Below, piece by piece: positions 1 through 64,000 of a stretch of 64,000 nucleotides of DNA. The translations under genes were made by a program, and so were the position numbers. Position 1 is the stretch's first letter; each line of letters opens with the position of its first letter. The stretch comes from Escherichia coli (lineage in GTDB: Bacteria > Pseudomonadota > Gammaproteobacteria > Enterobacterales > Enterobacteriaceae). Below the pieces are notes generated by a model, which was given only the letters and a program-made list of their open reading frames with translations, searched no databases and had not been told where the DNA came from. The stretch lies in NCBI RefSeq assembly GCF_048403405.1, contig NZ_CP183131.1; one strand, written 5' to 3'.

Positions 1-1007
1 CCAACGTTCAGAATCGAGCGGAACTGGCTCCAGGATGTCCTGTATGCGACTTTCCTTGGTGCGAACAGGCTGAACCTTCTCAAGTTCAAACCCGTCGATC
101 CCGTGGGAAAGCGCAACAACACAAAGACGCTTGCGGCGCTCAATAACCCCAAACTCATTGCCGTCGAGAATGCGCTCTTGTAGGGAGTAACCCAACGAAG
201 AGAGCACCGAACGAATCACTTCCATCGAAGCGGTGTTCTGGTACTCAGGCACGTTCTCAATCAGCACAACGGCTGGGTTTAGCGCTTCTACGAATTGCAG
301 GAAGTTGAAGAACATGGCACCTGCCGCCTCATGCGATTCGGCAAACTCCAACTTGTTCTTACTGCGACCTGACTTTGACGCGCCGGTACACGGTATGCCC
401 CCCATCAAAACATCCACCTGTGGTGGGCGTTTGCTGAGATTCACAGCCTGGATTGGCGATTCGATAACAATAGAATCTTCGTTCCAAAGCTCCGGGTTAT
501 TTGCCAAAGACGAATCGAGATATTTCCCTTCCATCTCCACGGCCACAGATATGGCACTGGCAATTCCCGCCTTGTGAAAACCGGCGTGAATCGCTTTATC
601 AAGCACACCACCCCCATGAAAGAGGCTGCATACCGAAAGCGATTCTCCATTCTCCAGCTTACTGATAAGCCGGTTGACGCGCTCGATCACTCGCTCTTGT
701 TGATGGTGAGCAGAGATCACAATTGCGCCGTTACGGATGAACACGCGGAGCATCTCTACACCGTCAAAAACGGTAGCAAGCTCCTGCACGGTCAGATCGA
801 TGATTGGAGACACCCGGCCATTGCGCTCGCGCTTACTGATGGTGAACTTACCCTCCTCTTTGACGCGAAGCACAACCTGGGAATCTTTCAGCTCCAGATC
901 ATACTTCATGCCAGGATAGTAACCTTCACGCAGTAGCTTTTGGCCTTCCAGCCAGACGCGCTTCTTGCCTCGATGTTCTCCTAACTTGGTGTTTACGATA
1001 GTAGCCA
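1..1007 (-). CDS. DNA cytosine-5 methyltransferase (Dcm-like), 3' end cut by window edge
   Basis: Manual translation from ATG at 1005-1007 (RBS AGGAGAGAGC upstream) stays open to position 1; motifs FHGGGVL (motif I), GGIPCTGASKSG (motif IV with Pro-Cys), IENVPEY (motif VI); ~100 aa N-terminal extra domain. Confidence 0.7.
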
Positions 1008-1085
1008 TGAGCTCTCTCCTTTCGGTTGAGAGGCCACTACCGTCCCAATCGGGAAGTAATGGCCCCGATGGGTTTAAAGTGGTTC

Positions 1086-1388
1086 TCAGTTCACAGCGAT
1101 GCCGTGAGACTGAATGGCATTAGCAAAGCCAGCCATTTGTTCAGGGAAGGTGTAGCGGTTGATGTCCTGGCTGCGAGCCAGATTGACATGCACCTTCTTC
1201 ACCTTCGTTTCGTCAGAGTCGTACTTTTCAAGCGCCAGCTTCTCAGCTTCTTCCGGATCTCGGCCCAGCGAGTAGGCGTAAATCACAGAGGTGAAGCCAA
1301 GTCCTGAGCCGAATGCGTAGACTTGTTTCTCGAAATGGACGTCAGCGAAATAGATGCTGAATCCGGATTTGAGGTTATGTTTTTCCAT
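1086..1388 (-). CDS. hypothetical protein (100 aa)
   Basis: ORF track 1086..1469; start moved to ATG at 1386-1388 with RBS GGAGTG; preceded by conserved leader shared with module at 10066..10186. Confidence 0.5.
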   Translation of the reverse strand: MEKHNLKSGFSIYFADVHFEKQVYAFGSGLGFTSVIYAYSLGRDPEEAEKLALEKYDSDETKVKKVHVNLARSQDINRYTFPEQMAGFANAIQSHGIAVN

Positions 1389-1465
1389 GATGCACTCCAA
1401 ATAGTTTGGGGGCGCACCACGTCCCGAACCGGGCGGATGCACCCGGTTTAGGGTTAGTAGATTGC
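1389..1465 (-). promoter_or_regulatory. partial copy (proximal half) of the conserved 121-bp upstream module
   Basis: GGCGCACCACGTCCCGAACCGGGCGGATGC shared with 10066..10186 and 14901..15021, a few substitutions. Confidence 0.6.
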
Positions 1466-1810
1466 TCAAGCTGTTACGCCAGCCTGAGCCTTTATTGCTT
1501 CAAGCACGATCTCTGCTTCCTTGATAGAACCAGTGCTGTACAGCTTATGCAGCACCCGGCCAAGGTTCACAGAGATCTTTTCTTTCACTTGGAGATACTT
1601 GACATAGAAGTCATACAGTTTCTCCGCCTGCTCAAGGTGGGACATGCTCTCAACGGGAATGGTATTCCCTGGATTGCAGTACCACTTTCCGAGCACCTTT
1701 TGTACAAATCCCTCTTTGTCTCCTACGAACTGATTTGTGCCAAACACCCCACTGGTTGGTGAGCGTTGAATAACAGAAATCGGATTCGCAAAGCTGGCAA
1801 GAGTAGTCAT
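1466..1810 (-). CDS. hypothetical protein (114 aa)
   Basis: ORF track 1466..1867; start moved to internal ATG with RBS GGAGCC. Confidence 0.5.
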   Translation of the reverse strand: MTTLASFANPISVIQRSPTSGVFGTNQFVGDKEGFVQKVLGKWYCNPGNTIPVESMSHLEQAEKLYDFYVKYLQVKEKISVNLGRVLHKLYSTGSIKEAEIVLEAIKAQAGVTA

Positions 1811-1878
1811 AGTTGTGGCTCCATGTTTGTCAGGGAACCACCAGCCCGAGGGGCAGTGATCCCCCAAGGGTTATGTAG

Positions 1879-1950
1879 AATGCTGTTTGTTTGGGGAGGC
1901 CAGCTACCTCACTATTCACTCTCGACAGAGAGCAAAATCTTGCTTTCCGA
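1879..1950 (-). promoter_or_regulatory. degenerate copy (distal half) of the conserved upstream module
   Basis: GAATGCTGTTTGTTTGGGGAGGCCAGCTACCTCAC...CAAAATCTTGCTTTCC matches core of 10129..10190. Confidence 0.5.
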
Positions 1951-1959
1951 GGGGCACAA

Positions 1960-1977
1960 ACTTTCACATGTGAAAGT
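1960..1977. promoter_or_regulatory. 18-bp perfect palindrome ACTTTCACATGTGAAAGT (parS-like)
   Basis: Read directly; one of five copies of core CTTTCACATGTGAAAG. Confidence 0.6.
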
Positions 1978-2001
1978 CGATGCCACTGGGAAAGCAGGGG
2001 G

Positions 2002-2355
2002 TTAACCCCCCGCTTTAACCCGCGCTAAGCGGTTTAGGATAGACTTCACGCCTTCCCTTACTCCAGATGGATCGTAACCTGCTTCATCGCAGCAGACCAC
2101 AAATGAGAATGGATGTACCTCATCGGACATCACCCAAGCCATCGTTTCCTGCTTGATTTCACTTCCAGCTCGACCATCAGCAAGGACTCTAAGGCTATGC
2201 CATAAAAGCCCATCACGTAACTGCCTTACCTCATCATCAGTCCATTCAGGCTTTGGCTCAAATGGAATGACTTCTGCGGTCTTCGGCTCTTCATCCAGGA
2301 AGAAAAGCGGCAGCTCAAGCTGGTTTTCCTTCTGGATCATCTTCACTGCATTCAT
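2002..2355 (-). CDS. hypothetical protein (117 aa)
   Basis: ORF track 2002..2421; start moved to MNAVKM with RBS AAAAGGAGTCACC. Confidence 0.5.
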   Translation of the reverse strand: MNAVKMIQKENQLELPLFFLDEEPKTAEVIPFEPKPEWTDDEVRQLRDGLLWHSLRVLADGRAGSEIKQETMAWVMSDEVHPFSFVVCCDEAGYDPSGVREGVKSILNRLARVKAGG

Positions 2356-2423
2356 GGTGACTCCTTTTACGGGCACCATGCCCCCACAGGGGCATGAAGC
2401 CCCCAGTGGGGTTACAGTCATAG

Positions 2424-2615
2424 TTACTTCACGCCTGCCAGTTGAGAATTGATGTTCTCTTCCAGCCAGCCTTGAAGCGATTCAAGGTCACGTTTGTCTT
2501 CCGTATTGCTGGCTTTACGTGCATCTTCCGACACAGCGCTCAACATGGCGTTAGCCTCAGCAAGTGATTCAACATTGTTCCCAGGGAACACAATCGTTTG
2601 ACTGTGATCTTTCAT
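2424..2615 (-). CDS. hypothetical small protein (63 aa)
   Basis: ORF track 2424..2651; RBS AAGGAGAAGACC before internal ATG. Confidence 0.4.
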   Translation of the reverse strand: MKDHSQTIVFPGNNVESLAEANAMLSAVSEDARKASNTEDKRDLESLQGWLEENINSQLAGVK

Positions 2616-2672
2616 GGTCTTCTCCTTTGAGAATGGAGGACCGTCTCCCATCAGGAAGAGCGGCCCCGTGGG

Positions 2673-2948
2673 TTAAAAGTAAAAATCCTCCAGCTCTTCA
2701 TGGTCAGGCTTTCGCTCAACTGGTCGAAGCAACTCAGCTTCATCAGCGAACTCAAGCTCAGGATGAAAAGCAGGATGAAATCCTCGATGCCAGACTGGAC
2801 GGTCATTATCGAGGTCTAAGTAGCAGTGCCTCCCACTGGCTGGGTGATAGCAGTAAAGCCACTGTCTACCACTAACGGTAAACGGCTTCTCTGCACCTCC
2901 ACATGCCGGTACAAGGTTATCTGCTGCTATATGCGCTACAGCATCCAT
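2673..2948 (-). CDS. hypothetical protein with acidic-aromatic C-terminus (..ELEDFYF)
   Basis: ORF track 2673..2996; start moved to ATG after GAGGA; C-terminal tail read from track. Confidence 0.45.
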   Translation of the reverse strand: MDAVAHIAADNLVPACGGAEKPFTVSGRQWLYCYHPASGRHCYLDLDNDRPVWHRGFHPAFHPELEFADEAELLRPVERKPDHEELEDFYF

Positions 2949-2952
2949 AGGA

Positions 2953-3405
2953 TCAGTCCTCATCTTCGTCATCACGAACACAAAGATCACGAGCAACTAT
3001 TTCCGCAGCTATCAACGCATAATCGTTGCCCTGCCAGAACCACCGCTCCGCCAGCTCATAGGCTTCGCTGGAAGGTTCGCCATAACCATGAGCCACCACG
3101 TAATCGTGGAACACTTCATGATCAAATGCCTTGCCATCAGCTTCCATGAACCAACCGACAGGGCACTCCAGAATGCGATGCCTTACGACATCTCGCTCTG
3201 AATACCCCTCTCTGACGGCTTGCTCCAACATTTCCCGCGACATACCAGGAGGAGTGATGATCTCTATGCTGATCCCGTCACTTCCTGCAAGATTGTCCTC
3301 GTATGGAAGACCGGCAAGTGTAAGGTGATTGCGCTTGCACCAGCCGATGGTCCGAAGTATCCGACTTTTGTCAGACTCCCTGGCCGTGTATCGGTTAAGC
3401 TGCAT
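2953..3405 (-). CDS. hypothetical acidic protein (150 aa, C-terminus DDEDED)
   Basis: ORF track 2953..3462; RBS GGAGGTG before MQLNRY. Confidence 0.5.
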   Translation of the reverse strand: MQLNRYTARESDKSRILRTIGWCKRNHLTLAGLPYEDNLAGSDGISIEIITPPGMSREMLEQAVREGYSERDVVRHRILECPVGWFMEADGKAFDHEVFHDYVVAHGYGEPSSEAYELAERWFWQGNDYALIAAEIVARDLCVRDDEDED

Positions 3406-3784
3406 AGCCACCTCCAGCACACTCCCCATCTTCGATTTCACTTCCGAGCTCGACCATTCCAATCAGGTCAAGCTGGGTCATGTCCGAATCCAGAGAGCAG
3501 TCAATTGCTGACTGAATGATGCCTTTGTGGGCCAAGCCTAAAACGGACTTAATAGTCGAAAGCAGAGACTCGGCTTCGCTCTCGATTTGCTCCAGAATGT
3601 CTTTCCATTCCCAGTGCTCAAACGGTTGCCAAACGACCAGATCCTCAGGCTCGTCTCCCCGTTCGACACACTCAGACAAATACTCATAAGCCTTGCACCA
3701 ATTCTCTTGTTGGCCCAGTTCACTGAGCACTAGAGCGGTAGCATGACCGTATGCGATTTGTTCAACTTTGGTATTGATAGACAT
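3395..3784 (-). CDS. hypothetical highly acidic protein (129 aa)
   Basis: ORF track; strong RBS GAGGAGAAACACT before ATG. Confidence 0.55.
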   Translation of the reverse strand: MSINTKVEQIAYGHATALVLSELGQQENWCKAYEYLSECVERGDEPEDLVVWQPFEHWEWKDILEQIESEAESLLSTIKSVLGLAHKGIIQSAIDCSLDSDMTQLDLIGMVELGSEIEDGECAGGGYAA

Positions 3785-3845
3785 AGTGTTTCTCCTCGTA
3801 ATGGATAGAGGAGCCCCACCCGCAGGAAAGGCTCCTCCGGATGGG

Positions 3846-4076
3846 TTAAATTTCCAAGGTCACATCGGTTTTTGCTTTAGCGCAGCAAACCAACACTTCC
3901 CCTTCTTTGACAAATGCGATGGGCGTCTCGTCATAGGCCACTTGACCTTCGAGTAGACGAACCCGGCACATGCCACAAAAGCCACTGCGACAATGCGTTT
4001 CAACAGTGAGGCCTTTGCTTTCGATTTGCGCCAACAGCACATTGTTGCTGGCTTGAAGTTGTACGTTCATGGTCAC
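3846..4076 (-). CDS. 2Fe-2S ferredoxin-like small protein
   Basis: CRSGFCGMC (C-x4-C-x2-C) plus downstream CC; RBS AAAGGAGCG. Confidence 0.6.
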   Translation of the reverse strand: MTMNVQLQASNNVLLAQIESKGLTVETHCRSGFCGMCRVRLLEGQVAYDETPIAFVKEGEVLVCCAKAKTDVTLEI

Positions 4077-4135
4077 GCTCCTTTGTTGTTGATGAGCGCG
4101 ACCAATCCCCTCCGGGATGTCACGCCCCGGTTGGG

Positions 4136-5020
4136 CTACTCAGCAAGTGCATAGACACCTACCTCGATGCGAATAAAGAACCTGGCATCTTGAAGAACTT
4201 GCCTGACCTTTGCTTGCCAGTGGTTGTTCTCTCGATGCTTTGCGTAGGGTTCAATCTCTTTGTAAATCTGCTCCAGCTTCAACGTTTTCCCCTGTAGGGT
4301 TCGGCGTATTGCAGCTTTCCACGTAGTCGAAACCATATTGGTTGCTCGACGGTGTACGGCAGCAAGAAGACAGAGCGATGAGGCAACGTCGTTACGACGA
4401 AACACCAACAGCTTTTCATGGGCGATACGCACCAGCTTCCCGGAATACTGAGTTCGGTCACTCACACAGTTGTGCTGTGTTTTGATGATCTCATCCACCA
4501 GCTTCCCAGGTGCGATACGTTCCACAAGGCTGGACAGGTTGAAATAATCCCCATCGCGCCTCAGGTTTCCCATGAGGATTCCGTAATGCCCTCCTCGCTC
4601 ACAGGCGTCATGAATATTCATAACGGCCAGCTCAAGGGCTTCAACGAACTCAGGCAAATTCATGCGGCTCATATCCCATTTGTTGGGCTCGCCCCACTGC
4701 TTACCTGAATACTGGATCATGTCCCAGTAAGGAGGGTGCCACCAGATCAGGTGTGCAGGCTCTCCGAGGAACGAAAGGAAGTCATCCCGCAACAGGTTGA
4801 ACCCCTGATGCAAGTCTGTCCCTTTGAAACGGACACCAAGTTCATTGGCAACGTCGATGCTAGAGCCACCCCCAACACTTGGGTCTGCCACCAGCCCGTT
4901 CGGCTTTCTCATGTAAGACTCAATGAAGTCTTTAACGATAAAGCCCGAGCAGTTGCCTCGGTACTTGTTGTTTCCGTAAGGCCCCCTGTTTTCGTAGGAG
5001 CATACTGATGATTTGAACAT
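4136..5020 (-). CDS. DNA amino-methyltransferase (N6A/N4C type, motif I before PPY)
   Basis: ADPSVGGGSS (motif I-like) then WWHPPYWD (motif IV PPY); RBS GGAGGA before MFKSS; ORF track 4136..5059. Confidence 0.6.
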   Translation of the reverse strand: MFKSSVCSYENRGPYGNNKYRGNCSGFIVKDFIESYMRKPNGLVADPSVGGGSSIDVANELGVRFKGTDLHQGFNLLRDDFLSFLGEPAHLIWWHPPYWDMIQYSGKQWGEPNKWDMSRMNLPEFVEALELAVMNIHDACERGGHYGILMGNLRRDGDYFNLSSLVERIAPGKLVDEIIKTQHNCVSDRTQYSGKLVRIAHEKLLVFRRNDVASSLCLLAAVHRRATNMVSTTWKAAIRRTLQGKTLKLEQIYKEIEPYAKHRENNHWQAKVRQVLQDARFFIRIEVGVYALAE

Positions 5021-5093
5021 GGCGTCCTCCATCATAGATGGGGCGCACCATGCTCCCATCAGGGGCCGGTTCGCCCCTGGTTAGGGATTAAGA

Positions 5094-5594
5094 TCAAGCG
5101 TTATCTGCATACCACCAGCTAAGGCGATTGCAATCACGAAAGAAGGTTGCTTCATCAGGAGCCTTCATCATGACCACATCACCTTCGCAGTAGGTGCATA
5201 GCTCAAGCGTTGCTTCATTTTTCCAAAAGGCACTGCACCCCGATTCTTGATACACAACCTCCCATTTGGGATGTCGCAAGTACCGATGGAAGAAATCGAG
5301 AGTGTCACCATAAGGGAAGTTGAAGCGCTCCATCACTGAACCATTTTCTGTCAGTTCAGGTTTAACCTTGCCGGTTTTCAAGCGCTTCTTGATGATGCGC
5401 TGAACCCAACGAAGTCGTGCAAACAGCCGATTGGTGTCTTTCTCGTACCACTGGGGATTACGCTTGCTCCAGTAGAGCTTGGCGAAGATTTCCCCGGACA
5501 AATCCTTCATCTGGTTTTCGTTGAGCTCATCAAGAAAACGTCGAGAAGGTTTGTCGTAGTCAAGAACTGCTTCCAAAGCTGATAGGTTTTTCAT
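5094..5594 (-). CDS. hypothetical protein (166 aa)
   Basis: ORF track; RBS AAGGAGTCCCT. Confidence 0.55.
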   Translation of the reverse strand: MKNLSALEAVLDYDKPSRRFLDELNENQMKDLSGEIFAKLYWSKRNPQWYEKDTNRLFARLRWVQRIIKKRLKTGKVKPELTENGSVMERFNFPYGDTLDFFHRYLRHPKWEVVYQESGCSAFWKNEATLELCTYCEGDVVMMKAPDEATFFRDCNRLSWWYADNA

Positions 5595-5684
5595 AGGGAC
5601 TCCTTATTGCGATTGCGGAGCCCCGTCCCCTCAGGGCTATCGGAGCCCCATAGGGTTAATTAGGGTTAATGGTTGAACGGCGAT

Positions 5685-6224
5685 TTATCGAGGGTTGGTG
5701 AATCGAATGGCTTTACCAACGAAATCGGCCATCAGTCGATTCCCAGTAGAGCTGAAATAGCTCTGCCACTCTTTCCAACCACCAACGGATTCCACCGAGC
5801 TTGGAGACTCGAAGATACCCCAGATACGCATTTCACAACCTCGTTGCAACACTCGGTTTACCTGGTCAACCAAGTATTCCTTGTTCTGCAATGAAGAGAG
5901 GTTGCAAGGCATCTGCATGATCAGCTTTTCAGCTTGCTCGAAGTCGATTTTTTCAATCAACCCCGTGCGGGTATCCACAGAGAATGGAACCACCTGTTGA
6001 CCGTGGTTAGACCACAACCAATGGGTGATATAGATCGGATTAACGCCAACTTCCGCTGGCACCAATACGCTGCCGCAAGACCGCAACAGCCAGACCAGAC
6101 GTAAACCATCGAATCGATCCAGAGACTCCACATCGGTAGTGATGTCATCCTGGTAGATTTCAGGCAGCTTATGTTCGGCGGCGAGAGAGATCATTACGGA
6201 TTTGAGATTGTTCAGATGAGACAT
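5685..6224 (-). CDS. hypothetical protein (179 aa)
   Basis: ORF track; RBS AAGGAGCACAC; first gene downstream of a module copy. Confidence 0.55.
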   Translation of the reverse strand: MSHLNNLKSVMISLAAEHKLPEIYQDDITTDVESLDRFDGLRLVWLLRSCGSVLVPAEVGVNPIYITHWLWSNHGQQVVPFSVDTRTGLIEKIDFEQAEKLIMQMPCNLSSLQNKEYLVDQVNRVLQRGCEMRIWGIFESPSSVESVGGWKEWQSYFSSTGNRLMADFVGKAIRFTNPR

Positions 6225-6290
6225 GTGTGCTCCTTAAAGTAACTTGGGCACACAGAGCCTGTCAGGCGCAGTGCGCCCTTAGGCTGAGGT

Positions 6291-6365
6291 TGAATGCTGT
6301 TTGTTTTTGGCGACCAGCTATCGCACGTTTCGCCCTCAGAGAGGACAAAATTCACTTTCTCAGCA
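6291..6365 (-). promoter_or_regulatory. degenerate copy (distal half) of the conserved upstream module
   Basis: GAATGCTGTTTGTTTTTGGCGACCAGCTATCGCACGTTTCGCC nearly identical to core at 10129..10165. Confidence 0.55.
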
Positions 6366-6488
6366 ACCCTCAATGAAGGCCTCTGAGAAAGTGGGAGGGT
6401 ATTCCCTCCTCACTTTGATTGTTCCACGAGAGCTGTGTGAACAGGAACGCTCAAACTGCCCTTTTCGGGTGCAAAGCTCAAAGACGCA

Positions 6489-6824
6489 TCAACTGCCCCG
6501 TCTTTTCAGTTCTTCGACCAGATGTTCAGGCACCTTACTCGCAGTACAGGCCAGCAATACATCGAGGCCTACCGGCTTGTGAAAGCGCTTATTTGACCAG
6601 GAATCGCCAACTGATGACTTTGCCCAGTCGATTGCTTGCCCAAGACTGTGGAACTGCCGCCTGCCTGTGTATCCCATACGACTATCCAAAGTAACACCCT
6701 GGAACAGTCTCCAGTACATCGGAGGAATGCGCTTAGCAAGCAGTAAAAAAGGCGTCTCCGGCACTGTAGCCCTTCTACCTTTGTTCCGATGATACAAATC
6801 CAAAGATGAATGGAATTGGTTCAT
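6489..6824 (-). CDS. hypothetical protein (111 aa)
   Basis: ORF track; RBS GGAGAG. Confidence 0.45.
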   Translation of the reverse strand: MNQFHSSLDLYHRNKGRRATVPETPFLLLAKRIPPMYWRLFQGVTLDSRMGYTGRRQFHSLGQAIDWAKSSVGDSWSNKRFHKPVGLDVLLACTASKVPEHLVEELKRRGS

Positions 6825-6833
6825 AGACTCTCC

Positions 6834-6867
6834 AAATAAAAACGGCCACCCCCGAAGGGATAGCCGT
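6834..6867 (-). terminator. intrinsic terminator after vWA gene
   Basis: Minus-sense ACGGCUAUCCC-UUCG-GGGGUGGCCGU followed by UUUUUAUUU. Confidence 0.6.
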
Positions 6868-6885
6868 TTGTCGTTTCACTTCCTG

Positions 6886-8682
6886 TTAAGCTGCAAAAGC
6901 AGTCAATGACCGCTCCATCAACTTAAACAGTGTGCGTTGCAGAGCTGCCGCATCATCAATGACAATGTTCTTTTGGAACAGTCCTGACACTGCGGTAGTC
7001 TCTACCCCTATGCCGATCACCTCAACATCGCTTCGTTCACAGAGGTCAATCACTGAGCGACATGCCGGGGCGCTTTGAGGCTGCCCGTCAGTCACTACGA
7101 TCAACATTTTTCGCTCTTCACGGGTCTTGGTGAGTTCAAAAGCTGCATACCACATAGCTTCCGCCATAGGCGTACCGCCAGTTGCTTTGAACCCAAACCG
7201 ACCGGCCCGATTCTGAACCGTATCTCCATGCTTCACGACACTGAACACTGGCTGGTTCCGGTTGCCACCAAAAAAGGTGACTGCCGGGTTTACGCCGGGT
7301 ATTGCTTCCAGAGCCATCGAAATAGCCAAGGACGCTTCCCGCGCAATGTCTTGACGCTCCTTTCCATTGGCGGCCTTGTAGGCCATCGAGGAGCTCATAT
7401 CAACCAGGATGTGAACCGCCGTATTAGGGCGTTTCTTGGCTTCCGGCTTGAGGAATACGCGGGTATCACCCGTCACTACACGATGTAGTTTCCGAGCATC
7501 CACACGCTTCCCTGATCGTTGGTTACGGTGAGCAACTCGCTGGCTGGCCTGGACCAATCCGTAGAGCTGCGTTCTTATCTTTGAAGTGGTGCTCTTCACA
7601 TCCCCTACCAGGCTTTTGCCAACAGCAGGGTTGTCCTGGGTGTTCACAGCAGAGCGAACAGTCATATAGCTACTGTCCCCCTTATCTTGAGCCACCCGGT
7701 TGAGCTCGGCTTTAAGTGCATCATGCGCGTCACCACGCAAATCACCGGCACCGGCATTCAGAACCTGCTGGAGCATTTTGGCCGCGTCTTGTTTCGCCGC
7801 GTCAGAATTGCCACCAGCCTGGCTTTGTCCTGCCTTGCTGCCACCATCAGTATCCGACTTGCCTTGGTCGCCCTGTCCTTTCGGATCAGATTTCCCGTTA
7901 GCATCGTCTTGCTTCTGGTCTTTACCTTGCTGATCACCACCATTGGCATCAGGCCCTTGGTTTTGATCGTTACCACTTCCGCCCTGACTGTTCTGAGGTT
8001 GGTTGCCACCAGCATTCTGCTGGTTGTTACCATCCTGACCATTCAGGGGCTTTTGCTCTTCTTTCTCCTTTTCCTCCTCGATCATCTTGATGATTTGGTC
8101 GGCCAAGGATGTCACCTCTGCGGTTGACTTAGTGTTCACAGCCTTACGCAGTAAAGCGTTCAGCCGAACAACAACACCCTGAGGGAACACGCGCTCGAAT
8201 ACGGGGGTAGCCGAATCGAGATAGGGTTGAAGGACGGATTGCCCTACAGCCTTGGTTTGCAACCAGTACAAACAAAACCCTGTCAGAATGGAGGCAGGGG
8301 CCTCTTTGTCTGTGACGTGCTCGTAATGACCAGCTTGAGCCATATAGCGAGCAACCTCATTCAGGGTCTGCGACGTACCGGGGAAGAGTTCCATCATGGC
8401 CCGTTCTATGCGGCAGTCCTCCAAAACGTTGGACAACTCAGCATGAAGACCTCTGCGGCGCTCAACACCAAAGTCCGTAAACCGGACATGGGCTGCTTCA
8501 TGGGCCAAATACCCCCAGACAGCATCCATGTGAGGATAGTCGTCGGGGATATTCGGAACCACGATGGTCTTACCATCGGTGTATGCGTCATCGTTACCGA
8601 TGGCGACTTTGACACCGAGTTTTTCACCATAGGCTGCGGCCACGATTGGTAGAGCGCTGTAAATGGTGCGTTTTTTGGACAT
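6886..8682 (-). CDS. von Willebrand factor A domain protein (CobT-like) with long Q/G/D-rich disordered linker
   Basis: C-terminal MIDAS-like DMSSSM in a vWA-like segment; low-complexity middle; RBS CAGGAGAAAAGAT. Confidence 0.75.
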   Translation of the reverse strand: MSKKRTIYSALPIVAAAYGEKLGVKVAIGNDDAYTDGKTIVVPNIPDDYPHMDAVWGYLAHEAAHVRFTDFGVERRRGLHAELSNVLEDCRIERAMMELFPGTSQTLNEVARYMAQAGHYEHVTDKEAPASILTGFCLYWLQTKAVGQSVLQPYLDSATPVFERVFPQGVVVRLNALLRKAVNTKSTAEVTSLADQIIKMIEEEKEKEEQKPLNGQDGNNQQNAGGNQPQNSQGGSGNDQNQGPDANGGDQQGKDQKQDDANGKSDPKGQGDQGKSDTDGGSKAGQSQAGGNSDAAKQDAAKMLQQVLNAGAGDLRGDAHDALKAELNRVAQDKGDSSYMTVRSAVNTQDNPAVGKSLVGDVKSTTSKIRTQLYGLVQASQRVAHRNQRSGKRVDARKLHRVVTGDTRVFLKPEAKKRPNTAVHILVDMSSSMAYKAANGKERQDIAREASLAISMALEAIPGVNPAVTFFGGNRNQPVFSVVKHGDTVQNRAGRFGFKATGGTPMAEAMWYAAFELTKTREERKMLIVVTDGQPQSAPACRSVIDLCERSDVEVIGIGVETTAVSGLFQKNIVIDDAAALQRTLFKLMERSLTAFAA

Positions 8683-8766
8683 ATCTTTTCTCCTGGTAGG
8701 GAAGGAGATAGTCCACCCCTGGAGGGAATGGCTATCCCCTCCGGGTCGGTTTAGTTGAAGTGACTA

Positions 8767-10044
8767 TTAGAAGAAATAGTCGCCATCGTCGTCAGTTTTA
8801 GGCAGCTCCTGGTTGAGAGGCTCCTCTGTCGGCTCCTCTTGGACAGGCTCTTGCTCTACCGGAGTTTCCTCAGGCAAAACCGGCTCATCCTCAACATCAA
8901 CGCGCTCTTCTCGAACCACATCACCGGCATTGGATTCATCTTCCGATTCACCCTCGCCTCGTTCTGCAAAACTCTTGAAGAAGTTGTCGATGTCTTCATC
9001 CAGGTCAACAGCGTTACCACCGCTGTTAGTCTGTTCTGATTGAACAGATTCAGTACCACCTACCTGTTGCTGCTTGGTTTCGCCACCCTCTGTTGCAGGG
9101 ATAAGCTCACCGGCTTTATCGCTTTTCTGTTCGGCCTTTTCATCTTTAGAACGGTCCCCCATCTGGGCTCCCGAACCGCCAATGTCATTAGCCATGCCCT
9201 CTACAGTAATCGAGCCATTGGCATACTGCTCGATGCGGTCCCTCTCGCTCATGATCAGCACTGCGGCCACGACCTGATAAAAGAAAGGCGCAACGATGTT
9301 TCGGCCATCGGCATGTTGCTCGTATCCCCGGAGGGTTTGGTCGAGCAGCTTGACCAGAGGGTTAAAAGCGCTGTTCAGGAAGCTAAGCCCATCCACCTTG
9401 TCGCGGATGTTACGGAGTGTCTGCCGAGTAGTGACCGCACATTGGTCTCGACCGGCCAAACGTTCCATATAGAACTTATTCGCTTCCTGAACCACTTCGG
9501 AGATGAGATCGTCACCCAAGCGCTCAACCTTGCGGTTAAGGCGTTTGGCGTTGGCCTCATCTTCGTTCACAGGCTGGATCATGAACACCTGGTACTCAAA
9601 GCCAATCCGCTCCTCGACCGTTTCCTTTGGAAGGGCTCCGGCACGGATAGCTCGTTCATACTCAGGGTTCTCCTGACACCATTCATCCACGGCTTTGTTG
9701 TAACCTTTGATGAAATCCTGTTTCAGTTGGTTAAACTGAAAGTTTATGTCATTCAGCTTGTTACAGATTTCATCGGTCTTGCTGACGGGTACGGCAAATC
9801 CGTTCATGAACGGCATACCGAATTTCAGCAGGAGGCGACGAGTTTCTGTTTTCAGGCGATGAAAGCCTTTCAGCTTAGCCGGATCACAGATCTTCTTACT
9901 TCCCAGTTGAGCTACTTTCTCAGGTGGAATTTCACCACCCTCGCCCAGCTTGAGATCAGATGCAGACAAACGGGTTTGTCCACTCCAGATGTCAAAGTCT
10001 ACGTGGATAACACAGAGGCTTTGTAGATGGTTCACTTTAGTCAT
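8767..10044 (-). CDS. hypothetical protein with E/P-rich acidic tail ending DDDGDYFF
   Basis: ORF track 8767..10056; start moved to ATG after GGAGTGCATC. Confidence 0.55.
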   Translation of the reverse strand: MTKVNHLQSLCVIHVDFDIWSGQTRLSASDLKLGEGGEIPPEKVAQLGSKKICDPAKLKGFHRLKTETRRLLLKFGMPFMNGFAVPVSKTDEICNKLNDINFQFNQLKQDFIKGYNKAVDEWCQENPEYERAIRAGALPKETVEERIGFEYQVFMIQPVNEDEANAKRLNRKVERLGDDLISEVVQEANKFYMERLAGRDQCAVTTRQTLRNIRDKVDGLSFLNSAFNPLVKLLDQTLRGYEQHADGRNIVAPFFYQVVAAVLIMSERDRIEQYANGSITVEGMANDIGGSGAQMGDRSKDEKAEQKSDKAGELIPATEGGETKQQQVGGTESVQSEQTNSGGNAVDLDEDIDNFFKSFAERGEGESEDESNAGDVVREERVDVEDEPVLPEETPVEQEPVQEEPTEEPLNQELPKTDDDGDYFF

Positions 10045-10065
10045 GATGCACTCCAAAAAGTTGGG

Positions 10066-10186
10066 GGCGCACCACGTCCCGAACCGGGCGGATGCGCCCG
10101 GTTGGGCTAGTAAATTAACGTTAATTTGCTGTTTGTTTTTGGCGACCAGCTATCGCACTTTTCGCTCTCCGAAGAGAACAAAATCT
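10066..10186 (-). repeat. conserved 121-bp upstream module, copy 1 (identical to 14901..15021)
   Basis: 121 bp identical by direct reading; contains hairpin CCGGGCG-N4-CGCCCGG and palindrome AAATTAACGTTAATTT. Confidence 0.85.
10112..10127. promoter_or_regulatory. 16-bp perfect palindrome AAATTAACGTTAATTT (operator-like) inside module copy 1
   Basis: Read directly. Confidence 0.5.
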
Positions 10187-10243
10187 TGCTTTCCGTTGGA
10201 GACTCCCAGAATCCCCAAGGGAAAGCGGGGGAAAATCCCCCAC

Positions 10244-11254
10244 TCACCAGTAGAACGTCTCTACTTCTTCCGGCAAATCATCAAGAGGAGCAAGCACGTC
10301 CTCATCAACAATGTACCGTGGCTTCACAGAGCCAGTAACCGTTACACGGCACCGCTCTGATGACTTCTCTCTGTACTGGTCAACATCCTCAGGCTTCACG
10401 CCTGACGCCTTATCAGCCAACAGCTTTTTGTAGTCTACCCGGCCAGCCGCTTTGTATCTCGTTACCATCACACCGCAGTAGTCGGCATGGAAGTATTCCC
10501 CCATGAGGGACTTCATGGTGTCGAGATGAGGCTTTTGCCTTTCTTGAAGCTCAGACAGTCGCTGTTTCAGCTCCTGAATCTCAGCATCATAGAGGCGGTA
10601 TTCCTCAGCAGCAGCAATCCAACGGTTGACCTCTTCACCTTGCGGTATGTACAGGTCTCTCTCTGGATCTTTGTCGGGCTCCTTCTTGTCTACTACCTGT
10701 TGCCAGAACTTTTTAGCCTCGGCCAAGATTTCTTGAATCATGGCTTCGTCTCGGAGTATTGGAAACTCCTGAATCTGACCTTCAAAGTAGAAGACTAACC
10801 AGCCTTGCTTGGCCCCCGTTACCAGGAGCTGGTGTTGCACCTGCGGGTAATAAAGCTGGTATGCCTTGCTGTTTGCTTTCTCAGCACAAACATCTTCCCA
10901 GACAGTCGCACTCGGGCTTTTCAGCTCGACGGGCTCCCCGTTATCTCTCAGGCCATCCAGGGAGGCCCTCATGAGCGGGTATTGAACCGATTCGACACAG
11001 GCGGGGAGCAGCATGTCATCATACTTCTCCTCGAAAGCGCGTCTTGCAGCATCTTCGTTTTCTATCCCCCGGCGAACCAGCGGATTAAGACTCAGATCGA
11101 CTTCACGCGCATACCCAGTCTTCTCGGCCCACAGTCTCCATCGTGTTTTGTACGGAGACCGATTGAGCAGGATAGCGGCGTCAGTGGCTGTTACACCTTG
11201 ACGCCGCCAATCAAGCCAATCTTCCTCTCGTTGCGATAGGTTGACTATTTTCAT
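10244..11254 (-). CDS. exo: alkaline exonuclease (lambda Exo / YqaJ-like) of ssb-bet-exo module; C-terminus ..EEVETFYW
   Basis: Size and gene order after bet as in SXT/IncC elements; RBS TGGAGAGAGG. Confidence 0.75.
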   Translation of the reverse strand: MKIVNLSQREEDWLDWRRQGVTATDAAILLNRSPYKTRWRLWAEKTGYAREVDLSLNPLVRRGIENEDAARRAFEEKYDDMLLPACVESVQYPLMRASLDGLRDNGEPVELKSPSATVWEDVCAEKANSKAYQLYYPQVQHQLLVTGAKQGWLVFYFEGQIQEFPILRDEAMIQEILAEAKKFWQQVVDKKEPDKDPERDLYIPQGEEVNRWIAAAEEYRLYDAEIQELKQRLSELQERQKPHLDTMKSLMGEYFHADYCGVMVTRYKAAGRVDYKKLLADKASGVKPEDVDQYREKSSERCRVTVTGSVKPRYIVDEDVLAPLDDLPEEVETFYW

Positions 11255-11316
11255 GGACCTCTCTCCAATGGTTAGGAGGGAGATCTCCCCCAGCGGGGGA
11301 GTCCCCCCCGTTGGGG

Positions 11317-12306
11317 TTAGTAGTAACTGCCTTCCGCGCCCTCCTCTTCTGTAACAGGGATCATGTCCTCGTCACTCAAAGGCGGCATTTCTTCGGCACC
11401 AGGTTCAGCATTTGCAGAACCACCAGCGGCGGACTCTTGCTCGTGCGCTTCCTGGTAGTCAGGTTTCGGAGGCTCCATTTGATCCATCTCCTTGTCACGA
11501 AGGAATTGAGTCGCATATTGCAGTTCCGAACCTTCATACCGTCCCTTCACATACTCATGCGCCGCAGACCATGCGTTTTCAGCAATGGCGCGATTTGCGA
11601 GTTTGGTTAGGATCGGGTCAAGCTCTTTGTGCTCAATAGCCAAAGGCTCTTGGCTTTGAACTTGAGATGGTGAAGGGAGATTGGCAATAGCCGGGTTAAT
11701 GGCCGATGCCTGCTCCATTTCACGGATGCGTTCAGCTTCATCCTGGTCATAAATACCAGAGAAACCAAATGCGACACGAGAACACTGGATCAGCGACTTG
11801 TGCCGGAGTTGACGCTTGGTGTGCGTTTGCCAGGGGCCATCAACAGTGTAAGCACCATTGCGACCTTGACCCTGAAACGGTTCACGGTACACCTCATCAA
11901 TGAACTCCTTGATGCGGATAGGGCGAGATCTGTCCTTACGGTAAATCACGCATTCAATCCACTCAGGGCAGTCAACTTTCGCCCCCTGCATTCTGACCAT
12001 CTTGTCCGAATACACGAACTCGACGCCATCATACTGGGGATGCTCGTTGATGATGCGGCTCCAACCATCAACACCTACTACCGGAATGATCCCATTTTGC
12101 TTGTCAGGAAACGCATAGATTTCCCGAGTGAAAGGGTTCAAACCGTACTGTTCAGCCACGATCAGGAGCGTCATCATCTGCTCATCGGTCGGGGCACTTC
12201 CATCTCGCTGCTTGAATGCGGTCGCCTTCAAAGTTTCATAGAACTTTCGGGTGTCCACGCCAAACCGGCTTGCGATACGGGTTACAAGAGATTTGTTATC
12301 AGACAT
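11317..12306 (-). CDS. bet: single-strand annealing protein (Bet/RecT-type); C-terminus ..EEEGAEGSYY
   Basis: ORF track 11317..12348; start moved to MSDNK after RBS GGAGA; position between ssb and exo. Confidence 0.75.
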   Translation of the reverse strand: MSDNKSLVTRIASRFGVDTRKFYETLKATAFKQRDGSAPTDEQMMTLLIVAEQYGLNPFTREIYAFPDKQNGIIPVVGVDGWSRIINEHPQYDGVEFVYSDKMVRMQGAKVDCPEWIECVIYRKDRSRPIRIKEFIDEVYREPFQGQGRNGAYTVDGPWQTHTKRQLRHKSLIQCSRVAFGFSGIYDQDEAERIREMEQASAINPAIANLPSPSQVQSQEPLAIEHKELDPILTKLANRAIAENAWSAAHEYVKGRYEGSELQYATQFLRDKEMDQMEPPKPDYQEAHEQESAAGGSANAEPGAEEMPPLSDEDMIPVTEEEGAEGSYY

Positions 12307-12400
12307 GGTGTTTCTCCAATTCACGAATGAACGGTTTGAGGACACCATGACCCCCTCGGGGCATGAGTGCCCCCGTGGGGTTTAGTAAGAGTTGGCGGTG

Positions 12401-12928
12401 TTACCCGCCAGCCAAGTGGTGCAGCCGCATGAACGGGATGTCATCATCCCAGCCATCAGGAGCGGGACCATAGCCTCCGCCCATACCACCTTGCGGTGCT
12501 GATTGCTGCACAGGAGCAGATTGCGTACCGGCTCCTGTACGTTGCCCTTTTTGGGGCGCTGCACGTTGAGAGTTGTCCTGAGGTGCATTTCCACGACCAC
12601 CAAGCATCTGCATTTCAACGCAGTGTACTTCGGTGGTGTAGCGCTCGATTTGTTGGCTGTCAGTCCACTTCCGGGTGCGGTTGCTCCCTTCGAGATAGAC
12701 TTGGGAGCCCTTTTTCAGGTACTCACCAGCGACTTCTGCCAAACGACCTTTAAGCACAATACGGTGCCACTCAGTATGCTCTCTTTGCTCGCCAGACTGC
12801 TTATCGCGCCACGTATCCGTTGTTGCAACGTTGAAGTTGGCAACGGCAGTTCCGCTTGGCATGTAGCGAATTTCCGGGTCAGAACCGAGATTACCGACCA
12901 GAATTACTTTGTTGACGCCTTTAGACAT
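12401..12928 (-). CDS. ssb: single-stranded DNA-binding protein with 9-aa extension after DDDIPF
   Basis: N-terminus [15 protein letters not shown].., Gly-rich linker, DDDIPF then MRLHHLAGG before stop (verified by manual translation). Confidence 0.9.
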
Positions 12929-12991
12929 CATGACCTCCAAGTTATTTGGAGAGGGCCAACGCCCCTTTCGGGGAGCAAGCCCCCGTAAGGG

Positions 12992-13900
12992 TTAAAAAAA
13001 GTGATCCTCTTGTTCGGCGTCGATCTCTGCCAGGCGAATCAGCTCAGATACAAGGCCAAGCCTTTCTGCATCTGCTCTTACTTCGTCGTAGCTGAAACCA
13101 AACCGTTCAATGAGGGGTTTTAGTGAATCAAAACGCTCGTAGTCGAAGGTATCACCCTGTTCATCACAGAATGCCACCAGCGGCTTCTCTACGTTTGAAA
13201 AGTCATCCGCGAAACGCTGTTGCAGGTAAACCAACATCAGCAGGGGTTTGTGACCATGTTCCGGGCGGAGTTCACCAGCGCCTTCCAGCGTAGCTGGATG
13301 GATAGTGTTTTCGCCTAGTCCAGTGCTAACCCCAAGCTCATAACCGCTGTCAGTACGCATCAGCACACTGGGTAGCAAGTCATTTGAGCCTTCGCTCCGA
13401 GCAACCTCAAAGCCGATTAAACCGGCTCCTTTGGCAAAAACCCCAGCAACAAAACCTTTGAAGAGGTTTATGTCACCTGGAGGTAACTCAGAGGGCGGAG
13501 ATAACAGCCAGTTGAGAGATCCCAAGCTGGCTGTTTGTCCGGCTGAAACATTCCCCCCTTCCAGCACCGTCTGTGTCTCTGCGTTTACCAGCACCTCATC
13601 CAGAAAGGTGTACCCCTGGCTGAGAAACTGTGACACATACTGGCTTTCTTTGTCCTTGTAGGACATTGGGATCGTGTCTGGGCCGTTAGCTTCAAAAGGT
13701 CCTTCGAGCTTTGTCTCAGACCAATTTTCAGCTTTCCCATCAGTGACGGTTCGGCGTAGCTCGACCATCGTGAATTGGCCTGGCTCCGAGGAGCTGGGCT
13801 CCCGGAGCAACTTGTAGCCAATGAAGACTTCTATTGTGGTTTCGTCATTGCCCCACTCTTTAGCAGTGTAACGACGGCACAAACAGTCATTTTTCTTCAT
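12992..13900 (-). CDS. hypothetical protein (302 aa) ending ..AEQEDHFF
   Basis: ORF track; RBS AAGGGG; 10-nt gap after the AAA+ gene. Confidence 0.55.
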   Translation of the reverse strand: MKKNDCLCRRYTAKEWGNDETTIEVFIGYKLLREPSSSEPGQFTMVELRRTVTDGKAENWSETKLEGPFEANGPDTIPMSYKDKESQYVSQFLSQGYTFLDEVLVNAETQTVLEGGNVSAGQTASLGSLNWLLSPPSELPPGDINLFKGFVAGVFAKGAGLIGFEVARSEGSNDLLPSVLMRTDSGYELGVSTGLGENTIHPATLEGAGELRPEHGHKPLLMLVYLQQRFADDFSNVEKPLVAFCDEQGDTFDYERFDSLKPLIERFGFSYDEVRADAERLGLVSELIRLAEIDAEQEDHFF

Positions 13901-13910
13901 GCGTCACCCC

Positions 13911-14879
13911 TTAGCGCCATTGGTCCCCGAACACATCCTTCGCAACACGCAGGATGGCTTCACGCTCCTCTTTGGCCGCACGGATAAGCAGAGCTTGATC
14001 CAGGGCGTATTCAAGAGCATTTGGGGCACCACGGAACGCTAGAGACAGTTTCGCCCAACGCACCAACGTCCGAGTGGACATGGTGACGCTGATCTGACCA
14101 TCTTCACCGTTTTCGCCAAGAAACAGTTTGCGGACCTGATTAGCAATCCGAACCATTCCCTTCCGCACATTTTCCGGAAGTTTCGGAGTAACACGGCCAA
14201 GAATGCTGAGTTCAGCTTCCTCATCCGCATACCCTACTTTGGTGAAACGATAGCGATCCATAGCTGCGAGGTTCTGCATCATCACCCCCTGGTACAAACC
14301 AGAAGCATCACCGGACCCCGTAGAGTTACCAGTAACGACCACACGAAACATCGGGTGCGGCTTGATGATTTCCCCGCCATTCTGAGCGATCACAAGGGGA
14401 CGCCCTTCAAGGACATCGTTGAGACCAGCCAGCTCGGCAGGGTCGGCCAAATCCACCTCGTTGATGAGGAGCAGATGACCTTCACGCATAGCGACTGCCA
14501 GAGGTCCATACATGAACTTCATGACAGGTGGTTGACCAGGCTTTTCCGCGACCAGAGCGTGATGTCCAATCAGATCTGTCAGCTCCATCCGCCCGTGGGC
14601 AGTGATTTGCTGAACAGGCCAGTTGAGACGACCAGCGATCTCGGTGATACCTGAGGTTTTGCCAGACCCGGTAGGGCCGGTTACGAACAATGCGTCACCG
14701 CCAGGCTCTTTGAGATAGGCCAAGACCTCTCGCAGAAACTCTTTGCGGAAAACGTAGTTGGTATCAGTGGCAGGGATGAAAGGGTTTGAACCGTCAGCGT
14801 AGCCGATGGCCGTTACCTTCTCCGGAATGCTGGGCATACCGAAAACCTTGCTTACTGAGAATTGAGAGTATTGAGACAT
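13911..14879 (-). CDS. AAA+ ATPase (CobS/MoxR-like)
   Basis: Walker A GPTGSGKT, Walker B LLLINEVD; RBS TAGGAGCGCACCT. Confidence 0.8.
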   Translation of the reverse strand: MSQYSQFSVSKVFGMPSIPEKVTAIGYADGSNPFIPATDTNYVFRKEFLREVLAYLKEPGGDALFVTGPTGSGKTSGITEIAGRLNWPVQQITAHGRMELTDLIGHHALVAEKPGQPPVMKFMYGPLAVAMREGHLLLINEVDLADPAELAGLNDVLEGRPLVIAQNGGEIIKPHPMFRVVVTGNSTGSGDASGLYQGVMMQNLAAMDRYRFTKVGYADEEAELSILGRVTPKLPENVRKGMVRIANQVRKLFLGENGEDGQISVTMSTRTLVRWAKLSLAFRGAPNALEYALDQALLIRAAKEEREAILRVAKDVFGDQWR

Positions 14880-14900
14880 AGGTGCGCTCCTATTGTGACA

Positions 14901-15021
14901 GGCGCACCACGTCCCGAACCGGGCGGATGCGCCCGGTTGGGCTAGTAAATTAACGTTAATTTGCTGTTTGTTTTTGGCGACCAGCTATCGCACTTTTCGC
15001 TCTCCGAAGAGAACAAAATCT
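14901..15021 (-). repeat. conserved 121-bp upstream module, copy 2
   Basis: Identical to 10066..10186. Confidence 0.85.
14947..14962. promoter_or_regulatory. palindrome AAATTAACGTTAATTT inside module copy 2
   Basis: Read directly. Confidence 0.5.
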
Positions 15022-15098
15022 GCTTACTGATGGTATTCACCATGAGTAAGAAGACTTTTAAGGAGCGAGGAGAGTAGCCTCTCCTGGAGGCCACTCCC

Positions 15099-15284
15099 TC
15101 AATGGACGAACATCACCACATCGTCGTTTTGACCAATGACCCCGGTTTCTTTGGCCCACTTCACTGCTTCACTGTGCGCCTGGTAGGAGCTGGAATACAG
15201 TTTCGGATCAAATTTCACCTCGCGTCCATCAGCCAGATAGATGATGCCTGCGTGATCGTCGTAAACATGAAGATTCTGTTGCAT
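15099..15284 (-). CDS. hypothetical small protein (61 aa)
   Basis: ORF track 15099..15350; RBS AGGGGGA before internal ATG. Confidence 0.4.
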   Translation of the reverse strand: MQQNLHVYDDHAGIIYLADGREVKFDPKLYSSSYQAHSEAVKWAKETGVIGQNDDVVMFVH

Positions 15285-15400
15285 TCGACATTCCCCCTGT
15301 AGCTTGTCGTCAAAGCCAACTGACACCAGAAGACTTTGAGGACAAGCCACAGAGGCTTGACCAGAAAGAGAGGGGTTGCCCCCTCCCTTTGCGTTGACTA

Positions 15401-15493
15401 TCAGCAGTAACCGAACGATTCAGCGATTCTCACGAAAGGACGAGAGATTGCCCAACCAGTAGGGATACACAAAGCGATGATAGCGATTTCCAT
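15401..15493 (-). CDS. small hydrophobic peptide (30 aa, MEIAIIALCIPTGWAISRPFVRIAESFGYC)
   Basis: Not in ORF track (under 60 aa); found manually; RBS TAGGAGCAACATC identical in style to the neighbouring gene. Confidence 0.35.
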   Translation of the reverse strand: MEIAIIALCIPTGWAISRPFVRIAESFGYC

Positions 15494-15507
15494 GATGTTG
15501 CTCCTAA

Positions 15508-15547
15508 GCAAAAAGGGGCAACATCCCCGTCGGGGTATGGTTGCCCC
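15508..15547 (-). terminator. terminator-like hairpin with U-tract in the leader of the small peptide gene
   Basis: Minus-sense GGGGCAAC..(CCCC-GAC-GGGG)..GUUGCCCC UUUUUGC. Confidence 0.5.
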
Positions 15548-15587
15548 GATGGGTTTGAAAGTGTCGAAGATTACTCAGCGACAGTTA

Positions 15588-15908
15588 TTACCAAACAAGT
15601 TCCTTGCCCTTACGAAGGTAAGTCGGGATTTCGAGATAATCCCAGTCAGGTTCTTGTTTAGCGACTTCTTGAACTTGAGTTACCTCAGGTTCAACGACTG
15701 CTTTGGCTTGTTCAGCCTTGGCAGCACGTTCTTTGATGACGGCCTGTACAGACCGCATTGCAGGAACTGCGAATTTGTTCCAAAGGAACAAACCGATACG
15801 CTGGAACACTTTAGCGAGAACGATGAAGGAAAAAGCAAATGCCTTCGCGCCTACGTACAGTGCGCCCAGAGATGCAAGCAGAACTACAATGAAAGTGATG
15901 ATGTGCAT
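15588..15908 (-). CDS. small membrane protein (106 aa, N-terminal TM helix)
   Basis: Hydrophobic N-terminus; RBS TAGGAGCAACACC. Confidence 0.5.
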   Translation of the reverse strand: MHIITFIVVLLASLGALYVGAKAFAFSFIVLAKVFQRIGLFLWNKFAVPAMRSVQAVIKERAAKAEQAKAVVEPEVTQVQEVAKQEPDWDYLEIPTYLRKGKELVW

Positions 15909-15923
15909 GGTGTTGCTCCTATG

Positions 15924-15966
15924 TAAAAAAACAGGGGCAACACCCGAAAACCGGGAGAAGCCCCCG
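15924..15966 (-). terminator. terminator-like nested hairpin with U7 in the leader of the membrane protein gene
   Basis: Minus-sense GGGGC..CCCGG-UUUU-CGGG..GCCCC UGUUUUUUU. Confidence 0.5.
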
Positions 15967-16003
15967 GCTTGGGGTTAAGTAATGCCATACGGCATAAGAC
16001 TAG

Positions 16004-16050
16004 ATGCTGTTTGTTTTCGGAGACCAGCTATCTCACCTATAGCCGCAGAG
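16004..16050 (-). promoter_or_regulatory. degenerate copy (distal half) of the conserved upstream module
   Basis: AGATGCTGTTTGTTTTCGGAGACCAGCTATCTCAC. Confidence 0.45.
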
Positions 16051-16104
16051 CGACTAAGATGATTCAAATATAGCTCACCTTTGCTAAACAGAAAACGCTG
16101 TAAC

Positions 16105-16120
16105 TGTCCATTTTGGGCAC
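16105..16120 (+). promoter_or_regulatory. FlhDC-family (SetCD/AcaCD-like) activator box TGTCCATTTTGGGCAC
   Basis: One of six related GCCC/GTCC-N5-GGGC boxes in promoter regions; ~80 bp upstream of the 16202 start. Confidence 0.5.
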
Positions 16121-16201
16121 TTCGAGAGGTCAGGTTACAGATTGACCGCATTTATCCTTTCCAGTGCGTTTATCTGTACCTCAAATTTAGGAGTATCTCT
16201 A

Positions 16202-16843
16202 ATGGCAGAAGCACAAGTAGCACTGGACACAAACAACGACCGCAGCAACCACTACTCTCGCCCTGTTTTCAAGCAAGTTCTGAAAGTAAACAGCCTCCAA
16301 GCTCAGCGCGTCATGGAACGCAGCTTTGAGCGAGTTTCCAACTCCCTGTTCTCCATCGACGTGATCCTTCGCATCATCGGTGAGCAGGACGAAATCGACC
16401 AGGTTGAAACCGTCATCCTGGAACACATTTCCAAGGTCTCCGAAGACCTGGACAAAGCTACCGCCCAGCTCAACAAGCTGATGGAAGACAACGGCATCGA
16501 CATGATGCCCGGCTACACCAACCCGAATGAATACACCATCGAGATCAACTCTCCTCAGGTTGCTCAGTTTGCACACCTGATCCGCAAACTGGATACCCTG
16601 ATGGGGATCGTTGACACTCTCTGGCTGAACACCGTACTGACCAGCAAGCAGCGCACCGACGCCACTTACCAATGGCAGCAACGCCTCATCAAGCTGGCCG
16701 GTCGAATCATCGGCATCGAGAAACGGGCTCGCATTTCCGCCCACAGCAAAGGCAAAGAAGGTGAAGTGGCCGAAGCCGCTCCGGAATCTGCAACCGGCGA
16801 CAAGGAAATCGCAGACGAAGCCGAGAAAACAAAAGCAGCATAA
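16202..16843 (+). CDS. hypothetical protein (213 aa), box-associated
   Basis: ORF track 16142..16843; RBS AGGAG before internal ATG. Confidence 0.55.
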   Translation: MAEAQVALDTNNDRSNHYSRPVFKQVLKVNSLQAQRVMERSFERVSNSLFSIDVILRIIGEQDEIDQVETVILEHISKVSEDLDKATAQLNKLMEDNGIDMMPGYTNPNEYTIEINSPQVAQFAHLIRKLDTLMGIVDTLWLNTVLTSKQRTDATYQWQQRLIKLAGRIIGIEKRARISAHSKGKEGEVAEAAPESATGDKEIADEAEKTKAA

Positions 16844-16859
16844 CCCAGCCCAAACCTTT

Positions 16860-16887
16860 GCCCCTCGCCCGAGGGGCTTTTTTTTGT
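16860..16887 (+). terminator. intrinsic terminator
   Basis: GCCCCTCG-CC-CGAGGGGC followed by T8. Confidence 0.7.
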
Positions 16888-16965
16888 CTTTTATGGTTGC
16901 ATTTTTTGATGCTGTGATATTATCGAAGTAAATCAGATTCAACTCAGGTAAGAACGGAGAACAAC

Positions 16966-17826
16966 ATGAAAAAGGCTTTAATCACCACCGTGGCTCTGGC
17001 TGTAGCAGCTCTATCTGGCTGTGCATCCACCAGCAGTTACGAACCCACAGCGTACAAAACCAATCACAGTCGCGCTTACAACATCGCGGAGGCCGGTGGC
17101 CTGGTAACAGGCATCCAAGACGCTTCTGTTCCGCGTGACAAGCTGGAGCGTCTGACCGACACCAAAACGTTTGGGGCAGCCTACGTGCTGTCTGGCTACA
17201 TGTCCCCTCAGCTCGGAATGACCGACTGGCAAGGTGGCTTGGTCAACCTTGCGAACTGGGCTATCGGCCCCAAACAGCATGGCGCTCGCAATAGCTTGAT
17301 CGCTTGGATGCCTGCTAACGAAGCAGTTTCACCGGCAGACGCTCAGGCCAAATTTCTTTCACATGTGAAAGTTTCCATTGAGTCAGCGCTGACTGATTTG
17401 GGTGCCAATTTCACGCTTCTGTATGACAAAGATGGTCGCCTAACCTATCAGTTCTACAAGAATGAATGGGGTTGCCCGACGTGGGTGAACGGACAAAGTA
17501 AGGTAGCTGACATGTGTTCCGTTAAGGTGAAAATCGTGGAGCCTCGCCTAGGGTCAGCTCCTAATTTTGTCTCTGGCGTTCAAGGTACAGCGTATGCCTT
17601 CACATCAGGCCATGAGACCGCATACAACTTTGTGAATGTCGGTAATGGGGCAGCAAGCCATGCTCCTCAGCAAGCGATCTACGCAGCTATTAGCAAACAG
17701 CTACCAGCTTGGGCCTACCTCTACCTTGCTCCAAAATCGGTTGAGCTGGATAATGGCGAAAAAGTTGCTTTCCCTTACCTTCTTGATCAGGGAAAAGCAG
17801 AGTTATTTGTTTACCCAGAAGCGTAA
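16966..17826 (+). CDS. lipoprotein (286 aa)
   Basis: Signal peptide with lipobox LSGC; RBS ACGGAGAA. Confidence 0.6.
   Translation: MKKALITTVALAVAALSGCASTSSYEPTAYKTNHSRAYNIAEAGGLVTGIQDASVPRDKLERLTDTKTFGAAYVLSGYMSPQLGMTDWQGGLVNLANWAIGPKQHGARNSLIAWMPANEAVSPADAQAKFLSHVKVSIESALTDLGANFTLLYDKDGRLTYQFYKNEWGCPTWVNGQSKVADMCSVKVKIVEPRLGSAPNFVSGVQGTAYAFTSGHETAYNFVNVGNGAASHAPQQAIYAAISKQLPAWAYLYLAPKSVELDNGEKVAFPYLLDQGKAELFVYPEA
17356..17371. promoter_or_regulatory. palindrome CTTTCACATGTGAAAG (parS-like), intragenic copy
   Basis: Read directly; inside the lipoprotein CDS. Confidence 0.5.
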
Positions 17827-17840
17827 TCAATCTACATGAG

Positions 17841-17867
17841 AAAGGGGCCGAAAGGCCCCTTTTTTTA
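17841..17867. terminator. convergent terminator between lipoprotein gene and traN
   Basis: GGGGCC-GAAA-GGCCCC with T7 on plus strand and A-tract upstream. Confidence 0.65.
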
Positions 17868-20663
17868 TCCACCACCACCAGTTGGCGCGCCTGTTTGAGG
17901 GTCTATGCTGTTTGTCGCCTCTTTTCGCTTCGCGTCAATATCAATCCCTTCCAACCGCTCCAACGCCCTTTCCTGAGCATTCTTCCGCGTCCCGTCAATA
18001 TTGAAGTCATTCCCTGCTCCAGTCAGCGAGTCGAGATTTATTGAGGCCGGATCAGGGAATTTACCGTTCTGCTGTAATATCCCAAGCCACTCATCCAAAT
18101 TAATTTTGCTCCAATCAATTTCGGCAATTTTATCTAGTGGAATCCCTTCACACTGAGGATTTTTGGGGTCTCCAAAGTTCTGCCCCAATTGAGGGCGAAC
18201 CTGTTCTTGTATAATACGAGAGAGCGGAGAATTGAAGCAGCAATACGCTTCTCTTTTTTCAATACAAGCGCCCAACACCTTAGATTTACAATAAGAGCCT
18301 ACATAGGTGCAATTCTTGAGCGCTCTTTTGGCGTTCATAGTGAACTCTTCTTCCTCGCACTTATAAATCATCTGGATCATCACCATCGCAACGACATAGA
18401 CGGTATATATCGTCATGGCAGTGCTAAGCCATGTTGTCGCAGTCTCCATCATTGCTTCGGCAGCTTGTTCAGATGCTGCGGCAGCCGCCTGCTCTGTTGC
18501 TGCATCTTGGCCTGCTGATTTCATGACATCCATCATCACTTCTTTGACTTGCTCTTTGAGCTGGTCAATGAGTTGATCAACAAACTGCTCTACAGGCTGG
18601 AAGAACGAATCAACAGCACCTGAAACGTTCTCTATATAACTTGTGAACGGTTTTGTGACTTCTGTCCACCCTTGAAGGGCAGGTTCCCTAAGTACCTGAT
18701 AAGCACCTTTAAGCGCATTACCATCAGTCAGCCCCATCACTGCGCCATCGAGCTTTGGAACGGCCATTATTAGGTTCAGATAATCGGCAAGAGATATATT
18801 GGTTGGCTTTTCACAGCAATCAGAAACTCCCCCAACAGCTATCTTGCATTCGCCAGCTTCCCCTGCAAAAGCAGAGCAAATAACGTTTTCATCCCCGGTA
18901 GGATTGTCATCCCCATCTTGGCCTGTGCAGCTCATATCCTGCGTCATGAATTGGGCTGCATTGAGCAACGCAGTAGCGCGAGCAAAATCAGTGCTTTGTG
19001 TTTTGGTCAAATCAAGGCAGTCATCTCCCATGCAGCGTATAGGCCCACCGCACTGGTACTCAGTTTCCTTTTCCAAGGTCGGAACAGAAACATCTGTACC
19101 ACAGTCATAAGTATCCTCGTGGACGTAGCACGTACCAGAACTTCCCTGAGCACCATCAACACATTTGGAACTGATGAAGCCGCACTGAGGGTTTTCTTCA
19201 TATTTCTGACAGCTATCGAGATTCCCGCCCGTGTTTACCGGACAGTGCGTTTCACCTTGAGGGTCTGTCCAGCAGTCCATTTGCCCCTTATAAAAGTCAT
19301 AGTCAGCTTTAACTCGAACCTTTTTGCATAGTTTTGGAATACCAGGCAAAGGTGACGGCTTGAGTTGAGATTCGCAAACTTTGATCCCATTGATGACTGT
19401 GCAGCCCGTAGCATCAGTCGGGTCATCTATACATGTGATCTCGCCTTCCGCAAAACCATCTACAACCCCTTTGGCTGAATCCATGCAGCTCTGTGGAGCC
19501 CACTCATCCTTGGTAATGGCTTTTGATGGGTCATAGCGTAGCTTTATGCGGCCAAAACCCTCACCTGCGCCAGTTACTGAAACGCGGATCTTAAACGTAA
19601 CAACATCACCATCTTTCACATTCTTGAAATAGGGAGTGACATCAATATTAGGGTTTCGCTCCCAACTTGTTGACAATTCACATCGGCCAGCCGTTTCTGG
19701 AGGGAAATTGCCGTCAGGGCCGGACCATACTTTAGTTTCCTGACCTGATTTACCAACCCAAACTTGCATGTAGTCATCCCACTTGGCGTACTCAAGAGTT
19801 GCAGACACTATGGCGTCTGGATTACTGACTTGGACCCGCGTGTATTCCTCATAAATCGAACAGTTGCCACTCCAGTAGTCGTTACCAACTCGGCCAATCC
19901 ACAACTCAGTACAGCCTTCTCCACAAGATTTGAGGTTATATGGACCATCATAGTGCTTCACCACAGAGGCATCGTAGTCATGGACAACCTCACAGTCCGC
20001 GCTTTGATCTACAACACGCTGACACCGTTCATACTCTGGAATGTGGGCGTTGATAGTATTCTGATTGATGGTTGTTTCGGCAGAACAATCCCCAAAGCCA
20101 CCTGCGATGAGGTCCATATCCTCATAGGTCTTTTTGCTTAGATTTAGTACAGGGTCATTACTGAAATCAGGGCGTGATCGATTAGAGGCATCGAGAAGAA
20201 CCTTGTATGCCGCACCAGAGATTGATGGATTAGCACTATTGGCATCACTCCACAGCGACCCTTTTGCATTATTCCCCACGCTGTCCATGTCATCGCCAGA
20301 GTCGTAAATGCCTTGCAGACCGCCCACATCAGGTTTATTGGCATCAGGGAAGTAATAACTATCAGGTTTATTGTTGGTCCCGCTCGTTCCGGGGAATAGA
20401 TCATTGACATTAATCTGACTCCCCCCGTTCATTTGGAATTGACCGTCTTTCAACGTCGGCATAGAGATTGTGCCATCTTGCACAGTCCCCGAGCTCGACT
20501 TGAATGAGTTTGAGAGGTTTTGTCCGAAAGCCTGGGCCTCTTTACCCACCGCTGTGATGTCCTGGTCTTGGCTACCGTTAGCGTAGGAATGTATCGGCAG
20601 CGCAGACATGGTTACTGTCAACAGCGAGGCCACAGCTTTCATAAAGTAATTATGACTTCGCAT
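17865..20663 (-). CDS. traN: mating-pair stabilisation outer-membrane protein TraN
   Basis: Cys-rich 932 aa with signal peptide; position after traU; ORF track 17865..20675, RBS TGGAGAA before MRSHNYF. Confidence 0.85.
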   Translation of the reverse strand: MRSHNYFMKAVASLLTVTMSALPIHSYANGSQDQDITAVGKEAQAFGQNLSNSFKSSSGTVQDGTISMPTLKDGQFQMNGGSQINVNDLFPGTSGTNNKPDSYYFPDANKPDVGGLQGIYDSGDDMDSVGNNAKGSLWSDANSANPSISGAAYKVLLDASNRSRPDFSNDPVLNLSKKTYEDMDLIAGGFGDCSAETTINQNTINAHIPEYERCQRVVDQSADCEVVHDYDASVVKHYDGPYNLKSCGEGCTELWIGRVGNDYWSGNCSIYEEYTRVQVSNPDAIVSATLEYAKWDDYMQVWVGKSGQETKVWSGPDGNFPPETAGRCELSTSWERNPNIDVTPYFKNVKDGDVVTFKIRVSVTGAGEGFGRIKLRYDPSKAITKDEWAPQSCMDSAKGVVDGFAEGEITCIDDPTDATGCTVINGIKVCESQLKPSPLPGIPKLCKKVRVKADYDFYKGQMDCWTDPQGETHCPVNTGGNLDSCQKYEENPQCGFISSKCVDGAQGSSGTCYVHEDTYDCGTDVSVPTLEKETEYQCGGPIRCMGDDCLDLTKTQSTDFARATALLNAAQFMTQDMSCTGQDGDDNPTGDENVICSAFAGEAGECKIAVGGVSDCCEKPTNISLADYLNLIMAVPKLDGAVMGLTDGNALKGAYQVLREPALQGWTEVTKPFTSYIENVSGAVDSFFQPVEQFVDQLIDQLKEQVKEVMMDVMKSAGQDAATEQAAAAASEQAAEAMMETATTWLSTAMTIYTVYVVAMVMIQMIYKCEEEEFTMNAKRALKNCTYVGSYCKSKVLGACIEKREAYCCFNSPLSRIIQEQVRPQLGQNFGDPKNPQCEGIPLDKIAEIDWSKINLDEWLGILQQNGKFPDPASINLDSLTGAGNDFNIDGTRKNAQERALERLEGIDIDAKRKEATNSIDPQTGAPTGGGG

Positions 20664-20778
20664 TGTGTTCTCCATTTCAACCTTCCCATGCTATCTGAGA
20701 AGACAAGGGCCACCTGTACGTGTAGTGGCCCTTTTGGGGCATAATCTAAAATGCCCGTGCAAATTCGTTAGGGTCTGC

Positions 20779-21786
20779 TCAATTGTTACAGCAATCATTC
20801 CATCGCCAGATGGTGTAAATAGGGTCTTGCCCAATTGCCGGTATAGTTCGCGCCAGACCCCACGTAAGAGTGGATTCGCCAATTACGTGAGATGAGTTTG
20901 TCTCTGGAACCGGATGCAATAGCGTGAATTTGTACTGCGTTTTGGGTAGTGTTGGGCTAATAACACCTCTACACATAGCCTCAGAACCCATTGTCTTCCA
21001 CGCTAACCCCCGGCGATGCAAAGCAGCCAGAACCCTTGTGCTAAGAAGACTGCTATCGCGGATAACACCTTTTCCACCATTCTGGTTGCCACTAAATGGA
21101 TACAGGGTGCCCCATGAACCAGCACACCAGAAAAGCTGTTTTAAAGGTTTTCCAGCGGTTGATGAGACAGCATCAGCAGTACACGCAGCCGCCGCAATTG
21201 GGTTTGCTACTGCCGCCGCCTCTGGATTGGTAAAAAAAGCGAGCTCATCATTGTTCCAGGTCGGGTCGAGCTCCGACATGTACATGATGTCGAGATCCAT
21301 ATACCCATCAGCATTACAGGTCTGCTTAATAAATAAATCGAGCATCACCAACAGAGGAAACGCATAGTAGTGATAGTGCATAAAAGAACCATCACCACCA
21401 TCCATGTCTCCCATGCCATGATGCCCTTGGTTAGTCCTATCAAACGGGAACCTGACACCATTCAAGACAGATGAGCAGCCAGGCACTCTCTGAAATTCAA
21501 CAAGCCGTGCTGGCTCCCACATAGAAGTGGTGACTCCAGGCCGAGGGACCCCTAGATTATCCTCGCACATACACAGAGGGTTGCTTACGGCTTCACTCGG
21601 GAATGATCCGCCTCCACCACTTATAGGAACCCCTGCTACTTTGATGGGAAAAATACAGCTCCAGCAGATGTCAGTAATCAGTTTTCCGCCGATTACTTCC
21701 GCATTCTGGCACCCAGGGTCAGCCGATACCGAACGAACCCAAAAGACCGCGCTAACGGCAATGACCCGTAGAATTTTTTGCATCAT
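20779..21786 (-). CDS. traU: conjugal transfer pilus assembly protein TraU
   Basis: Signal peptide and Cys-containing TraU-like sequence; gene order; ORF track 20779..21858. Confidence 0.85.
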   Translation of the reverse strand: MMQKILRVIAVSAVFWVRSVSADPGCQNAEVIGGKLITDICWSCIFPIKVAGVPISGGGGSFPSEAVSNPLCMCEDNLGVPRPGVTTSMWEPARLVEFQRVPGCSSVLNGVRFPFDRTNQGHHGMGDMDGGDGSFMHYHYYAFPLLVMLDLFIKQTCNADGYMDLDIMYMSELDPTWNNDELAFFTNPEAAAVANPIAAAACTADAVSSTAGKPLKQLFWCAGSWGTLYPFSGNQNGGKGVIRDSSLLSTRVLAALHRRGLAWKTMGSEAMCRGVISPTLPKTQYKFTLLHPVPETNSSHVIGESTLTWGLARTIPAIGQDPIYTIWRWNDCCNN

Positions 21787-22454
21787 GGTAAGGCCTTTAC
21801 GTAATTCAAGTGTTTCTCCATGACAGCAGGCTTCCCGTGATAGAAACCTTGTTGCCATGACAGTCCAAGTAATTTGGCGCTCTCCCCCAATGGGAAGCTC
21901 TCCACCTGCTCAGCAATGAGCTGTATGCCTTTTCGGCGGCAGTGGAGGATGGCCGAGTAGTCTTCAAGCGACCGCAGTCTTCTCGCGTCAAACTTGCAAT
22001 AGTGCCAGTCATAACGACTCAGGCGCTCCAGCGAAGAGTTTTTGTCTCCATAGTCATCCAGCGCCAGCTCAACCCCTATTTCGGTAAGAGCCTCCCATCT
22101 CAATGCGAGAGAGGCATCCTGAATGCCCTCGGTAATCTCGATGACAAGCCGTGATGAGTGATTCTTAGCAATGTCGCGGACAACCCTCCACCACGCTTTG
22201 AAAATGACGTCTGATTGCAAAGTATGTTCAGAGACATTCAGAAAAAGAGCTGGGTACAGATCCAAGCAATAATGAAGGTTGTCCTGAATGAACCGTGCCA
22301 TCTCCATATCCACCAGCCCCCAATAAGGAGGTGATGACAGAGAGGATGGTGTAAGAACCCGGCCTTCGTCGTACCAACGAGCCAGTACCTCAGCAGCGAC
22401 AAACGAACCTGTGCCGACGTCTTTAATTGGTTGGAAAGCCGGGGCAAAAATCAT
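21783..22454 (-). CDS. stand-alone EAL-domain protein (putative c-di-GMP phosphodiesterase)
   Basis: EAL-like motifs EVLAR, N, EITE, DDYGD, KFD, AEQVES, QQGFYHGKP; start and stop overlap traW and traU. Confidence 0.7.
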   Translation of the reverse strand: MIFAPAFQPIKDVGTGSFVAAEVLARWYDEGRVLTPSSLSSPPYWGLVDMEMARFIQDNLHYCLDLYPALFLNVSEHTLQSDVIFKAWWRVVRDIAKNHSSRLVIEITEGIQDASLALRWEALTEIGVELALDDYGDKNSSLERLSRYDWHYCKFDARRLRSLEDYSAILHCRRKGIQLIAEQVESFPLGESAKLLGLSWQQGFYHGKPAVMEKHLNYVKALP

Positions 22455-23716
22455 TCACCGCCCTCCTCAGCAAGTTCGCGGACAACAAACTTCTTGCCTC
22501 TGGCAGTAATGACGCTCGGTGTGTGCTCCAGCTCGAACCGGGTAATCAGATCTGGCGTCAGCAGATATACCGGCGCGTCAAAGTTGTCGGTGACACTCTT
22601 GTAGGAATCCCAGCCTTTGTCTTTGTCGAACTCTGTGGCGATATAGGTAATCCGTTGTACGCCAGGTTCCTGCTTAATTTCAGGCAGCTTCTTGGCGAGC
22701 AGCTCCATTTGCTTTTTGTCCAGCGGGTCGAAAACTACGACCGCTTGGGTAAATGGCCGCGTTCCAGGCTTGCAAACTTCCTTCGGATCGCACAATGGGT
22801 TGATCACGTCACCCGCGTGAGCGAACACAGTGCCATCCGGAGTGCTGATGTCACTGGTGATCATGACGCTAGGGTCAATTTCTCGTGTTCGAGATTTTGG
22901 CGCTCTGGGCAGCTCATTGAAATTCTGCTTGGTCCAGAAGCGCTCTATAGCCTGTTTCTTCTTCTCTTCCCAGTCGATATTGGCAAGGCGTTTCTTGGCA
23001 ACATCAATAAGGTCTGGCTCACTGATTTTCTCCACCGGCCCCTTAACGCCGAGATCGCCTTTTTCTCCGTTATCCACTTCCCGAGCCAACCATACCGGGT
23101 CGGACAACCCGGAGACCTGGGCGACGACGTTTGGTTGTTCGCCAGGCAGCGGCTCATCCTCCAGCATCACAATCGTGGGAACGGCTGTGATGTTGTACGT
23201 TTTGAACAACGTAGGGTTGATGATGATGTTCGGCACTGGGTCTTTTTTGGCCGCGAGCGCCTGAATAGCTTTAACTCCCTGCCCCAAGTTCATTCCTTCC
23301 GGGATGCCACGGAACACAATTACAGAATCAGGCTGGCCTGACACCGCCGTTAGGACGTCATCTAACCCCTGTTCGCCAAGAGACAACGAGGCGAAAACCA
23401 GTATCCGATGGTCAGAGTAGATACCCTTTTCAGCCTGTTTCCGGTGCATCTCCTTGAGCGTTGGGTTAGTAGTTTGGAGCTGCTTGAAAAATGCCTTGGC
23501 TTCGGCCTGAGCCTCGTCCATGTGTTGGTTTTGCAACAGAGATGGCATTTCCATCTTCTGGGCCTTTTGGGCAATTTGCTTTCCTTTCTCAATAAGCGCC
23601 TTATCCTGCTCTGTGAGCGGAGACTCTTGAGCGTATGCCCCGCCAGCCACAGAGAATATCAACGCCACCAGAACGCTCTTAGAACAGGGGATATGCGCGG
23701 CCAATGATCTGATCAT
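22451..23716 (-). CDS. traW: TraW-like pilus assembly protein (long form, possibly TrbC-TraW fusion)
   Basis: Signal peptide; position between trhF and traU; 421 aa, longer than F-plasmid TraW. Confidence 0.7.
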   Translation of the reverse strand: MIRSLAAHIPCSKSVLVALIFSVAGGAYAQESPLTEQDKALIEKGKQIAQKAQKMEMPSLLQNQHMDEAQAEAKAFFKQLQTTNPTLKEMHRKQAEKGIYSDHRILVFASLSLGEQGLDDVLTAVSGQPDSVIVFRGIPEGMNLGQGVKAIQALAAKKDPVPNIIINPTLFKTYNITAVPTIVMLEDEPLPGEQPNVVAQVSGLSDPVWLAREVDNGEKGDLGVKGPVEKISEPDLIDVAKKRLANIDWEEKKKQAIERFWTKQNFNELPRAPKSRTREIDPSVMITSDISTPDGTVFAHAGDVINPLCDPKEVCKPGTRPFTQAVVVFDPLDKKQMELLAKKLPEIKQEPGVQRITYIATEFDKDKGWDSYKSVTDNFDAPVYLLTPDLITRFELEHTPSVITARGKKFVVRELAEEGGE

Positions 23717-24209
23717 TTTTCACAGTCCCCCAGTAACGTGAGTCGAAGCTGAATGGGCTTTTGCCCATAAACCAGTAGTTATTCTCTTTCAGCGTGGTCT
23801 TGCCGTAAAAGTGGCTCTCTGGCAGATGTAGTTTCCCTGCGAGCTGGAGCCCCTCTCCGACGACATCACCATTGACGGTGATCTTCCACTTATCGTTGAT
23901 CTCGACTTTATCCCCCGGCATACCGGTGAGGATTTTGACCATGCGAGTCCCGTCCTTGTAGAAAGGCTGCATGTTCTTGGCTTGGAAGGCGTAAACAGCT
24001 CCCCTCTCCAGAGTTTGGTCGTTCAGATCAATGAGGAAGAAGGTGTAACCCGGCAGGCACTTCTCCTGTTGTGGATCAATGCCAATACGGTAGCGGCTGG
24101 CAAAGGCCGCACCAGCAGCCCAAAGAACCAGTAGTGTCACACCGGCCTTAACCCCGAAGCGCTTCCAGGATTCCTTTTTGACGAAATACTTCTTGAGTGG
24201 AAAATTCAT
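23679..24209 (-). CDS. trhF: signal peptidase I-like conjugative peptidase (TraF/TrhF)
   Basis: S26 peptidase box SFDSRYWG; N-terminal TM; RBS GAGGTG. Confidence 0.8.
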   Translation of the reverse strand: MNFPLKKYFVKKESWKRFGVKAGVTLLVLWAAGAAFASRYRIGIDPQQEKCLPGYTFFLIDLNDQTLERGAVYAFQAKNMQPFYKDGTRMVKILTGMPGDKVEINDKWKITVNGDVVGEGLQLAGKLHLPESHFYGKTTLKENNYWFMGKSPFSFDSRYWGTVKNDQIIGRAYPLF

Positions 24210-24523
24210 TTCAGCACCTCATCAGGGAGGTACACGTCACTTGGAGCACCGACGACAGCACTTGCGTCAAGGACCAAATAACCTGCGTCTTTCAACTTCA
24301 AAATTGCGTCATTGGTCTTGACCATCAGTCTTTCAACTTCCTCCTGAGAGGCACCAGCGGGATACGCCGACGCCACTTTAGCGAAGTCAACCACGACCAC
24401 TGGCGGGGTTTGATTCAAACGCTGATGGATGCTTGCCGTTTGTTCGCTCATCACGTAGTAGCTACCGCCGAAGCCACCAGCGGCACCGAGAATGGCGGCG
24501 ATTGCGATTGATTTAATGTCCAT
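24206..24523 (-). CDS. TrbI-like inner-membrane conjugation protein
   Basis: N-terminal TM and ..YLVLDASAVVGAPSDV.. resembling F TrbI ..VILVSPAVVQGAPDIT.. Confidence 0.5.
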   Translation of the reverse strand: MDIKSIAIAAILGAAGGFGGSYYVMSEQTASIHQRLNQTPPVVVVDFAKVASAYPAGASQEEVERLMVKTNDAILKLKDAGYLVLDASAVVGAPSDVYLPDEVLK

Positions 24524-24537
24524 TACTGTCTCCCTGG

Positions 24538-26985
24538 TTATGCAGCCTGCTGACGGCTTCGCATCACGGCCTTGATTGCCTCAGGAATGCTCATGCCTTG
24601 TTTCACAAACTGGTCGATGGCGTTAACGTCCACCGGATCGGTCGAATAAAGCAGCTTCTGGAAGTCGCCCACTATCAAGCGTCCGACGCCCATGCCGCTC
24701 TTCGATTTGATAAAGATTTCTGAGTACACGCCCTGGATGGTGTGTACCGTCTTGAGGGTGTGGAACCCGCCCTCTGAAAGGGTCAGACGACCGCTACGTT
24801 TAACAGATTCCACGGTTTCTTCGGTTTGGCCGAGCAAGTACATGCTGGCCGAGTTCTCCGCGATGGCGCGGCCCACTGCGTTCTCATAGAGGTCGTTGAT
24901 GGACTGCGTTGCAATGACAACGGAGCCACCGTACTTACGGAATTTGCGGTAGGCATGTTCCATGAAGACCGAGACCTCGCCCTCTTTGAGCAGGTCCCAG
25001 GCCTCATCCACGATGACGACTTTCTTGCGGTTACGTTCACCCAGGAATACTTCTTGCTGGATCTGGTAAATAAGCTGGAGCAGTACAACCTGACGCAAGT
25101 GCTTACGCCCTTGCAGTTCATCGAGCTCCAGTACAGTGAACTGGTTCTGGAAGCTGACGTTGTTCTTGCGAGAGAAGTATTTCCCGTAGCTACCTTTCGA
25201 CGTAAAGGCGTAGAGCTGCTGACCAATATCCTTGAGGCGCTGGTCGTTTTCTTCTTCCAGACAGCGCTCAGCGATGTCGTCAACCTTCATCTCTTTACCT
25301 TTCTCTTCCCACAGGCGAGAAAGGACCTGTTTCAGCGCAGAGATTTGCCATTCATCCAGCAAGCCTTTGGCCGACGCCATTGCACAAACGAGGCTGACAA
25401 TCGCGTCTTCTTCGTCCTCGTAGTTCTGTATGAGCTCGAACGGGTTGAGGCAGACGTGCGTTCCTTCTTCAAAGTGAACGAAGTCGCCATTGAGCATTTC
25501 CGACAGCTTCTGGTAGGACTTACCGGCATCAATAACCCAGACCTGAGCACCCTCGGACAAGTAGGAAAAAATCAGTTCGTTGGTAAGGAACGATTTACCC
25601 GAGCCGGATTCGGCTGCGATCACCAGGTTTTTGTTGGTATTACTGTCGTGAAGAGACAGACTCATGAGCTGGCCGTTGCGGGAAATCAGCGCTGCATGAT
25701 AGGTCCCGGTCCCCTTCCATTCCCCAAACACCGGCAGGACCACAGCCGCCTGCTCGGTTGTCATGGTCTTGTAGCGGAATAGGTCTCGCACTGCATCCCG
25801 GTCTGTACAGAATGGCAGGCAGTTGAGGAACATCGGCAGAGCAACGAACTTATCCTCCATCAGCTCGAACCGAGATTCACGCCAGATGTTTCGTGCGGCC
25901 ATCGCCGCCGCTTCAACACGTTCTTTGGTTGGAGCAAATAAAACCACCGAGTAGGTGATCTTGACTGGCTTAGCCCCCTCTTTCATGGACTCATAGAGAG
26001 TGTCGAAGCTCTCCTTTTTGTCCGCCAGCACCGGCACGAATTTGAGCATCGGCCCGTAGGCTTGGTTTACAGTGAACTGGCGTTTGCGCTCCAGAGTGTT
26101 TTTCGTGCTTTCTGCCTCAGGGAAAAACACATTGGTCACAACCATGTAGTTTTCTTTGATGCTGGAGTTGCCGCCGCTGAGATCCCCGGCATAGGTCAAC
26201 GCATCACCAAAGTAGAAAACGTCAGGCAGCTTTTTCGCTGACATGACTTTCGCGTGGTAGTCCCCCAGCCTGATGCCGTTCTTGCTGACTTCCACATCAG
26301 TGCCGTAATCGAAGATTTGCTCGCAGATGGGCTTATCCATCTCCCAATCCACAGAGTCATGTCGCCATGAAGCATCCGGCCCCCAATTCAGGATGGTGCT
26401 CATGATCCGGATGTAGTTCACCGCCGTCATTGTGCGGGGACGCAGACCAACGGTTTGAAGCGATGATTCGACCTTCGTGCGAAGCTGTGCGAGCTGCTGG
26501 AGTTCGCTTTCAGTCGGGTTATTGTTCTTGATGGGGACTTTGCACGTAACGAACAGCTTGAGGTCTTGGATCAAGCCATTGTCGTAGATACCTTTGTTGG
26601 TCTTGGCAAATATGCGTTCTGTCGTGTGGTGCTGGAGGAAGTTAATCCGTTCCTTGATGACAGATGTCAGCAGCTCGTGACGGAAGCCATCACGCAACCC
26701 CATCATCCGGTACATCTCCTGATTGATGTCCGGGGAGCGGAACAGAACAAACTGGAGCGTAGTCTTCGACGGGAACTCCTGATTCAGGAAACCGTTCATT
26801 CGCTCCTGAACTTTTTCATCGGCACCACACAGGGGCTCACACATGAAACCAAAGCCTGCACTGTGGTCATCCATAAGGAAGACATGATCGTCTTCGTCAT
26901 AGGCCAGGACAGGAATAATCCCGGCAGCTCGCAAGTGCTCCGGGATCAACGTTTCTTCGAGTTTCTTTTTGATGGTTACGATCAT
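24538..26985 (-). CDS. traC: conjugative transfer ATPase TraC (VirB4-like)
   Basis: 815 aa; Walker A AAESGSGKS; gene order. Confidence 0.9.
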   Translation of the reverse strand: MIVTIKKKLEETLIPEHLRAAGIIPVLAYDEDDHVFLMDDHSAGFGFMCEPLCGADEKVQERMNGFLNQEFPSKTTLQFVLFRSPDINQEMYRMMGLRDGFRHELLTSVIKERINFLQHHTTERIFAKTNKGIYDNGLIQDLKLFVTCKVPIKNNNPTESELQQLAQLRTKVESSLQTVGLRPRTMTAVNYIRIMSTILNWGPDASWRHDSVDWEMDKPICEQIFDYGTDVEVSKNGIRLGDYHAKVMSAKKLPDVFYFGDALTYAGDLSGGNSSIKENYMVVTNVFFPEAESTKNTLERKRQFTVNQAYGPMLKFVPVLADKKESFDTLYESMKEGAKPVKITYSVVLFAPTKERVEAAAMAARNIWRESRFELMEDKFVALPMFLNCLPFCTDRDAVRDLFRYKTMTTEQAAVVLPVFGEWKGTGTYHAALISRNGQLMSLSLHDSNTNKNLVIAAESGSGKSFLTNELIFSYLSEGAQVWVIDAGKSYQKLSEMLNGDFVHFEEGTHVCLNPFELIQNYEDEEDAIVSLVCAMASAKGLLDEWQISALKQVLSRLWEEKGKEMKVDDIAERCLEEENDQRLKDIGQQLYAFTSKGSYGKYFSRKNNVSFQNQFTVLELDELQGRKHLRQVVLLQLIYQIQQEVFLGERNRKKVVIVDEAWDLLKEGEVSVFMEHAYRKFRKYGGSVVIATQSINDLYENAVGRAIAENSASMYLLGQTEETVESVKRSGRLTLSEGGFHTLKTVHTIQGVYSEIFIKSKSGMGVGRLIVGDFQKLLYSTDPVDVNAIDQFVKQGMSIPEAIKAVMRSRQQAA

Positions 26986-27689
26986 TCAACACTCTCCAAC
27001 CATGATTTCAGGTTCTTCGGACGTCCTTTGCTGACACGACCATCCGGAGCAACCACGAACGGAACGCCCTCAATCCCAATGAAATGAGCTGTCAGCAGCG
27101 TTTGATCGTATTGGCCGGGGTCGCAGGTTTCTTTTGAAGGAAGGGAACCCAAGGTGTTGTTCATCAGCGCATCGAGCGCGTGGGTTTTGTCTTTCGCGCA
27201 GTACAAGTTCTTTGCCAAGCGGTTGGACTCAGCACCCAGAGCAGGAATCACGATAAATTTAAAGGTGTAATCATCCACCAGCGATTTGGCATCACCCATG
27301 AGCTGATGGCAAACCGCGCATCTAGGATCGACAAAGACCACCACCTCTTTGTCACCACGCCCCATCGAAACGGTGTTCAGCGTGTCCACATCCATGCCCA
27401 TGCTCTTGAAGTGGATACGCTCCGCTACATCCCTCATTTGGGACATCGTGTTGAGGGGCTTCTTGCTCCACAGGTCGTAGATTTGTCCTGAAATAACAAA
27501 TCGCCCGTTTTCAGAGAGGAACATGATCTGCCCATCACTTTGGACGGCTCGAACCCCTTTGATGGGTAGCTCTACGATGTCCTCTATCTTCGCCGCTCTG
27601 GGATCGGTGATTTCCAATTTCGATGACGCATGAGCCGTGCCGGTAATAATCCCGAACACCATCAGCGCCCCGAGTAATTTTGTCCGCAT
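26982..27689 (-). CDS. dsbC: thiol:disulfide interchange protein DsbC-like
   Basis: Signal peptide; thioredoxin-like CxxC active site (CAVC); upstream of traC. Confidence 0.8.
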   Translation of the reverse strand: MRTKLLGALMVFGIITGTAHASSKLEITDPRAAKIEDIVELPIKGVRAVQSDGQIMFLSENGRFVISGQIYDLWSKKPLNTMSQMRDVAERIHFKSMGMDVDTLNTVSMGRGDKEVVVFVDPRCAVCHQLMGDAKSLVDDYTFKFIVIPALGAESNRLAKNLYCAKDKTHALDALMNNTLGSLPSKETCDPGQYDQTLLTAHFIGIEGVPFVVAPDGRVSKGRPKNLKSWLESVE

Positions 27690-27765
27690 GTCTATCCCCT
27701 AAGATTGGATTACTGGATGCTGGGCAGTGTATCCGGGGGAGGGAAATAGACTCGCCTCTGTAATA

Positions 27766-27779
27766 GCCCAATTTGGACA
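27766..27779 (-). promoter_or_regulatory. FlhDC-family activator box (minus-sense TGTCCAAATTGGGC)
   Basis: Plus strand GCCCAATTTGGACA, reverse orientation of the 16105 box; ~80 bp upstream of dsbC. Confidence 0.5.
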
Positions 27780-27837
27780 ATTCCAGCGCGATACAAAAAA
27801 AAGCCCGGTCTGAACCGGGCTTTGAGAGGAATGAACC

Positions 27838-30800
27838 TTAGTTCATGGTAACAGCTTCGGATTTGCCACCAGAGTCATCGACCCCAACCAGAGAGATGGT
27901 CGGCATCGTTTCATAGGTGCCCTTGCTGATAGTCACTCGATCAGAGCTGATGCTCTGCAACTCACCGGCAATGGTCCATTCGTAGGACTTCATGCGGCCA
28001 TCGGTATCTTCGCAGTTCGCATAAACGATCCACGACCCAACGGTCTCTCGTGAGCTCAGGCTACATGCAGGCAACTTGTTCTCTGCCACATTGATGTTCA
28101 CCTCGCCCTCAGCTTCATGCCCCATTTCTGAGGTTATTTTCAGCTTGATGCTGTGCTCACCAGCGCCCAGAGTTGCTCTGCCGTAGTAACCGCTGCTTTC
28201 CAACGGCGTACCATCTACCGAGTAGACGCGAGTCGAAATACGGTCGCGTGGGTGGCCGCCAGAAATGTACGGTCGCAACAGCACATCCAGAGGCTCACGC
28301 TCGTATTTGTTCGAGCCAGAGTATTGCAGGTCGATAGCATAGGGCTCTGCCTGGCCGATCTTGAGCGGTTGCTCGATCACGGTTTCATGGCCGCGAGCAT
28401 CACGGACAGTCACCTTGATGTTGTAATCGCCCGGCTCATTGATCACAAAGGACCGGACAATATCCTGCCGCTGATCCTGAATCACTGCGTCTTCCGGCAA
28501 CTCCCACTCGTAGGTCGGTTCTTCCAGCTTGCCGTTGAAGGCAATTGGCCGCACTGACGCGGTGATCGTCGCAGGAGCCACGTCAGCGTTCTTCCTGACC
28601 TGCATTCCGAAGCTCGGCCATACATACTGCCACACGCGGGAGCGTAGGCTATGCGAGGCTTCTGCACCCTGATCTCGGTATCCTTCGATCCAGGTGGTGT
28701 ACTTCGTTTCTACAGTAGCCTGGTTGAGGTCAGTGTCCGAAGGCACGTACTCAGCAGTATCACCCTGCACAATTGAGCCATCAGGCAGCGTGAAGAACCC
28801 GTTCAGCTTCACGTCCATCCCACGGTAAGGCAGGCTGGTTTCGGCTTTGAACACATACTTCTTACCGGTCTCAATGACTCGCGGCCCTGTCACGTAAGGA
28901 CGGGGGGCCTTCACTGCTCGGAAGTCAACTGCCGTTTTCGCAACTTCATAGGCATAGCCGTCATCAGCCGGTGCAGTGGCAGAGCGCACACGAGCCCACA
29001 GGCGGTATCGGGTTTCTTCATCGCTCGAAAGCGTGATGCTATCCCCTGTCTGCGCGTAGGTTTTGCCACCGTCAGTAGACCACTCAACAATGGCATTGCC
29101 ACCGGAGATTGGCTCATCGTTCAACGTCAGGTTCGCTGTGTACTTGCCTTCACTTCCGACAAACAACGTGGTCGGGCCGATAACAGCAATATCAGGTTTG
29201 TCGTAAGCGACAACACTGACCGCTTCGGTGTACTTTTCCGCACCTGAGTTGACGTTCACCACCTTGGCCCGAACCTGGTACTCCCCCTTGTCGAAGGTCT
29301 TCACAAGCTGATACTTGTATCGATCTTCTGGGATGAACTGCTCCCAGGTTTTACCGTCGTCCTTACTGGTTTCCCACACAACCTGGCCGGTAGCCCGGAG
29401 ATCCTGACGGTCGTCCAAAGATAGCTTGAACACAGCAGTGAACGGAGCTTCACCAGACAACTTGCGAGCCTCCACGCCAGCACCGATGGCACCACCACGA
29501 AGCACTGTCAAGAAGGCAGGTCTGATAGACAACTCTGTGCGGTTGTAACCCTCAACAGGGCTTTCCAGAACAGCCTCAGCAGCGATACGGACGGAGGAAG
29601 TATCCACACCAGACAGGTCTACTGAGAACTGAGCTTCACCGTTCGATGCTTCCGCATAATCAGTGAGCGCAACCGTCTCGTTGTAGGCCTTTTGCTGGAT
29701 CAGGCGTACTTTCCACACCCCCATCGTGTTAGCGTCATAGTCACCATCAGGTTTGTACTGATCACGGATGAGAACCCTAACCGGCAATGCCTGGGTGTCA
29801 ATCGCGGTATCACCTTTAACTTCAACGATAGGACGGATACTGTCAGAAGGTGCAGAGATAGCCCGGTAGACAACCTCAGTCTTCACATCAGGCACCTTGT
29901 TGTAGGCCGCGTTCACCTTGTAGGTGGTCTCCTCCCACAACGCTCGCTCATCGGTATTGATGCGGCGATACACCTTATTGGTGGCACCCCATCCCGGAGT
30001 GAAGGTCTCAGACTCAAGAACATCAGAGTTGCGCGATATGGCAATATCCAGATCAGCTCGTTCAGAGTTGATAATGGCATCACCCAGGTAGTTACCTGTC
30101 ATCGGCACCAAGTAGATGTTGTCTTTGAAGTTGTAGTCGGAGGCTAGTTCAACGGTCGGAGCTGGTGGGTCAACCGCTTCGACATTGAAAGTCTCGTCGT
30201 TCAACGTCACCCGAGTGCCGTTACGGGTGAAAATACTTACCCGCCACCCCAGAGGGTGATCACCGTTCTCGGCCAGGGAACCTGACAACGAAGGAGATTC
30301 CGATAACGGGTCTTGGACCAGTCCATCGGGGATCTGCTGCCACTCGAACAGACAGGTGCGGCTTGCACTGCCAACAGCTTTGTTCGCGGCCTCGTTTTTC
30401 GCACGGTCAGCACTGAGAGTGATTGAACAATCAGGACCTTTGCTCTGCTTGAAGTTCACATCAAAGTCTTCAATGACGCGATTCACCTGAGCAATGTCAT
30501 CAATCGGGGTGTAACCAACAGAGCCATAGGCAGTAGTTACCGTCAGGTTCTGAGAGCCAGACCCAACTTTTACCTTGGAACCGTCACCACTGAACAGGTA
30601 CAGGCTGTATTCGACAGGTTGTTCACCAATGCTCACAGCCTGCCCCACCAGCCCGGCAACTTTCATCCCGTTGTTGTCCTGCGTAGTTTGTTCAGCCTCA
30701 TCCGGAGTTCTGTCCCATTGGAGCAAACACACCGGGTCACGAATTGGGTCTGCGGCCATAGCCACATCCTCTTTCGTGGTGAACCGGCAAGGCACACCCG

Positions 30801-33369
30801 ACTCTGGCAGGGCATAGATTTTCACCGGGTCAATAACCTGGCGAATTGTCCATGATTCAGCCGAGAGCTTGGCCGTCCCTTTCCAGGTATTGATGTCCAC
30901 AACCAAGATGGGTGAGTTCGGCGCGGAGGTCATGACAAGAAGACTGGAAGAGCCGACCACATCAGGAACAGCCGGTTTAACCGGAATGCTCAAACGACCA
31001 CCTGACGCACCGAAATCATGTTGGCTCATGATCCCCATTGTCTGGCCCGGCTCGATACGCACCCCATTCACCACCAGCGGCACTTTCGCATCAGAACGGA
31101 GGGTCGCAAACACGTCGTATGAACCTGTCACGACAGCACCATCACTGAGCGTCAGCGGCTTGGTCTCGATGATCCGCTTGCCATCTGCATGAACAAATTC
31201 ATGAGTGACAGCGGGGACCATAACCTTGCCATCCATCCCATCCGCCAGCATCACCTGACGCGGTTTGTACTCGAAGCCAACCGCCTTTTGAACCGCGTTG
31301 CCTTGTGCGTCCTCACCGGAAACAGTCAGCGTGTAAGATTCCCCTTCCTTCAAAGACGGGAACATTACCGGGTACTCAAGGCGGAATCGACCTTTCGACT
31401 CCTCACGCCAAGACAACTGCACCTTGTCATCGGCTGGGCCTCCGACGAGGGCAATAGAGGTCAGCTTAGGACTCGGGTCGGCAGTATCAGTCAAGGTGAT
31501 TACAACATCATCCAAAGACTGGATTGGTGCTCCATCACTGATCGATACGGTTAGTGTCGGCGCTGAATTATCTATGCTCATAGCATATTGGGAGCCAGTG
31601 AATACCTGCTTAACCTCATTACCGAAAGCATCTTTAGCTACGAGAGATATGCCGGTATATGTGCCCTCTGACAGATTCTCAGCAGAAAATGTGAAAAACC
31701 AATCATTTGTGCTACTACGAAGAACTTCAGTACGAGACAACGGACGTTCTTCGCCAGTCGAGGTTATCGCAGACGCACTTGAGTTGTTAGAAATAACCCA
31801 CTGGTTAACACCCCAACCGTCAAATGAATCAGGCTCACGGAAATGAGCTTTAAAAATCCGCCCATTTCGTTCTAACCCAGCAATTTCAGGAGGGTTAAGG
31901 TCATAGCAGAACGTTGCCCCAATCCGATCAGACGGAAGTTCAGGCTTCCCTTCCGGTCGAGACCAATATCCAGGCCATGAACATGAGCGCCCACTGAACG
32001 ATATATCCGTATCCACTTCTGCATAAGAAGCATTTGCCGGAATTTTAGTAGTAGGCAACCAAGATCCCCATAACTCCTGAGCGTAAGGTCTCGGCTCAAC
32101 ATGAAATCTCAGTTTTTTATAATGGTTAACTGAGCTCATATTAATGGTTTCACCGCGGACCCACTGACCATCATCCCTAAGATATTCAACATACTTACCG
32201 ATGGGAGCCAAGCTAACCGATGGATCAGCTTTCACACTGACGGATGTATTACCAAGAGAGTTCATAACCCAGTCGTAAATAATAAACGACTTAGTTTTTG
32301 TCCCATGTTGCTGGAATACATCAGCTTGCGTCTGCCGATAATCATATGTACCGTCTTCGGCAATGATATTGCCTTCAATACAGTTTTTATAATCACACCA
32401 GTTACCGCTTTGAGCACCGTAAGGTGAAGAAGGATAGGAGTTTGTTTTGGGTATCCGGTAGAGCACCCTGTAGGTATCGGAATAAATGGTCATTCCGTTC
32501 TGATAAGGCGCAAAACCTGATAGGGCCTGACCATTAACCTTAAAAGTTGAGGCCTGCGGGTTCTTAGGGTCATACACTGCTACTGGCTCAGGATTCTCTC
32601 CAGACTTTGCACCTACTGAATCCCAAGCAATAGGATAGGCTATTGACCCTTTGTTCCCTGCTTTATCCAGGGCCTCGAAATGAAGCGTATATAGATCCTC
32701 CCCATTAGGGAACACAGTGCTCCAGTTCAACAACTGGCCTTGGCCGTTGGCGTAATTAACCGAGACAACAGGACTCCTCTTGCCTTTGCTATCTACAGCA
32801 TACGCCTGTATAGAGGAAACCGAAGAACCGGCATCAGATGCAGACACATCTATACCTGAAAATCGGTTAGGACCTCGCAGTAGCGTTCCATCAGAAAGCG
32901 CCCGGTTCCATTCCCCTTTTACTGTCACGTTTGCCAAACTTGGCGCTGTCGTATCGACTTGAAGCGGGTATTCATCAGTCTGAACGGAACTTCCGTCTGA
33001 CGCCAGTATTTCGGCCCTTAGTTTGTAGACTCCCTCGGAAGGAGCCGGTAGTTGAAGTTCCGCACCATAGTAGGATTTTCCACCCACTGTGATGCGATCA
33101 GTAGCCCCAAGAAGGTGGCTGGTCGCTGTCGAAACCACTGTTCCATCCGACCGAATCACCGAAATCTTTACCTTTCGGTCGATACCGGCACTCAAGGCAA
33201 ACGAGATATTGCCCGTTGGGTTGGCATAGTTGGCATTCGGAGTCAGAGACCGTTGCGTACCATCTGGAGCCTTAAAGGTGTATTCCAGCAGCTCTGCATG
33301 AGCAGCACCAGCGGTAAGAACCGCCAGAGCCCCAAGCATCGCCGGAATTTTAGGCTTGAAATTGATCAT
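27838..33369 (-). CDS. giant secreted repetitive protein (1843 aa) in the T4SS cluster
   Basis: ORF track 27838..33405; start moved to MINFKP (RBS TGGAGAA); signal peptide ..LTAGAAHA; very long G/T/S/V-rich sequence; Ig-like fold is inference only. Confidence 0.7.
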   Translation of the reverse strand: MINFKPKIPAMLGALAVLTAGAAHAELLEYTFKAPDGTQRSLTPNANYANPTGNISFALSAGIDRKVKISVIRSDGTVVSTATSHLLGATDRITVGGKSYYGAELQLPAPSEGVYKLRAEILASDGSSVQTDEYPLQVDTTAPSLANVTVKGEWNRALSDGTLLRGPNRFSGIDVSASDAGSSVSSIQAYAVDSKGKRSPVVSVNYANGQGQLLNWSTVFPNGEDLYTLHFEALDKAGNKGSIAYPIAWDSVGAKSGENPEPVAVYDPKNPQASTFKVNGQALSGFAPYQNGMTIYSDTYRVLYRIPKTNSYPSSPYGAQSGNWCDYKNCIEGNIIAEDGTYDYRQTQADVFQQHGTKTKSFIIYDWVMNSLGNTSVSVKADPSVSLAPIGKYVEYLRDDGQWVRGETINMSSVNHYKKLRFHVEPRPYAQELWGSWLPTTKIPANASYAEVDTDISFSGRSCSWPGYWSRPEGKPELPSDRIGATFCYDLNPPEIAGLERNGRIFKAHFREPDSFDGWGVNQWVISNNSSASAITSTGEERPLSRTEVLRSSTNDWFFTFSAENLSEGTYTGISLVAKDAFGNEVKQVFTGSQYAMSIDNSAPTLTVSISDGAPIQSLDDVVITLTDTADPSPKLTSIALVGGPADDKVQLSWREESKGRFRLEYPVMFPSLKEGESYTLTVSGEDAQGNAVQKAVGFEYKPRQVMLADGMDGKVMVPAVTHEFVHADGKRIIETKPLTLSDGAVVTGSYDVFATLRSDAKVPLVVNGVRIEPGQTMGIMSQHDFGASGGRLSIPVKPAVPDVVGSSSLLVMTSAPNSPILVVDINTWKGTAKLSAESWTIRQVIDPVKIYALPESGVPCRFTTKEDVAMAADPIRDPVCLLQWDRTPDEAEQTTQDNNGMKVAGLVGQAVSIGEQPVEYSLYLFSGDGSKVKVGSGSQNLTVTTAYGSVGYTPIDDIAQVNRVIEDFDVNFKQSKGPDCSITLSADRAKNEAANKAVGSASRTCLFEWQQIPDGLVQDPLSESPSLSGSLAENGDHPLGWRVSIFTRNGTRVTLNDETFNVEAVDPPAPTVELASDYNFKDNIYLVPMTGNYLGDAIINSERADLDIAISRNSDVLESETFTPGWGATNKVYRRINTDERALWEETTYKVNAAYNKVPDVKTEVVYRAISAPSDSIRPIVEVKGDTAIDTQALPVRVLIRDQYKPDGDYDANTMGVWKVRLIQQKAYNETVALTDYAEASNGEAQFSVDLSGVDTSSVRIAAEAVLESPVEGYNRTELSIRPAFLTVLRGGAIGAGVEARKLSGEAPFTAVFKLSLDDRQDLRATGQVVWETSKDDGKTWEQFIPEDRYKYQLVKTFDKGEYQVRAKVVNVNSGAEKYTEAVSVVAYDKPDIAVIGPTTLFVGSEGKYTANLTLNDEPISGGNAIVEWSTDGGKTYAQTGDSITLSSDEETRYRLWARVRSATAPADDGYAYEVAKTAVDFRAVKAPRPYVTGPRVIETGKKYVFKAETSLPYRGMDVKLNGFFTLPDGSIVQGDTAEYVPSDTDLNQATVETKYTTWIEGYRDQGAEASHSLRSRVWQYVWPSFGMQVRKNADVAPATITASVRPIAFNGKLEEPTYEWELPEDAVIQDQRQDIVRSFVINEPGDYNIKVTVRDARGHETVIEQPLKIGQAEPYAIDLQYSGSNKYEREPLDVLLRPYISGGHPRDRISTRVYSVDGTPLESSGYYGRATLGAGEHSIKLKITSEMGHEAEGEVNINVAENKLPACSLSSRETVGSWIVYANCEDTDGRMKSYEWTIAGELQSISSDRVTISKGTYETMPTISLVGVDDSGGKSEAVTMN

Positions 33370-33502
33370 CGCATTCTCCATTCGTTTTGAGTTACAAGAA
33401 CCCAATGCTGGAGGTTACGGGAGGGAGTGCATAAACATGGGCTGTGGAAGTGCCCTTTTTGAGCAAATAAGGAAATAGTTGGAATTTGTTATGACTGGAC
33501 TT

Positions 33503-33538
33503 TTTGCCAAAAAATAAGGGCAGCTTTTAGGCTGCCCC
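33503..33538 (-). terminator. intrinsic terminator after pilin gene traA
   Basis: Minus-sense GGGGCAGC-CUAAAA-GCUGCCC followed by UUAUUUUUUGG. Confidence 0.7.
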
Positions 33539-33569
33539 TATCACCCGTTGATTAACGGCAAGGTGTCTT

Positions 33570-33962
33570 TTACACCCCCAGGCCATTGCTGAGTTGCACA
33601 ACAGCCGGGATGACCTTCTCTGCATGTTCCAGAGTAGCAGACATGATGGATTCCACTACGGTCGGGGAGTTGTACAGGCCCATACCGCCACCGATACCCA
33701 TAGCGAAAGCCATGAGGCTCTGGCGAGCGATACCACCAACAACACCGACCAGGATCATCGCACCCGCAACGATTCGACCCAAAGTACCTTGGGTCCAATC
33801 CTTGAGAGTTACCCATACGTCGTCAAACGCTGTACCACCAGTACCAGCGTGGGCCTGATCCGGCACGAGCAGGAAGGCTACCACCATCAACCCCAGGAAG
33901 AGGAAGAGTGCGTTGTTTTTACTTGAGGCATTCGCCAACTGATTTGCGTTCATCAAGAACAT
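33570..33962 (-). CDS. traA: F-type pilin precursor TraA
   Basis: 130 aa, long leader then hydrophobic mature region; upstream of the terminator. Confidence 0.7.
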   Translation of the reverse strand: MFLMNANQLANASSKNNALFLFLGLMVVAFLLVPDQAHAGTGGTAFDDVWVTLKDWTQGTLGRIVAGAMILVGVVGGIARQSLMAFAMGIGGGMGLYNSPTVVESIMSATLEHAEKVIPAVVQLSNGLGV

Positions 33963-33965
33963 CTC

Positions 33966-34544
33966 CTATTTGGTTGTTTCAGACTTCGGTTCGTGTTGTA
34001 CCGTTTGCAGCGGTCTCAAAACTGGCTCACTTTGCGGTGTGCCATCCCCAATCACCCACCTGCGCGGTTCGATTTCGGTATAGACATACCCTGTCACGAT
34101 GAGATCACCATTGGTGTCCTCCCAGGGAGCTACCCAAATCCGCATAACCTGTGCTGGTGTACGAATTGGAATCGGGCGATCCGGAAGACGCGGTGCGACA
34201 TAGTTGTCAATCACCGGGTCTCCGGAGCTAGATGAGTTCGCTGAAACGTTTGAGGAACCTTCGCCATCCGCTTCCGCTTTGGCCTCGACTTCCTCTGGTT
34301 TCATTGGGCGCGGGACATTTCCGTCATTGGTTGCGGCGTAAACGTCTCGCGCTGACATACACTGAACACCATTCGGCATTCCCGGACAGCTATACTCATC
34401 CTTGCCGATGTTGAACGTCGAACAGCCCGACAAAATAAGTAGCGCTGCACCCACCCCCAACATCTTTGCGGATCTTACTGCCTGTTCCTTTTGAGCCTCG
34501 CCTCTGGAACTGCCCTTTCTGGTCAAAATGTTCAAATTTTTCAT
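33966..34544 (-). CDS. traV: T4SS lipoprotein TraV
   Basis: Lipobox LILSGCS; gene order. Confidence 0.75.
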   Translation of the reverse strand: MKNLNILTRKGSSRGEAQKEQAVRSAKMLGVGAALLILSGCSTFNIGKDEYSCPGMPNGVQCMSARDVYAATNDGNVPRPMKPEEVEAKAEADGEGSSNVSANSSSSGDPVIDNYVAPRLPDRPIPIRTPAQVMRIWVAPWEDTNGDLIVTGYVYTEIEPRRWVIGDGTPQSEPVLRPLQTVQHEPKSETTK

Positions 34545-35857
34545 TTCTTGGTTCCCCCGGTGGAACGAATTTGTAGCTTGGTTCCTTTGGTCACGATGAT
34601 GTCTACCTGACGGCCAGCATCGACCTCGATAACGGGGAAGATGCCTTCGGCCATGTCGATATAGAACTGAGCGATGCGATCTAGCGCCTTACTGGCCCCC
34701 TTCACTGCTGCTCCCTGCAACATCTGGTCGGAGAACACAGACTGGTACTGGGTATTTGAGCCAGGGTTAGTGCTGACGACCGGCACAGGATTGACGTCAA
34801 AGGCTTCGGAAACGCCACCAAGGAAGCCTGCCATCAAGCTCTTGGCGATGATTTGCCCCTGCTTCGATACGACGCGACCACGGACACCGGCCTTACCGTC
34901 TTCACCCACTGCATAGGAATCCAGCTTCGCTTCTATGACCCCCCCATCATCCCGAACGCACGAGAAGGTCTCGCCACGCAGGTACGCTCGCTCTGAACTG
35001 AGATCTCCATAGCCTGAAACAATCAGGAAGCACTCACGAACATCCGCACGGAAGCGGTTAGGCAAAATAGCCTCTTTCTGAATCCTGAGGGTCGAAGGGA
35101 ACGGATCTCGACGAGCACCTTGAGATGTTGGTGCGTCCATACCGTTGATGAGCACCCCTGTCAGGATGGAGCCAGAAGGTAGGTAGATAGACTCATCATC
35201 CTTGTTGTCCTTCTCTTCAACTTCTGGCGCTTTCTGCGAGTAGCTCACTATTTGGATGCCTGGTTTAGTTGCATCACGACCGTCTCCCTTGCCAGTTGCA
35301 GGAGCCCCACCCTTCGAGTCAGGAAGCGGTGCGTCCCGAAAAAAGGATGCTGGATCTTTGTAGTCGAGCTTTTTCTCCATGAACTGACCATCACCACCAG
35401 ATGCACCATTAACATCGGCTCTGGCATCCTCTGATGAAGAGGATGTTTTTCCACCAGCAGCGCCGGTTTCGACTTTCTTAGCCAATTCCATGTTCTTCTG
35501 GGTCAGGCGGTCCAAATCTTGACGAAGGCGGGTCATCTCACGGCCAACATCACTGGATTTCCCGGCAGTGGTTTTGGTTTCCTCCAGCTCTTTCTTGACT
35601 CGTTCCAGCTCCTTTTTCAGGTCGGAGTTTTCACGAGACACCATCTTCACATCGGCAGACAACGAATCTATCCCGATCTCACGGGTGTTTTTGTCTGTGA
35701 GAACGTGCTTGATGGTTTCTTGGCGACCGCGCTTCTCTTCTTTCTTGGGTTCACCAGAGAACATTGTCACGACCGCAAAAAGAACGAAGACGCCGCCAGC
35801 GATAGACACCCAACGCTTCTTGTTGGGGTCTAACTGTGTCCAAAATCGCTTAATCAT
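34541..35857 (-). CDS. traB: T4SS protein TraB (VirB10-like)
   Basis: 438 aa, N-terminal TM, charged coiled region, conserved C-terminal domain; gene order. Confidence 0.8.
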   Translation of the reverse strand: MIKRFWTQLDPNKKRWVSIAGGVFVLFAVVTMFSGEPKKEEKRGRQETIKHVLTDKNTREIGIDSLSADVKMVSRENSDLKKELERVKKELEETKTTAGKSSDVGREMTRLRQDLDRLTQKNMELAKKVETGAAGGKTSSSSEDARADVNGASGGDGQFMEKKLDYKDPASFFRDAPLPDSKGGAPATGKGDGRDATKPGIQIVSYSQKAPEVEEKDNKDDESIYLPSGSILTGVLINGMDAPTSQGARRDPFPSTLRIQKEAILPNRFRADVRECFLIVSGYGDLSSERAYLRGETFSCVRDDGGVIEAKLDSYAVGEDGKAGVRGRVVSKQGQIIAKSLMAGFLGGVSEAFDVNPVPVVSTNPGSNTQYQSVFSDQMLQGAAVKGASKALDRIAQFYIDMAEGIFPVIEVDAGRQVDIIVTKGTKLQIRSTGGTKK

Positions 35858-36771
35858 TGGGCACCTCCCAGCAGCGATGGACGCTTAGACGTTGGTGCGA
35901 GACCACGCTTCTGCTTCTTCGCCACATAGATCTCCGTCTTCTGGCCGGGCTCAAGCACGTTAAGCGGCCACGTAGTCACCGCAGCCACATCCCAGCTCCC
36001 ACACAACGCCTCTTTGAACTCAATAGGCTGATCAGAGACGTTCAGGGCGACACCGATGAACACGTTAAGGTGGTGGCCCATCATGTATTGCCCCTTGCTA
36101 AAATCCACCTTTACCCCAGGATGAGCGCAGCTCGGCACCGCAGCACCAGCAGGGATGCGGTTCAACGTGTAACCTTGAGGGACTTCACCAAGAGCAATCT
36201 TTCGGAATACTGACCGGATGGTTTCGACATAAGGCTGGCTCTGTTCCCAGGTCTCAGCCTTGGTATTGGCAAAAGCACCAGTGATACCTACACCACCATC
36301 GAGCTTGAGAAAGACTTCTCTGGGCGGAATACGACGGGGAACCATCGTCAGGCTGAGAGCTTGGGCTTCCGAGCCTTTTTCAGTAATGAACATAGTCACC
36401 GGATACTGCTTATCCGTGGCGACATAGACCACATTCTCTTTGATGCAGACCTCACCACACTGGCCGTTATCCGTCGCCCCGGTCAGAGATGTTGAAACGA
36501 TCTCAGGATTGCTGAAAGGCGTGACGATTCGGTTCGGATGACCAACGGCTATCGGGATGATCTGGTTAACCCCCGGCTTCATCGTCAGTAAGGGGTTTTC
36601 ATTCATGCTGCCCACAACCTCATGGGAGCTTTGTCCTGACGTCACAGGGGCAGGAACATCCTTTTTCATAACACTGGCCGGGACAACAGGAATGTCATCC
36701 GAGGCATAGGCCATTGAAGTTCCAAGCGCCAAGGACAGCGCCAGGAGCGAAAGTTTAGCGTTGTTCTTCAT
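35854..36771 (-). CDS. traK: T4SS protein TraK (VirB9/secretin-like)
   Basis: Signal peptide; gene order. Confidence 0.75.
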   Translation of the reverse strand: MKNNAKLSLLALSLALGTSMAYASDDIPVVPASVMKKDVPAPVTSGQSSHEVVGSMNENPLLTMKPGVNQIIPIAVGHPNRIVTPFSNPEIVSTSLTGATDNGQCGEVCIKENVVYVATDKQYPVTMFITEKGSEAQALSLTMVPRRIPPREVFLKLDGGVGITGAFANTKAETWEQSQPYVETIRSVFRKIALGEVPQGYTLNRIPAGAAVPSCAHPGVKVDFSKGQYMMGHHLNVFIGVALNVSDQPIEFKEALCGSWDVAAVTTWPLNVLEPGQKTEIYVAKKQKRGLAPTSKRPSLLGGAQ

Positions 36772-37381
36772 GCTTTCTCCGGTTTTCTTCTTTGCGCTGG
36801 AGTTGCTCCAAAACAGTTTTGGTGCGTGGCTTTCCTACATAGGTGTCGATGTAGTCCAGCACGGGCGCGTAGTTTGAAATCTTGATGGCGAACTCGTAGG
36901 AGCGTTCGCTACGCTCTTCGTTAGAAGAAGCCCCTTTGACGTAGGAATATCCGTAGACAAACACCTTGTCGCTCTTGGGCTCGTACTCAACAAAACGCGG
37001 CTCAAACCGCATGGTTACGCGGTCGTTCTTGATCTGTTGAGCTTGAATTTCGATGGCATCAATCACGTCCTGATAGATGCTCGGGGAGAGAAGCGGGGTG
37101 ATCCGTTCTTTCACAAAGTCAACGGTTCCTGGCGTCACATTGCCAAGGAGCTGAGCAAAAGCGAAACCCCAAGCCTCTTTATAGGACTGAGAGGCGTTAT
37201 TTTTCGTCACCCAGGCTTCTTCCGTGAGCGTGAAAGGCTGGATAGTGACGATGGTTTCCTTGCTGAATACTTGGACCACCAGCAGGAAAACGATAGCAAT
37301 AAGACCACCCTGGAAGATTCGTCCCCACTTATTTTCTGTTTGGGTCCCTTCCCAGGTCTTGAGATACTTTTTCAGGTTCAA
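36755..37381 (-). CDS. traE: T4SS protein TraE (VirB8-like)
   Basis: Single N-terminal TM, 208 aa; gene order. Confidence 0.75.
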   Translation of the reverse strand: MNLKKYLKTWEGTQTENKWGRIFQGGLIAIVFLLVVQVFSKETIVTIQPFTLTEEAWVTKNNASQSYKEAWGFAFAQLLGNVTPGTVDFVKERITPLLSPSIYQDVIDAIEIQAQQIKNDRVTMRFEPRFVEYEPKSDKVFVYGYSYVKGASSNEERSERSYEFAIKISNYAPVLDYIDTYVGKPRTKTVLEQLQRKEENRRKHEEQR

Positions 37382-37659
37382 GGCAAATACCTCCGGACAA
37401 ACGGATTCTTGAGAGATTTGGCCTTGGTCATGATGAACCCGGCCCAGTAGATCATGTGGAGCAGGTATCCATCCGGATGGTTATCCCTGAATCGGCGATA
37501 AAGGTTGGTTACAAGTAACCCCCCCAGAAAGCAGATCAGGGCCTTACCGATGATGACCCCTATCGTTAGCCCCAAAAGCATCGGGGCCAACTCATCTGCG
37601 CTCCACAACAGCAGATGCGGGGGCTCATCGACCCGGCGCGGTATCTTTACAGGCTTCAT
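37378..37659 (-). CDS. traL: T4SS protein TraL (VirB3-like)
   Basis: 93 aa membrane protein; first gene of traLEKBVA. Confidence 0.75.
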   Translation of the reverse strand: MKPVKIPRRVDEPPHLLLWSADELAPMLLGLTIGVIIGKALICFLGGLLVTNLYRRFRDNHPDGYLLHMIYWAGFIMTKAKSLKNPFVRRYLP

Positions 37660-37727
37660 AGCAACCCTCTTCTTTTCCTAGTGGCCTGTATTCTCATTCA
37701 GGGTCACTGATTTTCTGCCACGGCTTC

Positions 37728-37744
37728 GCGCCCTTTTCGGGCAC
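37728..37744. promoter_or_regulatory. FlhDC-family activator box GCGCCCTTTTCGGGCAC upstream of traL
   Basis: ~70-85 bp upstream of traL start. Confidence 0.5.
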
Positions 37745-37756
37745 TTCCAGCGACAA

Positions 37757-37788
37757 ATAAAAAAAGGCGGCCTAAGCCGCCTTTTTTG
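37757..37788. terminator. bidirectional intrinsic terminator
   Basis: A9-GGCGGC-CTAA-GCCGCC-T6. Confidence 0.7.
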
Positions 37789-37803
37789 CGTTTACTGGAT
37801 CGG

Positions 37804-38181
37804 TTATTGATTTTGAGGAACCGCTTCCGAATGTTTTTCCGAAGCCGCAACGCTAACTTCATTGGCTGGTCGGGCCACCCCCAGAGTTTTCACTTCCTTG
37901 TTAGCATTGGCTTTAAACTTGAACATCAGACTGTACGCCGCCAGCAGGAAGAAGCTGAGAATGCCCCAGTAGGTCTGAACCGTGCCCAGAGCCTTGGCCG
38001 GGTCACTTGCAGCTCTGTTGGCCGTATCAGCAGCCAACTTAACCCACTGACTCCAGTCAAAACCTGCCGCAAAAGCAGACAGCCAAAACGCGACGGCCAC
38101 TGGAACGATGAAGATGCACATCAGCACCGCGTTCATCAAAAACCAGAAAAATTGTTTATTAAGGTTCACACTTCCTCCCAT
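37804..38181 (-). CDS. small membrane protein (125 aa)
   Basis: ORF track; hydrophobic; start overlaps upstream stop (TAATG). Confidence 0.45.
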   Translation of the reverse strand: MGGSVNLNKQFFWFLMNAVLMCIFIVPVAVAFWLSAFAAGFDWSQWVKLAADTANRAASDPAKALGTVQTYWGILSFFLLAAYSLMFKFKANANKEVKTLGVARPANEVSVAASEKHSEAVPQNQ

Positions 38182-38324
38182 TAACCTAGAAAATTGAATG
38201 CGTGTTCCAGGTTCATCCCTGCAACAACACCTATAACGAACATCACCTGCCAGACAAGGAACTGCCAGGAGATGAATGAACCAGATGAGCTTTCGCTTTC
38301 TCTGACGTGAGCTTGTGCGGACAT
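38181..38324 (-). CDS. small membrane peptide (47 aa)
   Basis: Manual; RBS GGAGGG; TAATG overlap with next gene. Confidence 0.35.
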   Translation of the reverse strand: MSAQAHVRESESSSGSFISWQFLVWQVMFVIGVVAGMNLEHAFNFLG

Positions 38325-38399
38325 AGACCCTCCAAATAACTTGTCGTCATCACGGAGTAATCGTCTCTTAATTGATCAATCTAGGAACAGTGCTGTTAC

Positions 38400-38415
38400 G
38401 GCCCATTTTGGGCAC
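38400..38415. promoter_or_regulatory. FlhDC-family activator box GGCCCATTTTGGGCAC
   Basis: In the 38325..38504 intergenic region. Confidence 0.5.
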
Positions 38416-38460
38416 TTTATGGAGGTTTATTCGAGGAGATGATAAGAGCGGGAGGCGAAA

Positions 38461-38480
38461 AACTTTCACATGTGAAAGTT
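38461..38480. promoter_or_regulatory. 20-bp perfect palindrome AACTTTCACATGTGAAAGTT (parS-like)
   Basis: Read directly. Confidence 0.6.
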
Positions 38481-38504
38481 CAAAGCGGCCAATGGCCGCT
38501 TGTT

Positions 38505-39167
38505 TCACACTGTTCTATTGTAACGGAGTTCTCGATAAGCATCCCATGCTTGCTCTGATGAGACACCTCGACAACCAACATCTGTGGCGCACTCAAGGTC
38601 CATCTTGTACTGCTTAACCTTCTGGTCTGCTGTATCGCCCCAGCTCATGGCTGATGGGTACTTGGAAACACTAAACACATTTTCAAGTTCAGCCTGATAG
38701 TCGTCGTTTTGTAACAGAGGTTCGGTTTCACCATCATCCCAGCGAATGTAAGCCTTACCCTGGAGAGCCTTCAAATGCAAAGGCACCAGTAAGGTGGAAA
38801 TCACTTCGTCAGCCCTGATGTCTTTGTAAGCACACCAGTGAGGTTTAACGGTGATCACACCATTTACCAAAACGATGTCACACGCCAGTGTCGCTTCAAC
38901 ATTATCGTTAACATCCTGCCGAGCGTAGATCTCCACGAAACCAACCTGCTCTGGAACAACCTTGTCGATGAAGCTCCAAAAGCTGGGGTACGACGTTCCA
39001 TCGCTGAGCGTCAACTGACCGTCATGCTCTTTCAGCATACGGTTCAGTTGTGCAGTGAAGAACTCTGCCGACACTTTTCTTGCCAATGGTTCCATATCAC
39101 TCAGTCGTAGAGTGGCTCCTGCACCCCCCTCATACACCTCTCCAAAAAAGAAATCTCTCTTACGCAT
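38505..39167 (-). CDS. hypothetical protein (220 aa)
   Basis: ORF track; RBS GGAGG inside upstream gene, TAATG overlap. Confidence 0.5.
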   Translation of the reverse strand: MRKRDFFFGEVYEGGAGATLRLSDMEPLARKVSAEFFTAQLNRMLKEHDGQLTLSDGTSYPSFWSFIDKVVPEQVGFVEIYARQDVNDNVEATLACDIVLVNGVITVKPHWCAYKDIRADEVISTLLVPLHLKALQGKAYIRWDDGETEPLLQNDDYQAELENVFSVSKYPSAMSWGDTADQKVKQYKMDLECATDVGCRGVSSEQAWDAYRELRYNRTV

Positions 39168-39544
39168 TAGACTTTGCCTCCTTTAATCGCTTGCTGGGTC
39201 AGCTTGATCCAGTTCAACGGGTTTTCACAGTCAACATGGTTGCCAGCGGCACCAACTACCGTTTTGTATGCCTCCGAGCCTGCCGCTGTGTGTACTGCCA
39301 GCATAAACGAAAACATAGGGTCATTTTGCATGGTGCCAATCATCATTGCACTGGAAGTGTCTTTGAGCTGGCAGTTTTCAACCCGCAGATTGAGTACATC
39401 TTTTGCCACCATCTTACAGTCGGGACACACCTTCTCAAGGTTCTTGAGCTTTGCGTCGTCATTGAGCACATCAGGAGCCGCGATGGCAGTACCGGCCATA
39501 CACAGCCCCAGTGCCAGCAGTTTGAGTTTATTGGTTACTTTCAT
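39167..39544 (-). CDS. secreted protein (125 aa, signal peptide)
   Basis: ORF track; N-terminal signal sequence. Confidence 0.5.
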   Translation of the reverse strand: MKVTNKLKLLALGLCMAGTAIAAPDVLNDDAKLKNLEKVCPDCKMVAKDVLNLRVENCQLKDTSSAMMIGTMQNDPMFSFMLAVHTAAGSEAYKTVVGAAGNHVDCENPLNWIKLTQQAIKGGKV

Positions 39545-39553
39545 GGTTCCTCT

Positions 39554-40000
39554 CTATATCGTTCCAATTTCGTTTCGGTAAAAGAACAGTGGCCCAGTGA
39601 CTGTTCTGAGTTCCGGCGTTACTTGCTTTACTCTTGAGCAAATATGCTGCTTGAAAAAGTTGTGGTATCCGTACAAAGCTGGGCGTGTAAAAACGGAATA
39701 GATAATGAGGGTGATGGCCGCACCAGCGGCCCACCCGATCACGTCCGGAGAGATAAGTCCTGGCACGTCTGAGATACGTTCTGGTTCAACCAAGCGGCAC
39801 ACCACCAGCACCCAGAACCACATTACCGGCATCACAAAGATCATCTTTCCGACGCAAGCAATGAGCACCTTCACCAAATTCAAGCTCTGCGCCCAGTAAA
39901 GCCACAACGCAGACAAGGATTGGCGACGTATCACCTGGTAGACGTTCAATGGGATGTCGCACAGATGCACCCCATCTTGATTTATAACGGAGTAGCTCAT
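39554..40000 (-). CDS. membrane protein (148 aa)
   Basis: ORF track; hydrophobic segments. Confidence 0.5.
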   Translation of the reverse strand: MSYSVINQDGVHLCDIPLNVYQVIRRQSLSALWLYWAQSLNLVKVLIACVGKMIFVMPVMWFWVLVVCRLVEPERISDVPGLISPDVIGWAAGAAITLIIYSVFTRPALYGYHNFFKQHICSRVKQVTPELRTVTGPLFFYRNEIGTI

Positions 40001-40009
40001 CCTCCCTCC

Positions 40010-40639
40010 CTATACCCGTTTCTGGAGGTTGCCGAACGTCAGGCCAACCAGGACACAGCACGTCATCATTGTCATCGGGATGACAACCGGATCGAGCGCT
40101 ATGGGGATGAAGAACGCGATGAACAATCCGGCCATCAGGTACATCGTTCCGCGAACGCTATAACGATGGAGAACCGGACTCGCATAATCGAAGTTGGTCC
40201 GCTTAATTCGCCATGTCATCATCCCGTCATATACCGCAGGTACGAACAGGATCAGCATATAGGGAGCCCACGCGGCTAACAGCGCCAACCGTGTGTAGAA
40301 CTGGTAAATGACGTTGACAAAGGCTTCCATGCGGCCTTTGACCCACACAAACCAGCCCTTGCCCATATCCTGCATCCCCTTGGACTTCTGGCGCTCCTCT
40401 TCTGATGGGATCAGCGTTTGGTACATCCCCTCATAGAAGCCTGAATCAATAACGCTCGACCTGAACCAGGTAGATGCTTTGTTCTGTATCCAGTCTCTTG
40501 CTTCGACACCAAGACTCTGTTCCACCAGCACGGATTCCCTTTTGATGGCTCTGTCTGTCCAGTCGCCAGGGATCAGCAGCAATATTGCCAGCAACTCAAT
40601 AACCAGCAGCCATGCGACCAGCAACCACGGCTTCTTCAT
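40010..40639 (-). CDS. polytopic membrane protein (TraJ-like position)
   Basis: ORF track; multiple TM segments; located between traD-proximal genes and traL as in SXT/IncC. Confidence 0.5.
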   Translation of the reverse strand: MKKPWLLVAWLLVIELLAILLLIPGDWTDRAIKRESVLVEQSLGVEARDWIQNKASTWFRSSVIDSGFYEGMYQTLIPSEEERQKSKGMQDMGKGWFVWVKGRMEAFVNVIYQFYTRLALLAAWAPYMLILFVPAVYDGMMTWRIKRTNFDYASPVLHRYSVRGTMYLMAGLFIAFFIPIALDPVVIPMTMMTCCVLVGLTFGNLQKRV

Positions 40640-41180
40640 AGTCGGTTCTCCTTAAAACAGTTTTCACGCTCTCACAGGTGATGAGCTCATACAGCAAGCC
40701 ACGCAAAGAGGTCTCATCCTCATGGGGCTGCGGGTTAATGGATAGTTCTCCTGGATGGGAAGAAAGCCACAGTGAGAACGACTCTCCTGAATCGACAGAC
40801 CATGAATCACCGCCACTATCGACAATTTGCACTTCCAACGCCCGGCAGGTTTCGGTGATCAGGGTTTCCAGAAATGCCCCAATTCTGGCCGGGTCTTCAT
40901 ATTTCTCTCTCTGCTCATGAAACACGAGCTGGCTGTAGCGATGCAGAGCTTCTTCAATGATCGGGTAAATCACAGGCTCCTGATTAGCCTTAATCCCGTC
41001 TGTGATGTAGCAGCTCAGCTTCTCGATGATGGCCTCCGATGCAGGCCAGTCGAATTGGAGGATGCTCAGGATGTGAGCGTTCTTGCGGCCACGACTTTTC
41101 AATTCATTCATAACCCTGTCGAAAGGGTTCACATCGACCATGATGGCTACCTCGTAATCTCTATACTTCTTGTCACACAT
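40596..41180 (-). CDS. hypothetical protein (194 aa) downstream of traD
   Basis: ORF track. Confidence 0.5.
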   Translation of the reverse strand: MCDKKYRDYEVAIMVDVNPFDRVMNELKSRGRKNAHILSILQFDWPASEAIIEKLSCYITDGIKANQEPVIYPIIEEALHRYSQLVFHEQREKYEDPARIGAFLETLITETCRALEVQIVDSGGDSWSVDSGESFSLWLSSHPGELSINPQPHEDETSLRGLLYELITCESVKTVLRRTDYEEAVVAGRMAAGY

Positions 41181-41190
41181 AGCTCTGCTC

Positions 41191-43056
41191 TTACTGGGTC
41201 AATATGGGCAGACGGCCTTTTACGATTGTTCCGCCTGAAATTTTGGCTATGTATTCCAGGTTCGGAAGCATTCCCAATAACTGGGCTGGGAACAGATCAG
41301 CTTCCTCCTCCATCAAACGCTCGCCTTGGTTGCCTCCGTGCATAATGGGCTCCTTGCCATCCGAGTTCTGGCCTTGAGTCCGCATGACGTACTTGAGCCG
41401 GGTCTTCGGCAGGTTATCCGCGATATACTCCTGGGTTTCACCATCGACGATACGCAGAGCAAACGTGTTGTTGATGTTCCCCAACACCTGGAGCGCTTTG
41501 TCTTTGCTACCCAGTCGAGCTGCGAAGTCAGCAAAAGTCTGAGTTGCAACGAAAAGACGAAGTTTCGCACCGCGACCTTTGTTCAGGAGCTGGATGAACG
41601 GGTCGTTGATCACCTCGGCAGCCTCATCAACAAAGATATTTACGGGTCTGTTGTTGACGCCGTAGTTGTATCTGTCACCGGCAACCGCTGTCAGGTCTGA
41701 CAGGAAGATGGACCCCATAGCACTACCAACCATGTTGTCGGTCAGGGAGTCGAGCCCCAGATAAGCAACTTGAGCGTTGTTGATGATTTTTGCGGAATCG
41801 GTGATCTGGCGTTCGTCGCTCAGATCAGATGAGTCTGGAGACAGCAGAGGGCCTAGCTCCCCGGACGTCAGCATATTCATGATCGGCAGGAGGTTCGCCA
41901 CCATCTTGGAGAAGTGGGTTTGGTCGTGCTGGAACATCGACAGCAAGCCTTCCAGGTCAGAGTTCGGGTGCTCAGGTTGGATGATGTCGTAGTAGAACTT
42001 CATCAACGCGAAAGCGATCTTCTCACGCGAACCGTTTTTGGCTTTTTCCAAGTAAGCCGCTGCTTCTGCCTCCCAGTCGGGCATAACTCGCTCTGAGTAA
42101 GCCTGAACGGCCTTGATGACCAAGCCAGCAGCGCCACCTTCAAGGAATCGGCGGAGCTTTGTCAGGTTGGGACGATCATGAGTGATGACCAAGCCCTGAG
42201 CGATGTTGTTCAGTGCCTGCCATCCAAATGATTTGAACGGGTCGGCCCCTGCTTCGGACGGGATCAACGCTGCCAAACGACTTGCGATTTCAGTCACGCG
42301 GGTGAAGTTACGCAGAGGGTCGATACGCACCGACTCTTCCGGGAATGCTGGATGAAATGAGACGAATCTTTCCGGCTGCCCCATAGCTTCACAGGCACGT
42401 CGGGCATTGTCCCGCATCTCCTTATCCCCTTTCGGGTCTATGATGATCACGGCTTCCCCACGCAGAATGGCCTGTGAAATCAGGATGTCGAACATACGGG
42501 TCTTGCCCGAGCCGGTGGTCCCAACGATCAGCGAATGCCCCTCAGTGTGCTTGAGTGGCTGCATCAGCTTCTCTTCTTTGGGCTCTACCCCGTGAATCCA
42601 GGGCTGGCCGATTGGCAGCTCCTTTTTCTTACCCTGTATCTTCCGGACAACCTTTTTGACCGTGGACTCTCTCCCTACGATGGAAGTCCAGTCGCGTTTC
42701 AGGATCTCAAACACGCGCTGGGCATGGCGGTTTTCCCACAGGAACCCACTACCAAGCCACATATCGTCCGGCGTGTCCTTGATGTACTTTTGGAGCTCCG
42801 CAATGGAAATAAACTCCAGATCACGCCCCTTCAAATGCTTTTGGAGCAGGTGAAGTTTGATAGCCTTGGGCAAACGAGCCATCGCCATCACGCCACAGAT
42901 CCCCGTCATCCAATAGAATGGCTCCGGCGGCATCGTGCTGACTTGCTCTACGGCCAAAGCCGCGCCGGAGGCGGCAAGCCAGCCTGCTACAGCATTTTTT
43001 TCATAGTTGGGCCGCCACGGCATCTCGTAGGCGAGCGGGTCATAACTCATTGTCAT
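41191..43056 (-). CDS. traD: type IV coupling protein TraD
   Basis: 621 aa; Walker A GTTGSGKT; N-terminal TM; follows traI. Confidence 0.9.
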   Translation of the reverse strand: MTMSYDPLAYEMPWRPNYEKNAVAGWLAASGAALAVEQVSTMPPEPFYWMTGICGVMAMARLPKAIKLHLLQKHLKGRDLEFISIAELQKYIKDTPDDMWLGSGFLWENRHAQRVFEILKRDWTSIVGRESTVKKVVRKIQGKKKELPIGQPWIHGVEPKEEKLMQPLKHTEGHSLIVGTTGSGKTRMFDILISQAILRGEAVIIIDPKGDKEMRDNARRACEAMGQPERFVSFHPAFPEESVRIDPLRNFTRVTEIASRLAALIPSEAGADPFKSFGWQALNNIAQGLVITHDRPNLTKLRRFLEGGAAGLVIKAVQAYSERVMPDWEAEAAAYLEKAKNGSREKIAFALMKFYYDIIQPEHPNSDLEGLLSMFQHDQTHFSKMVANLLPIMNMLTSGELGPLLSPDSSDLSDERQITDSAKIINNAQVAYLGLDSLTDNMVGSAMGSIFLSDLTAVAGDRYNYGVNNRPVNIFVDEAAEVINDPFIQLLNKGRGAKLRLFVATQTFADFAARLGSKDKALQVLGNINNTFALRIVDGETQEYIADNLPKTRLKYVMRTQGQNSDGKEPIMHGGNQGERLMEEEADLFPAQLLGMLPNLEYIAKISGGTIVKGRLPILTQ

Positions 43057-46031
43057 GTTTCATTTACCTCTAAATACAATTTTCCCTGACGTTTCTTGAG
43101 CAAAGGGCGTCTCTGTGCCCGGCTCAGCATCCCGCAGAGGATGTGTTTGCTGATGCCGATGTTTTCACCGGCAATCATGTCGAAGGCTTTGTCACTGGTT
43201 ACTAAGCAGCCATCCTCTTCCAGGACAGGTGTCACGAGCCATCGGCCCGAGCGTTTTTGGATCATGTCCTTGAGCATCTGGAGTGCTTTCTGAGGCGTAA
43301 CACCAGACGGCAAGAAATCTTCCGCGTTGATGTCTTTCGGGTTTGTTTTCGCCTTAGGCGGCTCAAACTCCCTAACCTCTGGATCTTCCCTTTCTCGCAC
43401 CTCGACGTGTCCCAATTCCTTCTCACGCTCAACTTTGGGCTCAGGAGCCACCGGTTGAGCCTCCCGCTTAGGAAGGCGAGCCACGTTCTGTTTTTCTTGG
43501 ACCGGCTTGCGCTGTTGCTCTTCAACCGGAGAAGTAACATCGACCTTCTTCTCCTTCGGCTGTGGCTGGGAGTCCTTACCTTTCGCCTTTTGTTCAGGCG
43601 AGGCTTTACCGGCATTAACCTCAGGCTTCTGCTGCTGCGCCTTTTTTCGGCTTTGTTGTTTCGGTGCAGACTTATTTTTGCTTGCATCCAAGCCAGGGGG
43701 AGAGACGAGCTCAAAGGCATCCTGGTATCCACCCATTGACGCCTCGGCATCCTTAATGGCCGCCACGACTGCATCTGAAAGCTGCTCCGCCAGTACAATT
43801 GCCTTCACTCCGCTGAAATCACGAACTTTGCGACCTGGCATAATCGGGTCCGGAACAATCGCGTTGGCGTGGGACAGCTTCGAGAGAACCTCTGACGGCG
43901 CACCCAGCGACCGAGCGCCATCCGGGTACAAAATGACGGCTTGCCCCTTCATCAGGCATAGGACTTCGCCCAGCGTCGTTTTACCTTCCAAAACAGGCAT
44001 GATCGCTTGTTCAAGCAACGCCGATGCTTCCCCGTATCCAGACAACATCTCAACGAGCAAGGTCTTTGCGTCCTTCTCATGCTGATTAACGTTGTCCGTA
44101 TGCGGCATTTCTGGCGTGTGCGTTGGTTGTTCTGGTGCGTCAGTCAGCATAGGGAGCGGCTCAATCGCCCATGATGGCGGTTCATCAGAACCACCGAACA
44201 TTGGAAAGTCATCGCCCTGCAGGGAGTTTTGTTCTTGTGGAACGAAGTCCTGTTTTGGCTGCTCCTCTTGCTTTCCGGGCATTGCCACATCTGGGATTTC
44301 TGAGTTTGTTGCGTCAGTGCTGGTTGTCTCTGCCGATGCGTTGAATGCGTCAAACGGGAAGTCGATGTCCCCCAGTCCACCCCCAACATCCTTGAGTGCT
44401 TGTAACGGATTGTCGTTTGCCAAAGGTGGTGCGTTTTTGGCAATGTCCTGAGGGGACAGATCCTCTTTTGCCTCTGGTTTATGGGGTTGTTTCTCCGTAT
44501 CACTCTTCGGTTTTGCTTTGCCCGGTTTGCTCTGCGGCTTACCCTTCTTGCCAGCGTCAGGCTTAGATGATTCCGTTGGTCCCGCATCTTTTTGCTCTGG
44601 CTTCTCCTCGACAGCATCGGAGGTGCTTTTCAGCATCTCCATCGCATCACCAAAGCCAAGGCCAGCTAGAGCTTTCTCTGCTTCCTGCTCTGCGGCCAAC
44701 ATGTCATCGTTCAGAGCTGCTTCACCTTCCTCTTGGTCGTCACCGTCATCGGCTTCCTCAGGATCAACGAACTCAATCTCAGCGTCCTCAACATCACCAA
44801 CAACTTCCGCAGCAACAGCCGCAGGAGGCTCAGTCGTAAACACCAGGTCGTTTGATTCGAGTCGGAGCATCAAGATCTTCACCGAACCCGCCGCCTCCTG
44901 GAGCATCTCAGGCAAAACTTCCCAGTAGCGGTAGTACGCACGTTCACCCTTCTCCTGCACCGTGTTTGGTACAGCAAAACCACGTTCGATGAGAATGTCG
45001 GCCAGTGTGTCAGGGTCTCGTGGGATACCGGGGATCTTGTCGTGGCTGATCAAGTCATAAAGGTCCCCAAGCTGTTTCCAGGCAATGAATACACCTTGGT
45101 TGAGGTGCCAGACTTTCGCGCCTGGCTCATTGACCTTCCATTTTCCGGTTTTAACCAGGCGGCGGATGGCATCGAACACGTAACGCTCGACGGGCACACC
45201 ATAGGAGAACTCGTCCACATCGAGACGACTCTGGCGAAGGTCCCGTGAGACGCTCTCTTGGTCAGCGCGAAGCATCAGCTTGGTCACAGGCTGATTGACG
45301 CTGGTTCCTGAGATAGCTTCCAGCATCGCTTCCATGATGGACGGGCCAGACTTGGACAGAAACTCCCGAGTCTCAGCCGGAATAATTCGATCCACCGCCA
45401 GCAGCGAGAATTGCTCATGTCTTTTGTGTCGCTTGTCGCGCCACCGGATAAAGTAACGGTCGATTTCGTGACGGTGTGCCCAGTCATGAAGTGACTCCGA
45501 ATACGGGTTCCATGTGATTGACCCGTCTTTGTCCGTAATGGACACATCCGAGAGCGGTTTACCCACATCATGCAGCAGCCCAGAGAAACAGCTCGCCAGT
45601 CTCCAACGCGGCTCATTGTCACGGCGTTCCCGAGGCGTCCCCTCGATGGAAAAGATAACTGACTCAGATGCCTGAGCTGCCCAGAAGGCCACTTCAAGCC
45701 CATGTCGGAACAGACCACCAGCGCCACGGTGGTGGTGTGATTCGGAAGCTGGCAACAGGTGAACAAACGCGGCATACCGCTGGATCACCGGCAAAACAAG
45801 CCGGTTGAAGTCGTCCACAGTGAAACCGAGAGAGTTCCGCACTTTCTCAATCAGTTCAGCTTGGGTTGCCAGTATCTTGTCTAGTGGGGCCACTGGCAGG
45901 CCCTTGGCAAAAGGTGGGTATCGAGGGATTTCTTCATCTTCCACGTCTTTAAGCGGCAACACTCTGGCGCTCGGCGCGGTCTCGATCACTCCACTTCGCC
46001 CACCAAATAACTTGTTAAGGGCTTTCAGCAT
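43053..46031 (-). CDS. traI: relaxase TraI (HD-domain, MOBH-type)
   Basis: 992 aa; HD hydrolase motifs (HHHRGAGGLFRHGLEV, LLHDVGK); long disordered acidic/lysine-rich middle; precedes traD. Confidence 0.8.
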   Translation of the reverse strand: MLKALNKLFGGRSGVIETAPSARVLPLKDVEDEEIPRYPPFAKGLPVAPLDKILATQAELIEKVRNSLGFTVDDFNRLVLPVIQRYAAFVHLLPASESHHHRGAGGLFRHGLEVAFWAAQASESVIFSIEGTPRERRDNEPRWRLASCFSGLLHDVGKPLSDVSITDKDGSITWNPYSESLHDWAHRHEIDRYFIRWRDKRHKRHEQFSLLAVDRIIPAETREFLSKSGPSIMEAMLEAISGTSVNQPVTKLMLRADQESVSRDLRQSRLDVDEFSYGVPVERYVFDAIRRLVKTGKWKVNEPGAKVWHLNQGVFIAWKQLGDLYDLISHDKIPGIPRDPDTLADILIERGFAVPNTVQEKGERAYYRYWEVLPEMLQEAAGSVKILMLRLESNDLVFTTEPPAAVAAEVVGDVEDAEIEFVDPEEADDGDDQEEGEAALNDDMLAAEQEAEKALAGLGFGDAMEMLKSTSDAVEEKPEQKDAGPTESSKPDAGKKGKPQSKPGKAKPKSDTEKQPHKPEAKEDLSPQDIAKNAPPLANDNPLQALKDVGGGLGDIDFPFDAFNASAETTSTDATNSEIPDVAMPGKQEEQPKQDFVPQEQNSLQGDDFPMFGGSDEPPSWAIEPLPMLTDAPEQPTHTPEMPHTDNVNQHEKDAKTLLVEMLSGYGEASALLEQAIMPVLEGKTTLGEVLCLMKGQAVILYPDGARSLGAPSEVLSKLSHANAIVPDPIMPGRKVRDFSGVKAIVLAEQLSDAVVAAIKDAEASMGGYQDAFELVSPPGLDASKNKSAPKQQSRKKAQQQKPEVNAGKASPEQKAKGKDSQPQPKEKKVDVTSPVEEQQRKPVQEKQNVARLPKREAQPVAPEPKVEREKELGHVEVREREDPEVREFEPPKAKTNPKDINAEDFLPSGVTPQKALQMLKDMIQKRSGRWLVTPVLEEDGCLVTSDKAFDMIAGENIGISKHILCGMLSRAQRRPLLKKRQGKLYLEVNET

Positions 46032-46109
46032 GTAGGTTGACCATATTCCTATCGTATTTCTCGTCGCTACATGCTCTCAAAACACCTTTAGATCGCACAC
46101 ACGCCTATC

Positions 46110-46124
46110 TGTCCAATTTGGGCA
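46110..46124 (+). promoter_or_regulatory. FlhDC-family activator box TGTCCAATTTGGGCAG
   Basis: Between divergent traI and lipoprotein gene; same orientation as the 16105 box. Confidence 0.5.
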
Positions 46125-46198
46125 GTTTGAGAAACCAGCTTTCCATCCCCCCCCTTTTAGAATGGGCTCATCGACAATTTTTGATGAGGAACGACACG

Positions 46199-46816
46199 AT
46201 GAGACAACTGATAGCAATTCTGGGAGTGGCAATTCTGGCCGGGTGTGCCTCTAACGCCCCCGAGCAAAAGCCTCAGCCCCAGACTGCCCCTGCCGAAAAT
46301 GACAAACCTGCCCGAGTTAGCCGGGAACTGTCGATGGCATGGGACAACATGGGGCGCGGTGGTGCTGCATTACGTCAACCTGGTTATATCCATGTGCTGG
46401 GCGACGGTAATGTCAGCGCAACGATGAACAAGGTCAAAGATGACTCCGCTGGTTCAGATAAAACTCCAGCAGGGATCAAGCAGCACGGGGATGTGAACGA
46501 AGCCATCAATACCTTCAAGTCCATGAATAAAGGCAAAGGCTACTCGCTGTACGAGTTGTCACGCTGGGAACGCTATTGCGATGGCGGCAAAGGTATGGAC
46601 GAGCACGATTGGCGCTTTGTGGAAGCCGAGGGGACTACAAACATCCCCAAGGATGTTGTAACCGGCTGCATACCACCTACCCACACCTATCAAGATTATC
46701 TGAATGCCTGGACGCACTTTTGCACCAGCCAGGCTGTAACTGACGCAGATCGCCGCATTGTGCGCGAGTCCGTGCGTCCCTATTCAGTGGTGAACCCATG
46801 CAAAGCTCTGAAATAA
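46199..46816 (+). CDS. lipoprotein (205 aa)
   Basis: ORF track 46037..46816; start moved to MRQLIAILGVAILAGC (lipobox) after RBS GAGGAA. Confidence 0.55.
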   Translation: MRQLIAILGVAILAGCASNAPEQKPQPQTAPAENDKPARVSRELSMAWDNMGRGGAALRQPGYIHVLGDGNVSATMNKVKDDSAGSDKTPAGIKQHGDVNEAINTFKSMNKGKGYSLYELSRWERYCDGGKGMDEHDWRFVEAEGTTNIPKDVVTGCIPPTHTYQDYLNAWTHFCTSQAVTDADRRIVRESVRPYSVVNPCKALK

Positions 46817-47031
46817 GAAACCAGACAGAGCCAAGCCGTAAGGCTGAGCTCTTCGACGCTTTATCAATCATGCTCCAGGAGGCCGGTTCGAGGGGTAATT
46901 CCCGCGAAGCGGCCTATGTCATTTCTGGAGTCCTCGAAAACCTCTCCAGAGACTACCCCGAAGTCAAAGGTCTGGCCCAAAGCTGGGCTGAGCTGGCGAA
47001 TCTGGAATCAAAGATGAGAGGAGCTGCTTAA
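46798..47031 (+). CDS. hypothetical small protein (77 aa)
   Basis: ORF track; fills gap before topB; weak RBS. Confidence 0.35.
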   Translation: MQSSEIRNQTEPSRKAELFDALSIMLQEAGSRGNSREAAYVISGVLENLSRDYPEVKGLAQSWAELANLESKMRGAA

Positions 47032-49223
47032 TGGACCTTTATATCTGCGAGAAGCCTTCTCAGGCCAAAGATTTGGCTGGCGTAATGAAGGCCTCCCAAC
47101 GAGGTGATGGATTTCTCCATGATGGAGGAAACCGCGTTATTACGTGGGCGTTCGGCCACCTGCTGGAATTGTATATGCCAGACGATTATGACGAACGCTA
47201 CAAGTCATGGTCACTGGAGACCCTCCCTATTGCACCAGAGTCATGGCGGTACAACGTTCGCAAGAGTGCGTTCAAACAGTACAAAATTGTTGAGGGACTG
47301 GTCAAAAAGGCGAGCACCATCTACATCTCAACGGACTACGACCGAGAAGGTGAGGCTATCGCCCGTTCGCTTCTGGATCGATTCCGCTACTCTGGCCCTA
47401 TTCGCCGGGTTTGTTTGACGGCTCTCGATGAGTCAAGCATCAAGAAAGCGCTGAACAACGTAAAGGATGGCAAGGATACGGTCTCACTCTACTACGCCGC
47501 ATTGGCACGGCAACGCGCTGACTGGTTGGTAGGCATGAACGTGAGCCGCCTCTACACAGTGCTGGCCCGAGATGTCGGCTTCAACCACACTCTTCACGTT
47601 GGCAGGGTTATCACCCCAACCGTCGCTCTTGTTTGTCAACGGGACCGAGAGATCGCCGGTTTCACCCCCTCACCATACTGGACTCTGGGTGTGAACGTGT
47701 CCGTACAGAATGGACAGTTTGCCGCCCAATGGATACCACCAGAAGAGTGCAGTGACGAGCAAGGCCGGTGCGTCAATAAGGCCTATGCCGAGCAGGTAGC
47801 CTCCCAGGTCAATGGTGCCAATGCTGTTATCAGCAAAGCAGAAACCAAACCAGGTAAAGAGTCAGCCCCCCTCCCCTTCGATCTAACGTCGCTGCAACAA
47901 TACGCAAGCAAACGATGGGGATACACCGCTCAGCAGGTACTGGATGCAGCTCAAGCTCTGTACGAGACGCACAAAGCGACCACCTACCCTCGTACTGATA
48001 GTCGTTATCTACCCGAGAGCCAAAAGGAAGACATTCCGGACATTCTCCAGGCGCTCATTTTGTCCGATCAGAACGTCTCTGGGCTGGTGGCTGGCGCAGA
48101 TCCTCATCGCAAGGCCAGGGTATTCAATGACGCCAAAGTGACCGCGCACCACGCGATCATTCCAACACCGGCCAGAACAGACATCAGTGCCATGTCTGAG
48201 ATCGAGTTCAATCTTTACGACGCCATCCGTCGTTTCTACATCGCGCAGTTCTACAGCGAGTTCGAGTTCACCAAAACCTCCATCGAGGTGCAGTGTGGGC
48301 GTCACCTCTTTGCGGCCTCTGGTAAGACACCTGCCAAACAAGGCTGGAAGGTTTTGTTTGCTTCTGATAGTGAAAGCAGTCCCAAGGACGAGGGGGAAGA
48401 CACCGACGCGCCGGTTGAACAAGAGAAGCTCCCCAGGGTTAGCCAGGGCGAACCCGCTTTGCTTAATGGTGCCGAGCTGGCAAACAAAATGACGCGGCCA
48501 GCACCGCACTTCACCGAAGCCACATTGCTTGCCGCGATGGAGAACATTGCCCGGTTCGTGACTGAGGAGAAGTTCAAGCAAATTCTCAAAGACACAGCCG
48601 GTTTAGGCACTCCAGCAACACGCGCAAGCATCATCCAGGGCGCTGTTGATAAAGGCTACTTCAAACGTCAGAAAAAGGTACTGCTTGCAACTGATAAGGC
48701 TCATGCGCTTATCGCAGTGCTTCCACCAGCCATCAAATCACCCGGCATGACTGCGGCTTGGGAGCAGGAGCTTGAGAAAGTCGCCTCCGGCTCCGGGAAT
48801 ATGTCTGTCTTCATGAAGCAGATTTCCACCTGGATCTGCCAAATGGTTGAGCAGCTCAAAGTGCCCGCACCGGTTCTGACCAAAGAAGGTGGCGCGATGG
48901 CTAAAGCCTTCGAGGGCGCTAAGCCGCCTTCACACGAATGCTTCAACTGCGGTGGAGAGATGCACCGGATCAAAGGGAAGAACGGATTTTTCTGGGGCTG
49001 CCAGAACGAGGCTTGCAAGAAGACGTTCCCAGACAACCGAGGGAAACCCGAGAAGCGTATCGCGGCTGAGGATTGTCCAGACTGCCCAGATTGCGGTAGC
49101 CCGATGCGTCTCAGGAAAGGAAAAGCGCCCGGCAAGAAGCGAGCTTCTAAGTTCTGGGGCTGCACCGCCTATCCCGATTGCAAAGGCACTATGCCCTTCA
49201 AAAAGTCGGACTTTATGGATTGA
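47031..49223 (+). CDS. topB: DNA topoisomerase III
   Basis: Toprim N-terminus, active-site region TYPRTDSRYL, two C-terminal Cys4 zinc ribbons. Confidence 0.9.
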   Translation: MDLYICEKPSQAKDLAGVMKASQRGDGFLHDGGNRVITWAFGHLLELYMPDDYDERYKSWSLETLPIAPESWRYNVRKSAFKQYKIVEGLVKKASTIYISTDYDREGEAIARSLLDRFRYSGPIRRVCLTALDESSIKKALNNVKDGKDTVSLYYAALARQRADWLVGMNVSRLYTVLARDVGFNHTLHVGRVITPTVALVCQRDREIAGFTPSPYWTLGVNVSVQNGQFAAQWIPPEECSDEQGRCVNKAYAEQVASQVNGANAVISKAETKPGKESAPLPFDLTSLQQYASKRWGYTAQQVLDAAQALYETHKATTYPRTDSRYLPESQKEDIPDILQALILSDQNVSGLVAGADPHRKARVFNDAKVTAHHAIIPTPARTDISAMSEIEFNLYDAIRRFYIAQFYSEFEFTKTSIEVQCGRHLFAASGKTPAKQGWKVLFASDSESSPKDEGEDTDAPVEQEKLPRVSQGEPALLNGAELANKMTRPAPHFTEATLLAAMENIARFVTEEKFKQILKDTAGLGTPATRASIIQGAVDKGYFKRQKKVLLATDKAHALIAVLPPAIKSPGMTAAWEQELEKVASGSGNMSVFMKQISTWICQMVEQLKVPAPVLTKEGGAMAKAFEGAKPPSHECFNCGGEMHRIKGKNGFFWGCQNEACKKTFPDNRGKPEKRIAAEDCPDCPDCGSPMRLRKGKAPGKKRASKFWGCTAYPDCKGTMPFKKSDFMD

Positions 49224-49237
49224 TAGAGGAATTAAGT

Positions 49238-49726
49238 ATGTTTGGAACAATCATTTTAACTGCGATGCTCACCACCAGCTCAGCCACTGCCGAAGATGCA
49301 GGGAAGAACATCGCCTCAGGCTTGGCGGCGGCATCCGCCAGCCAAATGGGGCAGGCCGTAATGCCAACTTTAGCTACCAGCTCGGCCATTGCAAAAAGCG
49401 CAGGTAAAGGCATGGTGTCAGGTTTGGCTGCGGCGACTGCCAGCTACATTCCCCAAGACGAGCTGAGCTTTACTCGAAGCTATAAGAACTCTGAGGCTGT
49501 GGATATGGCAAAGGGCCTGGGGACATTGAAAGAAGCGCCTGAGTTTCTCTACGTTGTTACAGACGTAAATGCCAACATGGCGGTCAAATGCAAGCGCGTC
49601 TGGGAGCCTCAATCTCTGGCTTTAAGTCCAGTGATTGTTGAGCTGGTGGAACTACGTAAGACGAACAACAAAGACAGCTACGAACAAGCACTATCCCACC
49701 TCGATTGTTCAATGTTCACAGACTAA
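49238..49726 (+). CDS. secreted protein (162 aa)
   Basis: ORF track 49178..49726; RBS GAGGAA before MFGTIILTAML signal peptide. Confidence 0.5.
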   Translation: MFGTIILTAMLTTSSATAEDAGKNIASGLAAASASQMGQAVMPTLATSSAIAKSAGKGMVSGLAAATASYIPQDELSFTRSYKNSEAVDMAKGLGTLKEAPEFLYVVTDVNANMAVKCKRVWEPQSLALSPVIVELVELRKTNNKDSYEQALSHLDCSMFTD

Positions 49727-49735
49727 AACAATTAA

Positions 49736-49758
49736 GGGGCCGATGGCCCCTAATTTTT
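49736..49758 (+). terminator. intrinsic terminator
   Basis: GGGGCC-GAT-GGCCCC then TAATTTTT. Confidence 0.65.
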
Positions 49759-49817
49759 AATAACCCAATTTCTTTTGATACCTGATTTTCCTACCAAGCA
49801 CAGTTGTCATACACCAT

Positions 49818-50096
49818 TCAATTCACATGGATAGCGAATACTTCAACCGGACAATCTCCAAAGTGCGGGTGCGTTATAACACTCCTTGAGAAGCCACGCC
49901 AAGGGCGAATCTCTATCCTGGACATATCTCCAGCCTTTGGGTAGCCACACTTAACATGGACTTCATCATACTCGCGCCCCTCTAGTCTTTTTATCCAGTA
50001 GTCTGTAACGAGGCGATATTCATCTGGTTTTTCTCCAGATTTGATCTGATCGAAGTAAATCTTTTTTACGGGCAGATGAAGTATTCTCTTTTTCAT
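49818..50096 (-). CDS. ASCH/PUA-like small protein
   Basis: ORF track 49818..50117; RBS AGGTGG before MKKRILHL; ASCH-like pattern is a weak motif-level call. Confidence 0.4.
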   Translation of the reverse strand: MKKRILHLPVKKIYFDQIKSGEKPDEYRLVTDYWIKRLEGREYDEVHVKCGYPKAGDMSRIEIRPWRGFSRSVITHPHFGDCPVEVFAIHVN

Positions 50097-50121
50097 AATC
50101 ACCACCTGATAGCCCATCAGA

Positions 50122-50328
50122 CTATCTAACTATTCGACAAAACATCCCTTTTTCAATTTCTGTCTCTCTCGCCTCATGGGCCAATACAATATCCGCGATA
50201 ACACGAATATTCCCTTCATAGTTGCGAATGGCCGCATCCCTCATCGTGTCTAAAGTGTCCTGACACTTCGCTCGCCTGAATTTAACGAGCCAACTTTGCC
50301 GATCTATCTTGTCCACACCAAATCCCAT
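50122..50328 (-). CDS. hypothetical small protein (68 aa)
   Basis: ORF track. Confidence 0.35.
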   Translation of the reverse strand: MGFGVDKIDRQSWLVKFRRAKCQDTLDTMRDAAIRNYEGNIRVIADIVLAHEARETEIEKGMFCRIVR

Positions 50329-50946
50329 TTAGCGAACCATGTATCCAGCTTTTTTGGCCGCAGCATCAAGCTCGGAGGAGAAGTTAACGTCGGACTTTTC
50401 TGCCGCGTTATAGAGGGCTCCACACTTGGGCCATGAGCGTCCTACCAGTTTCATCGCCAACGCATCCGCCAGCATTTCTCGGATCTGTGTTTCAGCCTCA
50501 CCAAAATCGGCCAGAGTTTCGTCTATGCCCGACTCTTCCATCAGCTCGATGAGCTGTGGTTGTTTGAGCCAGACGCCTGTTTGCATTTCCAACTGATCTC
50601 TTGCATCGGCCACCAATTGGCGTTCAAGGGTTACGCCATTCACGGTCTTAACAAATTGCTTTGGCTGACGCTTTACCTTTTTTGGCCTGGACACATCAGA
50701 GATAACCGTCACCGGCTTCCCACGCAGTTCACGCGGCAACGGTCCACTTAGCCCCAGAACTAAGCGACGAGCGTACTCATGCTCGTATGGTTTCAACCCT
50801 CGACCTTCACGGTACATTTCAGTATCCACCAGCAGATCACCGCGCAGCCTCGCATTTTTCCGCACTTGTTCGGACAAGACCGATTTACCCTTCCCGCTGG
50901 CTCCCATTACGAGCGAGTGAGATTCTACTTTGTTATCAAAAAACAT
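50329..50946 (-). CDS. P-loop NTPase / kinase-like protein
   Basis: N-terminal Walker A GASGKGKS. Confidence 0.55.
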   Translation of the reverse strand: MFFDNKVESHSLVMGASGKGKSVLSEQVRKNARLRGDLLVDTEMYREGRGLKPYEHEYARRLVLGLSGPLPRELRGKPVTVISDVSRPKKVKRQPKQFVKTVNGVTLERQLVADARDQLEMQTGVWLKQPQLIELMEESGIDETLADFGEAETQIREMLADALAMKLVGRSWPKCGALYNAAEKSDVNFSSELDAAAKKAGYMVR

Positions 50947-51039
50947 AATTCCGCCCCCAAGGAGGTGTTGCTATAAAACATGGTTTGAACATCCGTATTT
51001 TCACGGCAATAACCGCCGGATAATGCAAGACTCCCAAAC

Positions 51040-51258
51040 CTAAATAGGTCTCCAGGTGATGACATCGAAGTCATAGCTGACTTCCGAGTTGTCGTCCGCC
51101 GTTCGCCACGAACAATCATCTTCCTGAACATGGATCAAGTCGTACTCAACAATTTTGCCCGACCAACATCCTTTAAGCTGGCAATGAACAGGCACACCGA
51201 CGACCGGCATCTTGTCGTTGACGCTGATCCACGGTTCTTGCTTTTGATCCAGATCCAC
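51040..51258 (-). CDS. hypothetical small protein (DUF551-like pattern)
   Basis: ORF track; W-x-S-V-x-D-x-x-P ... TWRPI pattern. Confidence 0.35.
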   Translation of the reverse strand: MDLDQKQEPWISVNDKMPVVGVPVHCQLKGCWSGKIVEYDLIHVQEDDCSWRTADDNSEVSYDFDVITWRPI

Positions 51259-51261
51259 CGG

Positions 51262-51525
51262 TTAGTCCTCTATGAACGATTTAATGGATCGCCCATCAAA
51301 AAACAGTTTCCCAGTTCCTGATACCGAATGTACTTCTGGAGCTGCCTTCCCTTTCAGGAGTTTCTGATAGCGCACCGCGTCTTTGAGCTCAGAGATCCTG
51401 ACGCCAATGAGTGTGGCCGTCTCCTCAACTGTTAAAATACGGTCCCAAAAGCTGGTGGCGCTGTTATTGCGCCCACCGATACTCTGGGCAACGCACTCTG
51501 TTCTGGCCGCTTTTCCCTTTGCCAT
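51262..51525 (-). CDS. small HTH DNA-binding protein
   Basis: ORF track 51262..51543; helix-turn-helix-like TVEETATLIGVRISELKDAVR. Confidence 0.45.
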   Translation of the reverse strand: MAKGKAARTECVAQSIGGRNNSATSFWDRILTVEETATLIGVRISELKDAVRYQKLLKGKAAPEVHSVSGTGKLFFDGRSIKSFIED

Positions 51526-52120
51526 TGGCAATGTCCTCTTCATTCTTCTCAGCCCCCAGCTTACTCAGTATTTCAGCTTTTGTAGCGCGATGGCCGCGCA
51601 TTAAAAGAGCATTCAGCAGGTATCCAGTGAACACCTCTGTACTCGGCATACGGTCAAGCAACTCAACATACTGCTCATCCGTCAAATCATGGATCTCACA
51701 ATATTTTTCCACCGCCTTTTCGTAGGCTTCTGCGTAGCCATGAGTGGAAATCCTGAAAGCAATATCCCCATTGCCGTAGCCTGGCTTTGTGACGAGAAAA
51801 CAAGGCGCGAAGTAGGTTCTCTTCACCCCCATCCGGCTCCGGTTCTCAATGCTGATATAAGCCCTCAGCCCCTCAGCAATGATGTTTGGCCCGGAGTTGC
51901 GTCGCCGCTTACAAGTCTTATTCTGACGCTTCACCTCTTCTGCCTCAGCTTCCCACTTTCGGTCCAAGCTGTAGGCCAGCCGGTGAGCTGTTGCGTAGGA
52001 ATACTCTCTCAAGGAGAAGTATTCCTGCCGGTAATCATCCGCCACCCCAACTGTTCGTGCGACACGGAACCCGACGAAACCGGCGTCATGGGTTCCCTCG
52101 CCGTAGTAAATGACTGCCAT
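51464..52120 (-). CDS. DNA-binding protein with two AP2-like repeats
   Basis: Repeated Y..G.F...EEA..AY-like patterns (REYSYATAHRLAYSLD; GYAEAYEKAVEKY). Confidence 0.4.
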   Translation of the reverse strand: MAVIYYGEGTHDAGFVGFRVARTVGVADDYRQEYFSLREYSYATAHRLAYSLDRKWEAEAEEVKRQNKTCKRRRNSGPNIIAEGLRAYISIENRSRMGVKRTYFAPCFLVTKPGYGNGDIAFRISTHGYAEAYEKAVEKYCEIHDLTDEQYVELLDRMPSTEVFTGYLLNALLMRGHRATKAEILSKLGAEKNEEDIANGKGKSGQNRVRCPEYRWAQ

Positions 52121-53547
52121 TATCTACCTTCCTTACTTCTGATACCGTGCTGCACCACGGTATGGCGACCGCAATTCACATTCAGGTGATCCCGAACTGC
52201 GGCCATGACCGCTGAATGCAATCTGTAATCCACACTCTGCCCAAGCGTTTCTGTCGCTTGTTCTTTTGCCATCCACGAAACATCAAAGCTATCAGGTATC
52301 GACATCAACTCCTGAACCAGATCGACCGATGGCTTGTAAATGCGGCCACCGTCTTGGATGTACACTGCATCCTTTACCCCACGATCCTGAGACTTGAGGA
52401 TGGTCGGGCAACTGGTGCTTTCTCTCGTCAAGAACGCAGGCATCCTGCGAGAAGTTGACTCTCTGGCCTGAATTGACTTCAACACTGTGACGTCAGCACA
52501 ATCCCCGAGGTGCTTCTCGATCACCGGCCACAATCGTCCACCAGCTCTCTGCTCAGGTTTCGGTGGAACGAACCCAGGGAAGACCGACGCCACCATGTAA
52601 TAGCGTTCTCGCCCCTGGTAAGCGCCGAAATCCAGACCGTTCAAGACCATCTCAGTGAGGAAGTACCCCATCCGCCGCAGTGTCGTTCCCATCATCGCCC
52701 CGGCTCCGGATGCTTTGAAGTTCGGGACGTTTTCCACCAGCACGACGGCAGGGTTCACGACCTCGATCTGTTTTAGTGCCGGGTAAACCATGTCGAGCAT
52801 GGTGGAGAGATCCTCAAGAGAACGCTCTTTGTCCCTTGGACTTTTGGCGTTTGAGTGGTCATCACACCCCAACGAGTAATGGGCCAAACCAATTGGTGGG
52901 CACTCCGCCAGCAAGGCTCCAAGGCGATCCAGCTCCAGGTGATGAATGTCTTCATTCAGCAGGATACGCGGGGAGCTGTTCACCAGCGTATTGAGCGCAT
53001 GTACTTCACTCAGGTTCCGCCCGGATGCTCTGTCTCTGGCTTCAACTGGACGATGCTCCAAAACAATCTCAGCCTTCCAGCCAAGCGCTTCCATAACATG
53101 AATGTCTACCCCGCCAGTCAATGCCACAAAGGCACGGAAAGGGCTGGTTTTTCTGAACCGATCCGCAATGGCAAAGGCTCTGTTTGCGACAGGAGTGAAG
53201 ACTACTCGGCCTTTTCGCATTTCGACGTGGAAACGCTCTGTATAGCGAGGGAAGCACTTATCTATGAGCCCTTGTCCAGAAAACTCAATAACGGTTTCCA
53301 GCGGGTTGTTGGAGCGACTCTTTGGTTGATACCGGCGCTGATAAACCTGGTGTGTCTGTAGTTCATCGGTCGCTGGGATCACCGAAAAACCGCCCATCCC
53401 CTCCCCTGGCTCAACGGCGATGCCCATACCTGGCTTGAACCCCATAACATCCAAAAAGTTGGACGAAACCCTAACCTTGCGTTTATCGCCTACTCGATTG
53501 AACGCAAGTTGTTTGGTTACTACGGAGGGGGAGACGATCGGTAACAT
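52120..53547 (-). CDS. C5-methyltransferase-like protein, paralog of the gene at 1..1007, Gly-Cys in place of catalytic Pro-Cys
   Basis: ALTGGVD (motif I-like), SLGCDDHSNAKS (motif IV position), VENVPNF (motif VI); related N-terminal domain. Confidence 0.6.
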   Translation of the reverse strand: MLPIVSPSVVTKQLAFNRVGDKRKVRVSSNFLDVMGFKPGMGIAVEPGEGMGGFSVIPATDELQTHQVYQRRYQPKSRSNNPLETVIEFSGQGLIDKCFPRYTERFHVEMRKGRVVFTPVANRAFAIADRFRKTSPFRAFVALTGGVDIHVMEALGWKAEIVLEHRPVEARDRASGRNLSEVHALNTLVNSSPRILLNEDIHHLELDRLGALLAECPPIGLAHYSLGCDDHSNAKSPRDKERSLEDLSTMLDMVYPALKQIEVVNPAVVLVENVPNFKASGAGAMMGTTLRRMGYFLTEMVLNGLDFGAYQGRERYYMVASVFPGFVPPKPEQRAGGRLWPVIEKHLGDCADVTVLKSIQARESTSRRMPAFLTRESTSCPTILKSQDRGVKDAVYIQDGGRIYKPSVDLVQELMSIPDSFDVSWMAKEQATETLGQSVDYRLHSAVMAAVRDHLNVNCGRHTVVQHGIRSKEGR

Positions 53548-53550
53548 TGG

Positions 53551-54051
53551 TCAACCTCTTTTCTTCTTGTTTTGCTCGCGCTTCACCATTGCTCCAGCAG
53601 CTTTCAGAAGTCTCTGGTTCTCCGCCAGCTCCTCTTGGAGTTCCTGAGTATCCTCTTCTGTCTGAGGCTTTTTCAGCTCGGCCTCGCAATATTGGACCTC
53701 TTCCTGCAAGCTGACTTTCGCAAACTTGAGAGCGGCCAGTCGCGTCGTATAAACGCCAAAAGGCAATTCGCCACCTTCCCGGAACTGCTTCAAACACCAG
53801 CTCGGTATAGATGGCAACCAACCAAAGTCCCCATTCTTCCGTGACCTTTTCCCCCACGTAATCCCATCTAACTTTTGGGCAAGATTGACATAGCGTTGAT
53901 CGCTGGTTGAGTTGCGTCGTTTCTGAATAGAGCGAACTATCCACTCTGTAACCTCGACCTTTGCTTTATCATCATCAGAGATGTAATAAAGGGCTGCGTA
54001 CAACACAGCGCCTTTACGAATGACTGATGGTGGGTATGCCTGGGCTTTCAT
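53551..54051 (-). CDS. hypothetical protein (166 aa)
   Basis: ORF track; RBS TAGGGGGATAG. Confidence 0.45.
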   Translation of the reverse strand: MKAQAYPPSVIRKGAVLYAALYYISDDDKAKVEVTEWIVRSIQKRRNSTSDQRYVNLAQKLDGITWGKRSRKNGDFGWLPSIPSWCLKQFREGGELPFGVYTTRLAALKFAKVSLQEEVQYCEAELKKPQTEEDTQELQEELAENQRLLKAAGAMVKREQNKKKRG

Positions 54052-54059
54052 CTATCCCC

Positions 54060-54392
54060 CTATCGCTTTTTCTGTCCGACAAGACGGAGATGATCGGCGG
54101 CCAAGTCATACTGCTCGTTTTTGTCGCGGCGGCGGAATCTGTCAAAAAACTTCCCTCGTGGCAGGGTTTCTTCCATAGCGATCAGGCGGTTCAGCCACAC
54201 TTCTTGAGGTAGCATCCCTGCTGGAGTCGGCCCGAGCTTACGTCCTTCCTTGACGTGCTCCATTGTTTGCGTGGCAGTAAAAATCGCACCACCAAACTTT
54301 CTCCACTTGAATTGCAGGGGCATATCTGGAGACTCATCCAGCATCAATTTCTTATTGGTTTGTTCTGTCACGACAATTACTCCACCATCCAT
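54060..54392 (-). CDS. hypothetical basic protein (110 aa)
   Basis: ORF track. Confidence 0.4.
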   Translation of the reverse strand: MDGGVIVVTEQTNKKLMLDESPDMPLQFKWRKFGGAIFTATQTMEHVKEGRKLGPTPAGMLPQEVWLNRLIAMEETLPRGKFFDRFRRRDKNEQYDLAADHLRLVGQKKR

Positions 54393-54883
54393 TCTTCACT
54401 AAGCAGGAACGCCCAGCGCTCTTCTGCTTTTTCTGGGTTGTCTTTGGCCTGTTTGATCATGATCTCGGCGGCGTTAAAGCCTACCTCTCCACTGAACCGG
54501 CCCCATGAATGGCTATGCCACTCGCGCATCACACTTCGGCCAAGCGATGCAAGTTCTGGACTTACACCCTCATGGAGGGCATAGAGCTCCCAAGCATCCC
54601 ACCCGTATCGTAATAGGTTGTGCCCTGGGGCGTTAAAGGCCTGAGCAGCCTTGAACCGCTCTCCAGGCTCCTTCCCTCTAACATCCACACCCTGGAGCAC
54701 CAACCCCATTACCACTTCAATGACCGGCTCGCGTTGCTTCTTTGCCAGCTCGATGGCAGCCACCAGCATTGCTTTGGCGTCAGCAAATTTCCCATGCCCT
54801 TGGCACATACCGCAGGTTTCTTTGGAAGGGGAAAAGTCATAAACACCGGAACCAGCACAGAGGCGGCATGTCATGTCAATCAT
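54377..54883 (-). CDS. protein with DnaJ-type zinc finger (two CxxCxGxG repeats)
   Basis: CRLCAGSG and CGMCQGHG; RBS AGGAGAGAAG; ORF track 54377..54901. Confidence 0.5.
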   Translation of the reverse strand: MIDMTCRLCAGSGVYDFSPSKETCGMCQGHGKFADAKAMLVAAIELAKKQREPVIEVVMGLVLQGVDVRGKEPGERFKAAQAFNAPGHNLLRYGWDAWELYALHEGVSPELASLGRSVMREWHSHSWGRFSGEVGFNAAEIMIKQAKDNPEKAEERWAFLLSEEWMVE

Positions 54884-55550
54884 GGGCTCTTCTCTCCTCA
54901 TACTCTTCGATGCGCTCTTTCAGACGCTGAACCACTGGTGCGAGCTCAGGGATAGCTTCCGCTTCCTCAAGCGTGTATCGCTTGTCTTCCTGGTAATCGA
55001 CTATTTGAGGAGGCCTTGGCTGTTTAGGGAACTCAGCAAAGTCATTCAGCGACATCGAGGTAGGAAGTCCTCCTTCAATCTCACCTTTTTCGTTGAGTGA
55101 CTGGGTGACGATAAGCTGTGTTCCGCCCACCTCGGTATCAAAGCGGTCATCAAAGCGCTCACCGATAGTCCAGCCGCCACGGCCAAGAACACAGGTCGTA
55201 CTCATACGTAGGCGATTGAATGCTTTAGCGTCATCCCAGTTCAAAGGATTTTCATCCATGAGGAAAAAAGGCGCTTCGTCCCGAACGAACACCTTGGACT
55301 TGGCGTTATCGAAGATCGGCCCAAACACCCCCTGCTGGAGGTATGGTTCGACCTTCTCTGCAAGATCCTGGTGCCCTTGAGAACGCAGCGCCTCATAGAG
55401 CTGGGTGATTGTTTGTTTGCCGGTGCCCGGAAGGCAGGACAATACTGTCTGCTTTTCCTCGTCACTCAGGCTTACCATTCTGGACAAAAAGCTGACTACC
55501 AGCTCGTTGTGCCCATCGACCGTTTCAATGTTGAGCTTGTTCTCGTCCAT
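54876..55550 (-). CDS. hypothetical protein (224 aa)
   Basis: ORF track 54876..55583; RBS GAGGAA. Confidence 0.45.
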   Translation of the reverse strand: MDENKLNIETVDGHNELVVSFLSRMVSLSDEEKQTVLSCLPGTGKQTITQLYEALRSQGHQDLAEKVEPYLQQGVFGPIFDNAKSKVFVRDEAPFFLMDENPLNWDDAKAFNRLRMSTTCVLGRGGWTIGERFDDRFDTEVGGTQLIVTQSLNEKGEIEGGLPTSMSLNDFAEFPKQPRPPQIVDYQEDKRYTLEEAEAIPELAPVVQRLKERIEEYEERRAHD

Positions 55551-55806
55551 CTTCTTCCTCAGTAATCGGTTCGATAAATTCAATGGAGTCCATGCTTACA
55601 TGACTGATAATGGCTTTCAGGCCGCAGCAGTCGCATGGTTCAAAGGTCAGTTCTGATCCCTTGGGAGACTGATGCGTGACCGTTGCCACAGCCCCTAGAG
55701 GGATCACCCCCCAGCCGTTTTTTAGTACCCGAGTAGTTCTGACCAGCCGACCTTTGTACTCTCGTTTCAGTTTCGGATGCGGCACTACCGCATATCGCTT
55801 ACTCAT
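55525..55806 (-). CDS. hypothetical small protein (93 aa)
   Basis: ORF track 55525..55893; RBS AAGGGG before MSKRYAV. Confidence 0.4.
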   Translation of the reverse strand: MSKRYAVVPHPKLKREYKGRLVRTTRVLKNGWGVIPLGAVATVTHQSPKGSELTFEPCDCCGLKAIISHVSMDSIEFIEPITEEEDGREQAQH

Positions 55807-56185
55807 TTCGGTCCCCTTGTACCAAAGGCTCGACAACCAGCTCTTGAGCTTCGTCCCAGTCGGACACCTTTGCATCACCAAACGCAAAGGCAATTCGCAT
55901 AGCCACTGTCGGCCTGCCTATTTTCATCAAGTAAGCCGCAGCACCGGCACACATCGACTCTTGTCCCGAAGGTGCATAGTTACCCTCTTCATCCCATTCA
56001 CCACCTGACTTTGAATGCACGGTCTTGTGGCAATGAAACGTCGTCATGTCGTTTTCAACGATGTCGTTGATGATGCCTTCTAATCGCCCAGGGACCAGCT
56101 CGATAGCGCCCTCCTTCCGGAATGGACAGTTGGCGCAAGGTTTCTTCAAACGGAGATGATTTGCTTGCTTTGGCATACATATCAC
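55799..56185 (-). CDS. hypothetical Cys/His-containing protein (possible zinc ribbon)
   Basis: CANCPF and FHCHKT; non-ATG (GTG) start in track, ATG 9 nt downstream. Confidence 0.4.
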   Translation of the reverse strand: MICMPKQANHLRLKKPCANCPFRKEGAIELVPGRLEGIINDIVENDMTTFHCHKTVHSKSGGEWDEEGNYAPSGQESMCAGAAAYLMKIGRPTVAMRIAFAFGDAKVSDWDEAQELVVEPLVQGDRNE

Positions 56186-56194
56186 TTTTACAGT

Positions 56195-56207
56195 ATCATT
56201 TTATGAT
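56195..56207. promoter_or_regulatory. palindrome ATCATTTTATGAT (operator-like), shared with parA promoter
   Basis: Same sequence reverse-complemented at 59783..59795. Confidence 0.45.
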
Positions 56208-56274
56208 TCTATGATATAGCCATATTCCGTGTAGTCAATATCTCACTAACAATTACTTTCTATCGGACGCTTAC

Positions 56275-56291
56275 GCGCCCATTTTGGGCAG
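56275..56291. promoter_or_regulatory. FlhDC-family activator box GCGCCCATTTTGGGCAG
   Basis: In divergent intergenic hub 56186..56494. Confidence 0.5.
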
Positions 56292-56341
56292 ATAGACAAG
56301 TTATTTGGGCGTTTGGAGTGTGCGAGGTGGACAGCGGGGAG

Positions 56342-56359
56342 ACTTTCACATGTGAAAGT
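56342..56359. promoter_or_regulatory. 18-bp palindrome ACTTTCACATGTGAAAGT (parS-like)
   Basis: Read directly. Confidence 0.6.
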
Positions 56360-56494
56360 TTTGTTTCTTGGTATCGTTTTATTGTCCCTTGATATTATTT
56401 TATGATGCTGTAATAATCATAAATAAGGGCCGCATCGCTCTTCGACCTTCGTTGCAGCCCTTACAACACAATCAAGCAATTAAGGAGCTTTGTT

Positions 56495-56638
56495 ATGCTG
56501 CAAGGCAATACTAACACGAATAAGCGCATCCCGCTCGCGGCGTTCATGAAATGGCCGCTGGCGAAACGTCAGGACTTCATCGACCGGGAAATGTCCGGTT
56601 GCCCCGACTTTATCAAGACGTCTTTGCTTCGGCATTAA
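56495..56638 (+). CDS. small leader ORF (47 aa)
   Basis: Manual; RBS AAGGAGCTTTGTT; followed by hairpin 56661..56691. Confidence 0.3.
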   Translation: MLQGNTNTNKRIPLAAFMKWPLAKRQDFIDREMSGCPDFIKTSLLRH

Positions 56639-56660
56639 GGCGATCAGGCAGGAAAGCAAA

Positions 56661-56691
56661 GAACCTCGCTTCGGCGGGGTTCTTCGTTTCT
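56661..56691 (+). terminator. terminator/attenuator hairpin between leader ORF and methyltransferase-like gene
   Basis: GAACCTCGC-TTCG-GCGGGGTTC then TTCGTTTCT. Confidence 0.5.
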
Positions 56692-56729
56692 ACCTCTTGA
56701 ATGTTTCGTCAGAACAAACTGGAGCGCTT

Positions 56730-57365
56730 ATGTCACCAGAAACACAGCAACTTACATCCAAGGCTTTATCTCTCATCGAGCAGTCCCGATACAGAATGGG
56801 CACATCTCGGTTTGTTGAGGCCTTTATTGACCAGTGGGCATACTTGCAGACTGGCCTATACCCAGCCAAGGAGGAGATCCCGGAAGAACTTCAGCCGGTC
56901 GCCTTCGAGCTCTCTCACGTCCTGTCTGCCGCCATTAAGCGCGACCCCACCAGCGATGTTTTGGGTTACGTCCTAAGCATGTCTGGCTTCCACAAGAAGG
57001 GCACCAATTACTTCCCCACTCCTCCAGAGATTGGCCGCTTGATGTCACTCATTGTTGGCTCACAGTCTTCGGCAGACTTTTATGAGCCCTGCTGTGGTTC
57101 TGGCATCAACGCCATTCACTGGATGGAAAACCTGATCGAGAACCACGGTCCCGAAGCATTGAGAGAAGCCTCAATCTACCTGGAAGACATCGATCCGTTG
57201 ATGGTGAAGTGCTGCATGATCCAGCTATTCCATTATTTCGAGTCCCGCAATACCACTCCCAAAACGCTGAGTATCGTCGGCATAGACACCCTTAGCAGAC
57301 GAACCAAGAACATCGCCTACTACGCCGAAAAACCTCCAGCAACCGCCGCTACCGTGGCAGCATAA
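56730..57365 (+). CDS. truncated N6-adenine methyltransferase-like protein (SAM-binding half only)
   Basis: YFPTPPEIGRLM (HsdM motif X-like) and FYEPCCGSG (motif I); no NPPF/NPPY before stop; RBS CTGGAGCG; ORF track 56697..57365. Confidence 0.55.
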   Translation: MSPETQQLTSKALSLIEQSRYRMGTSRFVEAFIDQWAYLQTGLYPAKEEIPEELQPVAFELSHVLSAAIKRDPTSDVLGYVLSMSGFHKKGTNYFPTPPEIGRLMSLIVGSQSSADFYEPCCGSGINAIHWMENLIENHGPEALREASIYLEDIDPLMVKCCMIQLFHYFESRNTTPKTLSIVGIDTLSRRTKNIAYYAEKPPATAATVAA

Positions 57366-57390
57366 AAAAACCCGCCGATTGGCGGGTTTT
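57364..57390. terminator. bidirectional intrinsic terminator
   Basis: A7-CCCGCC-GATT-GGCGGG-TTTT. Confidence 0.7.
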
Positions 57391-57417
57391 GCATTCAATG
57401 CGCTGCTCTATGGCACC

Positions 57418-57690
57418 TTACAGTTTTCCGTACCGGTTCAAGAACGAAGACCTGTCTAAGATCCCCCAGTCTGTCAGCATGTAGTAGCCGGTGGCACCTC
57501 GTTCGCCGGTAGACTCCCTGACGAACAAGATATTCATTCCGAACTCATCACGCAGGGCAGACAACTGTCTCTTGATCGTTGATTCAGGAATATTTGTTGC
57601 CTTGTGAAGGTCTTGGAGACTTGGCTTCTCCGTTTTAGACAGGGCATTCACCAAAGCAAATTTTCTTTTCATGTCCTGTGAGATCTTCAT
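57418..57690 (-). CDS. small DNA-binding protein, third gene of partition operon (IncC 053-like position)
   Basis: ORF track 57418..57696; HTH-like LQDLHKATNIPESTIKRQLSALR. Confidence 0.45.
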   Translation of the reverse strand: MKISQDMKRKFALVNALSKTEKPSLQDLHKATNIPESTIKRQLSALRDEFGMNILFVRESTGERGATGYYMLTDWGILDRSSFLNRYGKL

Positions 57691-57738
57691 ATTCACCTGT
57701 TCTTGACAGGCCCAACCTCTCTGGCTGGGCCTCCTTTA

Positions 57739-58920
57739 TTAGCCTTCGACACTCAGGAGTTCAATGTCTGACACAGGCACATGAACATGCTTTTCCTTGC
57801 CTTCGCCATCGAGCGTTTTAACCCAGACAGTAGACGGAACCAGAGCAACACGGTCGGTCATGATGACTCCACGTTTGGTCTCGCCATCCAGGTTAACGTT
57901 GACAGCAAAAATCAAACTGTCAGCCCGGACGTTCTTCCATTCCTTGTCCTTCGGCAGAGGAGGAAGAGCATCACCGCCTTCTTCATCTTTGTCCTTGCCG
58001 CTGTTATCTGGCTGCTTGACAGGATCTTTGTGCTCACCCTCTTCATCACGCAAAGGGTCTTCGTCATCATCGTCCTGACCATTGGAATTTTTACCCCCTT
58101 CCAGTTCCTCCTGGGCAAGGTTCAGGTCGTCATTCCCGGTTTGTTCCGACGTACCATCCCCACCCGAGTTGAGGGATTGCTCGTCGGTGTTGCCAGCGCC
58201 AAGCTCATCATTCTGGTGGGAGCCAGTCAGTGGGCCTTTTTCCATTTCGTCTTTGATACGTTTGGCATCATTCAGCAGCTCACGGCTTTGTTTACGAGTA
58301 ATCCCGTCAGACATAGCCACCGCGCAGACGGCGCGACATCTTTCTTCATTCAGATCGAACAAGAGACGAAGGTTATTCAAGGTCTCTGTATCAGAACATA
58401 CTTCATTATCGTATAACTCACGCACACAGTCAGGTAGCTTGAGCAACGACAGATGCGTAGATACGAAAGTGATATTCTTACCGAGCCGATCAGCAATATC
58501 CTTTTGCTTCCAACCTTCTTCAATAAACAGGTTTAACGCCTCGGCAATCTCTACCGGAGTCAAGTCATCCCGCTGGATGTTTTCGATCAGCTCACCAGCA
58601 GTCTCGTCCAAGTTGTTCTGGACCTTATCATTCACCACCAAGTCAATGGTCTCGATACCAGCGTGTTTACACGCTCTCCAACGCCGCTCCCCTTTTTGGA
58701 TGACGAACTTGCCTTCTTCGTTCTTCGGGAACACGATGATCGGAGACTGCTGCCCTTCGGTCAGCAAGGTTGCCGCCAGCTCTTCAATGTTACGGAAGCG
58801 CTTACGAACCTGGACCTTGGATACAACGTCGTCAACAGGTACGGTAAGAACCTCTTTGCCTTTCTTGCCTTTGGCGGCTTTAGCAAGTTCGGACAGGCCT
58901 TTTAAATTGTTCAATGCCAT
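57739..58920 (-). CDS. parB: partition protein ParB (KorB-like, 393 aa)
   Basis: ParB N-terminal box KGERRWRAC; acidic disordered middle; directly follows parA. Confidence 0.75.
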   Translation of the reverse strand: MALNNLKGLSELAKAAKGKKGKEVLTVPVDDVVSKVQVRKRFRNIEELAATLLTEGQQSPIIVFPKNEEGKFVIQKGERRWRACKHAGIETIDLVVNDKVQNNLDETAGELIENIQRDDLTPVEIAEALNLFIEEGWKQKDIADRLGKNITFVSTHLSLLKLPDCVRELYDNEVCSDTETLNNLRLLFDLNEERCRAVCAVAMSDGITRKQSRELLNDAKRIKDEMEKGPLTGSHQNDELGAGNTDEQSLNSGGDGTSEQTGNDDLNLAQEELEGGKNSNGQDDDDEDPLRDEEGEHKDPVKQPDNSGKDKDEEGGDALPPLPKDKEWKNVRADSLIFAVNVNLDGETKRGVIMTDRVALVPSTVWVKTLDGEGKEKHVHVPVSDIELLSVEG

Positions 58921-58923
58921 CGC

Positions 58924-59709
58924 TTAGCCCACCTTCTCTAATAGTTCTTCCAACACCGCCTCAACTTCTTTGGCCGCGACATGTCCATAGCGAAGCTCCC
59001 AGACAGGGATGCCATCAGTCGTCGCCGTATCGAGCGGAGGCCGGTGCATAATTTTGTTCTCAAACAACAGATCCGGAACTGTGTTCTCCAGCGACTTGAG
59101 GGCTTTGTCGTGATTGACAGAGCGGTCCATGTCGTTGATCACGATGCCCAGGATCTCCAAATCTTGGTTGTACGCCTCGCGCACACCAATAATCGTGTTC
59201 AGGAGACCTTCTACGCCGTCCACAGCGAAGCCAGAGAGCTTTACTGGACATGCCACATGGGTAGACATCACCAACGCTGCCACCAGCTTTCTGCCGAGGC
59301 TAGGCGGACAATCAATCAGCACGTAGTCGTAGTTCTCAAACAGCTCAGCCAAATGGCGAGCCGGATTCATGGCCTGGTCAAGAGGCACAGCCTCCATCTC
59401 AAACAGATCCGGGTCGTTTTTCGGCGTATGAATGAGGTCTGCACCGCAAGGGCAGTGCATGACCTCAATGCCGTCCAGCTCGTAAGCGAACAGCTCTGCG
59501 GTTTTGGTTCCTGTGAGGATGGGCTCGTAGTCACCATCCTCAAGCTCTCGTCTGGGGGCCAGTCGAGAGGACGTGTTCCCCTGACCATCCATATCCAAGA
59601 CCAGCACTTTCTTTTTCTTCTGTAACGCCAGATAAAAGGCCTGCTGGATACAGAGGGTACTCTTACCCACTCCGCCTTTCTGGTTGGCGAAGCTGATTAC
59701 TTTTGCCAT
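58924..59709 (-). CDS. parA: partition ATPase ParA
   Basis: Deviant Walker A KGGVGKST; RBS GAGGTG; ORF track 58924..59715. Confidence 0.85.
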   Translation of the reverse strand: MAKVISFANQKGGVGKSTLCIQQAFYLALQKKKKVLVLDMDGQGNTSSRLAPRRELEDGDYEPILTGTKTAELFAYELDGIEVMHCPCGADLIHTPKNDPDLFEMEAVPLDQAMNPARHLAELFENYDYVLIDCPPSLGRKLVAALVMSTHVACPVKLSGFAVDGVEGLLNTIIGVREAYNQDLEILGIVINDMDRSVNHDKALKSLENTVPDLLFENKIMHRPPLDTATTDGIPVWELRYGHVAAKEVEAVLEELLEKVG

Positions 59710-59757
59710 ACCCACCTCTATTTTGGTTTCTCGCAGGTGATCAAGACCACCCCCAAA

Positions 59758-59773
59758 CTTTCACATGTGAAAG
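59758..59773. promoter_or_regulatory. palindrome CTTTCACATGTGAAAG (parS-like) upstream of parA
   Basis: Read directly. Confidence 0.6.
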
Positions 59774-59782
59774 ATTGTAGCG

Positions 59783-59795
59783 ATCATAAAATGAT
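59783..59795. promoter_or_regulatory. palindrome ATCATAAAATGAT (operator-like) upstream of parA
   Basis: Read directly. Confidence 0.45.
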
Positions 59796-59837
59796 ACTGC
59801 AATATCTAATTATGGTTCTGTTAAAACAAACTTTAAA

Positions 59838-59862
59838 CAAAAAAACGGCCATGAAGGCCGCT
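59838..59862 (-). terminator. intrinsic terminator
   Basis: Minus-sense GCGGCC-TTCAT-GGCCG then TTTTTTTG. Confidence 0.6.
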
Positions 59863-59882
59863 TATTGACAAGGTTTGTGCTG

Positions 59883-60194
59883 TCAGCGCAATTGATTTGC
59901 TGCTCCAAGCCCATTCGCCAATAACTGCATCGCATCGTTGAACAGCGCGGAGCCCCGTTCCGGTGTGAGCAATTCCGGCATATCTTCTCGCGGCCAAGTA
60001 CCGGCTACTTGAATGAGCAAACTGGCAGCCCAGTGGATCTGCTTTTCTTCACTTTCATCGGCCAGAGTGCATACGACGGGGAAACCGTACTTACGCCCCC
60101 AGCGACTCACCTCTTTGAACGATACCAGCTCAGGCTTTTGCAAATCCCGGCTGTAGGCCTCAGCTATCATGTGGTTCAGTTCTTTAGCGTCCAT
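59883..60194 (-). CDS. hypothetical protein (103 aa)
   Basis: ORF track; RBS GAGTGGGA; divergent from sul2. Confidence 0.4.
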   Translation of the reverse strand: MDAKELNHMIAEAYSRDLQKPELVSFKEVSRWGRKYGFPVVCTLADESEEKQIHWAASLLIQVAGTWPREDMPELLTPERGSALFNDAMQLLANGLGAANQLR

Positions 60195-60500
60195 TTATCC
60201 CACTCTATTGTAAACAAGACATTTTTATCTTTTATATTCAATGGCTTATTTTCCTGCTAATTGGTAATACCATGAAAAATACCATGCTCAGAAAAGGCTT
60301 AACAATATTTTGAAAAATTGCCTACTGAGCGCTGCCGCACAGCTCCATAGGCCGCTTTCCTGGCTTTGCTTCCAGATGTATGCTATTCTGCTCCTGCAGC
60401 TAATGGATCACCGCAAACAGGTTACTCGCCTGGGGATTCCCTTTCGACCCGAGCATCCGTATGAGACTCATGCTCGATTATTATTATTATAGAAGCCCCC

Positions 60501-61316
60501 ATGAATAAATCGCTCATCATTTTCGGCATCGTCAACATAACCTCGGACAGTTTCTCCGATGGAGGCCGGTATCTGGCGCCAGACGCAGCCATTGCGCAGG
60601 CGCGTAAGCTGATGGCCGAGGGGGCAGATGTGATCGACCTCGGTCCGGCATCCAGCAATCCCGACGCCGCGCCTGTTTCGTCCGACACAGAAATCGCGCG
60701 TATCGCGCCGGTGCTGGACGCGCTCAAGGCAGATGGCATTCCCGTCTCGCTCGACAGTTATCAACCCGCGACGCAAGCCTATGCCTTGTCGCGTGGTGTG
60801 GCCTATCTCAATGATATTCGCGGTTTTCCAGACGCTGCGTTCTATCCGCAATTGGCGAAATCATCTGCCAAACTCGTCGTTATGCATTCGGTGCAAGACG
60901 GGCAGGCAGATCGGCGCGAGGCACCCGCTGGCGACATCATGGATCACATTGCGGCGTTCTTTGACGCGCGCATCGCGGCGCTGACGGGTGCCGGTATCAA
61001 ACGCAACCGCCTTGTCCTTGATCCCGGCATGGGGTTTTTTCTGGGGGCTGCTCCCGAAACCTCGCTCTCGGTGCTGGCGCGGTTCGATGAATTGCGGCTG
61101 CGCTTCGATTTGCCGGTGCTTCTGTCTGTTTCGCGCAAATCCTTTCTGCGCGCGCTCACAGGCCGTGGTCCGGGGGATGTCGGGGCCGCGACACTCGCTG
61201 CAGAGCTTGCCGCCGCCGCAGGTGGAGCTGACTTCATCCGCACACACGAGCCGCGCCCCTTGCGCGACGGGCTGGCGGTATTGGCGGCGCTGAAAGAAAC
61301 CGCAAGAATTCGTTAA
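60501..61316 (+). CDS. sul2: sulfonamide-resistant dihydropteroate synthase Sul2
   Basis: 271-aa protein recognised as Sul2 from memory of the sequence (MNKSLIIFGIVNITSDSF...). Confidence 0.97.
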   Translation: MNKSLIIFGIVNITSDSFSDGGRYLAPDAAIAQARKLMAEGADVIDLGPASSNPDAAPVSSDTEIARIAPVLDALKADGIPVSLDSYQPATQAYALSRGVAYLNDIRGFPDAAFYPQLAKSSAKLVVMHSVQDGQADRREAPAGDIMDHIAAFFDARIAALTGAGIKRNRLVLDPGMGFFLGAAPETSLSVLARFDELRLRFDLPVLLSVSRKSFLRALTGRGPGDVGAATLAAELAAAAGGADFIRTHEPRPLRDGLAVLAALKETARIR

Positions 61317-61376
61317 CTGCACATTCGGGATATTTCTCTATATTCGCGCTTCATCAGAAAACTGAAGGAACCTCCA

Positions 61377-62180
61377 TTGAATCGAACTAATATTTTTTTT
61401 GGTGAATCGCATTCTGACTGGTTGCCTGTCAGAGGCGGAGAATCTGGTGATTTTGTTTTTCGACGTGGTGACGGGCATGCCTTCGCGAAAATCGCACCTG
61501 CTTCCCGCCGCGGTGAGCTCGCTGGAGAGCGTGACCGCCTCATTTGGCTCAAAGGTCGAGGTGTGGCTTGCCCCGAGGTCATCAACTGGCAGGAGGAACA
61601 GGAGGGTGCATGCTTGGTGATAACGGCAATTCCGGGAGTACCGGCGGCTGATCTGTCTGGAGCGGATTTGCTCAAAGCGTGGCCGTCAATGGGGCAGCAA
61701 CTTGGCGCTGTTCACAGCCTATCGGTTGATCAATGTCCGTTTGAGCGCAGGCTGTCGCGAATGTTCGGACGCGCCGTTGATGTGGTGTCCCGCAATGCCG
61801 TCAATCCCGACTTCTTACCGGACGAGGACAAGAGTACGCCGCAGCTCGATCTTTTGGCTCGTGTCGAACGAGAGCTACCGGTGCGGCTCGACCAAGAGCG
61901 CACCGATATGGTTGTTTGCCATGGTGATCCCTGCATGCCGAACTTCATGGTGGACCCTAAAACTCTTCAATGCACGGGTCTGATCGACCTTGGGCGGCTC
62001 GGAACAGCAGATCGCTATGCCGATTTGGCACTCATGATTGCTAACGCCGAAGAGAACTGGGCAGCGCCAGATGAAGCAGAGCGCGCCTTCGCTGTCCTAT
62101 TCAATGTATTGGGGATCGAAGCCCCCGACCGCGAACGCCTTGCCTTCTATCTGCGATTGGACCCTCTGACTTGGGGTTGA
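61377..62180 (+). CDS. strA: aminoglycoside 3''-phosphotransferase APH(3'')-Ib (StrA)
   Basis: 267 aa recognised as StrA (MNRTNIFFGESHSDWLPV...). Confidence 0.97.
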   Translation: MNRTNIFFGESHSDWLPVRGGESGDFVFRRGDGHAFAKIAPASRRGELAGERDRLIWLKGRGVACPEVINWQEEQEGACLVITAIPGVPAADLSGADLLKAWPSMGQQLGAVHSLSVDQCPFERRLSRMFGRAVDVVSRNAVNPDFLPDEDKSTPQLDLLARVERELPVRLDQERTDMVVCHGDPCMPNFMVDPKTLQCTGLIDLGRLGTADRYADLALMIANAEENWAAPDEAERAFAVLFNVLGIEAPDRERLAFYLRLDPLTWG

Positions 62181-63016
62181 TGTTCATGCCGCCTGTTTTT
62201 CCTGCTCATTGGCACGTTTCGCAACCTGTTCTCATTGCGGACACCTTTTCCAGCCTCGTTTGGAAAGTTTCATTGCCAGACGGGACTCCTGCAATCGTCA
62301 AGGGATTGAAACCTATAGAAGACATTGCTGATGAACTGCGCGGGGCCGACTATCTGGTATGGCGCAATGGGAGGGGAGCAGTCCGGTTGCTCGGTCGTGA
62401 GAACAATCTGATGTTGCTCGAATATGCCGGGGAGCGAATGCTCTCTCACATCGTTGCCGAGCACGGCGACTACCAGGCGACCGAAATTGCAGCGGAACTA
62501 ATGGCGAAGCTGTATGCCGCATCTGAGGAACCCCTGCCTTCTGCCCTTCTCCCGATCCGGGATCGCTTTGCAGCTTTGTTTCAGCGGGCGCGCGATGATC
62601 AAAACGCAGGTTGTCAAACTGACTACGTCCACGCGGCGATTATAGCCGATCAAATGATGAGCAATGCCTCGGAACTGCGTGGGCTACATGGCGATCTGCA
62701 TCATGAAAACATCATGTTCTCCAGTCGCGGCTGGCTGGTGATAGATCCCGTCGGTCTGGTCGGTGAAGTGGGCTTTGGCGCCGCCAATATGTTCTACGAT
62801 CCGGCTGACAGAGACGACCTTTGTCTCGATCCTAGACGCATTGCACAGATGGCGGACGCATTCTCTCGTGCGCTGGACGTCGATCCGCGTCGCCTGCTCG
62901 ACCAGGCGTACGCTTATGGGTGCCTTTCCGCAGCTTGGAACGCGGATGGAGAAGAGGAGCAACGCGATCTAGCTATCGCGGCCGCGATCAAGCAGGTGCG
63001 ACAGACGTCATACTAG
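62180..63016 (+). CDS. strB: aminoglycoside 6-phosphotransferase APH(6)-Id (StrB)
   Basis: 278 aa from ATG at 62180 (MFMPPVFPAHW...); overlaps strA stop by 1 nt. Confidence 0.97.
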   Translation: MFMPPVFPAHWHVSQPVLIADTFSSLVWKVSLPDGTPAIVKGLKPIEDIADELRGADYLVWRNGRGAVRLLGRENNLMLLEYAGERMLSHIVAEHGDYQATEIAAELMAKLYAASEEPLPSALLPIRDRFAALFQRARDDQNAGCQTDYVHAAIIADQMMSNASELRGLHGDLHHENIMFSSRGWLVIDPVGLVGEVGFGAANMFYDPADRDDLCLDPRRIAQMADAFSRALDVDPRRLLDQAYAYGCLSAAWNADGEEEQRDLAIAAAIKQVRQTSY

Positions 63017-63221
63017 ATATCAAGCGACTTCTCCTATCCCCTGGGAACACATCAATCTCACCGGAGAATATCGCTGGCCAAAGCCTTAGCGTAGGATTCC
63101 GCCCCTTCCCGCAAACGACCCCAAACAGGAAACGCAGCTGAAACGGGAAGCTCAACACCCACTGACGCATGGGTTGTTCAGGCAGTACTTCATCAACCAG
63201 CAAGGCGGCACTTTCGGCCAT
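62988..63221 (-). mobile_element. possible IS91/ISCR-family transposase remnant
   Basis: 77-aa minus ORF with ..LVDEVLPEQPMRQWVLSFPFQLR.. recalled as IS91-family-like; bounded by strB and the Tn3 inverted repeat. Confidence 0.25.
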
Positions 63222-63283
63222 CCGCCGCGCCCCACAGCTCGGGCAGAAACCGCGACGCTTACAGCTGAAAGCGACCAGGTGCT

Positions 63284-63321
63284 GGGGTCTGACGCTCAGT
63301 GGAACGAAAACTCACGTTAAG
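63284..63321. repeat. Tn3-family 38-bp terminal inverted repeat (bla-proximal end)
   Basis: GGGGTCTGACGCTCAGTGGAACGAAAACTCACGTTAAG read directly. Confidence 0.85.
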
Positions 63322-63430
63322 GGATTTTGGTCATGAGATTATCAAAAAGGATCTTCACCTAGATCCTTTTAAATTAAAAATGAAGTTTTAAATCAATCTA
63401 AAGTATATATGAGTAAACTTGGTCTGACAG

Positions 63431-64000
<570 letters not shown>

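Follow-up and report, generated by a model that had tools for sequence, protein, structure and literature searches.

Why should a conjugative plasmid carry yfaE, a gene found mostly next to the genes of class Ia ribonucleotide reductase (RNR), when all hosts already carry yfaE next to nrdAB and the need for a second copy is therefore not obvious? The question arises from an open reading frame (ORF) on the minus strand, at positions 3846-4076, of a 64,000-nt stretch of Escherichia coli DNA (contig NZ_CP183131.1), hereafter called the window. Our preferred answer, held with moderate confidence, is that the plasmid-encoded YfaE restores the tyrosyl radical of host NrdB and so lifts dNTP supply during conjugation and establishment.

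A yfaE-like gene in the IncC plasmid backbone

The window is IncC plasmid backbone. Hundreds of conjugative IncC (IncA/C2) plasmids, of the MOBH and MPF_F types, match its first 12 kb at 100% identity. Beginning at its position 98824, pECO-c85f of E. coli runs collinear with the window, and the two differ by two mismatches as far as window position 60201. On pECO-c85f, RefSeq names the ORF product 'class I ribonucleotide reductase maintenance protein YfaE' (WP_001102700.1), so the finding is already known at the annotation level, and hundreds of IncC resistance plasmids carry the same assignment; GenBank records label the same gene 'ferredoxin'. The positional counterpart in pVCR94deltaX (NC_023291) is vcrx101 (77663-77887), which is annotated yfaE and encodes a protein with 93% amino acid identity to the window product.

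The coding sequence occupies 3846-4070 on the minus strand and yields 74 aa from the ATG at 4070, the start used by RefSeq. A sequence-only reading of the window had described a 76-aa protein, a length borne out if translation begins at the alternative GTG at 4076; the AAGGAG Shine-Dalgarno sequence lies 7 nt before the ATG and just 1 nt before the GTG. The 74-aa product reads MNVQLQASNNVLLAQIESKGLTVETHCRSGFCGMCRVRLLEGQVAYDETPIAFVKEGEVLVCCAKAKTDVTLEI. The C-x4-C-x2-C...C spacing noted in the same reading is indeed present, as C27-x4-C32-x2-C35-x26-C62, with C63 adjoining C62. Read directly from the minus strand, the codons of the putative [2Fe-2S] ligands are 3990-3992 (C27), 3975-3977 (C32), 3966-3968 (C35), and 3885-3887 (C62). 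Comparisons between plasmid lineages gave dN/dS values of 0.12 to 0.28 for yfaE; the ORF is a genuine gene under purifying selection and not a chance reading frame. Frameshifted or truncated alleles (P0007-P0015) are rare in the databases.

The gene belongs to a long minus-strand run that comprises an AAA ATPase gene, ssb, bet, exo, DUF3150 and VWA/CobT-like genes, and several small genes, and that continues with dcm, a DndC-like gene, yfbR, and a primase-like gene. Its immediate neighbors, all on the minus strand, are homologs of the vcrx098-vcrx103 genes of pVCR94deltaX. Four of them had no family match: vcrx098, the first gene of the operon (5685-6224, 179 aa), vcrx099 (5094-5594, 166 aa), vcrx102, downstream of yfaE (3395-3784, 129 aa), and vcrx103, the last gene of the predicted operon (2953-3405, 150 aa). 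The vcrx100 homolog, directly upstream of yfaE (4136-5020, 294 aa), resembles an orphan N6/N4-type DNA methyltransferase with a C-terminal DpnI_C-like helix-turn-helix (HTH), and its HPPYW stretch is read as the putative catalytic motif IV.

The plasmid protein is a YfaE-type ferredoxin

The sequence-only reading had left the choice between a plant-type and a YfaE-like ferredoxin, of which the latter is a subtype of the former, and had proposed a profile search with PF00111. Residues 9-67 of the plasmid protein match this model (Fer2) with 41.1 bits against a gathering cutoff of 21, which confirms the ferredoxin assignment, and the NCBIfam equivalog model for YfaE, NF007985, narrows it further (92.7 bits against a cutoff of 75; runner-up family, 34.6 bits). 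The x26 spacing and the nrdB linkage of the nearest relatives point the same way. BLASTP aligned the protein with the YfaE encoded in the nrdA-nrdB-yfaE locus of E. coli K-12 over 69 residues without gaps at 46% identity. Both share the C-x4-C-x2-C-x26-CC pattern and the same length class (74 aa for the plasmid protein and 84 aa for the E. coli protein), whereas the N terminus of the plasmid protein is about 10 residues shorter and its fourth-ligand position has two consecutive cysteines instead of the three in E. coli YfaE.

Searched exhaustively, a set of 1.8 billion representative proteins yielded 1,441 relatives at E ≤ 0.001. The cysteine spacing, whose loss in homologs would have counted against the sequence-only reading, is conserved: C-x4-C-x2-C occurs in 158 of the 163 homologs collected, mostly with another cysteine 26 residues on, and the five that lack it are mainly frameshifted or truncated fragments. 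The ligands C27, C32, C35, and C62 do not vary across a 45-sequence alignment, nor do L13, G30, and G42, while R28, G33, Y46, P50, L60, and C63 are nearly invariant. The YfaE-specific residues Y46, P50, and L60 are kept in the plasmid protein, which at 74 aa also has the makeup of a short stand-alone YfaE (about 75 to 110 aa, x26 spacing, and a G-x-V-x-Y-x3-P-[LI]-A motif). An AlphaFold2 model built from the same alignment reached a pLDDT of 97.6 and predicts a beta-grasp ferredoxin fold; the best 50 Foldseek matches of the model in the PDB are all [2Fe-2S] ferredoxins or ferredoxin domains (TM score normalized to the query, 0.67 to 0.82).

The best solved-structure matches, with TM scores of about 0.75 (0.72 to 0.78) and a root mean square deviation of about 2 Å, are plant-type and cyanobacterial ferredoxins such as spinach ferredoxin (1A70), which have the same beta-grasp fold and ligand order. 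The plasmid protein is nevertheless only 26 to 33% identical to plant-type ferredoxins and about 23 residues shorter, and a 3-residue deletion before the fourth cysteine (x26 versus x29 in plant ferredoxins) marks the YfaE group. The partners differ as well, being photosystem I and FNR for plant-type ferredoxins and not NrdB.

As judged from its sequence, the plasmid gene thus encodes a plant-type [2Fe-2S] ferredoxin of the YfaE subtype, which presumably binds the cluster. It belongs to YfaE by every sequence-based measure and departs from the family in its gene neighborhood alone: it does not lie immediately downstream of nrdAB, and a methyltransferase-like ORF stands upstream instead. Which partner it serves is another matter. 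A profile built from 60 nrdB-linked YfaE proteins gave 96.6 bits for the IncC protein, 110.7 for E. coli YfaE, 106.7 for the homolog of phage OBP, and 64 to 79 for ferredoxin domains fused to reductases, which places the IncC protein within the range of E. coli and phage YfaE; the gap between the plasmid proteins and the ferredoxin domains of unrelated reductases is modest, so that partner specificity is unreadable from sequence.

yfaE relatives keep company with class Ia ribonucleotide reductase

Gene neighborhoods were compared in 80 related loci from GTDB representatives (one genome per species), which were retrieved with 9 closely related sequences as the query. The homologs in 14 of the 80 loci are C-terminal ferredoxin domains of 367- to 935-aa oxidoreductases, and the other 66 are stand-alone proteins. 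Sixty of these 66 are encoded downstream of nrdB, 24 to 179 bp away and in the same orientation; two, both from marine metagenome-assembled genomes, lie in an IncC-like backbone (DUF3150, VWA, vcrx098, and others), and the remaining four are at contig edges or elsewhere. In phage OBP, too, the yfaE-like gene is found directly 3′ of the phage nrdB. Class Ia RNR is the single recurring associate over all contexts of the family, and the plasmids would need that of the host. Across the recovered gammaproteobacterial and betaproteobacterial loci, which include Aeromonas, Serratia, Edwardsiella, and Shewanella, NrdB is 70 to 91% identical to the E. coli protein, a conservation compatible with a helper of broad host range.

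On plasmids, intact yfaE at 80% identity or more is present in about 700 IncC/IncA-type records, and no fewer than three separate groups of MOBH plasmids have lone copies, in differing contexts. The pAQU-like Vibrio plasmid pVPH2 has a lone yfaE (49% identity) in the order vcrx099-vcrx100-yfaE-vcrx102-vcrx103. IncHI1B/IncFIB and IncU-typed Klebsiella plasmids likewise carry a lone yfaE (45 to 46% identity), but they share no yfaE neighbors with IncC: here yfaE heads an unrelated operon, in divergent orientation to a relE/parE toxin gene, and vcrx099, vcrx100, vcrx102, and vcrx103 are missing from its surroundings. In all these plasmids the stand-alone gene is annotated as yfaE, as it is in IncC, and no RNR gene occurs within 6 kb of it. 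Among the IncC-like loci, L006 and L015 have yfaE without vcrx102 and vcrx103, L014 has it without vcrx099, vcrx100, vcrx102, and vcrx103, and in L008 the neighborhood is rearranged. yfaE thus survives the loss of vcrx099/vcrx100 or of vcrx102/vcrx103 and has no fixed plasmid partner, which we count in favor of host NrdB as the target; the absence here of the family-defining position right after nrdB counts against it.

AcaCD switches on yfaE together with the transfer genes

In pVCR94deltaX, Carraro et al. (2014) mapped an AcaCD chromatin immunoprecipitation (ChIP)-exo peak upstream of vcrx098, with a 29-bp AcaCD motif at 75267-75295 and a predicted operon comprising vcrx098-vcrx103 (PMC4207636, Table S3). 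The matching AcaCD-binding motif of the operon promoter occupies minus-strand positions 6448-6476 of the window. The inverted repeat at the core of this motif, CCCGAAAAGGGC (6458-6469, minus strand), resembles the experimentally defined repeat GCCCTAAAAGGGC (Kiss et al. 2015, PMC4605294). Searching the window with the pattern CCCNAAAAGGGC and one mismatch allowed returned 8 matches where 1.4 were expected, every one of them on the minus strand. The preceding VWA operon ends in a strong terminator at 6840-6869, and between the AcaCD box and vcrx103 the minus strand contains neither a sigma-70-like promoter nor a U-tract terminator. Together, the AcaCD box, the published data, and the lack of an intervening promoter or terminator place the ferredoxin gene in the conjugation regulon. 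Consistently, the transcriptome sequencing (RNA-seq) expression of vcrx101 was 374 in the wild type, 1 in the acaCD deletion mutant, and 3,151 in the induced complemented strain, both comparisons being significant (PMC4207636, Dataset S1). According to these published data, yfaE is off without AcaCD and on with the transfer genes.

The AcaCD regulon has at least one further bearing on nucleotide pools, as shown by a plasmid-encoded YfbR-type 5′-deoxynucleotidase, which scores above the cutoff of its equivalog model (128.5 bits; cutoff, 122). The yfbR gene lies in a different AcaCD operon, and its expression rises from 50 to 6,412 (PMC4207636). RefSeq also annotates a 'thymidylate kinase' in the window (54876-55550); having no Pfam, NCBIfam, or PDB sequence backing, it was discarded as support from nucleotide metabolism.

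Predicted RNA hairpins mask the yfaE ribosome-binding site

The leader of yfaE, 65 nt that separate it from the methyltransferase-like gene, is predicted to fold into two hairpins (-32.3 kcal/mol; z score, -4.4). One of them, GGUCGCGCUC...GGAGCGUGACC (4071-4103, minus strand), would pair the yfaE Shine-Dalgarno sequence and ends directly before the AUG; a 41-nt construct of this hairpin folds at -19.1 kcal/mol (z score, -5.4). The other is a GC-rich hairpin just 3′ of the stop codon of the methyltransferase-like gene (4107-4135, minus strand), which has no U-tract and was not called as a terminator. Two further hairpins are predicted between yfaE and vcrx102 (3792-3845, minus strand), the second of which would pair the GAGGAG Shine-Dalgarno sequence of vcrx102, and the 61-nt stretch 3785-3845 folds at -31.3 kcal/mol (z score, -4.3). 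Similar predicted hairpins masking the ribosome-binding site precede vcrx099, vcrx100, and vcrx102.

Equivalent yfaE leader hairpins are predicted in pVPH2 (-17.5 kcal/mol), L006/L015 (-16.8 kcal/mol), and L007 (-12.7 kcal/mol). The leader stems vary by compensatory base changes, the paired arms being GGUCGCGCUC/GGAGCGUGACC, GUCAUGCUCCU/AGGAGUAUGAC, and GGUCAUUC/GAAUGACC; these hairpins were folded sequence by sequence, the MAFFT alignment of the leaders being too poor for a formal covariation count. The predicted structures suggest that ferredoxin translation is held back on purpose or made to depend on conditions. Limited translation fits a catalytic helper but is also compatible with a minor role.

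Candidate partners on the plasmid

The sequence-only reading had also supposed that the ferredoxin may serve a radical or redox enzyme encoded at another place on the element. The gene content gives this no support: tblastn with E. coli NrdA and NrdB as queries found no homolog in the window (best E, 0.33), the CxxxCxxC motif is absent from window ORFs of at least 150 aa, and no RNR or radical-SAM gene is annotated across the whole of pVCR94deltaX or in the 70- to 168-kb region of pECO-c85f. The likeliest partner is therefore the class Ia RNR of the host.

The plasmid has just two plausible Fe-S candidates, an 817-aa DndC-like protein of the PAPS-reductase family (vcrx113) and a second PAPS-reductase-family protein encoded near repA, both outside the window. 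The ferredoxin could accordingly be an electron donor to one of them, or to vcrx100 or one of vcrx098, vcrx099, vcrx102, and vcrx103, in a DNA-modification or anti-restriction pathway. We regard such a client as unlikely, and a plasmid-encoded partner in general as less likely than host NrdB. DndC is a [4Fe-4S] protein. vcrx113 matches DndC models (PADLOC DndC; E, 1e-41), shares AcaCD dependence with yfaE, and in pVCR94deltaX is encoded some 6 kb farther downstream in the same orientation; its scores, however, fall well under the model cutoffs, with 119.8 bits for TIGR03183 against an equivalog cutoff of 290. The DndC-like protein is found on 2,654 plasmid records, many from E. coli, Salmonella, and Enterobacter and 334 from Klebsiella, whereas 749 of the 1,571 plasmid records with yfaE-like genes are from Klebsiella. 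Compared in this indirect way, by counts per organism and not record by record, the distributions differ strongly, so the two genes are not codistributed outside IncC, which speaks against vcrx113 as the client. Moreover, no [2Fe-2S] ferredoxin is known to be a component of a Dnd or PAPS-reductase system. Synteny of vcrx099-vcrx100-yfaE in IncC, Aeromonas L007, pVPH2, and L006/L015, kept despite YfaE identities down to 49 to 59%, and a tusA-like sulfur-carrier gene a few kilobases downstream in pVPH2 would agree with a plasmid client. Nevertheless, synteny breaks in L014, L006, L015, and the IncHI1B and IncU plasmids, and vcrx100 resembles an ordinary SAM methyltransferase in its fold and needs no redox input. 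As an obligatory partner, the adjacent methyltransferase-like gene was rejected, since L014, L008, and the IncHI1B plasmids have yfaE without it.

A second alternative, which we consider rather improbable, is that the gene is a generic ferredoxin or a leftover, captured once from an nrdAB-yfaE locus and now feeding host redox enzymes nonspecifically or nothing measurable. No obvious partner is linked to the gene, the rare frameshifted and truncated alleles would be expected of a leftover, and no phenotype was found reported in the literature searched, which likewise held no study of vcrx101 or of any plasmid-borne yfaE; a pVCR94 screen by transposon-directed insertion sequencing (TraDIS), in which vcrx101 is absent from the candidate genes, was designed for another function, exclusion factors. 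Drift of a useless gene is nevertheless hard to reconcile with the purifying selection described above, with the retention of all four ligands together with Y46, P50, and L60, with the abundance of intact IncC/IncA-type copies and the recurrence in at least three MOBH groups, or with a conserved, predicted translational-control RNA structure combined with dedicated AcaCD-dependent expression.

Finally, manipulation of host RNR or of host or phage defense, for instance by competing with host YfaE to lower dNTP levels alongside the YfbR-like 5′-deoxynucleotidase or by countering a dNTP-depleting defense, is speculation for which we found no precedent and which we judge highly improbable, because PADLOC gives no match for the ferredoxin and its sequence keeps all normal cluster-binding features and has nothing inhibitory, even though a dNMP-degrading YfbR homolog is coinduced with yfaE and the surrounding array abounds in orphan methyltransferase and recombination genes of the sort usually found among anti-restriction and establishment functions.

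A leading-region location was considered as well. The first gene of pVCR94deltaX is mobI, and with oriT just upstream of mobI, yfaE would be about 43 kb from oriT in one direction and 77 kb in the opposite one. A paper on the IncC SOS response makes no mention of a leading region, PADLOC was empty for the ferredoxin, and the idea of a leading-region, anti-defense role was dropped.

A proposed helper of host NrdB

In E. coli, YfaE gives electrons to met-NrdB, the diferric, radical-less form of the class Ia RNR small subunit, and this maintenance pathway is said to help set the active share of cellular NrdB. Reportedly, YfaE reduces the diferric cluster of radical-less NrdB, whereupon O2 can restore the diferric-tyrosyl radical (Wu et al. 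2007; Hristova et al. 2008; summarized in PMC4009431). In the literature cited there, such radical regeneration is demonstrated only for the E. coli YfaE.

By analogy, and since the plasmid has no reductase of its own, we infer that the plasmid YfaE acts in trans on host NrdB. It would take electrons from host flavin or ferredoxin reductases and reduce met-NrdB, and the resulting diferrous cluster would react with O2 to rebuild the tyrosyl radical. The radical-loaded, active share of host RNR would thereby rise and yield more dNTP, a gain that could help the donor to make its replacement strand and the new host to make the complementary strand and establish the plasmid copy number. With the operon silent without AcaCD and induced with it, the extra dNTP capacity would arrive when the plasmid needs DNA synthesis. 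The plasmid would gain this output without carrying the ~3.5-kb nrdAB, alongside AcaCD-induced transfer and its ssb, bet, and exo genes.

A broader proposal is more tentative, and we give it somewhat less than an even chance: MOBH plasmids (IncC/IncA, pAQU-like, and IncHI1B) may boost host dNTP through a lone 74-aa ferredoxin, expressed with the transfer genes under a hairpin masking the ribosome-binding site, that would rearm inactive NrdB during entry into a new cell.

The plasmid yfaE itself is an ordinary family member, whose identification is routine, whose sequence was already annotated, and whose transcription was tabulated in a 2014 supplement. That conjugative plasmids repeatedly carry the ferredoxin but not its reductase, and have it under conjugation control, raises a small, mildly interesting question. 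IncC plasmids rank with the chief vehicles of carbapenemase and cephalosporinase genes, and their AcaCD-induced backbone genes mostly have no assigned role. If our proposal is right, plasmids would, like phages, reprogram host nucleotide supply, and would do so with one 225-bp gene, a plasmid counterpart of the auxiliary metabolic genes of phages and a possible determinant of establishment efficiency in a major multidrug-resistance plasmid family; vcrx101 would then be a simple genetic handle on whether dNTP supply limits plasmid establishment. If it is wrong, the plasmid yfaE is an already annotated ferredoxin of little wider consequence.

Two known relatives put the arrangement in perspective. 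E. coli yfaE lies 3′ of nrdB, whereas its plasmid counterpart lies beside a methyltransferase-like gene in an AcaCD-activated operon of a conjugative element. The relative on another mobile element, gp210 of Pseudomonas phage OBP (PHROG 844, auxiliary metabolic genes; 40% identity), presumably shares a purpose with the plasmid YfaE, namely, dNTP supply for the replication of the element itself; the phage, however, brings nrdB immediately upstream of its ferredoxin gene, whereas the plasmid brings the ferredoxin alone and would need NrdB from the host.

Hairpins in the spacers and leader of the vcrx098-vcrx103 operon

Inspection of the operon that holds yfaE (vcrx098-vcrx103, numbered as in the prototype IncC plasmid pVCR94deltaX) unveiled GC-rich hairpins devoid of U-tracts in all of its intergenic spacers, which are 60 to 90 nt long (window 3792-3845, 4071-4135, 5021-5093, and 5595-5684, minus strand). 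In each spacer, the hairpin closest to the downstream gene is predicted to pair with the Shine-Dalgarno sequence of that gene. The hairpin at the yfaE Shine-Dalgarno sequence is kept, with compensatory changes, in plasmids in which YfaE identity is only 49 to 80%. The spacer hairpins of the array may represent a general design for translational restraint or mRNA stability.

A stable hairpin, AAGUGAGGAGGGAAUACCCUCCCACUU, was also observed at window 6388-6416 on the minus strand (folding a 46-nt stretch gave -17.7 kcal/mol). It coincides with the expected AcaCD-dependent transcription start of vcrx098, ∼35 nt past the motif for this conjugation master activator; the vcrx098 leader would span ∼190 nt. 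5′-RACE gave no clear signal for the vcrx098 promoter (Carraro et al., PMC4207636), which might be explained by a structured 5′ end.

AcaCD core matches and further genes within and beyond the window

With one mismatch allowed, the AcaCD core CCCNAAAAGGGC matched at eight positions in the window (6458, 12544, 12961, 20728, 33452, 37730, 38401, and 56277), versus 1.4 expected. All lie on the minus strand, i.e., that of the transfer genes, and several fit published pVCR94 promoters, e.g., those of traN and vcrx087.

Outside the window, the collinear E. coli IncC plasmid pECO-c85f encodes a YfbR-type 5′-deoxynucleotidase (92844-93449; positions 22845-23450 of L003, the locus taken from this plasmid) that scores above the NCBIfam equivalog cut-off (128.5 versus 122 bits). 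The gene belongs to the AcaCD-activated operon vcrx114-vcrx119, with expression going from 50 to 6412 (PMC4207636), and is a second nucleotide-pool gene of the conjugation regulon. Within the window, the minus-strand gene at 54876-55550 encodes a 224-aa protein that RefSeq names "thymidylate kinase" in pECO-c85f and "hypothetical protein" in pVCR94deltaX; the former name found no support in Pfam, NCBIfam, and PDB sequence searches.

The gene for an 817-aa protein annotated as "PAPS reductase" lies ∼2.4 kb past the left edge of the window (L003 23927-26380; pECO-c85f 93926-96379) and corresponds to vcrx113, which is AcaCD dependent in pVCR94. Its N-terminal 440 residues give sub-threshold matches to the DndC and YbdN/PRK06850 models, and homologues occur in 2654 plasmid records, among which are large plasmids of E. 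coli, Salmonella, and Enterobacter. This DndC-like protein may act as an enzyme that modifies DNA. In pVCR94, a second member of the PAPS-reductase family (371 aa) is encoded near repA (3406-4521).

Neighborhoods of yfaE and end of collinearity

Directly upstream of yfaE, window 4136-5020 (minus strand) encodes an orphan methyltransferase-like protein, hypothetical in RefSeq, with an HPPYW stretch where the D/N/S-PPY catalytic motif is expected and a DpnI_C-like winged helix at its C terminus. Among the IncC-like and pAQU-like elements compared, it is 76 to 83% conserved, versus 49 to 80% for YfaE.

Collinearity with pECO-c85f breaks from window 60202 onward. An insertion or deletion probably separates the two plasmids there, because an ISAs29 (IS21-like) element lies around the matching point in pECO-c85f.

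Several hundred Klebsiella plasmid records carry a lone yfaE. In the two loci L010 (5953-6225; IncU-typed plasmid) and L011 (5926-6198; IncHI1B/IncFIB plasmid), the 90-aa version heads an operon of small unknown genes. A RelE/ParE toxin gene is divergent from it, and a site-specific methyltransferase is encoded nearby, as is a type II restriction endonuclease.

Follow-up and report, generated by a model that had tools for sequence, protein, structure and literature searches.

Why should proteins of unrelated families, encoded close together on one plasmid backbone, end in the same short run of acidic residues followed by two aromatic ones? The question arises from a stretch of 64,000 nucleotides of Escherichia coli DNA (GCF_048403405.1 NZ_CP183131.1), here called the window, which is an IncC plasmid backbone matching 727 plasmid records at 99% or more, one of them typed IncC, MOBH, MPF_F. 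The seven consecutive leftward genes in Table 1 are the published hde (host defence evasion) operon, vcrx089-vcrx093, followed by vcrx094 and vcrx095; the order AAA+, 302-aa protein, ssb, bet, exo adjoins traN. The operon was described on the IncC plasmid pVCR94 together with its SXT/R391 counterparts (Roy et al. 2020, PMC7498323), and the locus is the same one: the backbone shares at least 99% identity with IncC plasmids, and the genes are likewise an AAA+ ATPase (AAA_5 and CbbQ_C domains; PMC7498323), a protein lacking Pfam domains, ssb, bet and exo beside traN. The gene calls and coordinates of the initial annotation hold on re-checking, and all genes lie on the minus strand.

Table 1. Coordinates of the genes and of their diagnostic motifs in the window.
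Feature	Position	Strand	Remarks
Vcrx089-like MoxR-class AAA+ ATPase	13911..14879	-	322 aa; CobS/NorQ/CbbQ-like; Walker A GPTGSGKT 14655-14678; Walker B LLLINEVD 14451-14474; no tail
Vcrx090-like protein	12992..13900	-	302 aa; ends EQEDHFF, tail 12995-13015
Plasmid SSB	12401..12931	-	DDDIPF 12431-12448, then MRLHHLAGG 12404-12430
Bet, Red-beta-like annealase	11317..12306	-	ends EGAEGSYY, 11320-11343; TIGR01913, PHROG 252
Exo, YqaJ/lambda-exonuclease family	10244..11254	-	tail EEVETFYW 10247-10270; TIGR03033, PHROG 434
DUF3150 protein (vcrx094)	8767..10044	-	425 aa; tail DDDGDYFF 8770-8793; internal helix DEDIDNFF 8977-9000
CobT/NorD-like vWA adaptor (vcrx095)	6886..8682	-	Pfam VWA and CobT; HEAAH 8488-8502; NVLEDCRIE 8404-8430; MIDAS motif DMSSS 7387-7401; C-terminus TAFAA 6889-6903; no tail
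Small protein, function unknown	2673..2948	-	91 aa; tail ELEDFYF 2676-2696

The hde phenotypes come from plasmids essentially identical to this one and consist of anti-restriction and CRISPR evasion in the recipient (PMC7498323, PMC11602122). In particular, vcrx089 and Vcrx090 counteract type I restriction (PMC7498323, PMC11602122) and ssb-bet-exo repairs the breaks made by Cas3 or restriction enzymes, the two groups being handled as separate modules (PMC7498323). The published accounts of the locus that were consulted do not mention shared C-terminal tails and give neither function nor phenotype for vcrx094 and vcrx095. The initial annotation had taken a machine of this kind to be undescribed in these elements, which is incorrect for the operon and apparently right for the tails and for the roles of the last two genes; the operon is known, and the shared tail appears to be new. 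In what follows, the anti-restriction and double-strand-break-repair phenotypes and the C-terminal docking in NorQD are taken from the literature, while gene identity, conservation and specificity of the tails, their co-occurrence with AAA+/vWA genes and the Exo-AAA+ fusion come from the present analysis.

The Vcrx090-like protein, Bet, Exo, the DUF3150 protein and the 91-aa protein all terminate in a stretch rich in Asp or Glu and two aromatic residues, and all are acidic (pI 4.5-5.0). The motif was defined as an aromatic last residue, at least two aromatics in the last three positions and at least three D/E at positions -10 to -3; among the 483 ORFs of at least 40 aa in the window it is matched by these five only. 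Its frequency in internal 10-mers of 61 proxy genes, used as background, is 9/17,887 (5e-4), against which its occurrence at five of the 61 proxy-gene C-termini has a probability of 1.9e-10. Relaxing the requirement to two acidic residues adds only three further ORFs when all ORFs of at least 50 aa at 21 loci are considered. The relaxase TraI and the coupling protein TraD do not carry a tail of this type.

The five bearers belong to unrelated families, in which the motif forms the very end of the chain and the disordered linker before it varies. The Vcrx090-like protein, which matches nothing in Pfam, NCBIfam or PHROG, has a conserved C-domain some 190 aa long, which an N-domain may or may not precede; in Bet the tail is borne by an acidic disordered C-terminal extension; in the DUF3150 protein a folded N-domain (residues 1-295) is followed by an acidic disordered linker, the tail is not docked in cis, and the internal helix DEDIDNFF is conserved. 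The bearers thus number five and not six. The plasmid SSB is not one of them: its DDDIPF (residues 162-167) is not terminal and is followed by the nine residues MRLHHLAGG. SSB profiles stop at F167, about 720 IncC plasmids have the extension, and it is kept as MRLHPLEGG in an SSB of 56% identity.

Loss of the tails in homologues had been named as one result that would refute the proposal; in fact orthologues with as little as about 28-45% identity still have them. They recur at 20 genome loci and at further metagenome loci. For Vcrx090, Exo and DUF3150 conservation extends over 30+ loci, and for Bet it is partial. In 25 aligned Vcrx090 homologues the last residue is always F, position -2 is always F or Y and position -4 is D in 22, while among 12 Exo orthologues F/W is found at -1 in 10 and Y/F at -2 in 11. 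A di-aromatic end is retained across the DUF3150 family in 96 of 129 distant representatives at 50% identity, with a degenerate QYCLF in the module L027. Homologues of the 91-aa protein, at a Halomonas locus (ending PFYW) and an Alcaligenes locus (ending ESFFF), are built like it: the N-domain and the di-aromatic end are conserved, and the linker between them varies. The Bet tail is the least conserved, being terminal in about half of the orthologues; in three an FF/YF motif lies 2-8 residues from the end, several have no motif, and SXT's own Bet ends in LTQPLAS. The AAA+ and vWA proteins never bear the tail in the homologues of the examined loci.

The distribution of the tails follows the AAA+/vWA pair, also in distant modules, and this supports part of the initial interpretation. 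At L022, L024, L032 and L033 the AAA+ gene, a small tailed protein (ending DLYF, QTWF or DDCWF), a tailed DUF3150 protein (DFWF, SAWF or DYFF) and the vWA gene are all kept. L033 offers a minimal AAA+-DUF3150-vWA triad, devoid of ssb, bet and exo, which retains the tail EELDWFF and lies in a chromosomal region where transfer genes were not found within 10 kb. Judged from these loci, the module has a conserved core of four genes, for the AAA+, the small tailed protein, DUF3150 and the vWA protein, and the ssb-bet-exo genes, which had been described as bracketed by the pair, look like an insertion into this module. L032 also encodes a 746-aa Exo-linker-AAA+ fusion, in which Exo is fused and not tailed; the exact sequence occurs in 3 contigs, and a second member of its 90%-identity cluster in 1 more. 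This natural fusion ties Exo physically to the ATPase. The co-occurrence of tail, AAA+ and vWA could result in part from shared ancestry.

The idea of one recombination machine is not supported. Deletion of ssb-bet-exo has no effect on transfer into a type I RM-positive recipient, whereas deletion of vcrx089-090 affects it, and ssb-bet-exo is not needed for AAA+/Vcrx090 anti-restriction in V. cholerae (PMC7498323); because anti-restriction is independent of ssb-bet-exo, the system is not a single obligate recombination machine. Moreover, SXT Bet and Exo recombineer on their own (PMC3118119, bioRxiv 130088), and tethering is therefore not essential for catalysis.

Both components of the pair resemble MoxR-class systems. 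The AAA+ protein matches PHROG 249 and, strongly in PDB sequence comparisons, the midasin AAA domains, CobS and NorQ; its Walker B reads INE in the IncC-like clade, with Asn in place of Asp, and DE in L019 and L032, and ATPase activity is predicted. The vWA protein combines an N-domain, a disordered low-complexity linker and a vWA domain whose MIDAS is intact, the architecture of a MoxR-class adaptor such as NorD or CobT. Among 120 homologues HExxH is found in 119 and DxSxS in all, the C-terminus being mostly AA, AV or VA; the domains are modelled by AF2 with a pLDDT of about 90, and the best Foldseek matches are NorD in NorQD complexes (E 8e-11) and the MIDAS domain of midasin. An aerobic cobaltochelatase CobS/CobT was rejected: the NCBIfam CobS model TIGR01650 scores 104.7 bits, far under its cutoff of 558.55, CobN is absent from the window and from related loci, and the context is a conjugative element.

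The AAA+ protein is probably of the AAA_5/CbbQ_C type, as in NorQ-NorD, CobS-CobT(-CobN), CbbQ-CbbO and midasin. The C-terminus of NorD docks on NorQ, and removal of its last two residues abolishes the binding (PMC13036017); the adaptor at this locus likewise ends in small hydrophobic residues. This conserved C-terminus and the conserved gene linkage would fit a putative complex of AAA+ protein and adaptor, in which a finger enters the pore and the adaptor C-terminus rests on the post-sensor-1 loop. The present system differs from known MoxR/vWA machines in having no metal-cofactor target (no CobN, cNOR or Rubisco), in its anti-defence setting on a conjugative element, and in several putative clients with one common C-terminal peptide; in addition, its adaptor N-domain keeps an intact HExxH, and the IncC-like clade has Asn for the Walker B Asp. 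A looser resemblance is offered by Ku70/80, where a vWA domain in break repair reads short terminal peptides of several repair factors, and the Foldseek matches of the adaptor include the Ku80 vWA domain bound to an XLF motif. However, Ku is eukaryotic, uses basic-hydrophobic motifs and has no AAA+ partner, and no sign of homology was seen beyond the vWA fold.

Our preferred reading, held at about even odds, is that the tails dock on this CobS/NorQ-like motor of AAA+ and vWA proteins and not on SSB. The core would be a MoxR-class motor made of a Vcrx089 hexamer and the Vcrx095 adaptor, with the Vcrx090-like and DUF3150 proteins as two non-enzymatic companions, whose flexible acidic linker and free di-aromatic C-terminus would tether each bearer to the motor; the MIDAS face of the adaptor would be an alternative docking site. 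The same peptide has been acquired, within the IncC/SXT-like lineage, by Exo, by one or more small proteins and often by Bet, and defence neutralisation by AAA+/Vcrx090 and break repair by Exo/Bet would be brought together on the incoming plasmid DNA. One possible action of the motor is the stripping or remodelling of restriction or Cas complexes on DNA, after which Exo and Bet could act. Binding of the tails to the motor, its place and the motor action are all things that we infer. When the adaptor N-domain and vWA domain were modelled by AF2 in one fused chain between a scrambled tail and the real DUF3150 tail, a weak test with the adaptor alone and neither Mg2+ nor the AAA+ ring, the real tail had a pLDDT of about 36 and the scrambled one of 37-40, so that no contact was predicted. 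A common receptor would be favoured, on comparative grounds, by the Exo-AAA+ fusion and by the minimal triad of L033.

The initial annotation had placed SSB, or the replisome, at the hub, and the corresponding explanation, that the tails mimic SSB tips or ssDNA and bind either the pockets for SSB tips (in host repair or replisome proteins and in the C-terminal domain of Bet) or the cleft in which plasmid or host SSB holds ssDNA, seems to us unlikely, although it is the strongest of the rivals. The tails share with the SSB tip an acidic run, an aromatic residue and a free carboxylate on a disordered linker, much as in DDDIPF-COOH, itself a multi-partner docking peptide, and precedents exist in the terminal Phe of T7 gp2.5 and in the acidic-aromatic peptides that bind RPA70N. 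An ssb gene also lies within the operon, and the C-terminal domain of Red-beta has the tip of E. coli SSB as a ligand (Caldwell 2019, cited in PMC7498323). However, many tail-bearing loci (L004, L007-L011, L014 and L033) have no ssb in the operon, the DUF3150 tail follows AAA+/vWA family-wide even where ssb, bet and exo are absent, the IncC SSB tip is capped by its 9 residues, and the Exo-AAA+ fusion points to the ATPase. The SSB-tip type proper, [IL]-P-F-COOH on an SSB linker, was rejected for tails that lie on non-SSB proteins and have F/Y/W in place of the conserved Pro at -2. The polarity is also opposite, with many bearers and presumably one receptor. Host SSB is still a candidate partner.

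Less probable still is that the tails are C-terminal degrons, by which the AAA+ protein and its HExxH adaptor, a putative peptidase, would remove tailed proteins and limit recombinase and anti-defence activity to the time just after entry. C-terminal tags are a common degron type, the HExxH and NxxEDxRIE motifs of the adaptor N-domain are essentially invariant, and the N-domain of CobT has been described as M48C-peptidase-like (bioRxiv 10.64898/2026.07.21.739949). In the published NorQD and CobSTN structures, however, the motor remodels its target or inserts metal and degrades nothing; the requirement of Vcrx090 together with the AAA+ protein for anti-restriction (PMC7498323) fits a partner better than a substrate; and the Exo-AAA+ fusion would destroy itself. 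We regard as very unlikely a role as type IV secretion signals, sending the proteins into the recipient before gene expression. Acidic or hydrophobic C-terminal signals are found in Dot/Icm effectors, and the F TraD tail docks on TraM. At the examined loci the tailed families are mostly on conjugative elements, and the tailed proteins act in the recipient soon after entry (PMC7498323); but deletions of 089-090 or ssb-exo are complemented from the recipient and not from the donor (PMC7498323), neither TraI nor TraD is tailed, the L033 triad is chromosomal and apart from transfer genes, and DUF3150-fold proteins occur in phages too. A compositional coincidence among acidic disordered C-termini having no common partner is hardly credible: the general acidity of the bearers and the poor conservation of the Bet tail would agree with it, but it is effectively refuted by conservation, the last two positions being better conserved than any other part of linkers that otherwise vary, as well as by the chance probability of about 2e-10 within the window and by the scarcity of even the looser motif.

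Docking on the AAA+/vWA motor can be extended, more tentatively, to a multi-client anti-defence hub, in which the AAA+ protein and the vWA adaptor, maybe also a peptidase, would receive the exonuclease, the annealase, Vcrx090 as an anti-restriction adaptor, DUF3150 and small anti-defence proteins through [DE]n-aromatic-aromatic-COOH, clear incoming DNA of stalled restriction or Cas complexes by stripping or destroying them, and pass the ends to Exo and Bet. Among the main vehicles of multidrug resistance are IncC plasmids and SXT/R391 elements, whose host range the hde operon broadens by beating restriction and CRISPR; a shared docking peptide gives a cheap experimental handle, of two residues, on whether these proteins act as a single assembly and on which of them is the hub. 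It also raises the question whether anti-defence is a further task taken on by MoxR/vWA motors, which have so far been known to insert cofactors and reactivate enzymes. The labels cobS/cobT and 'porphyrin biosynthesis' on genes of plasmids and phages may be wrong and, if the hub exists as proposed, many 'cobS/cobT' annotations in plasmids, ICEs and phages would denote such motors and not cobalamin genes.

The seven co-directional genes adjoining traN are the published host-defence-evasion (hde) operon of the IncC plasmid pVCR94 (PMC7498323); 838 plasmid records match over the 8-kb stretch, with an identity of at least 99% in 727, and one matching record is typed as IncC, MOBH and MPF_F. Vcrx089, characterized by AAA_5 and CbbQ_C domains, protects together with Vcrx090 against type I restriction, while ssb/bet/exo repair Cas3-induced breaks, and the site of action of both gene sets is the recipient cell (PMC7498323). 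In a second study, the deletion of vcrx089-90 determines a 400–900-fold increase in EcoKI and EcoBI restriction, and the deletion of exo also makes the plasmid sensitive to several RM systems (PMC11602122). A primer in vcrx094, the DUF3150 gene, was used to trace the hde transcript (PMC7498323), and no functional statement on vcrx094 or on vcrx095, the vWA adaptor gene, was found in the literature on this locus; Pfam, NCBIfam, PHROG and PADLOC searches with Vcrx090, the DUF3150 protein and the small 91-aa protein gave nothing useful. Downstream of the module, a 307-aa protein is found at 70–80% identity in many related elements, and its homologue in one of them (L026) shows a faint N6_N4 methyltransferase Pfam match; on this basis the protein may be an orphan methylase aiding restriction evasion.

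Coordinates of the genes, motifs and related proteins discussed in the text (window positions unless a locus is named)
Feature	Position	Strand	Assigned by	C-terminus or motif
CobS/NorQ-like AAA+ ATPase	13911-14879	-	family searches	
AAA+ Walker B	14451-14474			LLLINEVD
302-aa protein (Vcrx090-like)	12992-13900	-	without family match	EQEDHFF
ssb	12401-12931	-	family searches	
SSB DDDIPF and extension	12404-12448			DDDIPF, then MRLHHLAGG
bet	11317-12306	-	family searches	EGAEGSYY
exo	10244-11254	-	family searches	EEVETFYW
DUF3150 protein	8767-10044	-	family searches	DDDGDYFF
DUF3150 second motif (residues 349-356)	8977-9000			DEDIDNFF
vWA protein with CobT-like N-domain	6886-8682	-	family searches	
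Adaptor N-domain motif region	8404-8502			HExxH
307-aa protein	4136-5059			
91-aa protein	2673-2948	-		ELEDFYF
Exo-AAA+ fusion, 746 aa	L032:2072-4312			
Small proteins (Alcaligenes, Halomonas)	L026:3420-3833; L026:5067-5318; L014:16026-16370			ESFFF or PFYW
Vcrx090 ORF, Providencia chromosome copy	L003:6146-7117			PLQITWRS
Vcrx090 ORF, viral-contig fragment	L028:1076-2047			PLQITWRS

The acidic-aromatic tails noticed in the initial annotation are confirmed on the Vcrx090-like protein, Bet, Exo, the DUF3150 protein and the 91-aa protein. With a fixed motif (last residue aromatic, at least two aromatics in the last three positions and at least three D/E between -10 and -3), these five are the only matches among the 483 window ORFs of at least 40 aa; the motif occurs at 5/61 C-termini of proxy genes and in 9 of the 17,887 internal 10-mers of the same 61 genes (P ~2e-10 against this background), and a chance resemblance is excluded. 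SSB does not belong to the tailed set: its DDDIPF is internal, so that the tailed proteins are five and not six, and the nine residues that follow leave the canonical SSB tip without a free carboxylate. About 720 IncC plasmids share the extension, which a 56%-identical SSB (L005/L006) keeps as MRLHPLEGG. In the related elements L031 and L032 the SSB ends normally in DDIPF, and in L002 its end is frameshifted.

The conservation of the tails was followed in 120 DUF3150 homologues and in another 129 representatives at 50% identity, taken from 1,689 significant clusters. The comparison also covered 20 genome loci surrounding DUF3150 genes, together with ten contexts from metagenomes or genomes. 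In 239 DUF3150 sequences, F or W occupies position -1 in 87% and F/Y/W position -2 in 79%; positions -4 to -8 are rich in acids, and the preceding linker ranges from almost nothing to ~200 residues. Vcrx090 homologues have in common only a C-terminal domain of ~190 aa, with an [FY]F end in 25/25 and D at -4 in 22/25. For Exo, a [YF][FW] end is shared by the orthologues of 10 of 12 lineages. The alignment suggested at the outset thus finds the tail kept in these three families and in about half of the Bet orthologues, with a shift of 2–8 residues in three more. Homologues of the 91-aa protein in Halomonas and Alcaligenes elements join a conserved N-domain through a variable linker to PFYW or ESFFF ends, and an unrelated 137-aa protein of the Alcaligenes element also ends in ESFFF. 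These three small proteins, two homologous to the 91-aa protein and one unrelated, lie downstream of the vWA gene, and the tailed set may be larger and vary between elements. Outside the tailed families a looser motif was met in only three ORFs (all ORFs of at least 50 aa in 21 loci), and a tail was never found on the AAA+ or vWA proteins among the homologues compared. In the Providencia and viral-contig copies the Vcrx090 ORF is extended to 323 aa and ends in PLQITWRS instead of EDHFF, which looks like a change at the extreme gene end that removes the tail.

In the AF2 model of the DUF3150 protein, an N-domain (residues 1-295, pLDDT >90) is followed by a disordered acidic linker and by the C-terminal tail, whose pLDDT of ~50 indicates that it does not fold back onto its own domain. 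The internal DEDIDNFF, predicted as a helix (pLDDT ~82), is nearly invariant across the family, and in short members the internal acidic-FF motif precedes the terminal FF by only ~12 residues. As modeled, this layout corresponds to that of a short linear motif on a tether. When the model was compared with viral structures, nine predicted phage proteins proved to have the same fold (E <1e-3; uncultured Caudovirales, Mycobacterium phage Dylan), and the AAA+ protein matches PHROG 249, labeled 'porphyrin biosynthesis'; some phage 'cobS/cobT' genes may be part of modules of this kind.

The PDB matches of the AAA+ protein are the midasin AAA domains, CobS and NorQ, and for the vWA domain of the adaptor the nearest matches are NorD, as seen in NorQD complexes, and the MIDAS domain of midasin. 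In NorQD the ring is plugged by a finger of the vWA domain. In CobSTN the small AAA+ subdomain is bound by the adaptor N-domain, a shaft is inserted into the ring and CobN, the client, is held between the adaptor N-domain and the MIDAS face (bioRxiv 10.64898/2026.07.21.739949). The plasmid adaptor has the same layout as the NorQD and CobSTN adaptors, with the MIDAS DxSxS intact in 120/120 homologues and a C-terminus that, as in NorD, is conserved and made of small hydrophobic residues (AA/AV/VA). In motors of this class a C-terminal peptide is known to dock on the AAA+ ring and client carboxylates are known to engage the MIDAS; either mode could read an acidic di-aromatic tail. A cobaltochelatase was rejected, as the CobS equivalog model, with a cutoff of 558.55, gives 104.7 bits and CobN is absent. 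The Walker B of the AAA+ protein carries Asn for the usual Asp throughout the IncC/SXT-like clade; the usual DE is kept by two distant homologues, the one in L019 and the AAA+ portion of the fusion in L032.

The conserved core across loci consists of AAA+, a small tailed protein, a tailed DUF3150 protein and vWA. L022 encodes an Exo lacking the tail, AAA+, a 181-aa Vcrx090-like protein ending in DLYF, DUF3150 ending in DFWF and vWA; L024 encodes AAA+, a 100-aa protein ending in QTWF and DUF3150 ending in SAWF; and L033, a chromosomal contig, has a bare AAA+/DUF3150/vWA triad (DUF3150 ending in EELDWFF) with ssb, bet and exo absent within 10 kb. In the metagenomic L032 operon, ordered SSB/RecT/fusion/Vcrx090-like/DUF3150/vWA, a natural YqaJ exonuclease-CobS-like AAA+ fusion replaces the Exo tail with a covalent link to the ATPase, and the tails of the Vcrx090-like (QDDCWF) and DUF3150 (EDEDYFF) proteins are kept. 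Residues 1-324 of the fusion align with IncC Exo 1-310 (36% identity, E 6e-67) and residues 427-739 with IncC AAA+ 7-321 (46% identity, E 5e-95), joined by a low-complexity linker of ~100 residues; three contigs carry the exact sequence, and one more carries another member of its 90%-identity cluster. From these gene orders we conclude that ssb-bet-exo probably sit within an older AAA+/X/DUF3150/vWA module, and that the fusion is Rosetta-stone-type evidence pointing to an Exo that works attached to the AAA+ protein. The bracketing of ssb-bet-exo by AAA+ and vWA would therefore reflect insertion into this module. P0275, an apparent RecT-vWA fusion, was discarded: known from a single E. coli record, with a junction from Bet ~residue 130 to vWA ~residue 160 and with exo and DUF3150 deleted, it looks like an IncC plasmid derivative with an in-frame bet::vWA deletion, and not like a genuine evolutionary fusion. 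When viral contigs were scanned with Exo, all that came up were fragments of this type of element, and tblastn of Exo against phage genomes gave homologues at ~28% identity whose alignments end before the tail region.

A single obligate recombination machine is ruled out because the ssb-exo deletion leaves transfer into an RM-positive, protospacer-free recipient unaffected whereas the 089-090 deletion, a polar one, affects it (PMC7498323), SXT Bet/Exo alone recombine DNA in E. coli and V. natriegens (PMC3118119, bioRxiv 130088), and SXT's own Bet has no tail. The proposal of SSB as the hub also fits poorly: mimicry of the SSB tip or of ssDNA by the tails is chemically plausible, but tailed loci without an operon ssb, the aromatic residue at -2, the bare triad and the Exo-AAA+ fusion speak against it; host SSB may be a partner of the tails, with low probability. 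A type IV secretion signal is weakened by the published failure of donor-side complementation, by TraI and TraD having no tail and by the triad occurring also away from transfer genes. That the tails are degrons seems improbable, since Vcrx090 behaves as a partner and not as a substrate; what prompts this reading is the adaptor N-domain, where H61, E62 and H65 of HExxH and N85, E88, D89 and E93 are present in 22/22 diverse homologues, and HExxH, accompanied by NxxEDxRIE, in 119/120. This looks like an intact zinc-metallopeptidase signature, the CobT counterpart is described as M48C-peptidase-like (bioRxiv 10.64898/2026.07.21.739949) and proteolysis by the adaptor is conceivable. Sequence searches of the PDB with the N-domain, as single sequence and as profile, reached neither CobT nor any peptidase.

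The suggested structure prediction of a tail against the vWA adaptor neither supported nor refuted binding to the isolated adaptor: in a fused chain (scrambled tail, linker, adaptor N-domain, linker, vWA domain, linker, real DUF3150 tail; shallow alignment of 30 rows, 24 paired by locus or contig) the adaptor domains were confident (pLDDT ~90), and the real tail (pLDDT 36) was no better placed than the scrambled one (37-40) in a model with artificial linkers and without metal ion or AAA+ ring. Of the two candidate receptors, the AAA+ ring would be the likelier because of the Exo-AAA+ fusion and of the NorD precedent, in which deletion of the last two residues abolishes NorQ binding (PMC13036017).

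The operon with its phenotypes and the MoxR/vWA architecture are already known, so the presumed novelty holds only in part: no description of the shared conserved C-terminal motif, of the family-wide DUF3150 tail, or of the four-gene core module and the Exo-AAA+ fusion was found in open-access papers and bioRxiv. We give about even chances to the tails serving as docking peptides by which Vcrx090-like proteins and DUF3150 are tethered to the AAA+/vWA motor, as would be, in the IncC/SXT-like lineage, Exo, small accessory proteins and often Bet. The published phenotypes would agree with a motor that removes or remodels stalled restriction or Cas complexes on the incoming DNA and whose action is coupled to the processing of ends.

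Follow-up and report, generated by a model that had tools for sequence, protein, structure and literature searches.

Two stretches of non-coding DNA in the window (the whole 64-kb stretch analysed here, an IncC plasmid backbone) were found to be 100% identical over 121 bp, at 10066-10186 and 14901-15021, as a preliminary description had claimed, which raises the question of what this module does and why its two copies are the same. Both copies stopped 22 nt short of a leftward start codon; these were the CAT at 10042-10044 of a DUF3150 gene (vcrx094) and the CAT at 14877-14879 of an AAA ATPase gene (vcrx089), the first gene of the ssb-bet-exo sub-operon. We consider the repeats to be paralogous copies of a modular structured mRNA leader that probably gates translation, with a probability of about 0.6. 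The leader precedes many accessory operons in IncC resistance plasmids and in related conjugative elements of other proteobacteria, and it is previously undescribed as far as we found in the literature. Read 5' to 3', the element consisted of HP1, a 4-bp hairpin with the loop UAGCUGG (HP2), the tail AAACAAACAGCA, P3 and P4, arranged in the two copies as follows.

10066..10186, minus strand: 121-bp repeat, vcrx094 copy, upstream of the DUF3150 gene
14901..15021, minus strand: 121-bp repeat, vcrx089 copy, upstream of the AAA ATPase gene
10188..10241, minus strand: upstream part of the vcrx094 copy, with HP0 GGGGGAUUUUCCCCC at 10227-10241, then GCUUUCC at 10220-10226
10159..10183, minus strand: HP1 of the vcrx094 copy, UUUUGUUCUC-UUCG-GAGAGCGAAAA (14994-15018 in the vcrx089 copy)
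10142..10156, minus strand: HP2 of the vcrx094 copy, a covarying 4-bp stem GCGA/UCGC with the 7-nt loop UAGCUGG (14977-14991 in the vcrx089 copy)
10127..10141, minus strand: A-rich tail CAAAAACAAACAGCA of the vcrx094 copy (14962-14976 in the vcrx089 copy)
10112..10127, minus strand: 16-bp palindrome AAATTAACGTTAATTT of the vcrx094 copy (14947-14962 in the vcrx089 copy)
10078..10106, minus strand: P3 of the vcrx094 copy, CCC-AA-CCGGGCG-CAUC-CGCCCGG-UUC-GGG (14913-14941 in the vcrx089 copy)
10043..10075, minus strand: P4 of the vcrx094 copy, anti-Shine-Dalgarno arm GUGGUGCGCC (10066-10075) paired with GGAGUGCAUCAU; Shine-Dalgarno GGAG at 10051-10054
14880..14910, minus strand: P4 of the vcrx089 copy, identical 5' arm (14901-14910) paired with AGGAGCGCACC; Shine-Dalgarno at 14887-14891

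The hairpins singled out in the preliminary description were all present, as was its core. CCGGGCG-N4-CGCCCGG corresponded to P3, a GC hairpin with a CCC/GGG closing base, and UCUC-UUCG-GAGA to HP1, which was found in every copy with a sequence that differed from copy to copy. The palindrome AAATTAACGTTAATTT, which would fold into an AU-rich hairpin separating the tail from P3, was optional; only some paralogues had it, and those without it carried other hairpins or nothing at that place, arguing against the shared repressor-controlled promoter suggested earlier. HP2 would form stem 1 of an H-type pseudoknot, and its loop was invariant among the sampled copies; the CAGC of the tail could pair with the GCUG of the loop as stem 2. 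The vcrx094 repeat took in HP1, the pseudoknot and P3 with the optional hairpin between them, plus the 5' arm of P4, at which the 121-bp identity ended. Further upstream, HP0 and GCUUUCC resembled a weak terminator closing the exo operon, where no strict intrinsic terminator was found in the window, and GCUUUCC was able to pair with GGAAAGC (10188-10194) in a helix, P0.

In all, the window contained five members of the module's family, whose cores lay at 1881, 6296, 10128, 14963 and 16006 (0 matches expected by chance). Besides the 121-bp pair, the copies were these.

1808..2000, minus strand: family copy between cistrons, tail 1881-1895, HP2 (GAGG/CCUC) 1896-1910, palindrome CTTTCACATGTGAAAG in the upstream part at 1961-1976
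6222..6413, minus strand: family copy in the vcrx098 5' UTR, tail 6295-6309, HP2 6310-24
15906..16061, minus strand: family copy in the vcrx087 5' UTR, tail 16005-16019, HP2 16020-34

Seven copies and a degenerate eighth were present in pVCR94deltaX, and every IncC copy was in the sense orientation, with a start codon downstream. The IncC accessory block begins at vcrx087 and extends to about vcrx12x; ssb, bet and exo are encoded there along with methylases, a primase and other functions. P3-P4, which makes up the module's 3' half, recurred 13 times in the window, always on one strand and in the sense direction (0.59 in shuffles), and stand-alone cassettes were located as follows.

11252..11318, minus strand: P3-P4 cassette running up to the exo start codon
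12304..12382, minus strand: P3-P4 cassette preceding bet, matching in position the reported SXT 'translational attenuator'
12929..12993, minus strand: P3-P4 cassette, AACCC..GGGG..CCCC..GGGG with anti-SD/SD, running up to the ssb start codon
15491..15555, minus strand: P3-P4 cassette before a small unannotated ORF between vcrx087 and vcrx088
1006..5657, minus strand: six further P3-P4 cassettes with AACCC starts at 5657, 4137, 2674, 2413, 1455 and 1074, each extending 58-67 nt from AACCC to an annotated start codon

Twenty P3-P4 cassettes were counted in pVCR94deltaX, all within 65.6-92.8 kb; a start codon followed 56-76 nt downstream in 19 (window copies were checked against RefSeq annotation), the one without a start codon at this spacing being the cassette at 90641. 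The five-copy family, the 13 recurrences of the 3' half and the lineage limit of the 121-bp identity (see below) went beyond the preliminary description.

Perfect Watson-Crick pairing at all four stem positions was observed in 120 of 157 genome-scan matches, compared with 0.4% expected, the flanks being unconstrained by the search pattern. At least 20 distinct stem sequences occurred among the matches, and those with perfect covarying stems came from Gamma-, Beta- and Alphaproteobacteria. All four stem pairs varied on both sides in alignment A2, in which 100% of cells were paired and 0 of 500 shuffles matched this result. Invariance of the loop and tail was partly built into the search pattern, and the relaxed scan covered the already collected loci only; two independent compensatory double changes between loop and tail, along with G-U intermediates, support the putative pseudoknot. 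In 43 of 55 copies the sense strand had the more stable fold of the two strands (p = 1.5e-6), with a mean z-score of -3.6, and both 121-bp copies in the window had a predicted fold of -57 kcal/mol (z about -4.5). Conserved secondary structure with covariation on the transcribed sense strand, the hallmark of a cis-regulatory mRNA leader, is supported by these results.

The start codon was located 60-120 nt past the tail in 74 of 92 downstream genes. The median pairing probability of the Shine-Dalgarno sequence reached 0.97, versus 0.73 in controls (p = 2e-8), a moderate effect because the controls were also fairly structured. Arms paired better with their own partners than with partners taken from other copies, for P3 (p = 5e-8) as well as P4 (p = 2e-6). 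The folding models are consistent with P4 as an expression platform that would occlude the Shine-Dalgarno sequence and the AUG, and Betaproteobacteria have terminator versions. A search of the window and 17 related loci against Rfam 15 families gave no match at E <= 1, and no conserved alternative pairing of the mutually exclusive aptamer/expression-platform kind was seen by eye.

The perfect identity had been attributed to gene conversion or strong selection, and lineage comparison favored the former. In CP012668, as in this window, the vcrx089 and vcrx094 copies were equal over 121 bp. The vcrx089 copy of pVCR94deltaX instead had 111 bp in common with that of vcrx120, and no more than 50 bp with that of vcrx094. 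Exact 121-bp identity was limited to some IncC lineages, and it appears to be a recent, lineage-specific gene-conversion tract between two paralogues. It is not a mark of special constraint on the two window copies. The same gene junctions kept orthologous copies in IncC, pAQU-type plasmids, Photorhabdus, Vibrio and marine elements, with the core conserved and the flanks diverged. By its distribution the element is evidently ancient and widespread, not a local duplication absent from related elements.

No convincing sigma-70 -35/-10 had been noticed in the modules, and a scan of window positions 1-17000 agreed, giving 3 promoter-like sites versus 11.7 in shuffles and none in the modules. With a matrix of 15 published ChIP-exo AcaCD boxes, real boxes scored 22.7-34.3 bits. 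The module was rejected as an AcaCD box, since its best match scored 5.6 bits, the second half-site was absent and the sole GCCC-N4-GGGC was wrongly spaced. Genuine boxes sat upstream of the element and none inside it.

16096..16124, minus strand: genuine AcaCD box at the divergent acaB/vcrx087 promoters, 34.3 bits
6448-6476: second genuine AcaCD box, 27.9 bits, with the vcrx098 family copy downstream of it

The module was also missing from the published 17 ChIP-exo peaks and 18 promoters, for which reads with MAPQ <10 had been discarded; the published start-site table contains only starts adjoining AcaCD boxes, and owing to the same read filter repeat-internal starts could be missed. The AcaCD-dependent start of vcrx087 determined by 5'-RACE (65081-65083) is 3-5 nt before HP1 (about 65086) of the vcrx087 copy, indicating that this copy is within a transcript, and the expected vcrx098 start is upstream of the vcrx098 family copy. 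RNA-seq units without and with AcaCD were respectively 3 and 3463 for vcrx089, and 5 and 2868 for vcrx094. According to a review (PMC4542580), Pvcrx087 drives bet and exo. Operon starts were predicted by Rockhopper at both vcrx089 and vcrx094, for which an internal promoter would equally account. We infer that the two 121-bp copies are transcribed, because the genes behind them are expressed in an AcaCD-dependent manner without an AcaCD box; for the element in general, AcaCD-dependent genes and a mapped start just 5' of promoter-proximal copies point to transcription.

A structured 5' leader had been among the candidates of the preliminary description, and it is the one favored by the covariation, the pseudoknot, the sense folding bias, the Shine-Dalgarno sequestration and the position downstream of mapped starts. 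The anatomy, strand, covariation, distribution and absence of promoter signals were computed. As a leader, the element would work on the sense strand, at the 5' end of a message or as a spacer between operons and not as a DNA promoter, with each copy carried within transcripts of the IncC accessory block that depend on AcaCD. The RNA would fold in the order HP1, H-type pseudoknot, optional hairpin, P3 and P4, and P4, aided by P3, would shut the ribosome-binding site, so that the first cistron would by default be translated at an attenuated level. The pseudoknot, heading each sub-operon, probably docks a conserved trans-acting partner, for which the candidates include an RNA-binding protein encoded by the element, a 30S/S1 standby complex and a small ligand. 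Once docked, the partner would couple translation or RNA fate across the block to one signal.

An RNA-level role other than translation is possible, with perhaps one chance in several. The single-stranded A/U- or A-rich segments could be cleaved at a processing or stability junction, with HP1 and the pseudoknot as the 3' cap and P3-P4 as the 5' cap; the element could be a nut/put-like signal for processive antitermination, letting RNA polymerase pass the leaky terminators that separate sub-operons; or HP1 and the pseudoknot could be released together to act as a small RNA decoy. Ahead of 53 of 123 copies stood a GC hairpin and U-rich tail resembling a terminator, compared with 9% of random positions, and the pseudoknot occupies operon heads as nut and put sites do. 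Stand-alone, apparently non-coding versions were found in Betaproteobacteria, showing that the pseudoknot unit can serve a non-translational role; versions in this class came either with a TTGACA-N17-TATCGT promoter of their own plus a terminator, or with a terminator ~13 nt past the tail, upstream of an integrase gene. However, neither antitermination nor processing needs a constant Shine-Dalgarno-sequestering hairpin or a fixed distance to the AUG, HP0 lacks a strict terminator in the window, and an N-like or NusG-like gene was not found. Less probable still is a double-stranded DNA promoter without sigma-70 hexamers that starts the vcrx089 and vcrx094 operons upon activation by an AcaCD-dependent factor, one candidate being the RHH activator AcaB. 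The AcaCD dependence without a box and the Rockhopper starts would suit it, and acaB homologues were the commonest IncC protein at betaproteobacterial element loci (13 of 40). Yet covarying stems, G-U pairs, the loop-tail pseudoknot and the sense-strand bias all indicate RNA, the start is mapped or predicted upstream of promoter-proximal copies, the -10 region with its candidate positions is not conserved between copies, and nothing resembling the module occurs upstream of acr1, the reported site of AcaB action. The shared repressor-controlled promoter suggested earlier was not supported, given the lack of sigma-70 hexamers and of an AcaCD box, and downstream genes that are silent without AcaCD.

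A function of single-stranded DNA in the recipient, either as an Frpo-like promoter or as an ssi priming signal for the plasmid toprim primase, seems very improbable, and the preliminary suggestion of this kind was disfavored. Several hairpins, a single orientation for all copies and establishment-type neighbors (ssb, methylases, bet/exo, primase) are compatible with it, and a hairpin with a single-stranded tail is similar to the sites that primases recognize. The transferred template strand is where Frpo-type promoters form, however, whereas here the coding strand folds better; the G-U pairs of P4 would become C-A mismatches on the template strand, none of the stems contains a -35/-10, and pairing of the Shine-Dalgarno sequence and AUG would be purposeless in DNA. 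The pVCR94deltaX copies, at 65-92 kb of 120.6 kb, are moreover confined to one 28-kb block on the opposite side of the plasmid from oriT, which adjoins mobI at position 1. It is hardly credible that the copies are a functionless selfish or neutral intergenic repeat of the REP/MITE type spread by recombination. Multiple intergenic copies and gene conversion between them would be expected of such a repeat, but orthologous copies are held at the same junctions with a conserved core and diverged flanks, and target duplications are absent. A REP/MITE-type repeat would need either orientation, independence of gene starts and terminal inverted repeats; the copies are without terminal repeats, all sense and at a fixed spacing from the start codon.

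The structured leader can be compared with several known systems. The Frpo/ssi modules of the F and ColIb leading regions are likewise repeated, hairpin-rich and non-coding, and they too precede ssb and establishment-type genes. Frpo itself is long, an imperfect hairpin of a few hundred nucleotides with -35 and -10 on the transferred template strand; the element differs in its short, separate coding-strand hairpins, without hexamers and in copies not adjoining oriT. Lambda nut and HK022 put are also short structured RNAs heading mobile-element operons with terminator-like hairpins nearby, but the element has no boxA/boxB or put similarity and occurs in at least 7 copies per mobile element, each tied to a start codon. 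In small H-type pseudoknot aptamers such as the preQ1-I riboswitch, too, an A-rich tail follows a short hairpin and pairs through its 3' end with the loop, in a unit of ~30 nt with highly conserved loop and tail, upstream of terminators or Shine-Dalgarno-sequestering helices. However, Rfam PreQ1 had no match at E <= 1, the preQ1-I pocket requires a loop longer than the 7 nt seen here, the expression platform is 60-100 nt away without pseudoknot overlap, and the gene content hints at no ligand. The tisB standby site, the rpoS leader and phage Mu Com-mom resemble the element in a ribosome-binding site locked in a hairpin, access to which needs upstream structure and a single-stranded A-rich stretch or a protein-binding hairpin. 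These are single-gene cases without sequence similarity, whereas the element is a multi-copy cassette across a block of operons, conserved between bacterial classes.

Two comparisons concern the same plasmid or gene block. AcaCD promoters share the plasmid, the regulon and the AcaCD dependence, and the module core GCCAAAAACAAACAG is superficially like half of the box GCCCNDWWWGGGC; their hallmark is a 28-29-bp box with GCCCNDWWWGGGC centered about -50 from the start site, which the module does not have. Such promoters are further marked by an AcaCD ChIP-exo peak and by transcription that starts about 35 nt past the box. A bet translational attenuator was reported for SXT in 2013 and said to be present in IncA/C plasmids, according to the summary in PMC4542580. 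It lies in the same gene block and, as summarized there, blocks translation of highly transcribed genes, and the window has at 12304-12382 a P3-type hairpin that would occlude the ribosome-binding region upstream of bet; its position suggests that the two may be structurally equivalent. The attenuator is described in that summary for one gene only, whereas the cassette stood before 13 cistrons in the window and in 20 places in IncC, and at operon heads it was joined to an undescribed upstream pseudoknot module.

Sequence comparison bore out the preliminary description of two identical 121-bp repeats, and every sub-feature listed there was found in both copies. Each repeat ends 22 nt ahead of a leftward start codon. 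One precedes vcrx089, an AAA ATPase gene that is the first of a run with ssb, bet and exo, and the other precedes vcrx094, which encodes a DUF3150 protein and has a gene for a VWA-domain protein after it (vcrx numbers denote genes of the 120.6-kb reference IncC plasmid pVCR94deltaX). A repeat search recovered a 31-bp core at four window positions and a looser pattern added a fifth; all five share one strand, against a chance expectation of 0 matches. By BLAST, the window was IncC (IncA/C2) backbone, matching 866 plasmid records, approximately 700 of them at ≥99% identity. When the whole plasmid sequence was compared, the window minus strand corresponded to the plus strand of pVCR94deltaX, which carries seven sense-strand copies, at 65.1, 66.2, 71.0, 75.4, 79.8, 83.6 and 89.9 kb, and a degenerate eighth in the vcrx114 5' UTR.

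Repeats and cores in the window
10066-10186, minus strand: 121-bp repeat upstream of vcrx094
14901-15021, minus strand: identical 121-bp repeat upstream of vcrx089
6296, 10128 and 14963: exact copies of the 31-bp core
16006: core with three mismatches
1883: core found with the looser pattern

The exact 121-bp run between the vcrx089 and vcrx094 copies, which extends from 34 nt before the HP2 loop to the 5' arm of P4 (parts defined below), was found in this window and in the IncC plasmid CP012668. In pVCR94deltaX, the vcrx089 copy shared 111 bp with the vcrx120 copy and merely 50 bp with the vcrx094 copy. Gene conversion between paralogues leaves mosaic, lineage-specific tracts of this kind as its signature, which supports the earlier suggestion that conversion caused the identity; the underlying element family is ancient.

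Sense-strand alignment, of the five window copies first and of many further copies after, gave the modular plan of the element, a proposed family of structured mRNA leaders.

Parts of the element
HP0: GC hairpin plus 3' UUUCC(C), found in 53 of 123 copies versus 9% at random positions
P0: the U-rich tail of HP0 can pair with a downstream GGAAAG
HP1: hairpin, its sequence differing between copies
HP2: 4-bp stem with the loop UAGCUGG
Tail: C-N2-AAAYAAWCAGCA
Optional hairpin: the palindrome AAATTAACGTTAATTT of the preliminary description, confined to some paralogues
P3: GC hairpin closed by AACCC...GGG
P4: anti-Shine-Dalgarno arm paired with the Shine-Dalgarno sequence and onward through the AUG

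Both window copies were folded by ViennaRNA into exactly five hairpins, those of this plan (-57.2 and -57.4 kcal/mol; z-scores -4.56 and -4.42). With a plain MAFFT alignment as input, RNAalifold returned no more than HP2 and the CCC/GGG base. The mean z-score against shuffles was -3.6 over 55 non-redundant copies, in 43 of which the sense RNA was stabler than the antisense (p = 1.5e-6), with base composition balanced. P4 of the vcrx094 copy contains G-U pairs that would become C-A mismatches on the opposite strand. This strand preference and these G-U pairs argue against a hairpin promoter on the transferred template strand; a single-strand promoter was one candidate of the preliminary description.

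The element was associated with translation starts. Downstream of 92 of 124 unique copies lay a start codon with a Shine-Dalgarno sequence ahead of it, 60-120 nt past the tail in 74 of the 92. The Shine-Dalgarno sequence was predicted to be paired with a median probability of 0.97, versus 0.73 at other gene starts of the same loci (p = 2e-8). In a self-versus-cross duplex test, P4 arms bound their own partners at -10.9 kcal/mol and those of other copies at -8.4 kcal/mol (p = 2e-6); the values for P3 arms were -17.4 and -13.9 kcal/mol (p = 5e-8). A gapless extension test of P4, weakened by bulges and mis-anchoring, gave 0.50 versus a null of 0.44. The downstream genes belong to many unrelated families, indicating that the element is tied to a gene block rather than to a single gene.

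A small repeat family from the window repeat search prompted a search for the 3' half of the module, the P3-P4 cassette (AACCC-hairpin-GGG plus the anti-SD/SD hairpin). Thirteen sense-strand cassettes and one on the opposite strand were found in the first 16 kb of the window, compared with 0.59 in shuffles. pVCR94deltaX contained 20, all within 65,588-92,776 and none elsewhere on the plasmid. A start codon followed 56-76 nt past AACCC in 19 of the 20, the exception being the cassette at 90641, and RefSeq annotation agreed for the window copies checked. The cistrons preceded by cassettes include ssb, bet and exo. Because the cassette also stands alone before cistrons, the 3' half of the module belongs to a family of probable cistron-level attenuators; the 5' half (HP1 plus pseudoknot) is an addition at operon heads. 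The cassette at window 1386-1455, before the gene starting at 1388, lacks the pseudoknot half and is approximately 98% identical to P3-P4 of the vcrx094 copy (10042-10108), a further sign of exchange among paralogous cassettes. Another stands in front of a short unannotated ORF (about 30 codons, MEIAIIALCIPTGWAISRPFVRIAESFGYC; window 15400-15493, minus strand) between vcrx087 and vcrx088, which may encode a hydrophobic micropeptide.

One genome per species was scanned with the pattern TAGCTGG-N7-AAAYAAWCAGYA, and at least 120 stretches matched. Among the matches listed, isolate hosts included Photorhabdus, Vibrio, Shewanella, Marinobacter, Aliagarivorans and Pseudovibrio, alongside many assemblies of Rhodocyclaceae, Sulfuritalea, Azonexaceae, Nitrosomonadales and Lautropia, and copy density reached eight per 44 kb. 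Some betaproteobacterial matches lay on contigs of 0.5-3.5 Mb. One contig binned as Rhodospirillaceae was really an IncC/pAQU-like element, with protein identity of 60-86%. Homologues of AcaB (DUF1845) were the commonest IncC protein beside the betaproteobacterial element (13 of 40 loci, L012-L087), so the arrangement of acaB with a divergent leader appears older than IncC; SSB (8 loci) and toprim primase (6 loci) came next.

With the pattern leaving four bases free on either side of the loop, four Watson-Crick stem pairs were present in 120 of the 157 matches listed versus 0.4% expected, and at least 20 different stem sequences occurred among them. In alignment A2, both-side changes were seen at every stem pair and 100% of cells were paired, which 0 of 500 shuffles matched. 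The apparent invariance of loop and tail is partly due to the search pattern itself. The loop GCUG is complementary to the tail CAGC, and this pairing was checked in a relaxed scan of the loci already collected. One bona fide copy had the loop UAGCUAG with the tail UAGCA and another UAACUGA with CAGUA, two independent compensatory double changes at different pairs. Among copies with the usual loop, five had G-U intermediates and one was mismatched. These sequence comparisons, in which informative cases are few, support loop-tail pairing; the predicted fold is an H-type pseudoknot, compact and with an A-rich third loop of 10 nt. The degenerate copy before vcrx114 (pVCR94deltaX ~86,740-86,830, outside the window) reads GG-UAGCUGG-CC, tail AAAACAGCA, then a P3-P4 cassette.

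The possibility that the module is itself a promoter was weighed against published data. A weight matrix for AcaCD, the transcriptional activator of the plasmid, was built from published ChIP-exo boxes taken by coordinate (Carraro 2014, Table S3). Genuine boxes scored 22.7-34.3 bits, including 16096-16124, 6448-6476 and 20718-20746 in the window; the module reached 5.6 bits at best, with the wrong half-site spacing. A sigma-70 scan gave zero sites within any module. RNA-seq values rose from 3 to 3463 for vcrx089 and from 5 to 2868 for vcrx094 when AcaCD was present, the genes downstream of the modules being silent without it and strongly expressed with it (Carraro 2014). The missing sigma-70 sites, the low AcaCD score and this AcaCD dependence of the downstream genes speak against the promoter candidate of the preliminary description. 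A later study placed 18 AcaCD promoters on the plasmid, and vcrx089 and vcrx094 were not among them; according to a review from the same group (PMC4542580), AcaCD-dependent Pvcrx087 drives bet and exo. A caveat is that the published ChIP-exo dropped reads with MAPQ <10; the vcrx094 copy in pVCR94deltaX was nevertheless largely mappable because its exact runs common to other copies reach at most 50 bp. By eye, the core fitted neither sigma-54, ECF or FliA-type promoters nor an RfaH ops-like site in spacing and key bases. An AcaB operator was discarded, module-like sequence being absent upstream of acr1.

Mapped or expected starts and promoters precede the element, indicating that it is transcribed. 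5'-RACE placed the vcrx087 start at 65081-65083, and the copy there begins 3-5 nt farther downstream; the vcrx098 copy lies downstream of the start predicted from its own AcaCD box. HP1 is preceded by an AcaCD-like box and a -10 element in loci of Aliagarivorans and its like, and by a TTGACA-N17-TATCGT promoter in several betaproteobacterial loci. As the vcrx114 promoter, the third AcaCD promoter of the block, has the element in its 5' UTR, all three AcaCD promoters of the block lead into it. The element thus occupies the transcript 5' end or lies between sub-operons; transcription through the two 121-bp copies rests on published expression data together with position. The sole strong intrinsic terminator of the block (window 6840-6869, minus strand; 13-bp stem then UUAUUU) lies directly after vcrx095, a VWA-domain gene, within a stretch annotated as a single operon. 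Anatomy, strand, covariation, distribution and the absence of promoter signals were all computed here.

A separate, unrelated repeat, the perfect 16-bp palindrome CTTTCACATGTGAAAG, occurred five times in the window versus 0.01 expected and 12 times in pVCR94deltaX.

Exact copies of CTTTCACATGTGAAAG in the window
1961-1976
17356-17371
38463-38478
56343-56358
59758-59773

Several copies lie approximately 35-60 bp upstream of AcaCD boxes and one upstream of acr1. Loci of pAQU-type, Photorhabdus, Shewanella and Marinobacter elements carry the palindrome as well, and it resembles an operator at which a DNA-binding protein of the plasmid would act.

We infer translational gating by the element and the existence of a partner. 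The cis-acting mRNA leader would hold the ribosome-binding site closed via P4, with P3 in support, and at operon heads a conserved putative partner would dock on the pseudoknot. More specifically, the pseudoknot (UAGCUGG loop plus AAACAAACAGCA tail) could be the recognition site of a dedicated partner that switches the establishment/recombination block of IncC/pAQU-type elements post-transcriptionally, a tentative reading to which we give a probability of roughly 0.3. In the main rival reading, the pseudoknot unit may also work through termination or as free RNA. Betaproteobacterial variants favor it: in some, a terminator ahead of an integrase gene comes after HP1 and the pseudoknot, and in others these two form the start of a ~250-nt non-coding RNA that has a promoter and a terminator of its own. 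The former (L029, L033, L034, L085 and L102) have the pseudoknot stem UUCC/GGAA and a clean terminator, CGCGCAGCAGUUGGCGCG-UUUUU, ~13 nt past the tail; a tyrosine-integrase-like gene (Pfam PF12835) lies ~350 nt downstream of the unit, an arrangement like that of an attenuator or small RNA. In the stand-alone version (L020, L026, L032 and L041; Rhodocyclaceae, Sulfuritalea, Lautropia), a near-consensus TTGACA-N17-TATCGT promoter leads into HP1 and the pseudoknot, after which come another ~190 nt of structured sequence and the terminator; this version looks like a ~250-nt RNA with no ORF or Rfam match. NCBIfam and Pfam neighbors of the betaproteobacterial non-coding versions were only ParA, integrase and efflux genes, giving no candidate partner gene, and no arginine-rich or zinc-finger motif was found in the small proteins of vcrx087 and vcrx088.

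If partner recognition holds, the partner could be a protein encoded by the element, either RNA-binding or an endoribonuclease, or else a small-molecule signal. It would switch all of the establishment and recombination block in IncC, pAQU and related conjugative elements on or off after transcription, in a regulatory layer beneath AcaCD/SetCD. The free small RNA form of the pseudoknot unit in some elements would then titrate the partner, and the family would be a new regulatory RNA class common to conjugative elements of Gamma-, Beta- and Alphaproteobacteria. Among plasmids, the IncC group is a major carrier of multidrug resistance. Its regulation has so far been mapped almost wholly as transcription by AcaCD, AcaB, Acr1 and Acr2. 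The element points to a second, post-transcriptional layer over approximately 20 cistrons, including ssb, bet/exo, methylases and primase. Bet/exo reportedly aid survival of these elements after CRISPR-Cas double-strand breaks during conjugation (Roy et al. 2020, as cited in PMC11541004), and the other genes of the block are of the kind typical of plasmid establishment regions.

E-value searches of Rfam 15 returned no family at any copy (window and 17 further loci), and literature searches on the sequences and related terms found no published description of the element; Hegyi et al. describe a recombination hot spot at another locus. Compact, highly conserved and without an Rfam family, the pseudoknot is a possible marker of this conjugative-element superfamily in genomes and metagenomes. 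Its nearest published counterpart is one attenuator, that of bet: a 'strong translational attenuator' upstream of bet was shown in SXT and is 'also present' but untested in IncA/C plasmids (PMC4542580), and the cassette before bet occupies the position given in that review. The element is best read as a structured cis-regulatory leader, a known kind of RNA of which it would be a new form, with a real chance of something new in the pseudoknot and its putative partner.
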